DNA of 63,047 nucleotides, counting the filler, from Collodictyon triciliatum (lineage: Eukaryota), in assembly GCA_043381765.1 (NCBI GenBank). It is 8 parts of 8 records of this genome, joined end to end, with 100 filler letters (N's around TTAATTAATTAA, not from the genome) between each part and the next. Parts side by side here need not be neighbours in the genome. Positions count along the whole stretch, not along the records: positions 37,208 to 46,405 come from JBHJMP010003121.1; positions 46,506 to 55,701 come from JBHJMP010003122.1; 6 more parts are not named here. The stretch is one strand, 5' to 3'. Shown piece by piece: positions 1 through 63,047 of the stretch. The translations under genes were made by a program, and so were the position numbers. How positions within the stretch are numbered: position 1 is the stretch's first letter; the number at the start of each line of letters is the position of its first letter. A model generated the notes under the pieces. That model was not told the origin of the DNA. It worked only from the letters and a program-made list of their open reading frames with translations, and did not search any database.

Positions 1-10
1 TTCTGTTTTG

Positions 11-110
11 TTTGTTGTTTGTTGTTTGTTGTTTGTTGTTTGTTGTTTGTTGTTTGTTGTTTGTTGTTTGTTGTTTGTTGTTTGTTGTTTGTTGTTTGTT
101 GTTTGTTGTT
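11..110. repeat. (TTGTTTG)n microsatellite
   Basis: Direct tandem repeat at the start of the window. Confidence 0.95.
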
Positions 111-181
111 TTGACTCATTACATCTATCAGTTTGATTGGAATGTAATTTTATGAAAAACTTCCAAATCAACCATGATTAG

Positions 182-2628
182 AACAAGTTCACTATACTAC
201 TATACGACCCAGCACCCATACGCTATGAGTGCTAATGTGAAGGAAACGGATTATTTCCAGCATTGGATAAATAAAGATCTAGGTTCAAAGTATGTGGTTT
301 GAGCATTATTGGGGATATCTATATACTCTGTAACTTTTTTCTTTTTCTTTTTCTTTTTCTTTTTCTTTTTCTTTTTCTTTTTCTTTTTCTTTTTCTTTTT
401 CTTTTTTTCTTATATTTTGCTGTTTGCTAGCTACTATGCGTCTCTATTTCCTGTCATACGACACCCACAAATGATTACAGGAGAAGCAACTTCGAAGTAT
501 GGACATGAGCTCCATGTATGTATTGACAATTTCTATCTACATATTTTACTGAAATTATTCGATTTTATGTATGTAAAAGATTAGTGAAAAAAAAATATTG
601 AATGTTAAATTTGCTTCTATGTGATTGCGTCGATAAAATGTCTTTCGGTATGCGTAGACGGTTACGAATATGTGAGTACTTTCTTACTTTCTTACTTTCT
701 TACCTTCTTACCTTCTTACCTTCTTACCTTCTTACCTTCTTACCTTCTTACCTTCTTACCTTCTTACCTTCTTACCTTCTTACCTTCTTACCTTCTTACC
801 CTCTTATTCTCTTTTTATTTCTCCTTTTTCTTTCCTTTGACGAATTGCTATCATTCTTCTTCTTTGAATATCTCTTCTTGCTAGGATAAAGATGTTGCCC
901 CATGTAAAGCTGATAGCGATGCTTCGAGACCCCACTGAGCAAATATATTCGAATCACTTGATGATTAACGACGTTATTATCGAACAAGGAAGTTTGTTTT
1001 TACTGTCCGTATGAAAGCCAGGGGCTCAAACTTTTATCAATTCCTGACAAGAAAATGAACCCTAAAATCTTTTTTTTTTTCGCACTTTTTTTTTACCAAT
1101 AGTAGAAATCAAAATAATGATATGAGTCGTTTCATGAATCACTTACATTACACATGTCGCACAGAGAAAGGAATTGGCCCTTTTGAATCTTCTATGTCAA
1201 ACAACAAGCAATACAATTCATGTATTAACCGTTTGGGGTGCAGGTATATCAACACTGAAAAAAATGGAATCATTACTATGAAGACAAAAGTATTGAACTT
1301 AAACTGGACATCTTAAATTCACAAGCAGTGAAGAAATGAAACATGAAAGGGATCAAAAGAATATAATTGAATCCAATTTGATTTACTTGTTTGAGAATGN
1401 NNNNNNNNNNNNNNNNNNNNNNNNNNNNNNNNNNNNNNNNNNNNNNNNNNNNNNNNNNNNNNNNNNNNNNNNNNNNNNNNNNNNNNNNNNNNNNNNNNNN
1501 NNNNNNNNNNNNNNNNNNNNNNNNNNNNNNNNNNNNNNNNNNNNNNNNNNNNNNNNNNNNNNNNNNNNNNNNNNNNNNNNNNNNNNNNNNNNNNNNNNNN
1601 NNNNNNNNNNNNNNNNNNNNNNNNNNNNNNNNNNNNNNNNNNNNNNNNNNNNNNNNNNNNNNNNNNNNNNNNNNNNNNNNNNNNNNNNNNNNNNNNNNNN
1701 NNNNNNNNNNNNNNNNNNNNNNNNNNNNNNNNNNNNNNNNNNNNNNNNNNNNNNNNNNNNNNNNNNNNNNNNNNNNNNNNNNNNNNNNNNNNNNNNNNNN
1801 NNNNNNNNNNNNNNNNNNNNNAAGACCTCGAGCAGGACTCCAAAGCCGTTATGGAGAAGGTAGGGTCAAATCTGAACCTGAAGCCGCAGCTGCCACCGTC
1901 ACTAGCCAGAAAACGGCTGCCTTTGTCATCCCGCTTCGTGCCGCAACAACAACAAAACAAAACAAAACAAAACAAAAAAAAGGAAAAAGGGAAAAAGGAA
2001 AAGGGAAAAGGGAAAAGGGAAAAGGGAAAAGGGAAAAGGGAAAAGGGAAAAAGGAAAAGGAATAGGAAAAAAAGAAAAAGATACCGCCGACTCACTTCTC
2101 ACATGCGCAGGTCCGCAGATACCTCGACCTCCCCGAGTACGACTTGTCGAGCATTCTCAAGTAAGCCCACCCTCCACATTCCTCCACACATACACACCCG
2201 CTATTCGGCGTGACTCCCACATCGACCCAACCGCCTGCCCAACCGCTGCAGAACCGTGGTCAACGTGCGCGGGGCAAAGCGGGGGATCTACTCGGTGGTC
2301 AACGCCACGATGTACGACGAAACACGGTATTGGCCTGTCCATCCCAAACACATTCCGCATTCCGCATTCCGCATTCCGCATTCCGCATTCCGCATTCCGC
2401 ATTCCGCATTCCGCATCCCGCCACTGACGACGCCCGACAAACGGCCGGCTTTGTGGCCCACCACGCAGCAAACTCGGAGACCCGTACAGCCTGGAGACGC
2501 GGCTGAAACTGGCGCGGTTCTACGAGCCGCACAACGGGCGTCTGGCGCGCTTGCTGGGCAGGGAGCGACTGCCGTGGCTGCGTCCGGCCGCCGTGCAGCA
2601 GCTGATCGACCGCCGCGCCGCCCCATAA
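182..2628 (+). CDS. PAPS-dependent sulfotransferase (heparan-sulfate sulfotransferase-like domain), multi-exon, 5' end outside window, one or more exons in the 1400-1821 N gap
   Basis: Phase-consistent GT-AG exons: TSSLYYYTTQHPYAMSANVKETDYF (5'PSB end and KE.xF), YYASLFP..MITGEATSKY, 14-nt microexon 658-671, IKMLPHVKLIAMLRDPTEQIYS (3'PB motif), DLEQDSKAVMEKVRRYLDL, and terminal LETRLKLARFYEPHNGRLARLLG..W; TAA at 2626-2628. Confidence 0.85.
697..800. repeat. (CCTTCTTA)n intronic microsatellite
   Basis: Direct tandem repeat. Confidence 0.95.
2351..2416. repeat. (CATTCCG)n intronic microsatellite
   Basis: Direct tandem repeat in the last sulfotransferase intron. Confidence 0.95.
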
Positions 2629-2811
2629 ACGCCGCGGGCGACCGGCCCGTGTGGGCGGACGAAGCGAGCAATTCGTGCGGCGAGATTCGCGTGGAGGGGG
2701 AGGGGGCGCTTTATGGCCGGTCTGCGGCGGTGCAGGGTCGCCATGGCGGCGGGAGGGGAGGGGAGGGGAGTGGGGGCAGGGGCAGGGGCAGGGGAGCAGG
2801 GAGGGAGGGAT

Positions 2812-3684
2812 TTACAGGAGGTCGCAGCCGCCCTTCTTCCTGTCCTGGCCGCTGCTGGGCGTGAGGACGACCTTGATGGCCTCGTCAAAGACCTTCTTGA
2901 GGTTGGTCTGCGTCAGGGCGGAGCACTCGATGTAGCGCGCAGCCCCGATCTCCTTGGCCAGCTGCCGGCCCTTCTCCTCCGTGATCGGCGCCATCTTCTT
3001 CTCGCGCAGCTTGTCGATGGTGTCCTTGTCCTCGCGCATGTCCAGCTTCGTGCCCACCAGGATGATCGGCGTCTTGGGCGCGTGGTGGCGCACCTCGGGC
3101 ACCCACTGGCGGTTGCAGAGGGGAGGAGGAGGAGGAGGAGGAGGAGATGAGTTGCCAGTAGGGTGGAAGGGGGAGGGGAGGGGCGTCACCTTGGCCTTGA
3201 CGTTCTCGTACGACGACGGGCTGATGAGCGAGAAGCAGATCAGGAAGACGTCGGTCTGCGGGTAGGACAGGGGGCGCAGGCGGTCGTAGTCTTCCTGGCC
3301 TGCAGGGGGTGCGGAGTAGGGCGTGAGGAGTCGGGCTCTGATTATGATTGTGGTTCTGATTGTGGTTGTGATTGTGATTGTGATCAAGGGGAGGGGCAGA
3401 CCGGCGGTGTCCCAGAGGCCCAGGCTGATGGGTTTGCCGTCCACCATGACGTTGGCCGAGTAGTTGTCGAAGACGGTGGGGATGTACTCGCCGGGGAAGG
3501 CGTTGGTGGTGTAGGAGATGAGCAGGCAGGTCTTTCTGGAAGGGCGGGTGGGTGAGTCAGTGAGTGAGTGAGTGAGTGAGTGAGTGAGTGCGCGCGGGTT
3601 GGCGAAAGGAAAGGAAAGGAGGGGAGGGGGAGGCGCGTACCCGACGGCTCCGTCTCCGACAACGACGCACTTGATGTTCTGCAT
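2812..3684 (-). CDS. RAC: Rac-family small GTPase, 193 aa, 4 exons (introns 3536-3640, 3300-3401, 3106-3189)
   Basis: [59 protein letters not shown]-terminal CaaX (CDLL); all three introns are GT-AG. Confidence 0.97.
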
Positions 3685-4202
3685 GGCTGGGCGGTGTGTT
3701 TGGTCTGGTGAGTGGATGAGTGGATGAGTGGGTGAGTGGGTGAGTGGGTGGGGCGATTAGTCGCGGCAGGGAGACGGTGGCACAGAGGTGGGTGTTTGGC
3801 GGCTCTGCAAGGAAGTCTTTGTCCAGAGACAAAAGGCTTGAGTGGCGGTCTGTGCTCTTAGGCCTGGGGGAGGGGAGGGGAGAAGGAGGGCGGGTGGCTT
3901 CATCTCTAGGGATGCTGGTTCTGCTGCCAGCTGGGCCTTGGAGTATCCTTTTCTCTTTCTTTTGGATCGCTTGGGTTGTTGGGGAGGGAGACCAGGCATG
4001 TCTGCTGAAGGGAAGGCAGGCGGGATTGTGTAGAGGTGGCAACGCGAGAGGGAGAAGAACGGAGGGGAAGGAGAGGCTGGAGAATGGATCCCTGCCCACA
4101 ACTCTGGAGGAGCACGACAGGGGGGGCAGAGTGATCCGCCAGTGAAAAAAAAAAAGGTTGGGTTGGGTGATGGGGTTTTGGCAGAGTTGATCGCGTATTG
4201 TT

Positions 4203-4271
4203 TGCTTGTGCTTGTGCTTGTGCTTGTGCTTGTGCTTGTGCTTGTGCTTGTGCTTGTGCTTGTGCTTGTGC
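4203..4271. repeat. (TGTGCT)n microsatellite upstream of Rac
   Basis: Direct tandem repeat. Confidence 0.95.
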
Positions 4272-5113
4272 GTGTGTATGATTTGTGTCTTTGGTGTGAC
4301 CTAGCTTCACCCTTGTTTTCGTTTTGTCTCTGCGCTTACAGGTTTTGTCGGCAAGTGTGTGTTCGTGTATGTGTGAGTTGCCTAGTGTCTGTGATCCGCT
4401 AGTGATCTTGTTGTCTGCCTGTCTGGCTGGCTGGCTCCTTGCAGAAATCAGATCCTTGCTCAATGATTTTGCCATTGGGAGCCGATACGGGGGCGAGAAA
4501 ATAGAGGAAAAATCCTGGAGGATTCAATGGAATTTCCCTGAAATATATTTTCCCACAGAACAGATGTAGCGCCGCAGAGAAGCCGTTGTAGTCCACCGTA
4601 GCAAAATATAGCTCCCTCAGATAGCTTTAGCTAAACGCATTTCGCTCTGTTCAATGTGTGGCTCACACCCATTTATGTATATTTTTGTCTCGGTTCTGTG
4701 TCCAAGCCACTGTCCACTGTGCTTGTTTCATTATATAATTATTAATACATATCTATGTGATACTTTTTAGTCTATAAATCCCAAATAATTAATTAATTAG
4801 GTAACAATAATGAAATATATATTAATTTCCAGATTATAATAATGTTTAAATATTCAAATATTCAAAAATCAGCTGTCGTCGCCATGTTTTCGCCGAAACA
4901 GGTCTGCACACCCCCCTAGCGCTGGGGTCGGTTCGCGGTGGTAGATCGGAGGTCAGACGAAAAAAAAGTTTAAAGTAACTAGGAAACTAAGCCGAGAAAG
5001 TAATCAACAGGCTCTGCCAATCCCCCTATTCTGCTATGTGGATTCTTAACAAAACATCTAAAGAAAACAAAGCCCACCAAGAGAAGCCGTAGCAGAGGCA
5101 GCACCAACACACA

Positions 5114-8100
5114 ATGGGAATTAAAGGACTCACAAAGCTGATTGAGGACGTGGCCAAAAGTGCCATGCGGGAGAAAACCCTGGAGTCTTACTTTGGCCGG
5201 AAGGTCGCCATCGACGCCTCCACAAGCATTTACCAGTTTATGGTTTGTGAGGCTGATTCCAGGAAATCGTTCATCACTCATTCCATAAAGATATCCTCAA
5301 AAACAAAAAACAAAAACAAAAAACAAAAAACAAAAAACAAAAAACAAAAAACAAAAAACAAAAAACAAAAAACAAAAAAACAAAAAACAAAAAACAAAAA
5401 ACAAAAAACAAAAAACAAAAAACAAAAAACAAAAAACAAAAAACAAAAAACAAAAAACAAAAAACAAAAAACAAAAAAACAAAAAATCAAAAAAAACCAA
5501 AACCAAAAAAAAAAAAAAACCAAAAACAAGAAACTCACTAGCAGTGAACTCATTACAACCAATTTTTCTCTTGGTTCAAATCACATCGAGTGAAACGTGG
5601 CCAGATTTACTTCCTCGATTGCGGTTATCTTATCTAGTTCAATCTATGTGGTTATCTGTAAACACTAGATCGCCGTTCGACAAGACGGAGCGATGCTTAC
5701 AACAGAGACTGGCGAAACAACCAGGTAATTCAGTTAAATATTACTCCCGAGTCAAACTTAGTGCAGTTTTTTTGGTAAAAAATCATATTCTTTCATCTAT
5801 CACCAAAATAACGTAAACCGTTTACCATGAAGCAAATAAAGGAATTTTATATCTACTCTCAATACGAATATTTTTTTTACTTTATTCGATTCAATACTCT
5901 CAATACGAAAATAATAGCAAAAACCAAGGAAGTCTTGTAAGAGCGGTGTTTTATAGCTTTACTTATTTTTTTCTTACCCTTAATAAAATATGAATTTTTT
6001 TTAAAATCGCAGTCACCTCAACGGCATGTTCTATCGCACAATTCGCTTGGTCGAAAATGGATTGAAGCCTGTTTTTGTATTTGATGGAAAGCCGCCAGAT
6101 TTGAAATCGGGAGAGGTAAAGTTATTCTTTCTGTTTGTTATCTCCGTTATGAATACCGCTTGAGATATATCCCTTTTCACAAAATCTATTATTCAATAAC
6201 TTATGCTATCCATTTTGAAGACAATTTCTCTTTCGCTTCTACATTCTTACCTTTATATGAATTTGTATGATAATAATCTATTTCATCCATCTTTATTTTT
6301 GGGTATCAATCAACTTTTGAAATGTACTTTTGTCTAATCTGCGTTATATTTACTAAATCAGAACCCACTTTTCGTTTTTTTTATTTTTTATTTGTACTAT
6401 GGTGTGGTATCCTGTAGTTAAGCAAGCGAGCTGAAAGAAGGCAAGAAGCCTTGGAGGAGTTAGAGAAGGCAACTGAAGCTGGTATACATGTCGCCTTAAC
6501 TTCAATTTTCTTCTTGTTTCCTTGGTAGTGAATCGGAAATATCATCACCTAGATTGTCCTTATTTTCTCATGAATAATATAAAATTCAAAACTGATATTT
6601 TCTTTATGAATGGAATCGGTTGAATAAGTTTGCGTTGCACTTGTTTTGATGATCGAGTAGGCTGAATGAAAGTGTTAGACTGACGCAACAGCCGTCTCTA
6701 CCATATCTGTTCTTGCCTTAATTTCTTCCTGTTTGCTTTTTCCCTTCAATTAATTAGGCGATTCTGAGCAACAAGACAAGTTCAGCCGCAGAACAGTCAA
6801 AGTTACAAAGGAGCACTCAGAAGAATGCAAGAAACTTTTGCGATTGATGGGAATTCCTACTGTTGATGTAAAATGATTACCTTATATGTATGAATAAATG
6901 GATTGGTATTGAGTGGTATGGATGCAATCGACCATAGGCTGCTGGGCTAGTTTATTTTGAAAATAATTGAGCACTGGTTGCTTCTATCGACATAATCTAC
7001 TTTCTCATGTGTAATCATTGTCTCATTTAGGCTCCCAGCGAAGCTGAAGCCCAGTGTGCAGAATTGTGTAAATCAGGCAAAGTGTTTGCAGTGGGGTCCG
7101 AAGACATGGATACCCTAACCTTTCAATCCCCGATTCTTCTTCGCAACCTGACTGTTTCCGAGGCCAAGAAGAAACCCATTCTCGAATTCGACTATAGAAC
7201 GTTGCTGACTGAAATGGGACTGACTCAAGAAGAGGTGGGATTGTGATGATATGATTTTTAATAGCTTGCTCGAGATTGTTGTTGGTACATGTTTCGTTCT
7301 CTAATCTTATAAATTTAGTTGTTTCTTTCTTAATCTTCTCCATCTTAACTCGCATGAGTTTTTTTTTTTAATTATATTCCAATCCAATTCACAATTATCA
7401 CATCCAATAACTCTGAATTATTTTAATATGTTCATCGGGGGCCATACATGCGATTTGGTTGTAGTTCATCGATTTGTGTAAGTTGCTGATTATCTTTGTC
7501 CGATTCGATAGCTTTTTTTTTGGCTGACAGCCTTTGATAACAATAGACGTTTATTATTATGTTTTTCTTTGTGCACTCGTAACTGAAATAGCCTTTATGA
7601 ATTGGTAAATCTACCACAGGCATTCTGTGCGGTTGCGACTATTGCGATACTATCAAAGGTTTATTATTGTTATTATTGTTATTATTATTATTATGAACAT
7701 AAATGTTCTTGCAAGTTTCATGTAGCCAAACAGCATGATTTTCTGTCTTTTTTTTTTTAACAAGTATATTTTCCTTCATTTTAACATAGGCGTTGGGCCT
7801 GTTACTGCCTTGAAGCTTATTAAGAAACACAAGACCATCGAAGAAGTCATTGCTAATCTCGATGGAGCCAAATATCAAGTAAACATAAGCCTGCTTGCTT
7901 GAGTCGAAATCAAATGACCAAGAATTTATGATGAACCAGGATACCACTTACCATTCAAAAGCATCATAGATGTTTCCATCTTCTCTATAAATTTGCAATA
8001 GACACCATTCTGACCATTTTTTACTACGATTAAATGGCTCTGGTTTCATCCAGTCTGTCCTGTTAAAAGAATGGAATGTTCCGTGCATCCTTTTCATTTT

Positions 8101-9102
8101 ATTTTACTAATCAATAGGTACCAGAGAATTTTATATATGAAGAGGTGCGCCATTTATTCCGCCAACCCGAGGTCACAAGTGGAGGAGAAATCGAGGTACG
8201 TTCTCCCCTTTTATTATAGTATGTAAAATTCAAAATCTTGCAAAAAATTAATACATTAGCGTATTCTTTTGCAAACGATGGTCAGCGAACCAAAGCCAAC
8301 GTTTTCCCACCGTCCCGCACAAAATTGAAAGGAATAATAATAATAATAAAAAACAACCAGTTGCGTACTCTTCGCAGCTGCAACTTGTTCGAGTTGCCCT
8401 ACAAGCCGATAGAGTTAGAATTTGCTATTTAACAAACTCATATGTTTTCTCTCTTTTCATTTCCAGTTGAAATGGAGCGAACCTGATGAAGAAGGCTTGG
8501 TCGAGTTCCTCGCCACAGAGAAAGGATTTAACCCCGAGCGCATCCGCAACGGAGTGAAGAGACTTAAAGTATTGTTTATCCACCCAAAGCAACCTCTTCT
8601 ATTTTATTGATTGCCCTTTTTTTTTTTAAATTTTTTTAATTTTTTTTTATCCTCTTACATGCGTCAAGGCTGCGTGGATGTTATAGAAAAGCCTCAACAT
8701 ATTTATATTTTATGTGTGGGGTACCTTTATCATCTATTTTGCTCTTCTTTTCATATTCGTTTGGGAAAATTAATGTGCATGTATGTGGAGTCTTTCGTTC
8801 TTTGCCATGAAATGGGCAACGTGGTTTCGATGCATAATGAAGCGAAATATCCTGTGGTTGTGAAAATGGGGTCAAGAAAGAATGAAAAAAAAACCCCTCA
8901 AACAAACCACCTTCCTGATTAGAGAGATTTCGCATATGGACGCAATGGAGAGTTGTTTTTTAAATATTTTTTTGTGCCTTTCTTATATCCTCCCTGTCTC
9001 TTTCCCTGTCTCTTTCCTTTGTTTCAAAAGGCTTCAAGGACAAAAGGGACACAAGAGCGACTCGAGTCCTTCTTCGGTGCACCCACACTAGTAAAGCGAA
9101 AG
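5114..9102 (+). CDS. FEN1: Flap endonuclease 1, 12 exons seen, last exon lost at contig end
   Basis: [69 protein letters not shown] (H3TH), and PIP box QERLESFF in exon 9031-9102. Confidence 0.97.
5298..5485. repeat. (CAAAAAA)n in FEN1 intron 1
   Basis: Direct tandem repeat. Confidence 0.95.
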
Positions 9103-9114
9103 GTACCAACATCA

Positions 9115-9209
9115 CTATGACTATGACTATGACTATGACTATGACTATGACTATGACTATGACTATGACTATGACTATGACTATGACTATGACTATGACT
9201 ATGACTATG
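9115..9209. repeat. (GACTAT)n at contig end
   Basis: Direct tandem repeat in a FEN1 intron. Confidence 0.95.
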
Positions 9210-9309
9210 NNNNNNNNNNNNNNNNNNNNNNNNNNNNNNNNNNNNNNNNNNNNTTAATTAATTAANNNNNNNNNNNNNNNNNNNNNNNNNNNNNNNNNNN
9301 NNNNNNNNN
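9210..9309. other. Artificial 100-nt contig spacer N44-TTAATTAATTAA-N44 (also 18512-18611, 27810-27909, 37108-37207, 46406-46505, 55702-55801, 59828-59927)
   Basis: Identical length and six-frame-stop core at all seven sites. Confidence 0.97.
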
Positions 9310-9334
9310 AAAAAAAAAAAAAAAAAAAAAAAAA

Positions 9335-9387
<53 letters not shown>

Positions 9388-10322
9388 AAAAGGAAAAAGG
9401 AAAAAGGAAAAGTGAAAAAAATGAAAAAAATGAAAAAATTAAAAAAAAAAAGGAAAAAGGAAAAAGAAAAAAGAAAAAAGGAATAAGAAAAAAAGAAAAA
9501 GAAAAGGAATAAAGAAAAGGAAAAGGAAAAGGAATAAGGAATAAGGAAAAAGAAAAAAAGAAAAAGAAAAGGAATAAAGGAAAATGGAAAGGAATAAAGG
9601 AAAATGGAAAAAAGTGAATGGTGAATGGGTATTGCTGATTGAGAGTGACCCGACTTGATCAACAAAAAAAAAGTAGCCCAACCAATATTTCAAGGAATTT
9701 TTCTGAGTTTATCTCCAAACAACGAAGAAAAGAAAAGAAAAGAAAAGCAGGGCATTAGGATGACGGATCAAAAACGAGGGGACAGAGGAGCCCAACCAAA
9801 CAGTCAGAAACTCGCGCCAGTGATAATGCCGAGTGCTTATGCTTTGGTTGCATCCTTGATATCGGTGCAACAAGTGAACCTCTCCAAAAGGCGTACGTGA
9901 TTCTGCTGACCAACAGTGCAACCAAACCTTACGAATGAAAGGCTTGCTCTTCTTTGATTGAGACGCTTCCACACGAGATATCAAAGCTTGAGTAAAACGG
10001 ACGAGACAACATGAAAAGGAATGATTCATCACTTCACCTATCGCACCTCCTTATTAAAGAATGAATAAACAAAACTTGAGGGAACTTAATTCATGAGCAG
10101 GACATTCACGAGTTACATTCGCTCTGTTTGCATGTTTGAAAAAAAAATCGGCAGATGAACTTGCATGACGGTCGACACAAAGGTGTGGGTGGTGGCAATC
10201 AGATAGACCAAAAGATCGAAACAACAACAACAAATGGACAAAGTAAAAATATACAAAGAATATATAAATAAAAGGATAAATTTTACAGGATTGGTAAACA
10301 GCCATAGAATACAAGGGAGATA

Positions 10323-11524
10323 TTATTTTTCATTTGGTGGTGCTGGTGTTGCTTGCGCAGATGCATTGGCTGATAAGGAGCTATTTTCCCCAGGGGCATT
10401 GCCATTATTTCCTGTTCGGATCCTCTTTGCTACAAATAAGTCACGAGCCTTTGCGTAGTCATACCTTGATTTCTTTGTTCGCTCGGCTATGGTCGGCTCC
10501 ACAATTACCACGCGTGGCTGTGATTCTGATGCATTGTCGGCTGGTTTGTAAAATAACAAGAATAGTAAATAAAAATAAAAGGAGATGAAGTGGCATACCT
10601 TCGATAAATCAATTCATTTGGTGTCGAATTAGGAAGATATATTATTCAAACTTACATCTCTGTGTCGATTCTTCTATTTCCTTGATTTGCTGCTCATGTA
10701 GATACTTCAACATATTCCTAAGGTGAAAAATACCGCGGATGGCGGATGAATGGGTAACCAGCATAAATGACGGAGATTTGTATATTTCTCCAAAGATGCA
10801 GTAGAAGAAATTCTCCACTGGAGGCTCCGACCGGCCGTGCTGAGTAACGCCATATTGAATAATATGGAATATGTGCTCTTCATCCCGACATGCATCATAA
10901 AAAACCTTGTTACGCTTTTCATATCTCCTGGATATTCCAATATACATATGTAAGAATTTTTTTGGTATCATTCCTGTGATTATTCACGAGATGGAGCAGT
11001 TTGTGTATTTAATTTTTCCAGTTCATAGTAGATGTATTGCTATGTGCAGTGAATTTGCATGGGGTATTGATTTTGTTATTACTGGATATCTCTGATAGAT
11101 ATTGGTTTCATCTCGTACTCCTCATTCAGACTACCTTTTATGTAGAATTCAGACTCTGCAAAAAATGACAGTATCTGCATACCATTTGTTTAAGTGAGTA
11201 TACGTCTGCTCCCAAATATAAATCATGTGCTCGTATTATTATGTGAATATTTGTTGATGAGCGCGCGGTAATTTGCATTTGCTTTTTTGTTTCTTTATTT
11301 CTTTGTTTCTTTATTTCTTTGTTTCTTTATTTCTTTGTTTCTTTATTTCTTTATTTCTTTGTTTGTTTGCTTCTTTGTTCTTCGATAAAATTAAGATGGC
11401 CATATCTTTTTATTACGTTTTCTGCGGTGAGTGCAGCCGGGTCGAATCGGGCTCCTGTGCGTCCCACGTGATCGGGAATACTGAATCTCTTTTGGAGGTC
11501 GCTGTCCGGCCTGTACGAGTCCAT
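10323..11524 (-). CDS. MED6: Mediator subunit 6-like, divergent, 4 exons
   Basis: Spliced product LTAENILSFFAESEFYIKGSLNEEYEM...FFYCIFGEIYKSPSF...RGIFHLRNML resembles the MED6 motifs (vLdYF..spFY...cnNE..kM; YYii.G.IYqaP). All three intron phases (0, 2, 1) join in frame. Confidence 0.7.
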
Positions 11525-11772
11525 CCCTGCGTGCGTCCTTTTACAGAGTTCTTGTGTCAGCACAGAAGCCGATCGACTCCTTTGTATTTCGTGCTGGAAA
11601 GGTAACACAAAAACGAAAGAAAAAGAAAAAGAAAAAGAAAAAGAAAAGAAAATAGAAAATAGAAAACGAAAAAAGAAAAGAAAGAAAAAGAAAAAAGAAA
11701 AAGAAAAAGAAAAAAAGAAAGAGAAAGTCGTCAAAAACAAAATTGTTCGGATGAGTGTGTGGATTAATAGTT

Positions 11773-17902
<6,130 letters not shown>

Positions 17903-18416
17903 CCTGGCGGATCTGCGTGTCAGTTTGCTTAGTGCTTTGTTATGTTTGGAGAAACCTCTCTTGTGCAACGCAGCAGTGTAACTCACACGCGATTTTCTTT
18001 CAGCGCGATCGTGCGCCTTCGGTTTGGGGCTTGAAAGCGGTCGGTCGCTTTTGATCCGCTTGTGCATAATTGTGGAATATATAATAAATACTCATTATTT
18101 CCACTATATTGTATTTTTGAATCATATTGTATCCAAAAAAAATACATATGTAAGTGAAAATATTATGTCAAGACGATTTGATTCATAGTGCTCGCTGGTT
18201 TGCACGTTCTTTCTCTGCATCCCGCAACAATTTCTGATGCTTTCATTGAATCATCCACACCAAGCAAACAAATCCCTTTGGCAAGCCGGATCGTGACAAT
18301 CATGCATAACCTTCCACCACGAAACTGCGCCTGTGGCAGGCATGCAAGGATAACGCGCGGATGAACGCATAGGACTCAAACGAACACGATAACAAACACA
18401 AAAAAACACAAAAAAA

Positions 18417-18511
18417 GACATAAAAAAAGACATAAAAAAAGACATAAAAAAAGACATAAAAAAAGACATAAAAAAAGACATAAAAAAAGACATAAAAAAA
18501 GACATAAAAAA
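18417..18511. repeat. (GACATAAAAAAA)n at contig end
   Basis: Direct 12-nt tandem repeat. Confidence 0.95.
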
Positions 18512-18611
18512 NNNNNNNNNNNNNNNNNNNNNNNNNNNNNNNNNNNNNNNNNNNNTTAATTAATTAANNNNNNNNNNNNNNNNNNNNNNNNNNNNNNNNN
18601 NNNNNNNNNNN

Positions 18612-19060
18612 TCACGCCATTCAAAAGGCACTCAGCCTGGTTTGGAGAATATGAAGGTCATTCTGGAGACTGGCAGATATCTCTTGCAAATGCTGTCAAA
18701 ACCGCTGTCCTTCTCCGTGACACAAAGACTTTGCAGTGATTAACAAAATCCACGTTCCATGTATAATCATTCACTGGATAGATTATTGACACATGCCATC
18801 ACCAGAAAAGATTGAATCCAAATCTCATCCTTTACAGTCATTTCATGTATATCATATATCGCGTATAGCGTATCTGATACCTTATTATTTTTCTACCGAT
18901 GTATCTTGTGTTCTTGGGAATCAGGAGATGGCAAAAACTTTACACAGCATAAAACTGCCATTCACAAGTCTTCACCAAGAAACCTCCCGCCCGCGCCTGT
19001 TACGCAGCCGTCAGTTTTCCTTGTGATGCCCATTTTGATATGGAATGCATCGCTGTCCTC
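18612..19060 (+). pseudogene. RidA/YjgF (reactive intermediate deaminase) family remnant
   Basis: Family motifs lie in different frames: LENMKVILETG (18642), ISLANAVKTAVLLRD (18677), DFA (18727), then YTA*NCHSQVFTKKPPARACYAAVSFPCDAHFDMECIAVL (TAA 18950). At least two frameshifts and one stop. Confidence 0.7.
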
Positions 19061-22000
19061 AATCCCAAGGAAACACGATTGCATCGACCAATGGAAGAGC
19101 CAGCAAATACTCATTCAAAAACCAGAATAAAGAGAAAAAAAATGTAAAAATGTAAGATTTAGTGGCGTTGCATATGCACTTCCTCCCTTAGCTAACGAAT
19201 CTCAGTCTACAAAATAAGCTGTATTTCCATGAATCTTCAGTCTTTCCAGATCAAACCGATTTCTTCGATCAAGCAGAATCACAAACAATCAAACAGGAAA
19301 TCGCAACAACTCACAAAGCAGGAAAGCCTGAGACGAAGCAGACTGAATCGCTGCGTATCTGCTTTCAAAGCAAGCGTGTTGTGAAGAGCCCCAAATAACA
19401 GCAGCATAAATACTCTCTTTACTGCGCAGTGAAATACGCTGGAGAAGAAACTGTTGTCGACTGCGTGGCCAACCTCGGGCTTTCCCAGCAACTGTTCGGG
19501 CCGATCGCTGGCAGCACACCGTGTCCTTTGAGGATCTCGTCGAAATCATGGAAAAGAGTAAGAATTGAATACTTTCTTTTCCTTCTCCTTTTTCTTTACT
19601 TGTTTCCTTTCTTCGTTTTCGTTTTTGTTTTCGTTTTCCTTTTCCTTTTCCTTTTCCTTTTCCTTTTCCTTTTCGTTTTTTTTTATTAGTTTTCGTCTTC
19701 CTTTTCCTTTTCCTTTTCCTTTTCCTTTTCGTTTTCGTTTTCCTTTTTTCGTTTTCGTTTTCTTTTTCGTTTTCGTTTTTGTTTTTGTTTTTCCTTTTCC
19801 TTTTCCTTTTCCTTTCCCTTTCGTTTTCGTTTTCGTTTTCTTTTTTTATTAGTTTTCGTCTTCGTTTTCGTATTCTTTCTGTTTCTTTTCATTTTTCTTT
19901 TCATCTTTTCCTTTTCCTTTTCCTTTTCGTTTTCCTTTTCGTTTTCCTTTTCGTTTTCGCTTTTCCATTCTCCGTTTTCTTTTCCTTTTCCTTTTCCTTT
20001 CCCTTTAGTTTTCTTTTTTATTAGTTTTCTTTATTTGTTTTCGTTTTCTATATGTTTCTTTTCATTTTTCTTTTCATCTTTCGTTTTGGTTGTCTTTTCC
20101 TTTTCTTTTTTATTTTCACTTTAGGTTCCCTTTTTTTCTTTGTTTCTTTATCTTTTCTTTTTATACGCAAAAAGCGTCGCTCCTTCCTTGTTTCATTATT
20201 AGTATATTTATTGTCAAAGATCGACTATCTAAACCCGAGGAGTCATTCTACTCGCCCACAGGTCACATACCAGCTGTGCTTGGATTATCGCGTTGGTCTT
20301 CACACATTTTTCTCATCTTGTGCATGAATCTTAATTAATTGATGCCACTGAATGCATCATGTTTGATGAGGATACATATGAATTATATAAAACTCGTGTC
20401 ATTCTCGTATCCGATTATATCAAAACACAAGCATACAAAAGCCCAGCTATTATGAAAATCTGAAAACAAAAATTGCAATAAAAAAAGGAAGCGGCAAATC
20501 AAGGAATGCCTATGACTGCAGATGCTCTCTTATTCAAATTCACGACAAATGAATGGCAGCCAATGCGACAATATACCCTCACTCAAACAAGCCTATCACC
20601 ATAACGATGCCGCAATGCAAGAAGATTGAACCAGGGCTGGGTAAAACTGTGTGTGCAGCTGGTAAGTGTGTAACGCCATATGAGAAATCGAAAAAAATAA
20701 AATAAAAACATGCAAAATGTACCAAAATAATAATTGAACTCCAAAGTTTCCATGTGTTGGTAACGCTGCTCGTTTGTAATGATTCATACATTAGCGGGCT
20801 TCTTGGATACGAGATGGAACGATTTACGATGGGCCTGCATGCGAGGTTCTTTGTCTGCCATTTCCTTAACTTAATTTATTTTCTATTTATACAAGGTGGT
20901 GGAGTTTTTATCTTCGGTTTTCTAACCTTTGTTCATATGGACGCTCATTCACACCCGACTGGTGCAGAAGTTGGTAATCAAGAATTGCATCTCAAGATTG
21001 GTCTGTAACTGTATGTTGTGCCTGCATGAGAGCTAAAGCGATGTTTAATTTCTTTCTCAGCCTCTTTCAACATGTCTCTTCTCACAAGGTCTGGGTAATG
21101 AATAATGTCAAGAGACTAGACAAGTTGTTAAGGAAAGAAATAAAATAAACAACTATATGAACTACATAATGAAAAAATGTATTTATGTTTGTGTTAAATA
21201 TTGTTATTTCGTGACACTGAAATCATTGATGAAAATATGCTGGTAATTTGCACATTGCTAAATATTTTGACATAAAATATTAATGTGGTCTTGTTTTGTC
21301 GTTTAATAGTTATATTCAATTTATTTTTTTAACATCTCCATTTATTTTGTATTACTTATTTATCATATGCTTATTTTAAAAAAAAATGCAATTGTCTATA
21401 TCATTATGTGTTTTCTGCTGTGTATCTATCTATGTATCTATCTATGTTGTCACGAATTATTTATCCAAGTGTTCTTTAAATAAGTAAAAACAAACCATAC
21501 ATAAAAAACGACCTGGCATTTGTTGGCGGAGAAGCGTCACCCATCCTTAACGCTGCTTGCTTGATACAAACATGATTAGTTGACAGCGCGAGCTTTTTCT
21601 TCTTGTTTATTTATCAACCCTCTCAATCGCAATTGAGTCCCTTCGAGAACCAGCACAGGCATAGGAAATGCTGCTGGTCTTTCTCGAGAGTGATAGGATG
21701 CCCGAACCACGAAGAGATCTTTGCCGTCGAGAGTGTTGTTCTTCGGCTTCGGAGAATTGCGAACCCAACGGAAACCAGAATGGATGAAGTCTTGGACAAA
21801 AATATCAAATTCGAAAAAACCAAGTGACAGATTCTATCCACATTTGCATAAAGGATTTTATATGAAAATTATACAAAAATGGGAATAATTCAGAAGGAGT
21901 TAAACAAATGTGGGATATATATCATGCATCCTTTCTAACCGCTTGGATACAGTATATATATCATACAGATGATGCAATAAATGTACTTACACAATTTACA

Positions 22001-22195
22001 CCGATTCAATAATTCCCAGCATAAACAGACAAAACCTAGTAGTTCTAGTAGGTAAGTGGCAGACGAATTATTTCGCCTGCATCGACCTTTATTTTTTCGG
22101 CAATTCGTTTCTTTGTTACTGTGATAATGCAAACTCTAAAGGAAATCATATACTGAAAAGCCTCCAACACACACACACAGCAAAGAAAAGACCCA

Positions 22196-25100
22196 ATGAA
22201 CAAACCCTTAAACCCACCCACGCACACAGAATCTGCAGCCACGCCCACTCTCCGGTCCGATGGCTCGGTGCTATCCTCTGCTTCTGCTTCGCTCGTCTGT
22301 CCCGCCTCAGAATGCGCTGCTGCTGTGCGACTTAACATGTCCTTTCCGATGGGTAAGTGCAGTGACCTTTTCCTTTTCCTTTTTCTTTTTTCCTTTTCTA
22401 TTTTGGTTTTCCTTTTCCTTTTCCTTTTCTTTTAGTTCAATTTTCTTTTAGTTCAATATTATTTTTATTTTTCTTTTAATTCAATGTTCTTTTTATTATT
22501 TGTTCGTCGTCGTCTCATAACTAATATCATGTAGTCCGTTGTCCTTCTAACCAGTTTAATCATGCTTCTGCATTGATATCTGAATTACATGAAATTATTC
22601 ATATTTATGCTTTCATTTCTGCATGTCGATTAATCTCGTCAATAAAATACAATTTTTAGAAGTTTCATACTGTTGTTGTGATTAATACCGAATCGCTCAT
22701 ACGTATGCAATCTTCGCCGGTTACTTTACTAAGTGCGCATCAACGCTCAGCCGACACTTATGCTTCAATTTGGCTCCGCATCTTTTTGGATTCGGGAATC
22801 GATAATCCCGTGAGGCAATATCAAAAACATATAAACCAATAAATATCAAATGATCTACAATTTATGATTAAGTATCTAATTCAAACGTTTATTCATAGGA
22901 GTTTTCTTCATCTTTTTTTGATTATACTTAGTTGTTTCAAATGTGTACCATTTCAAAGGACGTAATGCTGTTTCGTGATATACTCCGAACCCCAGACACA
23001 CGTTTGTTATGCTTAGTTATATTATGTTATGTTATGAACAATTTCCCATTTTCTTATGTCCATTTAGATTTTTTCATAGAAAACACAGTATCATCCAAAA
23101 TTTTGATTTCTTTTCTATCACTATTATTGGTATTGTTTTTATCGTTTACAAAGTTGATACAAAATCGCATCCCATTTCACGGGATTGTGGTGATGCATCC
23201 TTCATAACATGCGACCCAACCGGAACCTTGGTCGGACTGGCCGCTGATACTACGTTTGACATCTTTCAAGTTTCGGTAGACCTTTCTTGTAATTTTTTTT
23301 TTAAAAAAATTGATTTATTTATCCGTCAGAACATTCTTTTTATTGGTATTGAATTCCTTGTTATATGTTTCTTATTTCAAAACTCAGGGAGTGAAAAGTC
23401 TTTATCTGTCTATATCTTGCTACAAATCAATCTGATTTATATTATTAGGCAAATAAGCATGTTATCCCTCTCGAAGGGTCATGAACTAAGACTGACACGT
23501 GCTGTGTTTGGCGGCAAAAAGGACGAGTTTCTAGTGACCTGCAGCGAAGATAGAAGCTTCAAAGTATGCGATTTCCTTCAAAAACAGCTTGTTTACCAAA
23601 ATGGTATTCTGTCCACATCGCCGTTGTTGTCCTTGGCTACTTACGCAGACCATGAGGAATATGTGGTGAGTTCAGCAGACGGAAAGGTTTCATATATACA
23701 CTGAGTTTTTCTGTTTGTTCTGTTATGCTTGTTTTAGAATTGATTAATAGTAATAATAATCCTCTTTAAATCCCCATTCATAACCTCTTTTATGCTTCAT
23801 ACTTCTCTCGCTGGAGGAAATACCAATCAACTTAACCACAATCGTACTTTAGAATACAATTTTGTCAATATTCAAGTAGTTGGTATGGAGAATTCATAAT
23901 GAAGGACTTTTATTTTGTGCATCTAGCTCAGATTCTACAAGTTAGACCCAGCAACGGTCATGGAGGTCACTGTCTCTGTGAATTGAACTTACATGCATGG
24001 TTTTCAGCCAGGCTTTCCAAAGAAATGGATGGCCGAGTGGACTCTGGGCCTGTCGTGATATCGAGCGTTCCTCCTTGGAAACAAAATGGCATAATCAATT
24101 CCTGCAGAGGAATATTTCCCCCCAAACCACAAGGTGGACTGTCCCATTCTTTCCCTTCATTTCCTTCCTGTCTCTGCAGACCAAACACCACACCATAACG
24201 GCGAAGAAGAAAGTATTTTCGCTGTTGACCAGACTTTGTAATGTTCATATATATATGTGCATGTTCATATTTGAACTGGTCACAAATTCACTATACGCAT
24301 AAATGTTGTGTTGTTTATTCCATCAAAATGCCACTTTCTTTCTCGTCTTTTTTTTTTATGAGGTTTACTTCATCTTCCGCTCTAATGTATATATCTTTTA
24401 TATTCAGACAACGAGACTTAACCAAACTTGGAAACCAAAAAACTGGTTGGGACAACAGTTGGTCTTGTTCAAGTAGAATCCCAAACACAAGAGCCAGCAT
24501 TGTAATGAATTTTTTCGTTTCTTTGGGAACATATGCTTTATTTCCATAGCATATTTTTACTTTTTCTTTAAATAAAAGGTAAAGGAAGGAAGGACGGACC
24601 TCCTCGAATTTTATCGGCTGTTTACAAGGTGACCATGAAGCTTCTAATTTTCCTTTTCTTTCCTTTTTATTTTTTTTTTGTTTTGTCTTTTTTTGTCTGT
24701 TTTTTGCCTTTCTTGAAGCGTCCACTTAATCACCAGTAGCACCATCATCGGCATCTTTAGCATCTCCCAGTGTCGGGTTTACTGCATCGGATTATGTCGT
24801 TTGTCCCTTCACTGACACGTCGGCTTGTCATGATAATATTGATCGGATCTCATTTTTCTCGTTTACTAATATTAATGACCGGCATTCGAAAGTGGTAAGA
24901 AAATTAACCCGTCTATTTCTTTTTAAAATAAAGTGCGTTTGCTGCATGGCCAATCATTTTTTTCCAGTATTTAGCTTCGTCGTGACTACAAATGCAATTC
25001 AAATTGTATATTCATATCTTTACCTTTTCTTACGATTAAAAAAATATATTATCATAAATAATCTATTAAGAACGCATGTATGTGAATAAAAAAATTAGTT

Positions 25101-27642
25101 GTATCTATACTATAAACAAAAACTTCAACACTCTTTGTAATACCTAGCAAAGTGACGAAGTCATTTCAGTGTTTCCTTCAAAACCACTGCAGGCCAATTC
25201 TTACCTTATGACAGATTTTGTTGTCAAACCAGAGCCCAAGGCGGAAGATAATCCTTCGTAACATTGAGAGGAGCTCGTGTATACCTTATTCAATGTCACC
25301 TTATTATTATGTTTTTCTTCATTCTATTTCTCATTACCTATTTCGTTTATAAGACGATTAAAATGGAGGTAAATTCATCAGGATATCTTGCAATATTTCT
25401 CTACATATTGGACTGATTGACGCAAAGAAGTCACATGTGTTATGACCCAATCTCAACCGTGTTTTTCGCTTCTTTTTGCATGTATGGCTTCAGCCTCCTC
25501 AACTTTGAAGGAAAAAGTTCCAAAGATTGTTAAGACCCAGTCACATTTCACTCAAGGGTAAAGTCGTCAGGATAAGGAGCTGCTTCAGTCAACTCAACAA
25601 AACCAAAGACAACTTTAAAGAGATTAGGCTCATCAGGGTTTTGCATTTATAACCAGCACTTAATCATATATAGTAAATAACATAAATTTTAAAAAGAGAG
25701 TTAGTCACACACATACATACACCTGGTTTATATACACAATAATCATCTTTTCTTTTTTCTTCAAAATGTTTTTAAGGAAAGCCTATGACTGAATGAATAA
25801 TAGCTGATTTTCAAATTGAAAAAAAATCGTATGTATTGGAGAAAGATGAGTTTTTTTGAGATATGTTTTGATATTGCGTTCTTTTACTTGACTTGATAGG
25901 AACTTACTGGAAAAAAAGTACCTCATAAATTGTGAGCCTCCTCATGTCCCTCAACCTCGGGCATCTGTTATTCTGCCACAATCCGGCGCCGTTCTACGCC
26001 TGATTCATTCAAGTGAATATTTTCCAATATCATTGCCTTCTTTCTTGTTTTTTCATTTTCACTTGGGTGTTTCTATGTGATGATGATTTTTAAAAGAAAA
26101 GGAAGAGAAAGCGAATCTTGATACTGTCGATTTGTATCAATCAAGGCAATGCAGAGAGAATAACCAGCTGCGGGTCTGATAAAGTCACTCGCGAAATAAA
26201 GCTCCCTTTAGCAAAGTTTAAAGGAGAAGGAACAGATTATCGAGGTATTTTATAAAGTGAGATTCAGCTCATCAGGTTTTGCTTGTGTATCTAACACTAT
26301 ATAGAGGCACTGGATTGTGGACGAAGTAAATTACTCATTATACCACTTGTCCATAATCTACCTGTTAACTTAATGGATAGGACACAGCGCACCGGTTCTT
26401 TTAGTTGCGTATAGTCTCAAGAATGATTATTTATTGACTTTTTCTGCTTATAGAACGGGTTGGCTCTGGGGCAGTGGAAATCCCGACCCTTTGGTCATTT
26501 TTCGGAACGTTGTCAACAACACAAAGGATGACGCAAGGATATTGGAATTCTCTGTCTTTTCTTTTAAAAATATAATGCTCATGTTCATATACATAAACGG
26601 ACTCTCCAAGTATGGCCAAAAATATAGCTATTTTTTTTAATTATCAATATTTTTACACCCTTTTTTAAAAAATTAAATGAAGGAGAATCCAGAGTTTTCA
26701 GGCCCAATTCGGCAATCAAAGTTCTATTAAATGGATAAATGTGTTCTTATTAGTTGCGGCAATAAGTTGATTGGGTACAAATACGTGATTGAGGAAACCC
26801 CTAAAGACGACCTCCTTCGGTAATGGCGAAACAAAGCCTTACAATCTCAAATGACACCTTTCAAAGGTTTTTTTTTGCTCTAATATCCTTGTATGATTAA
26901 CAATCCCTCAAATCGATGAAATAAATGTAATAAAAAATATATAAACGGGTTCCGGAATAACAATAAGTATATATCAGCTGTGAAATCATCATCAAAGGCC
27001 CAAAGTATCACAGATTTTGCATGCATAAATACCTTATTATCACGTAAAGAAATTTCCATTTAGGTCACTTTCTCTGAAAAAAAGATCTTATTTATTATTC
27101 CCTGTACTTGTATGGCATTTATGACATGATTAATCATACTTTGAATCGAATAAAGGAAAAAATGACATGATTAATCATATTATTTTTACATTCATATCTT
27201 TTTCACTGATCAATTGTTTTTTTTCTACGTCAAGATATTGTCATTTGTTCATCATCAGATGAGAGTCGCACCGTATTCGATAAGGTCATAAAATCGATAG
27301 CACGGAAAATACCTGGTGCACATGCTCGCCCCATACATAGGTTTCCATATCATTATATATTTGCACACTCGTAGAACGTCCTATGTCCCGACAATCTTAT
27401 AATACGCATGATTTCTAATATTCGGCCATCACGGATTCCTTGTTTCTTTTTCTTCCCTTTTTATCTATCATCATTTTTGTAAAAAAATAATAATAATTGT
27501 AGCGTTGATTATTCCTTTAATCTTCAGTAATAGAATGTGTGAAAACTCTTAATATGTATCACATCCACAGGAGTCTTATGACCTCTTTTTTAACTGCGGC
27601 CACAGATAATTATGTGAAGCAATGGGACTTGAGAGCGAATTG
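22196..27642 (+). pseudogene. WDR27: WDR27 homologue with retained exon-intron structure and multiple disabling lesions; start approximate, 3' end cut by contig end
   Basis: LVTCSEDRSFKV..LVYQNGILSTSPLLSL, VISSVPPW, VNSSGY, KFY*MDK..KDDLLR, AHARPIH, SYDLFLTAATDNYVKQWDLR. Frameshifts at about 23476 and 23947; TAA at 26728 and 27550; acceptor CGG instead of CAG at 26946-26948. Confidence 0.8.
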
Positions 27643-27689
27643 GTAAAGCTTCAAAACAGCTTAGACTAGACTAAATGAAGCAGCACATC

Positions 27690-27809
<120 letters not shown>

Positions 27810-29055
27810 NNNNNNNNNNNNNNNNNNNNNNNNNNNNNNNNNNNNNNNNNNNNTTAATTAATTAANNNNNNNNNNNNNNNNNNNNNNNNNNNNNNNNNNN
27901 NNNNNNNNNAACATAGGAGGCCTCAAGGCAGTCTTCGTTACTTATCCGAAAGGATACTCCAAAGCGAAGGCAACACAAGAACCAGCGCCCACCAAAGATA
28001 GTCCATTTACCCCGCCCCATCCCGTCGCACCGAGAACCAAGGAGCAAGAGCAAACAGCACAAGTCGAATCCAAGCTTGGAACTTCACGCACTAAAGACAG
28101 TCCGAGCAAGCAGGAGCGTATGTTTCTAAAACCGCAAACGCTTATCCATACTCCGGTTAAGCAAAGTCCACTGCCGGCTACGCATGGCTCCGAAACCAGG
28201 GGACGGTGAAGCGCCACTTCCGATAATACCAGACAAACAACGATGTATTGCTTTTTGTCAGAGTCGCCCAGCAAGAAACGCAAGGAAAGTGACCCGTTGT
28301 CCCCTCAAAAGACCCATCCTGTGGAATGAAATAGGATGTAAACCTTGTCTGAGATAGAGGGCTGAAAGGACTCGTCGGAATCGCTTATCGAAGTAACTGC
28401 CATGTGCGTACTTTCATCGACTCGACAACTTTATCCGCTCTTCTGTCAGTCTCGAATACAACCAGAAATCGCGTTGAAGTTGAATCACCTTGGGTAGAAT
28501 AGTCTGCGTGAGATAACACTTTCTTTCTACTATCTTTTTTTCTTTTTTCCTGTTTTTTCTTCCATCCAAAACACAAAACTCCAACCACACAAGCCTGGGG
28601 TTTTCTACTTTCTCATCCACAGCTCATTTTTGTCCTGGAGGCGAAGGCTGTATCCTCGGCTTTATTTTCTCTCTCGATAAACTGTTGAAAAGAAACCCAA
28701 ATGAAAAAAAAAAAAAAACACCCCAACTACCTATACACTACATAAGACTTTGTTTCGTATTTTATGGCCGCACTGTATGATTGCAATGTCATCTATCATG
28801 TGGGAATGCGTATATCTGCAAACTTTATTGAGGTTCCCTAACTCATACGACTTTTGGGTATTCGATTTATTTTAATCTTTTTCTGATGAAGCATCCTTCC
28901 AGAGAAAAAGACGCATGGCCAGCTGAAAAATACCCTCAGTGAATGGTTGGATTTTGTCTAATTACACATGATAGCCATCAAAAAAAATAATGCTAATTTA
29001 ATTATTATTATTATTATTATTGTTATTATTATTGTTATTATTATTATTATTATTG

Positions 29056-29153
<98 letters not shown>

Positions 29154-29174
29154 GCTGGAATTAGCTTTAACCTT

Positions 29175-32100
29175 TTAAGCTGCAGCTTTCTTTTTCCATT
29201 CTACTGATTTTTCAGCGTCCTTCTCGACACCCCATCCATTCTCATAGCACTCAGCCATCATTTGAGCCTGGAACTTTGTGAACTTACCCTGCTCACAATA
29301 TGCGACAAAGTCCGCATCAAATGAAGCAGCGCCGTTTGAAAACAAGAGGGATTTGTTAAATTGACACATTCCTGTGATGTTTCTGATGTGAATATTTCCA
29401 CCCTCCAACTTTCTTGAGCCGATAATCTGAACTGCCTTCATATTTTCGACACTACTGGCATCTGTCAAGTTCACTTGATTGCTTAATTTGGTGAATGCTG
29501 TGGCGTTCTCGACAGGATTTTCTTTCTTTGCGATTAAATTCCCCTGAGTGTAGGTAATTTCTGATTTTTGTAAATCATGTACTTGACTATCGGTAGTTGG
29601 ATTACAAATACGCACTGATTTATCATAACTTCCTGAAGCCAACCAAATTTCCCTATTCGGTCCTTGAATACTGCAAACGCTAGTGACAAACTTCGTAAAC
29701 CCTTCTATTTTTTTAATGAAGGTTGCTGTGGCCAAATCCCAAATACGTATTGTCTTATCATTACTTGCAGAGGCCAACCAACTTTCACCATTCGGTCCTT
29801 GAAATTTACAGATACCGTTCACCTCACGAAGATGACCATTCAGTAATTTGATTTGGTTTCCTGTGGCTACATCCCATATACGTATTGTCTTATCACTACT
29901 TCCAGAAGCCAGCCATATTTCGCCATTCGCTCCTTGAATACTGCAAACACAGTTTACATAGTCTGTATGACCTTCTAATGTTTTGATTTTATTTCCTGTG
30001 GCTATATCCCAAATGCATATCGTTTCATCGTTGCTTCCAGATGCCAACCAGCTTTCACCGTTCGGTCCTTGAATAGTACAGAGATTATTGATAAATCTGG
30101 TGTGGCCCTCCAGTGTTTTAATATGGCATCCCGTAGCTATATCCCATATGCGTATTGTTTCATCATCGCTCCCAGAAGCCAACCAATTCTCACCATTTGG
30201 CCCTTGAATACTGCAAATACATCGCACATAATCTGTATGGCCCTCTATTACTCTTATTTTATTTCCTGTGGCTACATCCCAAATGCGTATTGTTTTATCC
30301 CAACTTCCAGAGGCTAGCAAATTTTCATCATTCGGTCCTTGAATGCTGCAAATACTGTAGACGTACTCTGTGTGACCCTTTAATAAAACAACTTGTCTTC
30401 CCGTGGTAATACTCCATATCCGTACTGTGTGATCACTACTTCCAGAAGCCAACCATATTTCACCATTCGGCCCTTGAATAGTGCAAATACTTACGACAGT
30501 GTCTGTATGACCTTCTAGTGTATCATAAAGAATTCCGAATGTTACATTATTCATATTTGTGTCATCAAAAACACAATCACCAAGCATCGAATTTGTAAAA
30601 TCGACACCATCCAAGTTGGCCCCAGTGAAGTTTGCGCCATCAAGAATTGAACTACTGAGATTTGCATGTGGAATCTTGATGTTTGATAAATCCATCCCAC
30701 TGAACGAAACATTCATGAAATTCAAAATTGTGATTGCATCAGATGCAGCCTTCGATTTGCTCTCATCAGTTCTCGACATGAACACTATTCTGAATAAAAA
30801 TGCAATGATTTGCTCACGATTCCATTCTTCACTCAGTTTTGCATCATCGAGAACTTCATCGATGAATTCCTTAACTCTTGAAAACTCGACAGGCTCTTTG
30901 TTGATTCCAGTTTCTTTTGAATAAAGGGACAAGTACTTGTAGGAGTTTAATGTTCTGGGGTGAATCCATGAGAGTTTATCAGCGAATCTGTCTCTCATTT
31001 CAGCCCAGAATACGAAAGCTTCTTTATGCTGCTTCAGTTCTTTGTAATTCATGTCCAAATACTCGCAACTGCTCCATATTCCGAGATAATCCATGGAATA
31101 TAGTTTACTGAATAAATATATCAGCGTTTTATACAGCTGAATAACTACTTTATACTCATTCTTTTCTTCCATTAGCTTAACGATTCTTTGGCATTGCGAG
31201 CCATGCTTAATTGACATGGAAGTCTTTGTCTCCTTTCTGATTACTGCTGCCTTCTGGAAACAATCGACACACTGAGCAGAACTGCATCACAAATAATCAT
31301 ATGTCACATGTGAATAAGGGTAGTATCGTAACATACTTTATCATTTTTTTTGTTGTTGTTACTATTTTGTTTTTTGTTTTCGATTTTAAATTTTGATTAT
31401 TTTGTTTTTGTATGGTTTTTTGTTCTTATTCTTTACCTTTCAAGCTCAAAGTTTGTTTTACCAACACTTTCAAGGGAAGTTGCGTAATCAACATGCTTTT
31501 CTCCCAGTGTCCTCTTTCGAATCTCCAACGTCTTCGTATAAGCCTCTAAGGCGCCTTTATAGCTGAGATGAATAAAAAAAATTTTTTTTTATTTACAAAA
31601 AAAACAACAATTAAAGCAAGGTGCAGTTTACAAAATTTTCTAACTCTCTCAAGTCATGGCTGATGTCCCCAATCATCTCATAGCAGGCCACAACATTCGG
31701 GTGATTTTCACCGAGGGCGGAAATGAAAATATCCAGAGATTGCTTCAATGAATATGATGCTTCTGTTTTCCTTGTCGAGTACATTATATAGTCAGATTAT
31801 GTAAAAAAAAATATATGAGTCTAAAAGAATAGCTATACATACTTTTCACTTGCGAGATAAACGTTTGCAATAAACTGAATTGTTAAAGCAACAGTTGCAT
31901 GGTTGATTCCCAACGATTTTTCCAGGATTAACTTTGCTTTTTCATAATTTTCTATAGACTCTCCGAACCTAGATTATTATGTCAGATCGAAATTTGCATT
32001 TTGTGGCTCAGGGCAATAAACTGTGGTGAAAATAACGATATTTTACTTCCTTTCGGCAAGATAGACGTGGCCGTAGTTCTGATATGATGTTGCAACAAGA

Positions 32101-35100
32101 GGATGCTCGTTTCCGAATTTTTTTTGTCGAATTTCCATGGATTTTGTGTATTCGGCCATCGCCAACACAATACTATAATATGTGATAGGTGAGCAAGTAC
32201 ATTTGTCTACAGAATTCATCAGTTTTCACTTTTATTCGAATCAAAGTATACGGTCATCAATTTTAAAATGTGAGGCAAGTGTAGTTAAATGTTTACTTGG
32301 ACTGCTTCACATAAACATATCCAAAGCAATCATACGATTGAGCCACTTGCAGATCATTCTCGCCCAGCTGTTTGACTCTCAAATCCAGTGATTTCTTATA
32401 TTTCTCGAGAGCCTCATCAATCCTGCATTTATAAATTTTGTGATGTGTTTTTAAATTGAAAATAATATTTTCATTTACTAGAGGTCTCACTTATCTTGCT
32501 GTTGATAAATGATTCCCATCTCTTCATAAATGGTTGCCATTTGCAAATAATCCTCAAGTTTTTCTACTAGATTGAGACATTTCTTGTAATGAACCATGGA
32601 CTCAGACCAGCTGTTTGATGCGTATAAAAGAAAGAATTCAATTAAAATAGTATTTTATGATGACATGAGTAAATACAAAAACAACATATTACACAATATA
32701 TGCATTTATCTCACTTTTTGAGATTTTTGTAGACACGACCAAGATTCAAGTAATCAGCAGCCTTCAAATCTATTGAATTAAGGATTTTGATAATTCAGTC
32801 ATTTTTTTAATTATCAAGATAGCATTCAAGGTTACGAAGCTACTACCTTCTGCAGGATACTTTCCAAGGCGCACATGAAGAATAGATAACAAAAAAGAGT
32901 TTTCAAATGATTCCAGGAAAAACTCTACCAATAAGTCGCCAACATTATCTAGGGACTGAGTAAAAAAAAAAAAATCATCATGAATCAAACCTAAATCAAT
33001 GAGTAGGGTGATATATCAATATCTTTAACAATAGAAATAAAAAGTAAATACCTTCGCTAGAGCTCCGTAAACATCCTTATAATTTGTAACCCCACTTTCG
33101 TTGATTGCTCTCCAACATGTAAAGAATTCATAGCGATGGCGACCACCAAGCATGGTACTGATAACCTACGAAAATACAGTCCGCTGGTGAAAATATATAT
33201 AGAAGGACTAACACACCGATAAATTATAGGATTTGTATAAAATAAGTAATAGACATGTTTTTGCTTCATGTACTCGACAAGCAAATCAAACGAATTGCCC
33301 TTCAAAAGCTGGTAGCATATCTCAGCGGTAAGCTCCTCATCTACATCGAGCGTGTCAGAATATTGACCAAACAACCATTTTCCGTATCTTTCGTGGGTCT
33401 TTTCCATTTCTTGATTTTCAGAAAAGTAGAGAATCTCTGTGGTCTCCAAAAGCAACTGGTGAAAGTACATGTATCTATTATACATTATATTTTAGAGTTC
33501 ATTTCCCAATCTAACGCATTGCCATAGTACAAAATTCAAAAGTTCAAAGTAAAACCTACCTTCCGTTACGAACAAAAAGCGATTCAATCAGAGTAAAGAA
33601 GAAAGATTTCCTATGTAAAAATATATTTGCATCATATTCTCTCCAATAAAACATGGATGAGTAACGATGTTGAAGGTTTCAAATAAAAATATGACTATAC
33701 CATTCGGCAAGCTCGAATTCTGTGCCGATACAATCTTTCATGTAATTGTCAAAATCACTCTCACTCAAGCCAATACGAGAGACCAACAGAACCTTCATTG
33801 AAGAGGACACATACTCGACATCTGATGATTTTATCATAAGATTGCCCCATTGGCATTATAAAATATGTAATGCGGTAAATTCCATGGAATAAGAGACCCC
33901 ACCTTTTTTATCAAACTTTAGTTTCCATCGCTTGATGATAAATGTGTAAAGTTCTATTACACCCTTTGACGAGAGCAATACACTCAATTCTTCATCAAGT
34001 TTCTCATAAACACCGAAAACTCTGACTTCATCAAGAATTATTCGAAGATAGAGTGGATGGCCTGGGAATTAATATGAAACATTATAAGTGATACTGTCCA
34101 ATAAAACAGGATTATTACTTGTACATATTAATTATAAATTACGCATTACCTGTGTATTTCAATTCAAGCAAAATCATGGCAACTTGCTTTTCGTTCAGAG
34201 TCTTGTCATAGCGAACGAGAAATGATTTGACACTATCTTCAACCTCGCCATCGGTCAACTTTGTGACAGGAATGGGCTCCAAACCACCATGCTCGACAGA
34301 CTTGAAACAATTACATGGGAATTAATAATAATAAAAAAAACATATAACAAATAACACTAGAATTCAAATCTTTTTCATAGCATGCCATTTGGAAGGAGAA
34401 AGCTATTGACAAAGAAAAACCTTGCAGGATTCGTGGGTATGAATGGTCGACACAACCATAGCAACCTTAGCTGGTGTTTCTTTGGGCAACCAGGTTAGCA
34501 GATGCGGAGCTGGCGTTCCTTGTGACGAGTGGATTTGGTTGATTGCATCGATGAGGAAGACAAACTTCTCATCCCTAAAAAAAAAAAAAAAAGTAATGAG
34601 TGTAAAAATAATAGTTTATTTTGAAGATCCACGAAGCATTAGTCATAAGAAAATAAATTAACACGCTTTTTACTCATTTTTCTCCTGAATCATTTTCAGC
34701 AAGCCCTGGAGTCCCTCTTTTTCGTATTCTGACATTTAAATGAAGTAAAAAAAAATTCGAAATTGATATGAAAATTAAAATTGAAAAAACGGAAATATAG
34801 ACAGAAATGTAATTACCAGCTTCTTGCTTCTTCACCCCGATAAAGTTGGCAGAGTTTGTGACCAAAGTCCAGAAGCGAATTGAAACACTAAATAAAAACA
34901 AAATCAAAGAAATTACCAGGAACATCACATGAGTTTCTTTCCGACTCAAATAAAAGGAACTTACCTTTCAACGTAGTTGCTGAGGTTGGTGCATCCGACA
35001 AAATGGAAAAAGACATTCAGTCCAGGAAGCTTCTGCCCTTCAAGGTCTCTCGCTGTAGCAGCCATGAGGGATGACTTTCCAATCCCAGACTCGGCAGCAA

Positions 35101-36952
35101 GCACAACGATTTTGGATTTATCCTTATCCAGCTGATTCATAACCTGACAGAGAGAAAAAAAAGGAACCAAATTAAATTTATTACAAATCAAGCAAAGAAA
35201 AAAGAATAAATTAAAATCGACAGTTTATAATTTATTTTTTCATGTAAACTCACTTGTTCCGTGATTGTCTTGAGAAGCTCCTTTCTTCCGCTAAATCCCG
35301 CCAGTCGATGCATCTTGAACTGGTGCTGCGCTTGGTCTTCAGGGTCTCTCATCTGGTTTAAAGAATTATTTGGAAAAAATTATAAATGACACGTATCTAT
35401 CACCAATCAATATTGAAGCTTTTACACCAATAAAAAAAGATAAAAAAATAATACAGTTTGATTCCCAAAGTCACGTTTGATGGCGTAGGAGAGATGGTAA
35501 GTCACAAAGTCCGAATATTCCTTCGCTCCCTTGTAGACAATATGCCCGAACTTGGCCTTGACTTTCCCTTTGAGCTCCTCCTGCCTCTTACGCTAAAAAA
35601 ATGCAATAAAATACATGTCAAAAAATCAAATCATTACATAAACGTAACAGACTTCACTCGTAAACGAAGATAAAAGAATGTCTATTAATTTTTTACCGCC
35701 TCTTCGCTTTCAGCTTGGAATAGCTTTCTTTCTTCCTCGCTTTGAGCATGTTGGACAGCATAGTGCTCATCACGGAGGTAAAAGAAGGCGCGGCTGCATG
35801 CTGGTTTATCAATCAGACAGGCGTGTTGAATCTGAGCATGTGTTTTGATTAGAGGAATGATTTTTTCTTGCTTTTCAAATATTTATCATGGAGTAAATAC
35901 AATGCATAAAATGTAGAGATTCGGCTCACCTCGTACTCAGTCACACTCAACCCAGGCATTCCGTCGATGAATGGGAAGCGGCTATTGGTTTCACTGCGCC
36001 ATTCCACCCAGACATCCTTCATTGTGGCATCAGGTTTGATATTCAGCAGCTCCTCAAGGCGGGCTTGCTTATTCAGCTCCGTTTTGTTCTGGTCAGGAAT
36101 CCAGCCATAACGCGCACCGAGAGAGCACACAAAGTATGGGCATTTTCCAATGGAGTCCAGACAGCGAATCACAACCTATGAAATAAATAAAAGAAAATTG
36201 AGTTTTTCATTTTATAAAATGCAGCATATTCTAAAAAAATTCATAAAAATAATGTTAATAATATTGTGATTACCCATCCCTCGCTACTGTCCTCAGAAGT
36301 CAGTCCCCAGCGCAAATCGATAAAGACAAGGTCCAGTCCCTTCGATTTCGCAAGCCTTTTCAACCTGACATAAATTATATTGATCTTCTTAATAGAGCTA
36401 TATTATCAAATATTAACAAAAATTATTTAAAAAATAAAGTAGATGACTTACTCAGGGGCTCCATTCTTGAAGAACTCGTCTCTTTCACGCTGCATGTCAC
36501 GAAAAGTGGAGGAAAGGAAAACACGGATGACACGCTCATCAAAGACAATGAGTGGCAATGGTGTCGGTGTCACGTATCTTTGTGGGGCCGGATTCCACTT
36601 CTTGTACTGTCTCTCCTTCAGGTCTTCACGAGCGAGCTTCATCTGTTTTTAATTTGAGATTAGATTTCGCAATTATGAATGAATTTTTATTACGCTCATC
36701 AAGTTATTTAATTTCATTGGTCGATTACCTTGTCAAGAAGAATGCAAGTGCGGATGAGGATGACAGAGCCTTTTTCTTCCAGGCCAAGGCCTGTATGAAT
36801 AAATGTGTTTAATCTTTTCTTGAAAAAAATAACGAAGCATCACTCGATGTAATCAAATTAAAGACAATATATTTCTTGCCTTGAAAAGTGAACGGGGCTT
36901 TTGCTCTTTCGTAGAGCTTCTTGGCAATATCGTACCTCTCATGACATTTTTT
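29175..36952 (-). CDS. NLR-like STAND protein: (TPR-like)-DUF4062-NACHT/P-loop-TPR repeats-pentapeptide repeats-7xWD40-Sel1; 5' end lost at contig end
   Basis: IRVFLSSTFRDMQRERD, IDLRWG, LGARYGWIP and SVTEYEI (DUF4062); Walker A AESGIGKS (about 35075-35095); Walker B FVFLIDAINQ; GHPLYL; TPRs (ALEKYKKSLDLRVKQLGE, TLEIRKRTLGEKH). A phase-2 splice from about 31437 to 31281 joins these in frame to the ORF ending at 29175. Confidence 0.85.
29596..30522 (-). repeat. Seven 135-nt (45-aa) WD40 coding repeats with an IQGPNGExWLASGS insert
   Basis: ccttgaat/a recurs every 135 nt (about 29662, 29797, 29932, 30067, 30202, 30337, 30472). Confidence 0.9.
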
Positions 36953-37011
36953 CTATGATTTGGATGTAAGGTTTTAACTCCCATCACATTTTTTTGATAG
37001 CGGTAAAAAAC

Positions 37012-37107
<96 letters not shown>

Positions 37108-40100
37108 NNNNNNNNNNNNNNNNNNNNNNNNNNNNNNNNNNNNNNNNNNNNTTAATTAATTAANNNNNNNNNNNNNNNNNNNNNNNNNNNNNNNNNNNNN
37201 NNNNNNNAAGAAATCCATGCGTCTCTTATCAAGCCTCAAGGACCTCTCTTTTCCCTTTTTTCTTTTATCTTTATCCCTGTTTTTCTTTTCTATCTCCCAC
37301 ACATCCCTACCTACTTTGGAACTACTTGCCTGATGGTTGAATGAAAGATTGTTGAGACGGGCTCGACAGCTAAGACTTTTAGAATAAAAAAAATGTGATT
37401 GAAGTGATTGAATGACTAGCAATTATAGTATTCATCTTTATTCCTTGCTATATTTGATGTTGAAACGATCGCTAACCTCTTATTCTGATGACCAAGACAC
37501 CAGCCCCATTTTTTCCACTTTTGTTCCGCCCATTATTTTATCTTTGATTTTTGCTTTGAATTCCCTGTGTGACTAAAATTCATTATAAAAAAACAATTTG
37601 TACTTGTGTCCTTGTCTCGCAAATCCCGACCAACTCCTTCAAATCAGTTTGAACAACTTCAGACCCGAATCATTCCCACATATTAAACACACTTTCATCA
37701 TTTCTATAGACACAGTCACTCAATAAATCAAGAACCACTTTGTCTCTGGACCATCAAACCCAAACACCAGTACAACACAACACGACTTTCGAATCCCTAT
37801 AGCGCATGGGCAATTGTTATCTATTAACACAAAGCAAACCAAAAAAAAACCACCGATCAACATATAGGACCAGGAAAACTGAAAAAAACCTAACAAGAAA
37901 ACATAGCTTTAGTTTCATCAAAAAGTGAAGGTTCAAACCTATGCAAGTCTTTAACCTTGTCAGAAAGCCAAAAAACTTAATCGAGAGCGGGGTTGTCCAT
38001 CAATCTCTGGGAATTAATACTAATTGTAAAGATACAAGCAAGGTCAAAAGATGATTCTTTTCAGCAAAGCTAAATATGATCGGCTCTGTTCCTGCCTTGT
38101 TTGATCCCAGGGTTCTGTTTTTACTTACCAAACCCCAACTCAAAACTCTCATAAAACTCATTTAAACATCAAAATAATTATGAATTCAAGTATTTTAATT
38201 GCATATGCTATTTGTCAAGGCTCTCATTTATACAGCAATTCGCGAGTCAAGGAGAACCGGGACGATTCGATTCACGGAGCATCCTGTAGTAGAGCATTTT
38301 TGGCCACTCATCCACAATATCTGAACTACCCAACTCTTTATATTCATTTTATTCTTTTATCACCGTAGCCATAGTCTTAGATTTATGGAATCATTCATAG
38401 TATATATTGGAATCTAATCACATCTCGTACAGCTTGGAACAATTTTCATGGGCCCGACAGCGACTAAGTCTTTGATTGCTCTGCTGCATACATCACACTC
38501 ACTTAGATGGAGTCTTCCAACGACGCAGCCTTATAATACACCCCATTTAGTCAGATACTTGCATCCATATTGGTTTTTTTCTTGTGGTTGCTTTTCTCTT
38601 CTCAACTCGACCTTTTTTTATGGTATTCGCTAATTAAAGAAAAATGAAAACATTTTCTCACCTATATATCATAAGAACATACCCTCTTCCCTCTTAATTT
38701 TTATTTTTCCATTAAGTGAAACTGCCGTCAATATAGCATGCTTGGAAGTTTAATATCAGGATAACACACTAAGCTCCTCATCGCTTCCTGCGCCTGACAT
38801 TGTTGATGAGAAAGGGCAAGTGATCAATTATCTATGGATGTCTCTTTAATATGATTGTTAAGTTTTATCAATCACGGGCTGTGTCAAAATAAATGTCGAT
38901 ATTTATTATTATTTTTCATGTTTTATATACCATACCTAGATGAACCACACTGCCCATAGGATAGAGAAAATGGCTGAGCTGTGGTCAAAAAGAGAGGGAA
39001 AATTCAACTTTAATGACTGCACCCCTACGATTGAATGTTCATTCGGCATCAGAAATGTAATAGTGAAACCTTTTTACCATGAAACTCTATCGAATAATCA
39101 AAGTTTTTCATACTTAGCATATGATGTAATATTATAAAAATAATGTTTATTTAATCTGCAACATTAATAGTTCACTATTTTACTCACCACCACCGAAGAA
39201 GAGGAAGAAATCCGTGTGATCAAAAGGCGAGCACTCAATTTACTGTTTTTGATATTTGTTAGCCCATTATTATATTGATTTACTTCTTTCAAATTAAAGA
39301 ATCGTTTCCATCAACTAATATATTTCATATTCAACAGATTATAAGCAATAGCTGATATACTTGCATAAAATCTTCAAAGGCACTAGTGGGCATGGTAAGA
39401 CTAATGTTTTTGATTTTTTTGGTGAACTCCAAAGAAATATACTTGATTTTATAATTGAATTGGTCACTAAAAATTTTGGAAACATAAAAAACAATAATCC
39501 ATTCTAATAGTTCAGAGATAGTCGCCCTATCAACGCGGCACTTTTAGTCACAAAATCACACTTCAATCAGCCGATACGAAGCATGATACATTTTACATGA
39601 ATTAATACATATGTCTTTTGATTTTATGATTCTAAGCAAACGATAGAGTCTGTTTTTTTATAATCTTGGTAAATTCTAAAATCAAACTTTCATAGGGCAT
39701 ACATGAAATTGGTGATGTATGATACATAAGAAAAGATGTTCGAAAAACAAGAGTGATTGAATTTTACGAGATAAAAAGATTTTAAGAGAATGATACCAGG
39801 TATCTTTTTAATATACAAAGTGACGACAACTGTAATTATTTATGCATTCTCAGAGTGGAATCTAACAAAAGCTTTTCATACTAGTACTTGACGAACTTTC
39901 AAGAAGGGCTCATATTCCCTATCTCATGGCACAAGGGTCTTTGCACTCGCGTTTTTTGGTTTTATACAAGTCATTCTGTGAGTTTTGATCGTTTCATTTT
40001 ATTAAGAATATCTATTTTATTTATCTTATAGATTCAAGTCTTAGGTTATTGAAAAAAATTCAATACATCGAAAAACTCATAATTAAAATGTTCGTCGCAC

Positions 40101-40857
40101 ATTTCACAAGAGAGTGGAATCTTAAAGCATGATTTCATTAGCATTCTGATAGTAGAACAATTTGGTTCTGATCAGATTTTATCATACACCAAACCAGGTA
40201 TGATTTACTTCAAAAAACGAAAATATGATCAGAATGTAAATTTCATTTGACACCAAATTTATCACATGGTTGATATTCAATAATAGAAAAAAAATACACA
40301 AACTAAGTTTTAATTAGTTAAGCAACATATTAGCATGATGTTTATCAATCAATTTATTCTTAATTTAGGTCTTTCATCGATAAACGGTTCAACCTGGCTT
40401 CTTCATGTACCCAACTGAAAAATCGCATTATTTGATTCAATATGTCATATCAAGCATAAATTATTCATCTTCAATCGGAAACTGTTCAAACTAAGGTTAT
40501 GGAAAAAATCAGATACATTCGAAAATAGAAGTGACAAAAGACAAAATCCGTGGGAAAGGGAACTGTTTCAATTTACTACTTGGAGGAGGGAGGAGGGATG
40601 GTTGACCAGAAGCTCCTAGTTTTCCCGATGGTCTGAAGTAGAGGTCTAAGAACGTACGGTGGGTGGTGTTGTGTTATGTGAATTGATTATGTCTTTGTCC
40701 AGTCATTCACCACCAAAAATATAATTAATCATAATTTTCTTTGTAAATTTCTGTCATCAAAAGTCATGTACATTTTTTGCGGTAAGGAGGCTTTATCTAA
40801 TTTGGAAACATTACCTATTTAACATATAAAATACAGCATGCATAAAGTCGAATAGTT

Positions 40858-43800
40858 TTTAATTAACAAATTTCACTTGTAAAAATATTACTTATAGTGA
40901 TATTAAAAAAATCCTATAGAATTAAGAATCATCAGAGTCTGGCCATGCTATTTACTTTACTATTAAGTTGTAAATTCAAATTTTTCCATGAAATAAATGG
41001 TATCAATAATGTAATATTTATAATATAATTGCCTCAGCAATATATATATTTTAACTAATGAAGTTTAATCAAAATGAATGGTCTGCCTACAGAATCTTCA
41101 TAATACGTCGTTTTTTATCGATTTTATTATATTGCATACATTTCATACTCTAACGTTACAAAAACTCTTCATATGGTGTATGTGCAATAAAAGCTTTTTA
41201 TATGCAGAATCTTGGTATCCGTATCTTAAATTCCGGTTTAATTAAATGAATAGATACACTTTTAGATCAAATGTGATTTTAAAAAAACTAACTAACCAAC
41301 ATATGAACCATTATGTTATCCAAAACACCCACACCATATCCCTGCTAAAAACTAGTTTGCCGCTGAATGATACATCACCCCTCCCCTTGACCGACCTGCA
41401 ATATTTGTTCCACAACTTCACGCCCATACCCATCACTTAACTAGAACTTGTTTGTTTCTCCAAGTGAAAATAATTTGTAGGTTTACCGCTAAAAAAAGAA
41501 ATCAATTTTATAAATAATCATTATCAAAACATCTAAATTAGATAAATTTTCTCCTTTATTTATTCATATATCGATTTATCAAATCCAACAAACAAACCCA
41601 CCCCTTCCAATTCTAAATTAAACAGAGGTAATAAGAAAGCATACCGATATTCATTTTTGTGTTTCCCACAAATAGCCAAGAATATGGTTGACGTTTCAAG
41701 CCCTTTTTATTTTTTTTACGATGATAATCATTCACATATATTCATAAAATCCTTTTTTAATGCATCCACACATGTTTTGTATATTCATGTTGATTTCGAG
41801 AATGATTAATCTATCTAATCCACCATATAAAGTATGATACCTATCATCGTTTGATATTGTTCGGTTTACTCATATTTGATCAATACATGAATAATTTTAT
41901 TCAATATCATAACTTTAGTCTTATCTATAGTATAATAGACTTATTTTATCCTGAGTTTCAAAGAAATTTTATAGCACACAGTTTAGAAATTCTTGGTGAA
42001 ATATAGGATTTATTTATGACATATCACGATTAATCGTCAAAATAATAAATCACTTTTATGTCAGTATGATTAGGTTTTGATCATTGTAGTCGATTCTTGT
42101 TCAATGATAAATTATATATCTATGGTTATTGTGAAAAATATGTCACTTAAAGAGAGGTTGATCAGGAATCACTATTTAGATACTTTTGATAGAAATTCAG
42201 ATAATTAATTAAATGAATAAGAAAATAAATGCAAAATAATGCTCAAAATGGTTGTAAATAATGATATCAATTAGAGATAATATCAAATACTCATACAGCA
42301 TCTTCTGGTTTTCCATCAGTTGTTAATGAAATTTTACCGAATATTAGGATGTGATTTATCGCTGAAGCCCCTATTCTGTACATGGATGATTATACTTCAA
42401 GGGTCAACATATTTTAAATATAATCAATAATGAAGTTGACTGAAAGAAAATTTGATAATTTATATTAAATCATAATTTCAATTCCCAAACAGAGGTCATC
42501 GAAATCCATGTTCAAAATAAAATTGTTTTATTTGCTCCTGTATGATAATCATGCAATATAGTCAAGCAAACATGATTTATTTTTTCATTGAATCGAGTAT
42601 AATTTTCGAATAATATGACTATTTTACAACTATGATGGTTTGATTAATTTTAATGTAAAATTTAATGGAAAAATTAAATGACTCGAATTAGTAAAGTTTA
42701 CGTTTTTTTATTAATATGAACATGATAATGAGTAATTAATAATTGTTTGATAAATTTTTCTACCAGAATTTATGAATATATTTATAATCTATTTTTCAAT
42801 ACAAGTATTAAAATATATTTTCAATAATGAAGTAATTTTTCAAAGGATTCTAATCATTATGATTCTTAAATTTTATGAGATTAAGTTTTGATATCAATGA
42901 ATTTGATAATGTTTATCCGATTAATAATTTATTACTACTCTCACTTAAACATAAAATCTCTAAGTATATTTATTTTCAATTTATGTAATTACATCATACA
43001 GCTTTTACGATTAATCAATATACCAATTGATAAATAATTAAAATTGTATGTAATTGACCAGTCATTATATTTTACACATCGTATCGTTCGTTCACCCTTT
43101 ATTTTGGAATGCTGAGAAATTCAATACGAGTTTTATGTTCAATGTATGGTATTTTTGATCAATTAATTAAAATATGGATTTTTTGTAAATTAAGAAGCCA
43201 TTATAAAGAATACACAATTTAGAATCAATATAATAATTATTTCTTAATTTTTCAAAATTTATATACGTGATATGTGAACAAAATCAAAGCAAATGCTCAA
43301 CATGGTTTTCCTTGATAATATATTTTATTCAAAATCTGACTTATTGAATGTCATGGTACTCATAACATATACCTGTTTTCTCATATTGCTTTCTTTTAAA
43401 ATAACATTAGTTGTTTTAATGATAATTTAACACACGTATTATTTATAGACTTTGTATAAATTTTTGATTTTAAAGCGCTTATTATTGATTGAAAAAGTCT
43501 TCTGTGGAATCGTCGGCTATATTAGTTACTATTATATATTGATTTAGAGCTTATAATAACCATGACTATTGGTCTAAACCAAATATAATAGGATATTTTA
43601 TCACCTAAACTTAAGTTTAAATTATGTCCTATTATTTATTCACATGTATTTATTCATAATAAGCCTACTTTGTATGAACTCCGTGTTTACTTTTACTATT
43701 GTTAGTCGTAAAATAGATTGCTTTGATTTCTAAATAGGGTTTATCTAATAATAAATTATTGAAGTTTTTTAACTACCACATCAAAATCTACATATAACTG

Positions 43801-44256
43801 GTAGAAAATGACTATGTTAAAAATATTATACTGGACAAATGAACCATTTCATGGGTCTGCATTGGTCGATGTATCATTTAATATCGATTTATTTTTTAAT
43901 TGTAGACTATGTTTCACTTTTTTAATTACTTTTATGAATCAACTGATTTATTCGCAATAATATCAAACAAAATGTTGTGAGCTCATCAATTGATATGAAC
44001 AAGAGTTCTTACATATTGAGAGATTTTTTATATAATGGTTATTGATTTAAGTTCTGTAGTTGGTTTATGTTTATTTATTTTTGAATCAAACGGAAATCAT
44101 TTGAGAGAGAGATACATTCGATATTAGCTTACTAAACTAACATTTTCTTTGGTATAAAAGCTTATCCAAAAATTTCTACATGAATTTGAAAAATTTTCTA
44201 TTTTATTTGTAGAATGACATGGAATTCAATGTCTTTTGCAGCCATGTTGCTGTTGG
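40858..44256 (+). repeat. Diverged non-coding duplicate, copy 1 (upstream of secreted WD40 gene A)
   Basis: Colinear with 46511-50044: shared blocks tttcacttgtaaaa, gccgctgaatgatac..cttcacgcccatacc..ctagaacttgt, gcataccgatatt, atattaggatgt..gcccctatt..tatacttcaa, atgctgagaaa. Confidence 0.9.
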
Positions 44257-46405
44257 GTGTGTTATTAATTTTTATGATTTTCATGTTTATTTTTCGAATC
44301 AAACGCATATTATTTATTTTAAATGTATTTTTAGGATTAATAATATGCAATCCAGTGTGTCATGTTAAAGGACAAGATCACTTGATTCGCACATTGCTAG
44401 GGCACTCTAATCACATTCGTAGAGTAGCTATTTCTTCTGATGGTGCGAAAATCGTTTCTGCAAGTTGGGATACAACAATCAAAATATGGAATCTCTCTGA
44501 TGGAGCTTTAATTCGCACACTGACAGGTCATACTGACAAAGCTGAAGGTATTTCAATTACTACTGATGGTTCAAACATTGTTTCTGGAAGCTTCGATGGG
44601 ACATTAAAAATCTGGAATCTCTCTGATGGAGCTTTGATTCGCACATTGACTGGTCATACCAATTATGTCTACAGCCTTACTATTACTCCTGATGGTTCAA
44701 AAATTGTCTCTGCAAGTAGGGATAGTACAATCAAAATTTGGAATCTTTCTGATGGAGCTTTAATTCACACATTGACTGGCCATACCAACGAAGTTACAAA
44801 TGTTGCTGTTAACCCTGATGGTTCAAAATTTGTTTCTGCAAGTTACGATAATACAATCAAAATTTGGAATCTTTCGGATGGGTCTGTGATTAGCACATTG
44901 GCAGGTCATACAAGTTATGTTGAAGGTGTTACTGTTACTCCTGATGGCTCAAAAATTGTTTCTGGAAGCTTCGATAGTACAATCAAAATCTGGAATCTTT
45001 CTGATGGAGCGTTGATTCGTACATTGATTGGTCACACAAGTGTTGTTTGGAGTGTTGCTATTACTCCTGATGGCTCAAAAATTGTCTCTGGAAGTAATGA
45101 TGGAACAATCAAAATCTGGAATCTTTCTGATGGAGCGTTGATTCGTACATTGATTGGTCACACAAGTGCTGTTTGGAATGTTGCTATTACTCCTGATGGC
45201 TCAAAAATTGTCTCTGGTAGTGCTGATAGTACGATTAAAATTTGGGGAATACCTGAGATGGCTCTTCAATCCCGTTCAAAGAGCAAGTCCCGCTCCAAGT
45301 CCCAACCTAAATCTCAATCTCAATATCAATCCCAAGATGAATACCAATATCAATCCCAAGATGAATACCAATATCAATCTCAAGATGAATACCAATATCA
45401 ATCTCAATTCTCATATCAATCTCAGTTCGAGTCCCAATTCCAATCTCCTTCAGAGTCTCCAGTTGTTCGCTCTGTAGACTGGTATGAAAAGAAAAACTAT
45501 GAAAAATTTGGATTTGAAGTCGAGATTTATAACGGGATTGCAGTGATTTCAGTGCCATTCTGCCAAACACCTAATATCCCGGAGAAGTGCAACGGAGGCT
45601 TCATTCTGACATACAAGTTAGATGGAACTTCTGGCTTGTGGATTGGCCTTAGCAAAATCAAGAATCCGTTCCTGAACCGAGACAACATGTTTGGCTTCAA
45701 CATGATTTTGAATGCGCACTATCTGATAGTCTCTGCACCGAAGTCAAAGTACATAAACACTGAAATCGGTGTTGTGGTTTTGTACACATGGAACGCAGGG
45801 CAAGATGCCTTCGTCAAAGACTCTATCATCCGCTACAGAAATACATCGAAGAATTTCGAACTCGGTGCTGCCATCTCAAATATCAACAACATCGTAGCCA
45901 TCGGAATGCCTGTGTATGACCACTCTAAAGCTGTCACAAACGCTGGATGTGCGCACATATACAAAAGGATGGACAATGGCGGATGGGGCACGAGAGTCAC
46001 CATTACTGCTCCGAACCCAAAGCTGAATGACCGCTTCGGCCAGTCCGTGTCCCTTGGAAGCGTTACAGTATTGGCAGTATCCAACAATCCCGAGACATTG
46101 TCCGACCAAGCTGTGTTTGTCTATGAATTCAAGGACAGAAAATGGAAGGTTTCACAGACCATCACTGACGTCAACAAGCTCGGATTTGGATGGGTTATTG
46201 AATTCAATACAAACGTCCTCTTTGTTTCCGCTGTGAATGATGGCACTACCGCCACCAATTCCGGGTCGATTCTGATCTACACACTTAACAATTATGGCCA
46301 ATATGCGTTTGCATCCACAATCAAGCCAAAGACTGTCGTTGCTGGGAAGCACTTTGGATTCAGCTTCAGCTTTTCTACGGATGGAGACCGACTTGCTGTG
46401 GGAGC
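44214..46405 (+). CDS. Secreted/surface protein A: signal peptide, 7 WD40 repeats, S/Q/Y-rich linker, FG-GAP (integrin-alpha-like) repeats; intron 44257-44334; 3' truncated
   Basis: Spliced N-terminus MTWNSMSFAAMLLLGLIICNPVCHVKG-QD; 7 x 42-aa GH..WN repeats; QYQSQDEY x3; FG..vs...lavgap-like units (MFGFNM..LIVSAP, DRFGQSVSL..LAVS, HFGFSFSFSTDGDRLAVG). Confidence 0.85.
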
Positions 46406-46510
46406 NNNNNNNNNNNNNNNNNNNNNNNNNNNNNNNNNNNNNNNNNNNNTTAATTAATTAANNNNNNNNNNNNNNNNNNNNNNNNNNNNNNNNNNNNNNN
46501 NNNNNTATTT

Positions 46511-49500
46511 TATAATTAAAAAATATTTCACTTGTAAAACTATTACTAATGATAGAACAAAAATCTATAAAATTAAGAATTATCATCGGAGTCTGGCTTT
46601 GCTACTTATTTCATTATTCAGTTGATAGATTTAAACCTAACATAAAATACTTGGAATCAACATTGTAATATTTATAATAAATACAATAATATCAGCTATA
46701 TATTCATTTTCTAATTTTAATCGAGATGAATGGTCTGCATACAGAATCGTCATGCTATATCGTTTGTTTTTCAATAATCGTTTTATGTATCGCCTTGTGA
46801 ATACTAAATCGACAAAAAATCTTTAAATTACGTATCTACTAGAGAAGCTTAGTTATCTACATACTCTTGGTATCCGTATTTTAAATTCCGTTTTAATTAA
46901 ATCAATAGATACACAATTGCATCAAATGTGAATTTAAAAAACAACTAACCAGAATATGAACCATTATAATATCCAAATCGAAAAACACATACCATATATC
47001 CGCTAAAAACCAGTCTGCCGCTGAATGATACACCACCCCTCCTCCTTGACTGACCTGCAATCTTTTGTCCAAAGCTTCACGCCCATACCCCTCACCTTAC
47101 TAGAACTTGTTCGTTTCTCCAAGTGAAATGATTTGTAGGTTTATCGCTCAATAAATAAACCTATATAATAATTAATCGTTGTTAAATTATCTAAATTAGT
47201 TTAATTTTCTCCCTTGGTTATATAGATTTCGATTTATCAAATCCAACAAACCCACCCCTCCCCCTTCCAATAACAATTCAATCAGAGGTAATAAGACGCA
47301 TACCGATATTCGTTTTTGCATTGTCCCGACTAACCAAGGATATGGTAGACGGTTCACGCCCTTTTATTTTTTTCGATTATCATCATTCACGTATATTCAT
47401 ATATTTCTTTTTATGAATACATAATATTTTCGTATATTTATTGATTTCTTGATGAATTATTTATTTAATCCACCACATACATTATGACTTCTATGATTAT
47501 TTCATATTATTAAGTCTGATATTGTTCAGTTTATTATCTTTGGTCAAAATATCGCTGAATATTAGAATTAAATACGATTGAAATTTAATTTATTTATGTA
47601 TTATTCATCAATTTTCAACTACGAACATTATCTCTGTATTGATGCACACGTGGAATACCTCAATGACTAAATTCTCAATCATAAATTACCTTTGAAACGA
47701 TTGTGCTTGTAAATTTATTAACATTCAGACCTTTGTTGCCTTTCTCATATTAATAATTATATTTTGTATCAAAAATCTAGTACTAACCTTAGTGTAATAG
47801 ACTTATTTTATTCAGAGCTCCAAAGAACCTTTATAGCTTATAGTCTTCAAATTCTCAGTGGAATATAGGATTTACATAAAACATATCACTATAAATAGTC
47901 AAAATAATAAAACAATTTTTTTATCAGAGTGATTTTGTTTTGATTAATATAGCTGGTTTTAGTTCAATTAATCATGTTAATATGGTGACTGTGACAAATA
48001 TGTCCTTTATAGAGAGGTCAATTAAAAATCATTTTTTAGAGACTTATGATAGAAAATTAGATAACAATTGATATGAATCAGGAAAATAAATGCATAATAA
48101 TACGGGTTGTGAATCATGAAATCTATTAGAGATGATATAAAATACTCACACAACACCATTTAATACTGAAATCAGTTATTAATGAAAATTTACTGAATAT
48201 TAGGATGTAGTTCATCTCTTGGGCCCCTATTTTGTACATAGACGGTTATACTTCAAAGGTTAAAATATTTTATATATAATCAATAATATAGTTAACTGAA
48301 AGACAATTTGCCAGGTTATATTAAATCATAATTTTAATTTCTATCAGATACTATCGAAATCCATGTTCTAAAGGAAATATTTTTGTTTGCTCCTATGATA
48401 TTCATTCGATGTAGTCAAGCGAACAGTAATTATTTTATCGTTGTATCAGAGTAAGTTATCTAACAATATGACTATTTTACAGTTATGATTGTCTGATTAA
48501 TTATATGTATAAATATGAAACGGAAACAAAAAACGAATTGAATCAGCATATCTCGATAAATATGCACATTATGATGATGAATAATTAATAGCTTGATTAA
48601 TTTTTATTGGAATTTCTTGGTATTTATATTTTTCATTTAGGGGAATATTAAAATAAATGTTCAACAAGTAAAGCAATTTTTCAAAGGATACCACTAGGGT
48701 TCTGGTTATGAATATTTTATGAGATTATATTTTACAATATTCATCTGATGAAGAATCTATAAATACATGCACTTAAATTAATTATCGTATATATCATTTT
48801 ATTTTTAATGTTATTTCCATAAATCTCATGATTAATCAATATGCAAATCGATTAGTAATTAAAATTACGTGTCATTAACCACTTCTTACTTTTAAATATC
48901 ATATCATCCGCTCATCCAATTTTTGTAATGCTGAGAAAACAAGGACTTAATGTATGATATACTTTTGGTCGATTAATTAAAATATTGGATGTTTTGTGAA
49001 TTTAGACGCTGTTTTAAAGAGAACATGATTAAAAACCAATTTATCAATGATTTCTTTACTTTATCAAATATTATATACTAAATGTGAAAAATGTAAGGAA
49101 ATGATTGACACGGTTTTCCTTGATAACATGTTTTATTCATAATTTATATAAATTTTATTTCTTAATATACATAACATATAACTGTCTTATAATATTGCAT
49201 CCTTTTAAAATCGTGCAAATTGTTTGAATAATTATAATTAATTCCATATTTTTTAATTATAGGTGTGATATATTTTGATTGAAAAGTGCATATAATTGAT
49301 TTAAAAAGTCTTTTGTGGAAGGTCAGCTATTGTGTTTATCACAATTTATTGATTTATAACTAAGACAAACCAAACCTATTCTTTTCGAACGGAGACATAT
49401 ATTATTCTATCATATAAACTTAAACTTGATTTTCCTTTGATTTATTCTCATGTCCCAATAATAATGAGGCTAATTTACATGAGTCTCATATTTTTTTATT

Positions 49501-50044
49501 GTGTTTCGTATGTCGTATGTTGGTTTATTTGTTTTGAAGGCATGATTCATCTAATAATTGATTAGGGATTTTCCTTAAGTATCAAATCTAAACCTACCTA
49601 TTATTGATACAAAAATGACCTTGCTAAAAATATAACCGAAGTCTAATGAATTTTTATCAGTTTTAATCAACAATACAGTTGATATCGAGTTATTTTGAGA
49701 TGATAACTATTTTGCATTTTTAATATAAATGAATTGATTGAATAAGTCACTATACCATCAAATAAAATAGTCATGTTTATCAATGGATATAAATGTTAGT
49801 ATTCATATTTTGAGAGATTCTATTATATGAGTATTATTGAAGTTATGGATAGATAATCTATATATGTATTTCTGAATGAATCGATGATAATTGAGTAGAT
49901 TGATTCAATATTAGGTGTTTAAACACATGTCTTGATTGGTTGTTACACCATGTCATTTAATTTTATTTTAAATGTTTAAACACTCATCACATTAGTTTAG
50001 AATGAGATTGAACTCAAAGTCATTTGCAGCTCTGTTGCTGTTGG
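46511..50044 (+). repeat. Diverged non-coding duplicate, copy 2 (upstream of secreted WD40 gene B)
   Basis: Colinear with 40858-44256, with roughly 200 nt of extra sequence near 47550-47780. Confidence 0.9.
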
Positions 50045-53000
50045 GTGAGTTTTAAATTATTTGTTTTAATTTTATTGACTTCAAATTACATAGAATTTTA
50101 ATTAATATATTTTCAGGGTTGATACTCCACAGCCAATTGTGCCTTGTTGAAGGGCAAGATGACCAAGTTTACACCATTGGTAGTCCTGGTTACGTTAACA
50201 GTCTTGCTGTTACTCCTGATGGCTCAAAAATTGTTTCCGTAGGTGGTGATAGAACAATCAAAATCTGGAATATTTCTGATGGAGCTTTGATTCGCACATT
50301 GACCGGTCATACTGGTGGGGTTTCCAGTGTTGCTGTTACTCCTGATGGCTCAAAAATTATCTCTGGAAGTGATGATAATACAATCAAAATCTGGAATCTT
50401 TCTGATGGAGCATTGATTCGCACATTGACCGGTCATACTGGTGGGGTTCGTAGTGTTGCTGTTACTCCTGATGGCTCAAAAATTGTTTCCGTAGGTGATG
50501 ATAATACAATCAAAATCTGGAATCTTTCTGATGGAGCTTTGATTCGCACATTGACTGGTCATACTAATATTGTTCGTAGTGTTGCTGTTACTCCTGATGG
50601 TTCAAAAATTGTTTCCGTAGGTGATGATAATACAATCAAAATCTGGAATCTTTCTGATGGAGCTTTGATTCGCACATTGACCGGTCATACTAATATTGTT
50701 CGTAGTGTTGCTGTTACTCCTGATGGCTCAAAAATTGTCTCTGGAGGTGATGATAAAACAATTAAAACCTGGAATCTTTCTGATGGAGCTTTGATTCGCA
50801 CATTGACTGGTCATACTAATATTGTTCGTAGTGTTGCTGTTACTCCTGATGGCTCAAAAATTGTCTCTGGAAGTGATGATATGACAATCAAAATCTGGAA
50901 TCTTTCTGATGGAGCTTTGATTCGCACATTGACTGGTCATACTAATATTGTTCGTAGTGTTACTGTTACTCCTGATGGCTCGAAAATTATTTCTGGAAGT
51001 GGTGATATGACAATCAAAATCTGGAATCTTTCTGATGGAGCTTTGATTCGCACATTGACTGGTCATACCGGTGGTGTTAGCAGTTTTGCTGTTACTCCTG
51101 ATGGCTCAAAAATTGTTTCTGGAGGGGGTGATGGAACAATCAAAATCTGGAATCTTTCTGACGGAGCTTTGATTCGCGCATTGACCGGTCATACTAATGG
51201 GGTTGGCAGTGTCACTGTTACTCCTGATGGCTCAAAAATTATCTCTGGAGGTTATGATAGTACAATCAAAATCTGGAATCTTTCTGATGGAGCTTTGATT
51301 CGCATATTGACTGGCCATACTGGTATTGTTCATAGTGTTACTGTTATTCCTGATGGCTCAAAAATTGTCTCTGGAAGTGATGATAAAACAATTAAAACCT
51401 GGAATCTTTCTGATGGAGCTTTGATTCGCACATTGATTGGTCATACTAATATTGTTCGTAGTGTTGCTTTTACTCCTGATGGCTCAAAAATTGTTTCTGG
51501 AAGTGATGATAAAACAATGAAAACCTGGAATCTTTCTGATGGAGCTTTGATTCGCACATTGACTGGTCATACCGGTGGTGTTTGGAGTGTTACTGTTACT
51601 CCTGATGGCTCAAGAATAGTATCTGGAGGTGGTGATGGAACAATCAAAATCTGGAATTTTTCTAATGGAGCTTTGATTCGCACACTGAATAGCCATATTA
51701 ATCCTGCTTACAGTGTCACTGTTACTCCTGATGGCTCAAAAATTATCTCTGGAGGTGGTGATAAGACAATCAAAATATGGAATCTTTCTGATGGAGCTTT
51801 GATTCGCACTTTGATTGGCCATACTGGTATTGTTTACAGTGTTGCTGTTTCTCCAGATGGATTAAAAGTTGTTTCTGGAAGTTGGGATAATACAATCAAA
51901 TTATGGAATCTTTCTGATGGAGCTTTGATTCGCACATTCAATGGTCATACTTTTTTTGTTCGTAGTGTTGCTGTTACTCCTGATGGCTCGAAAGTTGTTT
52001 CTGGAGGTGGTGATAATAAAATCAAAATATGGAATCTTTCTGATGGAATCTTGATTCGCACATTGAATGGTCATACTGGTGGTGTTCAAAGTGTTGCTGC
52101 TACTCCTGATGCCTCAAAAATTGTTTCTGGAAGTGGTGATAATACAATCAAATTATGGAATCTTTCTGATGGAGGTTTGATTCGCACATTGACTGGCCAT
52201 ACTGGTACTGTTTACAGTGTTGCTATCACTCCAGATGGCTCAAGAATTATTTCTGGAGGCGGTGATTATACAATCAAAATTTGGAATCTTTCTGATGATT
52301 TGATTCGCACATTGACTGGTCATACTAGTGGTGTTAACAGTGTTGCTGTAACTCCTGATGGCTCAAGAATTATTTCTGGAGGCGGTGATCATACAATCAA
52401 AATTTGGAATCTTTCTGATGGAGCTTTGATTCGCACATTGACTGGTCATACTAGTGGTGTTTGGAGTGTTGCTGTAACTCCTGATGTCTCAAGAATTATT
52501 TCTGGAGGCGGTGATTATACAATCAAAATTTGGAATCTTTCTGACGGAACTTTGATTCGCACATTGACTGGTCATACCATTTACGTTTGCAGTGTTGCTG
52601 TCACTCTTGATGGCTCAAAAATTGTTTCAGGCAGCAATGATAGAACAATCAAAATCTGGAATATTTCTGACGGAGCTTTGATTCGCACATTGACTGGTCA
52701 CACTGATATTGTTCGTAGTGTTGCTGTTACTCCTGATGGCTCAAAAATTGTTTCTGGAGGCTGGGATAATACAATCAAAATTTGGAACCTTTGCGGATAT
52801 GGATACTTCGATTGGCTTTCAAGTAAATGCAAACCATGCTCAGAGGGTACATATAACAATATTAACGATCTAAATTCATGTTCTTTGTGTCCTTCTGGAA
52901 CATATAACCCTAGAAATGGCTCTATTATTGAATCTGACTGTCTAGAATGCGATGCTGGCTTATTCAATACTTTTCCAGGCCAATCATTTTGTAGAAGTTG

Positions 53001-55701
53001 TGTCCCTGGAACATATAACCCGAGCAGGAGGTCGAGCTCTCTGTACAATCCTTGTATTAAATGCTTTGCAGGTTCTTATGGGGACAAATTTGGATTGGAG
53101 TCTTGCACTTTGTGTCCTTCAGGAACTTATGGAGTGGATATCACGGCAACCTCGAATTCTTCATGTATAGAATGTGAGCAAGGTACTTACAGCGGGGTTG
53201 AAGGTCAATCTAGATGCCAAGAAAGTAAACCTGGATTTTATTCCCCAAAAAAAGGAGCATCTATTCCATCTCCCTGTCAACCAGGAACCTACTCAAACTC
53301 TACTAAAGCAACCGTTTGCGAAAAGTGCCCAGCTGGCTCTTACAATCCTGATGTTGCATCATCTAGTGTTAGCAGCTGCTTACCATGTCCATTAGGAAGA
53401 TTTTCGTCTGAATCAGGGGCATCAACGTGCGATATTTGTCCAGCTGGTTCTTACAACCCATACCTCGGGCAGACTGGATGCATAAATTGTTCTGACGGAA
53501 CTTACAATCCACGATTTGGTTCAACAAGCCAGTCTTCATGTATCGAATGCCCAGTAGGAACTTATGGTAATGGCGACAGAGATGAATGTTTATCATGTCC
53601 AGCTGGTACATTCAACAGTAATACTGGCTCATTTAATCAAACATCATGTATTTCATGTCCAAATGGAAGCTACAGCTCAGAGAGAGGCGCATCATGCAGC
53701 TTATGCTTATCAGGATTCTATCAAAAAGAAGGAATCACAAAAGACTCAAGTTCATGCTATGCTTGTCCAAAAGGCACATTCAACTCTAACTCCGGCTCAC
53801 ATGAAAACAAATCATGCATTGAATGTCCGCAAGGTACTTGGAATGATAAGGATGGTCAAGCATCATGCACATCATGTCCAGCTGGTACATACAATAATAA
53901 AACTGGCGCATTGAATATATCACAATGTATTGAGTGTGCAAATGGAAGCTACAGCTCAGAGAGAAGCTCATCATGCAGCTTATGTTCATCAGGATTCTAT
54001 CAAAAAGAAGACGTCACAAAAGACTCAAAATCATGCCACGCTTGTCCAAAAGGCACATTCAACTCAATATCCGGCTTATATGGAAACAAATCATGTATTG
54101 TATGTCCACAAGGTACTTGGAATGATAGAGATGGTCAAGCATCATGCACATCATGTCCAACTGGTACATTCAACAACAAAACGGGCTCATTCAATCAATC
54201 ATCATGCATTTCATGTCCAGATGGAAGCTACAGCTCAGCTGGAAGCTTATCGTGCTTTTCATGCTCACCAGGATTCTATCAAAAAGAAGACATCAAGAAA
54301 GACTCTAAATCATGCTATGCTTGTCCAAAAGGCACATTCAACACAAACCCCGGCTCATATGGAAACACATCATGTATTGTATGTCCACAAGGAACTTGGA
54401 ATGATAAAAATGGTCAGGCATCATGTACATCGTGTCCAGCGGGTACATTCAACAACAAAACGGGCTCATTCAATCAATCATCGTGCATATCATGTCTTAA
54501 TGGAAGCTACAGCTCAGAAAGAAGCTCGTCATGCAGCTTATGTTCATCAGGATTCTATCAAAAAGAAGAAGTAATAAAAGACTCAAAATCATGCTATGCT
54601 TGTCCACAAGGCACATTCAACTCGAACTCCGGGTCACATGGAAACGTATCATGCACTGAATGTCCACAAGGTACCTGGAATGATAGAGATGGTCAGGCAT
54701 CATGCACATCATGTCCAGCTGGTACATTCAACAACAAAACTGGCTCATTTAATTCACCGTCATGTGTTTCATGCCCAAATGGAAGCTACAGCACAGAAAG
54801 AAGCGCTTCATGCAGTCTATGCTTATCAGGATTCTATCAAAAAGAAGGAGTAATAAAAGACTCAAAATCATGCTATGGTTGTCCAAAAGGCACATTCAAC
54901 TCAATTTCCGGCTCATATGGAAACTCATCATGCACTGAATGTCCACAAGGTACTTGGAGCGATAAAGATGGTCAAGCATCATGCACATCATGTCCAGCTG
55001 GTACATACAATAATAAAACTGGCACATACAATCAATCATCATGCATTTTGTGTCCAAATGGGAGCTACAGCTCAGAAAGAAGTGCATCATGCAGCTTATG
55101 TTTATCAGGATTCTATCAAAAAGAAGGAATAATAAAAGACTCAAACTCATGCTATTCTTGTCCAAAAGGCACATTCAACTCAAAATCCGGCTCATATGGA
55201 AATAAGTCATGTATTGAATGTCCACAAGGTACTTGGAATGATAAAAATGGTCAAGCATCATGCACATCATGTCCAGCGGGAACATTCAACAACAAAACTG
55301 GCTCATTCAACCAATCATCATGTATTTCATGTCCAAACGGAAGCTACAGCTCAGTTGGAAGCTTATCATGCAGTCTATGTTCATCAGGATTCTATCAAAA
55401 AGAAGATATCACAAAAGACTCAAAATCATGCTACACCTGTCCAAAAGGCACATTCAACTCAAACTCCGGCTCCTATGGAAATAAGTCATGTATTGAATGT
55501 CCACAAGGTACTTGGAGTGATAAAAATGGTCAAGCATCATGCACATCATGTCCAGCGGGTACATTTAACGATAAAACTAGTTCATATAATCAATCATCAT
55601 GCATTTCATGTCCAAACGGAAGCTACAGCTCAGTTGGAAGCTTATCATGCAGTCTATGTTCATCAGGATTCTATCAAAAAGAAGATATCACAAAAGACTC
55701 A
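50002..55701 (+). CDS. Secreted/surface protein B: signal peptide, 21 WD40 repeats, Cys-rich (GCC2/GCC3, ephrin-receptor-like) repeats; intron 50045-50116; 3' truncated
   Basis: Spliced N-terminus MRLNSKSFAALLLLGLILHSQLCLVEG-QD; 21 repeats of GHTxxVxSVAVTPDGSKIVSGxxDxTIKIWNLSDGALIRTLT; then about 970 aa of CPxGT(Y/F)..C..C units. Confidence 0.9.
50179..52790 (+). repeat. 21 tandem 126-nt WD40 coding repeats (one unit 123 nt)
   Basis: Near-invariant ggaatctttctgatggagctttgattcgcacattga every 126 nt. Confidence 0.95.
53590..55701 (+). repeat. 279-nt (93-aa) higher-order Cys-rich coding repeat, about 7.5 copies to contig end
   Basis: caggattctatcaaaaagaa at 53711, 53990, 54269, 54548, 54827, 55106, 55385, 55664. 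Confidence 0.95.
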
Positions 55702-55893
55702 NNNNNNNNNNNNNNNNNNNNNNNNNNNNNNNNNNNNNNNNNNNNTTAATTAATTAANNNNNNNNNNNNNNNNNNNNNNNNNNNNNNNNNNNNNNNNNNN
55801 NTTATTTTTTTTTCATAAAAAAAAAAACACCATTTTAAAAAATTTTTTTAAAAAAAACCTAAAAAAGAAAAAAAAAAAAAAAAAAAAAGATAG

Positions 55894-58800
55894 TGCAATC
55901 AATCCATGGTTATGCAGCCGCGGTATCCGCGATTCTTCAAATCATACCAGACCAGGAGTATAACGTCTCTCAATCGTGCTTCGCATCTCTCGTTACTTAT
56001 GTTACAAGCTGTCTAAGCACACAGCGACCCGAAAACTCTGGTTTAAATTACATTTACCGTCACTTCATCAATATTACTGGGGTTTCTCTAGAAAAAAGAG
56101 GCATTTTTAATTTCTACCTTGCATAATATACTTCTGACTTATTTCTTTCCAAAGACTTTGCTCTGTATGAAAATGCCTGGATTGTAATGGGTGGTCTTTG
56201 TCACCTTGGTTATGATTGGCTGATTGGTAGAACCCAGCACTTTTTAGCTCTCTGGAAACAAGAGTTGGATATCGATGTATTCTCATCTAATCATCACTTC
56301 ATAAGCTTGAGTGAATCTATTGTTAAAAAAATTATTTTTTTTTGTAAATGTTCAACCATTTAATAATCGTGTTATGGACAGTTTTCATCAAATTGTTTGA
56401 ATTTTATGTAGATTGAATTGGCAACTAATTTGAAGAAAAAAGGGACATCCGGTCTGCTCAGGTGAATATCTGTGATTTACATCTGAAAAATTATGCTGCC
56501 CGTGGCATGTTATATGTTTGTAGGCCTCATCAGCACTCATTTAAAATATACATGTTAGATTATATTCATACTCTCTTCAATCATACGCTGTTTTTCTGGA
56601 GAAATGCCAGCCTTACCTAAACACTGCTGTTCGCAAGCAAGCATATTCGTGCCTTCAAAAATCTCTGTAAGATAAAATGGCGACAAGCTATGTCAGAGAG
56701 AATATTTCCTTGAATTTCCCAAAGGCTTCGCTTTTCTGCTAATTTTCCCTTTTTTGTGCAGTTCATTGACATCAAAGCTTCCCTTGTTGTCTGCCTGTCC
56801 GACTGTCTCCAGAGAAAGCGTTGCGCTCTTCAAAAGTTTGGATCACAAATTCAGATGACAGCGCTAAGTTTACTAGTGCATATCAGAAATATTGCACTCA
56901 TGATGCATGCCAATTTTTCTGTAATATTGACTAATTTTAACAATTCCGGTGTTTTAGCATCATCTTTGAAATGTTTGGCCACCTTTCCGTCAGCTTTCCT
57001 TCAATCACAAGGGTTGACGTTGCTAGAGACTTGTGCAAAGGAAATATTAGATTATGAAGGTGAAACGATTACTTTATGCTTTATACTTTTTATTGTTACA
57101 TTTTTGTTTTGTTTTATTCTCACCTTTTTGGTCACATAATAGGAACTCCTTGCTCACTTATCAAAACGGGGTCATCATATAATACACATGGGAGCATACT
57201 TGAGGACAATTATCATCCATTCCTCACAATCGAAATCGTAATTCTTTGAGATACCATAAATCCCAATCTGCTTGATTACTCTTAATTAGCCTTTGCCGAC
57301 TATATTTCCCTATGTTTGTGGTTTTGTTTATAGCTCCTACAGTACCAAGGGCAAATAGCTCATGTTGAAATACCTCGCGTCTGGGAGAGAAACAGCTCTA
57401 GCAGTGAACATCTTTGGGTTTGTTTTTTTTAACACATCAGCCATTTGAATGTTGTATTCTGTAACTCATATCATACACAGTTCATCGAGTGATGCAGATA
57501 TCTCATTTCGTTTAAATTTCATAACGATATTTATTCAAATTTATGGCACTGCATTTAGTGGTTCACATCGGATGTGGTTTGCATGGATACATGCATTGAA
57601 GTTTTTAGCCAGTTCTTTCATTTATTACCAGAGTCACTTCGTCTCCAACATGTCAATTCAATAAACGAGCATTTGAAGGTTTTTGAATTATCCTTGAGAT
57701 TTAATTCCCATATTTCCATTGCCAGAGGTTTATGCCTATTACCTTTTGTTGTAATCGGGTGATATTGGTTTGCATTTTAATTCGCCATTTTTCTTTTATT
57801 TGATTTAGGCTTTCCAAGCCCGAACATTCTCAAGGAATAACGACCCTATAGCCAACATATTTGCCGGACTGCGTGGACTGGTTACTGGGATGTCAAAAAA
57901 TTCCTTTTTGATTCCAAGGTATTGATCACTTCTTTTTTTTTTTTTTTAATAAAAATTGACCAGTTTTATACTTTGTTTCGTAAGAAAAGCATAACGACCT
58001 AAGATCCATTTGTACACACCTTAGTAACAATTTTGAAAAACAGGTGTCCGTTTTTGACTGTTCTACAGGATATCCTCCAGAGTAAACCCCATTTCTTTTC
58101 CAATATATCAATGAATTACCTTGAGTGCTGGCGTGGTTAAATAGAGAAAAAGTGTGTTATCAAATTAATACTCTATATTGTAAAAAAAACAGCTTATCTG
58201 CCGGATAGTGACCCAATAATTCGCCGAACCGCATGCGAGATTCTTGGAAGGCTCGCGACCATAGTCCCAACAGAGTTCGTCACGGCTGTTGTAAAGGCCA
58301 TCACGAAACAAGTATGGTGATATGAATATATGAGCTTGGGATAGAAAAGTAGAGCGATGCTGTAAGCACAGTAGTTGTGAAAATAATACCACACGCAAGT
58401 TAGTAATAATTATTGACCTTCATCAATATTAACTAAGCAAAAATAATCACTCAGCTTGACATCGATGACCCTCATGTCCGCTCGGGATTCGCCTTGGGCA
58501 TAGGCTCATTACACCAGTGAATTAACAACCAATTCATTTTTTTCGTATCGTGATGTCTGATTTTTATTATATACCCCAATATTTTCCTACCTCTTTGGGT
58601 CATTATTGGTCATAATATCCCACACACACAGTTTCATGGGAGCTGCAATGCTTCCTCATCTCCAGACAACCACCAAAATATTGGTAAGTCTTGCTCGTAA
58701 TTCAGACCCGACCGTGCATATCTGGAGCTTACATGCCCTATCCATGCTTTTGGAAAGCGCTGGTGAGAGGACTTTATTGTTTGTATTTCTTCCCTTTCTT

Positions 58801-59684
58801 TTCTTTTCTTTTTTATATCTCAGTTCTCCAGCTTTTCACTTCATTCAAACATGAAAGAATGCGGAGGTTTTCCAACTGATATCACTTTTTTTTTTTTGAT
58901 ATAAAAAATTTGATGCAAAGGCCCAGCTATTCAACCTTACATCGAGGAGGTGATGGATTTGTTGATTCAAATCTTGTTTGAAAATAAGGGCGTGTTTGAG
59001 CACCCGCAACTGTACGTGTGCGTTGCAAGAATGATTGTCCATATCATCGAGGGATACGGACCTGAAATATCCCAAAATAAAGTTTATGGATTCATCATCT
59101 CTCAGATTAAGGTAAATACATTTTTACCATGTATCTGTCCATTCCAAGCACACCTCTCGCTTTCATCCAGCTCCATTTAGCTCCATGTAATATTAATTTC
59201 CCTTCCAAAGGTAACATGCATGTGTATACTATGATTATTCATTATTTATATATAGAAAGTCAGCCATTTATGACTCATTTTGGGAAATATATTTCTTTTA
59301 AAAAAATACAGATATTCTGCTCTCATCCTTTATTTGAAGTGGAATTGGTTCGCTACTCTCACAAGTTGGTCGCGTTTGATTATCAGTCTGTTCAGCATCA
59401 GTATTTGATCTCTCTTCTACAAGAAACAGCAGCTTCGACTGTTCAGGTCTTATTTAAGACTCATTTTCACGGGCAGATTGATATGTCCCTTTTTTATACT
59501 AACACTTACATTTTACGACTTTTGTCAATTTTTTTTTTTTTACGTAAAATTAATAGAAAAGTAAACGGTTCCTTAATAACAGATTCTTAACGAAGAGACA
59601 TTTCTGTGTCTCCAAACATACATGGAAAAGCTAGTCTACACCAAACCAGTTCTGGAAACGTTGACAAGTACCTTGATGAGCTTG
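55894..59684 (+). CDS. HEATR5: HEAT repeat-containing protein 5 (HEATR5/Laa1/SWEETIE family), internal multi-exon fragment
   Basis: SIHGYAAAVSAIL, AWIVMGGLCHLG..LALWK, IRRTACEILGRLA, RSGFALGIGSLH, HLQTTTKILVSLARNSDPTVHIWSLHALSMLLESAGP. Confidence 0.8.
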
Positions 59685-60078
59685 GTATGTTTGCCATCAT
59701 ATTGCATGCAATTTTTCCTATCTTTGTTTTTTTGTTTTGTTTTGTTTTGTTTTGTTTTGTTTTGTTTTGTTTTGTTTTGTTTTGTTTTGTTTTGTTTTGT
59801 TTTGTTTTGTTTTGTTTTGTTTTGTTTNNNNNNNNNNNNNNNNNNNNNNNNNNNNNNNNNNNNNNNNNNNNTTAATTAATTAANNNNNNNNNNNNNNNNN
59901 NNNNNNNNNNNNNNNNNNNNNNNNNNNATGATTTCTTTTTTTTTTTTTTTTTTTTGTTATTGTTTTTGTTGTTGTTAGAAAATGATAAGCATCGTTGGAA
60001 TGGGGATATTTGTTTTTGGTCACTCCAGAGAGAGAAACGATCATCAGGAGGCCCAGATGATAAACAACGGCCTCTTAC

Positions 60079-62933
<2,855 letters not shown>

Positions 62934-63047: not shown

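Follow-up and report, generated by a model that had tools for sequence, protein, structure and literature searches.

How a STAND-type gene made of many small exons has come to end in one long intron-free exon with additional repeat sensors, and whether that end was acquired recently, is the question raised by this locus of Collodictyon triciliatum. The window, i.e. the whole 63,047-nucleotide stretch of DNA analysed, consists of eight separate pieces with linkers N44-TTAATTAATTAA-N44 between them; all of the gene that is present lies within the piece at 27910-37107, a 9.2-kb contig, on the minus strand, as do all of its features given below. By using the sequence, two dynamic-programming passes, contig-joint coordinates and a homologue alignment, a gene model of 27 coding exons was built, namely 26 of 51-246 nt and a last exon of 2107 nt (31281-29175), which translate in a single open frame of 1776 codons and end at a TAA stop codon (29177-29175). 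The 26 introns measure 68-155 nt at a GC content of 0.254, 25 being GT-AG and one GC-AG. The first-pass annotation had described more than 20 small exons joined by a 31437->31281 junction to the last exon 31281-29175, and the model reproduces those coordinates identically; its reading of an NLR-like STAND gene of the DUF4062/NPHP3/TEP1/TTC41 kind is borne out by the model and the domain order, but it had missed that the gene is 5′-truncated by the contig end. As the best explanation, which we regard as likely, the locus holds a single gene that lacks its 5′ end here and belongs to a multigene family of a diphyllatean-type protist, and its composite arm is an old family trait, with a single origin in the ancestor of what is now a subfamily of at least four diverged members.

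At the truncated end, the first coding exon in the contig (36880..36952) is an open frame that joins exon 2 over the GC-AG intron (36879-36791), and the intron upstream of it enters (ATT)n and then passes the contig end. Exon 2 (36729..36790), a linker past the presumed CH domain, matched residues 314-339 of P0132 at 42% identity by tblastn; P0132, like P0153 and P0154, is an unannotated transcriptome ORF of Diphylleia rotans in EukProt. Exons 1 and 2 together align to P0132 directly after its CH domain (Pfam, N-terminus, 2.4e-12), and the N-terminus of P0153 resembles that of P0132 by eye in the alignment; the corresponding CH domain of the gene probably lies on exons beyond the contig end. 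The whole alignment to P0132 is collinear, with 918 of 1776 aligned residues identical (52%) and zero indels at exon junctions.

Exons 3-6 (35697..36642) encode a TIR-like NADase domain (DUF4062/NIR/TeTIR), detected as Pfam DUF4062 on two exons (20.2 and 24.1 bits) and with its catalytic Glu codon at 35932-35930. A homologue, P0136, matched the TEP1 TIR crystal chain 11gz_A at 3e-18, and Aplysia TEP1 (P0164) matched it at 1.4e-58. In a MAFFT alignment, equivalents of all nine residues F902, S905, R908, R914, R942, W943, C959, R976 and E1008, which were tested in TEP1 (bioRxiv 10.64898/2026.09.21.753143; 10.64898/2026.05.01.722283), are kept, so that the catalytic residues are conserved by sequence. 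Yet full-length human NWD1, NWD2 and NPHP3 were reported in 10.64898/2026.05.01.722283 to have no NADase activity in vitro; residue conservation is therefore no guarantee of activity, and the head is best called a putative NADase.

A linker on exons 7-8 (35254..35592), collinear with P0132, leads from the head to a NACHT-like P-loop NTPase on exons 9-13 (34150..35143), with Pfam NACHT/AAA_16/NPHP3_N on exon 9 and NACHT on exon 12 (NACHT 20.9 and 13.7 bits on the two exons) and both Walker A (35095-35072) and Walker B (34561-34544) present. It is followed by a helical/winged-helix arm on exons 14-19 (32847..34061), 55-59% identical to the D. rotans homologues, and by a TPR array on exons 20-26 (31437..32769) with one 42-aa unit per exon and TPR_12 on two exons (about 20 bits per TPR exon). 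DUF4062, NACHT and TPR_12 fall singly under the cut-offs because the domains are divided among exons; full-length homologues exceed the Pfam cut-offs for these domains (TPR_12 at 88-130 bits), which upholds, with the per-exon matches, the earlier assignment of all three to the small exons. Exons 22-26 are 126 nt each, and exons 21-26 and exon 27 all begin in phase 2, i.e. the last exon does keep the TPR register, as had been proposed. With one unit per exon and a constant phase, this array would have grown by exon duplication.

The intron-free last exon, exon 27 (29175..31281, 2107 nt with the stop, a 703-codon ORF), starts at the acceptor at 31281, which gives a gap-free alignment with P0132, and its AlphaFold model (mean pLDDT 79) predicts helices, a beta-helix, a seven-bladed propeller, a disordered linker and a small domain. 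Exon residues 1-190 (30717..31281) form a TPR-like helical continuation, modelled as helices at residues 3-190 and 21-36% identical to homologues, although no Pfam TPR match was found in these 190 residues. Next come a pentapeptide-repeat beta-helix (30537..30710; PF00805, 52.5 bits versus a cut-off of 20.2), modelled as one-residue strands every five residues at 193-250, and seven WD40 units of 45 aa each (29592..30521), for which Pfam WD40 gave 192.5 bits (2.4e-58) in six stretches and the unit alignment seven units, with the propeller modelled at 264-561 (pLDDT about 90). By TRF the WD40 array has a period of 135 nt (6.5 copies); its units are mutually 56-79% identical in DNA and carry a family-specific a-b loop three residues longer, and the array would have expanded as an intron-free unit was duplicated. 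A predicted disordered linker (29400-29591; pLDDT <50 at 566-629) and a small C-terminal domain (29178..29399; pLDDT 80-90 at 630-703), the latter kept in P0132, P0153 and P0154, complete the protein. Thus a pentapeptide-WD40-Sel1-like part does sit in one intron-free exon; the pentapeptide stretch and seven WD40 repeats of the first-pass annotation stand, but its Sel1 repeat, the last 28 residues (29261-29178), is sub-threshold (26.3 bits versus a cut-off of 30.7, E 1e-5), and the two sensor types that it named are actually three different repeat sensors. It was also right that the WD40 units vary at the positions of a secreted family, since both share GHT+1, +2, +4 and the S-x-D-x turn, which are columns 7, 8, 10, 11 and 29 here and columns 6, 7, 9, 25 and 27 in the 19 units of the ORF 50056-55749, while five of the gene's ten most variable columns lie elsewhere, in strand d and the c-d loop.

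Splice joints were taken from spliced contigs of two public runs, X1 and X2, whose RNA nature is a guess, and 15 of 38 joints were listed. Among these, eight coincide exactly with model introns, and three further ones, 31437/31281 included, come from a diverged copy, in which the unaligned letters are the expected exonic bases each time, such as the 13 letters (2+11 exonic bases) between 36788->36891 in X2. The joint 36642->36729 is present in both runs, joints were found for every intron in 35697..36642 (exons 3-6), and others lie in the linker (35592->35697 and 35350->35453), the NTPase (34728->34817) and the helical arm (33163->33253, with X2 record 9 as further evidence); a 704-nt contig with 0-3 differences covers exons 17-22. 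The gene is real and, with the runs presumed to be RNA, expressed, as several close copies represented in the spliced contigs appear to be. At the critical junction the diverged-copy contig (X2) joins 31259->31442 in register, with 27 letters between (22+5 exonic bases), but no own-copy contig crossed 31437/31281 among the 15 of 38 joints listed, so the proposed check came out in favour by way of the diverged copy together with the homologues. That a STAND gene ending in TPRs is instead followed by a pentapeptide-WD40 gene in its own right, the ORF 29175-31217, is suggested by the length of this ORF, its freedom from introns, an in-frame Met near its start and a last intron that is the longest of all (155 nt). 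Against this, the frame is unbroken over a canonical GT-AG intron whose phase is that of the five TPR introns before it, the alignment over the junction is gap-free to three transcript-derived ORFs, the diverged copy's contig bridges it, and the TPR-like helices extend 190 residues into the exon; two genes are hence hardly credible.

The age of the arm is told by its relatives. Three D. rotans transcripts, P0132 (2619 aa), P0153 (2401 aa) and P0154 (1849 aa), are 52%, 40% and 40% identical to the gene and have TPR, pentapeptide and WD40 repeats with the same C-terminal domain, in the same order from TIR-like head to Sel1-like end, and with the long WD40 a-b loop and the pentapeptide block of the gene. 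They differ in a higher number of WD40 units (in P0132 at least 15 were read, versus 7 here) and, in P0154, an extra MIB/HERC2-type tail; a literature search found no publication describing them. In a tree of 328 columns from the NTPase/helical region, these four arm-bearing proteins, the only ones known, form one group with a support of 85/95, which is not at the starred level. Identities drop in parallel across regions, and of five regions compared, P0153 is farthest away in four. Because the four group together and their heads and tails have diverged alike, the arm was by sequence assembled once, long ago, and it would have co-evolved with the rest of the protein since. A genomic ORF, P0023, has the same big exon at 72% identity, beginning in non-homologous sequence just 5′ of the shared exon start and running uninterrupted into the WD40s. 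The paralogues lacking the tail that the first-pass annotation wanted searched for were found as TPR-only ORFs; these are Trinity ORFs and possibly truncated, which affects the direction of change, not the age. The tail-bearing members nest inside the TPR-type family, which fits the tail having been added to an older TPR-type gene, the direction that had been suggested.

What does not survive is the claim that the addition was recent, with retroposition, ectopic recombination or HGT bringing a pentapeptide-WD40 module into a STAND gene that was already old and rich in introns. The module does come as one 2.1-kb intron-free exon after 26 small ones, TPR-only relatives are known, and GC3 is 0.372 in the last exon and 0.314 in its WD40 part versus 0.484 in exons 1-26, so that the two portions are somewhat unlike in composition. 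But the shift runs towards the genome's own AT-rich background, and long ORFs without introns are nothing unusual in this assembly (2.3 and 5.7 kb, the latter nearby). Further, the intron-free part opens within TPR-like helices about 190 residues ahead of the pentapeptide repeats, and therefore does not start at the module border; its WD40 units are merely 56-79% identical in DNA; and no poly(A) tract, target-site duplication or foreign composition was found at the locus, where the flanking arrays are (ATT)n microsatellites. Above all, the arm is shared with three D. rotans paralogues at 40-52% and with the 72% genomic relative, and its bearers are a single tree group, so the full architecture, whose great age had been named as grounds for refutation, is old within the lineage; recent capture is largely refuted and very improbable.

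Ancient shuffling or transfer may lie behind the assembled arm, or else its 3′ introns may have been lost. One form of the best explanation commits itself to an origin, by bacterial transfer or shuffling from another host gene, and holds that an intron-free pentapeptide-WD40 cassette like those of cyanobacterial STAND proteins joined the end of a TPR-type gene in the subfamily ancestor. Of 119 best hits of the last exon in bacteria or fungi, six have a P-loop NTPase, pentapeptide repeats and WD40 repeats 30-120 residues later, and those with a named source are cyanobacterial; in such proteins (e.g. P0038, P0070, P0106 and P0112, compared over P-loop, pentapeptide stretch and first WD40) the order is as here and the WD40 units are 34-39% identical to the gene's, but they are prokaryotic single ORFs and the pattern occurs in only those six of the hits examined. 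Cyanobacterial and fungal HET-E-type units share 35-45% identity with the gene's, and TEP1-like ones, those of a D. rotans TEP1-like protein included, just 26-31%; TEP1-like WD40 proteins form a separate tree group (93/86), so a TEP1-like ancestor did not supply the propeller, and the WD40 array is without introns where each TPR unit has one. Nevertheless, consensus-like WD40 repeats are alike regardless of descent, no specific donor is apparent among the best hits, the composition is host-like, 3′ intron loss gives an equal gene structure, and the units have the longer family-specific a-b loop, which cyanobacterial and fungal units presumably lack, judged against the canonical unit. A captured ancient cassette is a tentative proposal, rather doubtful as it stands.

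Besides the D. rotans ORFs, the known systems close to the gene include the TeTIR/NIR (DUF4062)-NACHT STAND family, i.e. human TEP1, NWD1, NWD2, TTC41 and NPHP3 (bioRxiv 10.64898/2026.05.01.722283, 10.64898/2026.09.21.753143 and 10.64898/2026.09.04.749371), in which a TIR-like head likewise stands directly before a NACHT-type NTPase, with a helical arm and repeats after it. Like TEP1, the gene retains the catalytic Glu and the RWG loop, unlike NPHP3, which according to 10.64898/2026.09.21.753143 lacks that Glu, and its N-terminal extension is probably of CH type, unlike the TROVE-vWA extension. The C-terminal arms are described as WD40 or TPR type in the TeTIR preprint; unlike these, the present subfamily has TPR and WD40 in tandem, separated by a pentapeptide beta-helix, and closes with a Sel1-like part. 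A 1567-aa JGI metagenomic ORF, P0172, GC-rich, probably bacterial and about 24% identical to the gene, has the same head and TPR-then-WD40 order (Pfam DUF4062 41.3, TPR_12 57.7 and WD40 135.7 bits) and keeps the motif with the catalytic Glu, so two repeat types behind a DUF4062 head are not unique to the protist; of the 48 Pfam families that matched it, the 25 listed included no pentapeptide family, and neither did its precomputed list. APAF-1 and plant TNLs also combine an effector head, a STAND NTPase and a repeat sensor, and oligomerisation activates the head, according to 10.64898/2026.05.01.722283 and 10.64898/2026.09.21.753143. They serve as working analogies, since their NTPase clade is NB-ARC and their heads or sensors differ, and homology is claimed for the STAND core only.

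NPHP3 is a ciliary protein, and the gene could instead be a structural or ciliary/cytoskeletal scaffold or regulator like it, not an immune one, with the repeats as docking platforms and a head that is non-catalytic or has a housekeeping NAD-linked role, a reading that we consider possible though unlikely. The CH domain of the closest homologue (2.4e-12) hints that the setting is cytoskeletal, not immune, TPR_NPHP3 matches, below cut-off, show an NPHP3-type likeness of the TPRs, and the human NWD1, NWD2 and NPHP3 results in vitro (10.64898/2026.05.01.722283) point the same way. Speaking against it are the nine TEP1-tested residues, kept 9/9 with the Glu included, a family expanded to at least eight distinct D. 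rotans transcript clusters, the WD40 copy number of 7 here versus at least 15 in P0132, variability centred on GHT+1, +2, +4 and the S-x-D-x turn, and the apparent expression of several close copies (runs presumed RNA).

In domain order, the protein runs from a probable CH domain through the putative TIR-like NADase head, NACHT-like NTPase, helical arm, TPRs, pentapeptide beta-helix, WD40 propeller and disordered linker to a small Sel1-like domain at the C-terminus. In a mechanism modelled on APAF-1, plant TNLs and TEP1, the repeat arm would hold the NTPase off at rest; a ligand bound in the TPR groove, on the top face of the propeller or at both would free it, NTP-dependent oligomerisation would then gather the TIR-like heads, and the gathered heads would cleave NAD+, causing depletion or a signal. 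Such ligand sensing, oligomerisation and NADase activity would make the gene, plausibly, a candidate immune receptor of this protist family.

The gene under study, an NLR-like STAND gene, is encoded on the minus strand, where a 703-codon ORF (29175–31286) is preceded upstream by short open segments lying between AT-rich stretches with GT..AG ends. Exon borders were taken mostly from two automatic dynamic-programming models, and eight were corrected by the sequence itself, by splice-like joints in contigs assembled from public sequencing runs, and by alignment to P0132, a 2619-aa transcript ORF of Diphylleia rotans; a 25-nt exon of the automatic model proved spurious and was dropped during this correction. 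The final model comprises 27 coding exons, of which exons 1–26 measure 51–246 nt and exon 27 (31281–29175) 2107 nt, and 26 introns of 68–155 nt with a GC content of 0.254. Of these introns 25 are GT-AG and one, between exons 1 and 2 (36791–36879, minus strand), is GC-AG, the sole non-GT donor, and the joined reading frame stays open over 1776 codons. Phase 2 is the starting phase of exons 21–26 as well as of exon 27, and exons 22–26 are 126 nt apiece; thus one exon corresponds to one 42-residue TPR unit, and the last exon begins at the equal point of such a unit. A reading of the first exons as 5′ UTR was dropped, as exons 1 and 2 are coding and match P0132 directly downstream of its CH domain (Pfam CH, 2.4e-12, within the first 355 residues). 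Because only intron, (ATT)n and the contig end lie upstream of exon 1, the gene is 5′-truncated here, and the CH-domain exons that would form its missing start are probably located elsewhere.

The window is made up of eight pieces, mostly of ~9.2 kb, joined by seven N44-TTAATTAATTAA-N44 linkers (9210–9309, 18512–18611, 27810–27909, 37108–37207, 46406–46505, 55702–55801 and 59828–59927), plus one 422-N run (1400–1821). As the gene lies wholly inside the piece 27910–37107 (9198 nt), neighbouring pieces carry no genomic context for it, and as the pieces are separate contigs, 'genes' across a linker are not genomic neighbours. An (ATT)51 array (29001–29153) begins 22 nt past the stop codon, and an (ATT)32 array (37013–37107) sits inside the intron that precedes exon 1, reaching the contig end, where it probably caused the assembly break. 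On another contig, the stretch 2001–4000 has a GC content of 0.61–0.63, versus 0.25–0.45 in the rest of the window.

Splicing was assessed with reads of one study, three small runs for which the label 'RNA?' is a guess and in two of which 0.08–0.11 of the sampled words were present; contigs were aligned to 29000–37100, 15 of 38 joints were listed, and uncovered stretches were not counted as evidence. Among the joints listed, at least eight fall exactly at model introns, allowing for the tool-stated shift (exons 2/3, 3/4, 4/5, 5/6, 6/7, 7/8, 10/11 and 17/18). At least three more come from a ~92%-identical copy, with unaligned letters equal to the exonic bases expected for in-register splicing: exons 1/2 have 13 such letters, exons 8/9 have 23 and exons 26/27 have 27, the last at a joint 31259->31442 where 22+5 exonic bases are expected. 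For the window's own copy, the joint 31437/31281 is not among the 15 of 38 listed. A 704-nt contig of run X2, with 0–3 differences, spans exons 17–22 and carries 164 letters in place of exons 19 and 20 (109+55 nt). The intron 33166–33254 (minus strand) is retained in this contig, its neighbouring introns being removed, and is spliced in another one. Since contigs that skip introns must come from cDNA, expression follows for the gene itself or for very similar copies. Over the head and NTPase exons (34965–36642, minus strand), the ~92% copy was found at 5–20× the depth of the exact copy in runs X1 and X2; this copy is a close paralogue or else a related strain's version of the gene.

The head of the protein is a DUF4062 domain, which is equated with NIR and TeTIR and described as a TIR-like NADase (10.64898/2026.05.01.722283, 10.64898/2026.09.21.753143, 10.64898/2026.09.04.749371). 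Since introns split the domain, its single-exon Pfam scores (exon 3, 20.2 bits, model positions 1–18; exon 5, 24.1 bits, positions 46–73) stay below the cut-off of 24.7, and collinear homologues score 38–54 bits. Against solved structures, exon 5 alone gave only chance-level matches (TEP1 at E 1.6); the homologue P0136 and the Aplysia TEP1 protein P0164 matched the TEP1 TIR crystal chain 11gz_A at 3e-18 and 1.4e-58, respectively. By mapping residues from the gene's protein to P0164 (MAFFT) and on to the human TEP1 chain, with the offset of 893 checked at R908, R954 and R976, all nine equivalents of TEP1 F902, S905, R908, R914, R942, W943, C959, R976 and E1008 were found to be identical. The catalytic Glu (E1008 equivalent) is residue 221, encoded by the codon 35932–35930 (minus strand); this equivalence is based on the P0164 alignments because the HMMER alignment of P0136 with TEP1 is shifted by five residues around the Glu. 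With all tested catalytic residues kept, the head is predicted to be an NAD+ hydrolase, and it lies directly upstream of the NTPase, as in the TeTIR/NIR-NACHT STAND family.

On the NTPase exons, NACHT (20.9 bits on exon 9, 13.7 bits on exon 12), NPHP3_N (18.1 bits) and AAA_16 (exon 9) each score below their own cut-offs, as do the TPR_12 matches on the TPR exons, because introns split the domains; in homologues NACHT, NPHP3_N and AAA_16 are matched at 1e-4 to 1e-9, and the full-length collinear ones pass the cut-offs. MAFFT alignment placed Walker A at 35095–35072 and Walker B at 34561–34544 (both minus strand), and 'NACHT-like' is the safe wording for this domain. Orthology to NPHP3 was considered for the TPRs, with TPR_NPHP3 matched at 13.8 bits on one exon and at 41–60 bits in homologues, all below the cut-off of 100. 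It was rejected on that sub-threshold match and on the catalytic Glu, which is kept here and is described as absent from NPHP3 (10.64898/2026.09.21.753143). Nor is the gene an NLR in the strict sense of NACHT/NB-ARC plus LRR, as no LRR family is among the Pfam matches listed for any exon (one list for the last exon holding the best 25 of 47 families).

Behind the switch, the last exon continues the TPR register and then carries pentapeptide repeats (PF00805, 52.5 bits versus a cut-off of 20.2, exon residues 208–240) and WD40 repeats (192.5 bits), and ends in a single Sel1-like match at the extreme C-terminus (PF08238, 26.3 bits, sub-threshold to the cut-off of 30.7, E 1e-5). Arrays of several copies are the rule for Sel1 repeats. 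Among the arm-bearing D. rotans proteins, P0132 and P0154 retain the motif, and a third, P0153, shows it more weakly. Modelled with AlphaFold (5-row alignment, mean pLDDT 79), the last exon is predicted to form helices at residues 3–190, a beta-helix-like part at 193–250, a seven-bladed propeller at 264–561 (pLDDT ~90), a disordered stretch at 566–629 and a small helical domain at 630–703. The canonical WD40 unit is 42 aa, so the seven units here, of 45 aa each, are three residues longer; the extra residues fall in the a-b loop, a trait common to the D. rotans proteins. The units are 56–79% identical in DNA (mean 69%) and 40–76% in protein, with TRF matches of 70–73%. HET-E-type arrays have very high unit identity, and only a few positions of the top face vary. 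In the gene under study the hot columns are GHT+1, +2, +4 and the S-x-D-x turn, but strand d is variable too. The claim of the first-pass annotation that the same positions vary as in the window's secreted WD40 family held for GHT+1, +2, +4 and the S-x-D-x turn. That family is represented by two intron-free plus-strand ORFs running off contig ends, at 44190–46457 (755 codons) and 50056–55749 (1897 codons), each with a hydrophobic N-terminus followed by many 42-aa WD40 units and the second continuing into Cys-rich repeats; their WD40s are 30–37% identical to those of the NLR-like gene, yet vary at the same positions.

By an exhaustive search of 1.84 billion representatives, exon 5 (82 aa) recovered 13 proteins, the long ones being all D. 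rotans Trinity ORFs from EukProt; with the P0132 head and arm as query, 24 proteins were recovered. P0132 aligns collinearly to the whole model with 918 of 1776 residues identical (52%) and zero indels at exon junctions, exons 26/27 included. A word-based search with last-exon residues 1–250 returned only nine bacterial pentapeptide proteins and missed P0132, which the exhaustive search found. Within the window, to which the paralogue search was limited, the sole matches were the unrelated secreted WD40 ORFs (30–37% identity). Two further D. rotans proteins, P0153 (2401 aa) and P0154 (1849 aa), combine TPRs, the same pentapeptide block, long-loop WD40s and the same C-terminal domain. Beyond its Sel1-like end, P0154 has an extra tail (residues ~1620–1849) that contains repeated Trp-rich segments, and PF06701, the MIB/HERC2 family, is in the precomputed Pfam list of P0154; some members thus have a longer arm still. 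The TPR-type member P0139 (D. rotans) has ~1170 extra residues (~1140–2314) with only a weak SPO22-like Pfam match, which may be a different sensor arm.

The first-pass annotation had described a composite-armed gene and explained it by recent capture of a WD40 module into an older intron-rich STAND gene; the architecture is real, and its recency is not borne out. A tree of 16 rows and 328 columns of the NTPase/helical region, which left out P0172 (no match in the region), three shorter isoforms (P0135, P0137 and P0141), and sequences that were fragments or of low complexity (P0131, P0133, P0134, P0138, P0140, P0142 and P0143), placed the four arm-bearing proteins in one group (85/95) within a diphyllatean family (89/94) that is otherwise TPR-only, and the TEP1-like WD40 proteins in a separate group (93/86). 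Pairwise identities drop in parallel from the NTPase region (55–71%) to the tail (20–37%), with P0153 the most distant in four of five regions compared. A 392-aa ORF on a 1.85-kb Logan contig (P0023), 72% identical to the last exon, has its own start in non-homologous sequence, immediately ahead of the point where the exon begins, and reads through to the WD40s with no break. The shared arm, the single group, the parallel divergence and P0023 together indicate that the arm is a stable, old trait of the subfamily; an old full architecture is what the first-pass annotation itself had named as refuting its reading. For the capture reading, the last exon does differ in GC3 (0.372, and 0.314 in its WD40 part, versus 0.484 in exons 1–26); this shift is toward the host background, the two other intron-free WD40 ORFs having 0.256, and long intron-free ORFs are common here (2.3 and 5.7 kb). 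With units only 56–79% identical at the DNA level, the WD40 array has undergone no very recent expansion.

Exon duplication built up the TPR array, and repeated copying of an intron-free unit the WD40 array. As to the source of the arm, six of the 119 best hits from bacteria or fungi show the order NTPase–pentapeptide–WD40, those with a named source being cyanobacterial (local phmmer), and the gene's WD40 units are 35–45% identical to the bacterial/fungal type versus 26–31% to the TEP1-like type, which hints at an ancient bacterial-type cassette; the unit likeness is weak evidence because WD40 repeats are consensus-like. STAND proteins usually carry one repeat type. The metagenomic ORF P0172 also has DUF4062, TPR_12 and WD40 in that order, so two repeat types behind a DUF4062 head are not unique to this protist. 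A search of Dyrka et al. 2014 (PMC4986451) turned up nothing on proteins that combine different repeat types.

By analogy with APAF-1, plant TNLs and TEP1, from which the preprints argue such a logic of arm, NTPase and head, the arm would hold the NTPase off at rest until a ligand binds, upon which oligomerisation would activate the NADase heads. An immune-like receptor role is a tentative possibility rather than an expectation. In its favour count the expansion of the family in D. rotans (at least eight transcript clusters), the variable WD40 copy number, the expression of several close copies and the hot columns shared with the window's secreted WD40 family; against it count the CH domain of the closest homologue, the NPHP3-like TPRs and the lack of NADase activity in vitro reported for full-length human NWD1, NWD2 and NPHP3 (10.64898/2026.05.01.722283). 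A wider reading, which as a whole we regard as unlikely, is that Diphyllatea (CRuMs), protists that branch deeply, own an expanded, NADase-armed NLR-like repertoire with a CH-domain anchor in front, that one subfamily chains a TPR solenoid, a pentapeptide beta-helix and a WD40 propeller behind one NACHT switch, and that the pentapeptide–WD40 cassette is an ancient acquisition of bacterial STAND type. If it were true, one receptor would integrate at least two cues, or guard a cytoskeletal target, before NAD+ depletion.

Not until preprints of 2026 was the DUF4062 (NIR/TeTIR) head recognised as a TIR-like NADase; they present its eukaryotic carriers as NACHT proteins with one or the other arm type. 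The TeTIR preprint describes arms of either WD40 or TPR type, and the parts consulted make no mention of a tandem TPR–pentapeptide–WD40 arm (10.64898/2026.09.21.753143), whereas in the present gene both repeat types stand in tandem. EukProt was also screened for the NIR preprint, in which eukaryotic NLR-like carriers number in the thousands (10.64898/2026.09.04.749371); our literature search on Diphylleia with NACHT or WD40 found nothing relevant, and these proteins may sit in the supplementary table of that preprint. Because recent domain capture is not shown, the gene no longer serves to illustrate receptor innovation while it happens. Together with its Diphylleia relatives, it represents a third layout, in which both arm types are joined in tandem by a pentapeptide beta-helix, all tested catalytic residues are intact and the closest relative bears a CH-type N-terminal extension. 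This layout is a natural test of a STAND switch reading more than one sensor and a clean case of two repeat arrays in one gene with different growth modes, and it widens the range of expanded NLR-like families to a lineage distant from animals, plants and fungi.

Follow-up and report, generated by a model that had tools for sequence, protein, structure and literature searches.

Two WD40 repeat genes of Collodictyon triciliatum predicted to encode secreted proteins with hypervariable propeller heads on differing stalks

Introduction

Lamprey VLRs, like other LRR receptors, combine a conserved repeat scaffold with one variable face and are diversified by repeat exchange; the VLRs have a solenoid fold and are assembled somatically. 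Among secreted propeller lectins, one coral tachylectin has been described as highly diverse and under positive selection, as far as the source consulted covers it.

Among WD40 proteins, the NACHT-WD40 (HNWD) allorecognition proteins HET-E and HET-D of Podospora anserina show variable paired positions, positive selection and concerted evolution, according to the part of the report available to us (PMC1805685). Diversity at predicted hotspot sites has been described for highly repetitive bacterial WD40 proteins (PMC5587647, in the sections available). In plants, the portion available of a report on the CRINKLY4 ectodomain describes an extracellular propeller of seven blades, termed 'WD40' by its authors, with a cysteine-rich TNFR-like domain behind it (bioRxiv 10.1101/2020.08.10.245050). 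Two WD40 genes of the eukaryote Collodictyon triciliatum are here compared with these systems.

Results

The window, that is, the whole stretch of DNA analysed (63,047 nt, filler included; assembly GCA_043381765.1), consists of 8 parts joined end to end, which are separate scaffolds of ~9.2 kb (9209, 9202, 9198, 9198, 9198, 9196 nt, etc.). The joints between scaffolds are artificial (44 N, TTAATTAATTAA and 44 N), their central 12 bases forming a six-frame stop linker. Two members of the WD40 family were seen in the window (Table 1), gene 1 in the part from 37,208 to 46,405 (JBHJMP010003121.1) and gene 2 in that from 46,506 to 55,701 (JBHJMP010003122.1); as the scaffolds are chained by artificial linkers, the genes lie on different scaffolds and are not genomic neighbours. 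The 3' ends of both genes are lost at the scaffold ends (46405 and 55701), and neither linker is followed by a resumed coding frame.

Table 1. Positions, along the window, of the features of both genes and of the adjoining joints.
Feature	Position	Strand	Description
Gene 1 upstream block	40856-44213	+	non-coding; 65-86% identical to gene 2 upstream block (blastn, MAFFT windows)
Gene 1 exon 1	44214-44256	+	ATG 44214; putative signal peptide n-region and most of h-region
Gene 1 intron	44257-44334	+	78 nt, GT..AG, phase 1; frame open if unspliced
Gene 1 exon 2 start	44335-44372	+	putative signal peptide end, -3/-1 pattern V-K-G ahead of QDH
Gene 1 WD40 domain	44373-45284	+	N-terminal closing strand and 7 units of 42 residues
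Gene 1 linker	45285-45476	+	low-complexity S/K/Q/Y; 24-nt tandem repeat at 45321-45407
Gene 1 FG-GAP_2 domain	45477-46405	+	Pfam PF14312, E 3.5e-11; ends at scaffold end
Artificial joint	46406-46505	.	12-base six-frame stop linker flanked by 44 N on each side
Gene 2 upstream block	46508-50001	+	paralogous to 40856-44213
Gene 2 exon 1	50002-50044	+	ATG 50002; putative signal peptide start
Gene 2 intron	50045-50116	+	72 nt, GTGAGT..CAG, phase 1; in-frame stop if unspliced
Gene 2 exon 2 start	50117-50154	+	putative signal peptide end, V-E-G ahead of QDD
Gene 2 WD40 array	50155-52818	+	closing strand and 21 units, one of 41 residues
Gene 2 cysteine-rich stalk	52819-55701	+	21 Ephrin_rec_like stretches; ends at scaffold end
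Artificial joint	55702-55801	.	between scaffolds

A complete relative, L001, was available as one of the 80 loci kept out of 235 relatives in a metagenome scan. Its open frame (69-2390, 773 residues) has no intron and its own stop, and encodes in order a putative signal peptide, 7 WD40 units, an SQ linker and an FG-GAP_2 domain (E 1.6e-29), the WD40 units being 71% identical to those of gene 1. Neither a transmembrane segment nor a GPI signal was found in this complete protein; the corresponding ends of genes 1 and 2 are missing from their scaffolds, and gene 2 may still encode an anchor or a cytosolic tail.

As originally noticed, both window genes start with a homologous region for a putative signal peptide, split by a phase-1 GT-AG intron that in both cases follows 14 homologous codons and the first base of a shared Gly codon. 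The gene 2 intron holds an in-frame stop, so its splicing out is obligatory; that of gene 1 is open in frame, and its splice is therefore derived from homology only. In-frame stops lie 3-11 codons upstream of the ATG across genes 1 and 2 and L001 (TGA at 9 codons in gene 1, TAG at 3 codons in gene 2). By manual criteria, all three N-termini have a short n-region, a hydrophobic core of 11-24 residues and a small-residue -3/-1 site, and the sole hydrophobic 19-residue window of each protein (KD19 of at least 1.6) is the N-terminal one. Genes 1 and 2 and L001 are accordingly predicted to carry cleavable signal peptides. In each, the predicted signal peptide lies within ~10 residues of the first blade, which leaves no room for a NACHT domain.

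The repeat unit of 42 residues, claimed to occur in 7 and 21 copies, was recovered by both Pfam and TRF. Pfam WD40 (PF00400, cut-off 27 bits) gave 7 matching stretches for gene 1, at E 4e-77, and 21 for gene 2, at E 6e-223, and TRF found a period of 126 nt with 6.5 copies (79% matches) and 20.6 copies (87% matches), respectively; the description of the scaffold as nearly invariant in DNA was overstated, given these unit identities. Each gene 2 unit is 4-19 of 126 nt apart from its nearest other unit, and the distances among gene 1 units are as large as those to gene 2 units. The features of the highly repetitive WD40 class of Hu et al. (2017), namely closely similar units, the Asp-His-Ser/Thr-Trp set in most of them and diverse hotspot sites, are present, as judged apart from that paper's identity threshold. 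Of the stabilising Asp-His-Ser-Trp set, three columns show no variation (20, S; 24, D; 30, W; the G of GH being column 1) and column 2 (H) shows hardly any.

The structure prediction suggested earlier gave, for the gene 1 head, an AF2 model (pLDDT 95.3, pTM 0.91, 28 strands) of a seven-bladed WD40 propeller with four-stranded blades and an N-terminal closing strand. The best solved Foldseek matches of this model were 7-bladed WD40 propellers (7big, TM 0.93 and 48% identity; 2ymu; PkwA), with TM 0.90-0.93 against 7big, 2ymu, PkwA and WDR5. The gene 2 head probably forms three propellers, the model of that arrangement reaching a pLDDT of only 57.1.

Variation among the 28 units was concentrated, as had been noticed, at columns 4, 5 and 7 and on both sides of the conserved Asp. 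The entropy was 2.1 bits at column 4, 2.8 at column 5, 3.0 at column 7, 2.5 at column 23 and 2.9 at column 25, and at most 1.7 bits in all remaining columns. In the gene 1 model, columns 4-5 come before strand A, the second residue of which is column 7, and the B-C turn Asp has columns 23 and 25 on either side, a placement that we take to be the top face by established WD40 topology. The assignment of the variable residues to the top face is borne out by this placement and by the paired positions, as in HET-E/HET-D.

The differences at the variable codons fall at first and second codon positions, and amino-acid-changing substitutions are in excess there, a conclusion supported by two kinds of estimate. 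By the Nei-Gojobori method, gene 2 units 2-20 gave dN 0.92 and dS 0.39 at the variable codons and 0.069 and 0.189 in the other 35 columns, the codons having been picked post hoc, after the variation was seen, which biases dN upward. Parsimony on the scaffold tree assigned 75.2 non-synonymous changes to the five codons, along with 9.8 synonymous ones, giving a ratio of 2.1 (binomial p 0.015) against 0.47 in the other 37 columns and a change of 4.6 times the scaffold synonymous rate, under the assumption of a single tree, which recombination among units violates. For L001 units 1-5, the corresponding dN and dS were 0.70 and 0.27 at the variable codons and 0.046 and 0.254 in the scaffold. Overall, dN/dS was 2.1-2.6 at the variable codons, those of gene 1 excluded, and 0.2-0.5 in the scaffold; in gene 1, synonymous sites are saturated at these codons and the ratio does not exceed 1 (0.45 with columns 21-22 added). 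The proposed site-wise test thus gave dN above dS at top-face codons in gene 2 and L001, but not in gene 1.

Scaffold differences per 69 nt averaged 7.0 among gene 2 units and 6.6 among those of L001, compared with 10.7 between genes 1 and 2 and 12-12.7 when L001 is set against each of the two window genes. There is no positional orthology of gene 1 and L001 units, and gene 1 units 5 and 6 are just 3-4 of 69 nt from gene 2 units, the flanking non-coding DNA being 14-35% different. Positive selection on paired top-face codons and concerted evolution of units, as in HNWD proteins, were both found, for sites chosen post hoc in recombining units. Upstream of both genes lie 3.4 kb at 24-31% GC, without an open frame of at least 90 aa and with tblastx alignments full of stops.

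The C-terminal modules differ among the members, in line with the interchangeable stalks of the original prediction. FG-GAP_2 scores were 43.6 bits for the gene 1 tail, 102.3 for the L001 tail and 40.3 for P0245 (cut-off 23), and the gene 1 region is 83% identical to the P0245 cluster. The gene 2 stalk matched Ephrin_rec_like (PF07699) at E 8e-146 (cut-off 23.1), with NCD3G and a TNFR-like family also above their cut-offs. It has 102 Cys and 31 N-x-S/T sequons in 961 residues, and ends in 7.6 copies of a 279-nt super-repeat, with 10 Cys per 93 residues. The conserved W-N-x-S sequon was considered as a secretory adaptation and rejected, as it is not specific to this family and is also frequent in three proteins of bacteria, of which one shows no sign of secretion.

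The closest cassette was found in P0161, a bacterial protein from a metagenome, which is 65% identical to gene 2 over 291 residues. Besides a signal-like N-terminus it carries 13 units, whose entropy peaks at columns 4, 5, 7, 23 and 25, and 6 CARDB stretches. P0222 and P0150 each combine a signal-like N-terminus with a WD40 array, and their T9SS sorting domains score above the cut-off; all three proteins are presumably extracellular. The fungal matches P0148, P0154 and P0236 reached ~50% identity, below the bacterial secreted proteins.

Discussion

We consider it probable that genes 1 and 2 encode secreted proteins with a WD40 head on differing stalks, which serve extracellular recognition under diversifying selection and share their cassette with bacteria. 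The genes would be paralogues of an AT-rich, intron-bearing eukaryote, with products that enter the secretory pathway. Behind the signal peptide, the repetitive head would make up a single 7-bladed propeller in gene 1 and three in gene 2, followed by the linker and an FG-GAP_2 propeller in the former and by a long disulfide-rich ephrin-receptor-like rod in the latter. The blade scaffold is near-fixed and five residues vary, in the D-A loop, the start of strand A and the B-C turn, so that the top face of each propeller would carry ~35 variable positions. The proteins may thus act in extracellular binding or recognition with their specificity in that face, the gene 1 type being soluble, and variants would arise by duplication, loss and exchange of units within and between loci and be retained by diversifying selection. 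The cassette probably has a recent common origin with secreted bacterial WD40 proteins, and its horizontal transfer is likely on sequence grounds. Glycosylation, ligand binding, the direction of transfer and the biological role are putative elements of this reading.

The extracellular location is well supported in silico by the predicted signal peptides, the ephrin-receptor-like and FG-GAP_2 tails and the lack of room for a NACHT domain. Of the secreted or cell-surface placement originally proposed, secretion agrees with the signal peptides and tails, but the anchor was absent from the complete L001.

The top face of such secreted proteins could also be merely unconstrained, as in a structural or adhesive matrix or coat where drift escapes homogenisation by chance; the modest local excess (2.1, p 0.015, at sites chosen post hoc) and the gene 1 ratio, which is not above 1, would fit. 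Neutral sites, however, would not exceed the synonymous rate, which the five codons do 4.6 times; the excess recurs in the independent gene L001 (0.70 / 0.27), the identical five columns vary in the bacterial P0161, and the HET-E/HET-D paired positions are, in the available part of PMC1805685, positively selected and on the interaction surface, so drift on a free face appears unlikely. Another reading is a variant surface coat, switched or varied to escape recognition like the Giardia VSPs, instead of receptors. The CxxC-type cysteine modules of the gene 2 stalk do recall it, with a weak match to the VSP family (PF03302; E 3.4e-4, 20 bits), but this match is under the 31.4 cut-off, the gene 1 type and L001 are without such a stalk and L001 without an anchor, there is no hint of a parasitic lifestyle, and the variable part is the propeller face typical of binding sites; a coat is very unlikely.

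That the N-termini are mis-modelled and the proteins cytosolic, or the loci dead, is highly improbable, even with a gene 1 intron that is open in frame and whose splice is placed by homology only: 102 Cys in ephrin-receptor-like modules are not expected to fold in the cytosol, stops lie close upstream of all three ATGs, L001 repeats the layout in a single uninterrupted frame, and frames that stay open over 2.1 and 5.6 kb, at a scaffold dN/dS of 0.24-0.36, argue against dead loci. Bacterial DNA in a eukaryotic assembly could account for a WD40 cassette 59-65% identical to bacterial secreted proteins and for genes made of a single long exon besides one short intron. This is extremely unlikely, as a GT-AG intron interrupts the same codon in both genes and is obligatory in one, the 3.4 kb upstream, at 24-31% GC and without open frames of at least 90 aa, are unlike bacteria, and the Ephrin_rec_like arrays are compatible with a eukaryotic origin.

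Read as secreted recognition proteins, the window genes resemble HET-E and HET-D in their 42-residue WD40 units and very high internal conservation, as given in the part of PMC1805685 available; the fungal codons 7/9 and 25/27 described there correspond to columns 5/7 and 23/25 of the present units, each pair enclosing a conserved residue, so the pattern of conserved units with hypervariable sites noticed earlier is the same. HNWD proteins, however, are cytosolic and have HET and NACHT domains before the repeats, whereas here the first blade comes directly behind the predicted signal peptide and the partners are of extracellular type; with no N-terminal NACHT domain in gene 1, gene 2 or L001, an identity as HNWD/HET-E-type NLRs was rejected. 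P0161 shares the signal-like peptide, the closing strand, the GH motif and the layout of an N-terminal WD40 head on an adhesion-type stalk. The bacterial repetitive proteins, to which PDB 2ymu also belongs, differ in being prokaryotic and intronless, with CARDB, FN3-like and T9SS stalks and a dockerin-like tail below the cut-off.

As far as the available text describes it, CRINKLY4 resembles gene 2 in its propeller head and cysteine stalk, but its propeller is nearest to RCC1-type folds (UVR8, BLIP-II), with a disulfide per blade and low internal identity, and is single copy and followed by a kinase; the window blades are Pfam WD40, hypervariable and without conserved Cys. The secreted tectonin and tachylectin lectins, extracellular and binding foreign surfaces in the accounts consulted, are a plausible functional analogue from non-WD40 propeller families that lack near-identical 42-residue units. 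Compared with VLRs, the window genes encode a propeller and not a solenoid, and give no sign of somatic rearrangement. The premise that WD40 proteins are normally intracellular holds for eukaryotes only; the proteins closest to this cassette are secreted ones of bacteria that vary in the same columns. Fungi have the hypervariable WD40 design inside their cells and bacteria have it on secreted proteins, so it is not unprecedented; on the outside of eukaryotic cells it has apparently not been described before.

Gene structure and genomic setting

The window strings together small, separate scaffolds in order of length and is not one stretch of a chromosome. Its pieces are 9209 (including an internal gap of 422 N), 9202, 9198, 9198, 9198 and 9196 nt long, and shorter ones come after them; at every joint, the 12-base six-frame stop linker TTAATTAATTAA stands between two runs of 44 N. 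As gene 1 and gene 2 lie on separate pieces, they are not genomic neighbours, and findings that rely on adjacency across the joints are unsafe. Both genes are cut at their 3′ side because the scaffold ends there, and neither reading frame resumes past either joint. The scaffolds of 9198 and 9196 nt that bear the genes are paralogous and stand side by side in the length-ordered list. Piece ends are mostly microsatellites or homopolymers, and breaks in this assembly appear to be due to simple repeats. One scaffold finishes in 19.6 perfect copies of TTTTG; (ACTATG)n, (TAT)n, poly-A and a 10-nt repeat stand at other ends.

Features of the window (positions along the whole stretch)
Feature	Coordinates (strand)	Remark
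Gene 1, exon 1	44214-44256	ATG at 44214
Gene 1, intron	44257-44334	78 nt
Gene 1, exon 2	44335 to scaffold end
Gene 2, exon 1	50002-50044	ATG at 50002
Gene 2, intron	50045-50116	72 nt
Gene 2, exon 2	50117 to scaffold end
Upstream block, gene 1	40856-44213	peak of identity 41290-41730 (82-86%)
Upstream block, gene 2	46508-50001
Piece bearing gene 1	37208-46405
Piece bearing gene 2	46506-55701
Scaffold joints	9210-9309, 18512-18611, 27810-27909, 37108-37207, 46406-46505, 55702-55801, 59828-59927
Pentapeptide/WD40 gene	29178-31286 (-)
GC island	2001-4000	62% GC
Small GTPase exons	2815-3756 (-)	Rac/Rho type
FEN1-like exon	5093-5230 (+)	identified by eye
P-type ATPase fragment	62373-62933 (-)	Pfam E1-E2_ATPase, E 2.9e-14
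(TTTTG) run	59730-59827

The signal exons, introns, WD40 units and variable columns of the original prediction are real. Exon 1 of each gene encodes 14 homologous residues and the first base of a Gly codon; both introns are therefore in phase 1 and at the same position, and the predicted homology of the putative signal peptides holds. In-frame stops precede the ATG by 9 codons in gene 1 and by 3 codons in gene 2. The gene 2 intron contains an in-frame stop; that of gene 1 is open in frame, so the case for its splicing comes from homology. A hydrophobic 19-residue window was found in each protein at the N-terminus only, and about 10 residues separate the signal peptide from the closing strand and first GH. 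The reading of both genes as encoding secreted proteins is well supported in silico.

Approximately 3.4 kb of DNA 5′ of each ATG can be aligned between the two genes at 65–86% identity. This block holds no open frame of ≥90 residues, and its tblastx matches contain stops throughout in all frames; it is therefore duplicated non-coding DNA, and the idea that it hides exons, for example of a NACHT domain, was dropped. Possibly the genes share it as a promoter or regulatory region, or it belongs to a larger duplication or mobile element.

The host genome is that of an AT-rich eukaryote (about 35% GC) with GT-AG introns and abundant simple repeats. The presence of ordinary eukaryotic genes (FEN1-like, P-type ATPase) marks the assembly as eukaryotic. 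A long simple repeat coding for K/Q/T comes after the FEN1-like N-terminal exon. The GTPase exons lie in a GC island within a scaffold of ~35% GC, between GC-rich, microsatellite-rich (CACT-type) spacers. A second, distinct WD40 gene type of the same assembly is a single long open frame in which a pentapeptide-repeat region (Pfam Pentapeptide, E 5.4e-14) is followed by at least six WD40 stretches (E 2.4e-58) with a recurring 'QGPN(G/D)E' insertion; a signal peptide was not noticed in it. An Rfam search of the entire window gave zero matches.

Repeat units and fold of the WD40 heads

Pfam recognised 7 WD40 stretches in gene 1 and 21 in gene 2, the copy numbers predicted for a 42-residue unit, and this length is kept throughout except in one unit of 41. 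With the G of GH taken as column 1, entropy over the 28 units was 2.1–3.0 bits at columns 4, 5, 7, 23 and 25 and ≤1.7 bits at all others, so that variation is indeed concentrated at positions 4, 5 and 7 and on both flanks of the conserved Asp. In gene 2, the five variable codons differ in their first and second positions (0.29–0.67 differences per pair); at third positions of the unit scaffold, that is, of the conserved columns, differences are ≤0.56 and mostly <0.3. The description of this scaffold as nearly invariant at the DNA level was too strong, since TRF matches reached only 87% and 79%.

The AlphaFold2 model of the gene 1 head, based on four aligned rows of heptads from the window itself, had a pLDDT of 95.3 and 28 strands, and Foldseek grouped it with 7-bladed WD40 propellers. 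The matches included the designer proteins 7big and 7bie (TM 0.93 and 0.90; 48% identity), 2ymu ('highly repetitive propeller'), PkwA and WDR5. In the model, columns 4 and 5 come immediately before strand A, column 7 is the second residue of that strand, and columns 23 and 25 lie on either side of the B–C turn Asp. We take these five columns to be top-face positions of the established WD40 topology, and the A–B and C–D loops, including a W-N-x-S motif, to be the bottom face; model and topology together bear out the predicted placement of the variable residues. The 21-unit array modelled without an alignment gave an unusable result (pLDDT 57.1), and the three propellers of gene 2 therefore stay conjectural.

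The W-N-x-S sequon is present in 32 of 35 family units versus 98 of 3249 units in 238 WD40 match proteins, a background that left out six FG-GAP matches and every protein numbered after P0244. It is also found in 8/11 to 11/12 of the units of three bacterial proteins, one of them without sign of secretion, and the sequon was consequently abandoned as a mark of adaptation to N-glycosylation. These sites may well be glycosylated in the family of gene 1 and gene 2.

Tails and relatives

The tail of gene 1 has two parts, a linker of low complexity (S/K/Q/Y) and, behind it, an FG-GAP_2 repeat domain (E 3.5e-11). That of gene 2 is a rod with 21 Ephrin_rec_like stretches (E 8e-146), in which NCD3G and a TNFR-like family also scored above their cut-offs and the match to the Giardia VSP family fell below it. 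Its 961 residues include 102 cysteines and 31 N-x-S/T sequons, and its end is built from the last 7.6 copies of a 93-residue super-repeat.

A HMMER scan with the gene 1 tail revealed one close relative (P0245, 83% identity), which stands for 7 short clustered proteins drawn from two sources; the other matches listed were at ≤35% identity. A word-indexed protein search with the same tail gave, among the matches listed, only 6 weak FG-GAP_2 matches (22–30% identity). An atlas look-up with gene 1 returned FG-GAP_2 and WD40 clusters apart (scores ≤0.86), the combined architecture being absent among its matches. Protein searches that used all of gene 1, or the junction between the WD40 and cysteine parts of gene 2, were dominated, among the matches listed, by long WD40 proteins of a generic kind; a close paralogue having fewer repeats would fall below them, so both searches are uninformative on family size.

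Metagenomes were scanned with six exact 8-residue words of gene 1, a pattern set that finds only contigs carrying those words. Of 235 relatives, 80 were kept and one contained the family motif, which is a lower bound. This contig (L001, 2429 nt) has a single unbroken ORF (69–2390; 773 residues) with a stop 11 codons upstream. The encoded protein opens with a putative signal peptide, continues with 7 WD40 units and an (SQ)n linker, and closes with an FG-GAP_2 domain (E 1.6e-29) ahead of the stop codon. It is a complete, independent instance of the architecture in which a WD40 head follows the signal peptide and a linker joins this head to a second module. No hydrophobic segment was found between the signal peptide and the stop, and an exact match to the protein was absent from the searched protein collection. 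Its WD40 units are 71% identical to those of gene 1 and its FG-GAP_2 domain just 23%, the heads being much better conserved than the tails, which fits the proposed interchangeable stalks. The sixth WD40 unit of L001 (840–870) has a 4-residue insertion precisely at the variable B–C turn, and the top face therefore varies in loop length as well as in residue identity.

Probable selection on units and their exchange

Nei–Gojobori estimates of dN and dS over pairs of gene 2 units 2–20 were 0.92 and 0.39 at the variable codons and 0.069 and 0.189 at the scaffold; for L001 units 1–5, the corresponding values were 0.70 and 0.27, and 0.046 and 0.254. Parsimony on a tree from scaffold sites assigned 75.2 non-synonymous and 9.8 synonymous changes to the five codons, a ratio of 2.1 (binomial p 0.015) and 4.6 times the scaffold synonymous rate. 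The ratio was 0.47 for the other 37 columns. Two caveats apply to these estimates: the codons were picked after inspection, and unit exchange violates the assumption of a single tree. A moderate diversifying signal is thus found at the five codons and is replicated in the independent gene L001. The excess of dN over dS expected at top-face sites was seen in these two genes but not in gene 1, whose variable codons have saturated synonymous sites and a ratio not above 1.

Mean scaffold differences per 69 nt were 7.0 within gene 2, 6.6 within L001, 12.5 within gene 1, 10.7 between gene 1 and gene 2, and 12–12.7 between L001 and either of them, and the units of gene 1 and L001 showed no position-by-position correspondence. 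Such a pattern would be expected from amplification and exchange inside loci. Units 5 and 6 of gene 1 differ from gene 2 units in only 3–4 of 69 nt, the flanking non-coding DNA differing by 14–35%, and units were probably exchanged between loci too.

Bacterial and fungal WD40 cassettes

In the search with the gene 2 junction, fungal WD40 cassettes (about 50% identity) were not the nearest among the matches listed; these were ten metagenome proteins annotated as 'WD40 repeat protein/subtilase' (59–64%). One protein match, P0161 (2593 residues), has a signal-like N-terminus, 13 WD40 units 65% identical to those of gene 2, with entropies of 1.7–2.6 bits at columns 4, 5, 7, 23 and 25 and ≤0.9 bits elsewhere, and CARDB in six stretches; the dockerin-like match of its tail stays below the cut-off. 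A locus of an uncultured bacterium (L081:1251–7868, + strand) encodes a stalk 75% identical to residues 636–2593 of P0161, but where P0161 has its WD40 array, this protein bears another N-terminal head that looks nidogen-like by eye. From this comparison, bacteria too appear to swap heads on one stalk. Two further matches, P0222 and P0150, combine signal-like N-termini and WD40 arrays with T9SS sorting domains above the cut-off. Given the architectures of P0161, P0222 and P0150, exported hypervariable WD40 heads appear to exist in bacteria; the premise that WD40 proteins are normally intracellular stands for eukaryotes but not for bacteria. The putative cleavage regions encoded at 44335–44372 and 50117–50154 resemble the N-termini of P0150 and P0161 in having a small residue, Gly, Gln, the closing strand and GH.

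Discussion

The cassettes of gene 1 and gene 2 and those of bacteria likely have a common origin via horizontal transfer, in either direction. The eukaryotic signal peptide might derive from a bacterial one or, alternatively, the similar start might reflect convergence; if it was acquired with the head, the bacterial-style succession of signal peptide, closing strand and GH may have been split by the intron later. We advance only tentatively, and as a reading with the odds against it, that a eukaryote took a bacterial secreted WD40 head horizontally, set it on several extracellular stalks, and expanded a germline-encoded family of variable propeller receptors or opsonins that diversifies by unit exchange under positive selection.

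In the mechanism that we propose for gene 1 and gene 2, the signal peptide would direct the protein into secretion. Its very stable propellers, one or three in number, would each expose some 35 variable top-face residues, and the linker and second module would space, multimerise or tether the head. Specificity would evolve through duplication, loss and exchange of units together with selection for new top-face residues. The gene 1-type protein is probably soluble, as L001 has no anchor. Foreign surfaces or particles, or conspecific cells, are the putative binding partners we favour; no result of the analysis indicates a ligand.

In the literature searched, to which most subscription journals did not belong, no eukaryotic member of the WD40 sequence family was found to be described as secreted; 'extracellular WD40' retrieved only the CRINKLY4 ectodomain, whose propeller is instead RCC1-like, and a cyanobacterial review. 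Among the papers listed, titles and opening lines of abstracts likewise yielded nothing on a secreted WD40 plus FG-GAP family in protists. To our knowledge, highly repetitive WD40 arrays with a variable top face have so far been either intracellular sensors (fungal NLRs) or uncharacterised bacterial proteins. Such arrays are known in themselves; what would be new is their export by a eukaryote on extracellular stalks, a reading well supported in silico.

Hu et al. (PMC5587647) counted 305 WD40 proteins of the highly repetitive class, of which 50% are bacterial and 36% fungal, with no animal or plant member, and note diversity at hotspot sites; protist members may be among the taxon-listed proteins of the supplements. 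Paoletti et al. (PMC1805685) describe four positively selected codons of the fungal HET-E/HET-D proteins, paired around conserved residues (7/9 and 25/27), which match exactly columns 5/7 around Val6 and 23/25 around Asp24 of the present unit, so that the predicted likeness to the fungal HNWD pattern is borne out. If such arrays are truly exported on interchangeable stalks, the WD40 propeller would be usable as an evolvable extracellular binding scaffold, a third repeat fold would be open to recognition repertoires outside the cell, and there would be a concrete instance of a recognition module common to bacteria and a eukaryote; very stable, naturally diversified propellers could then also serve as starting material for engineered binders. 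Were the transfer and expansion proposed above true, the family would match the fungal HET-E system on the outer side of the cell and would add a third repeat-based design for variable recognition to the immunoglobulin and LRR scaffolds.
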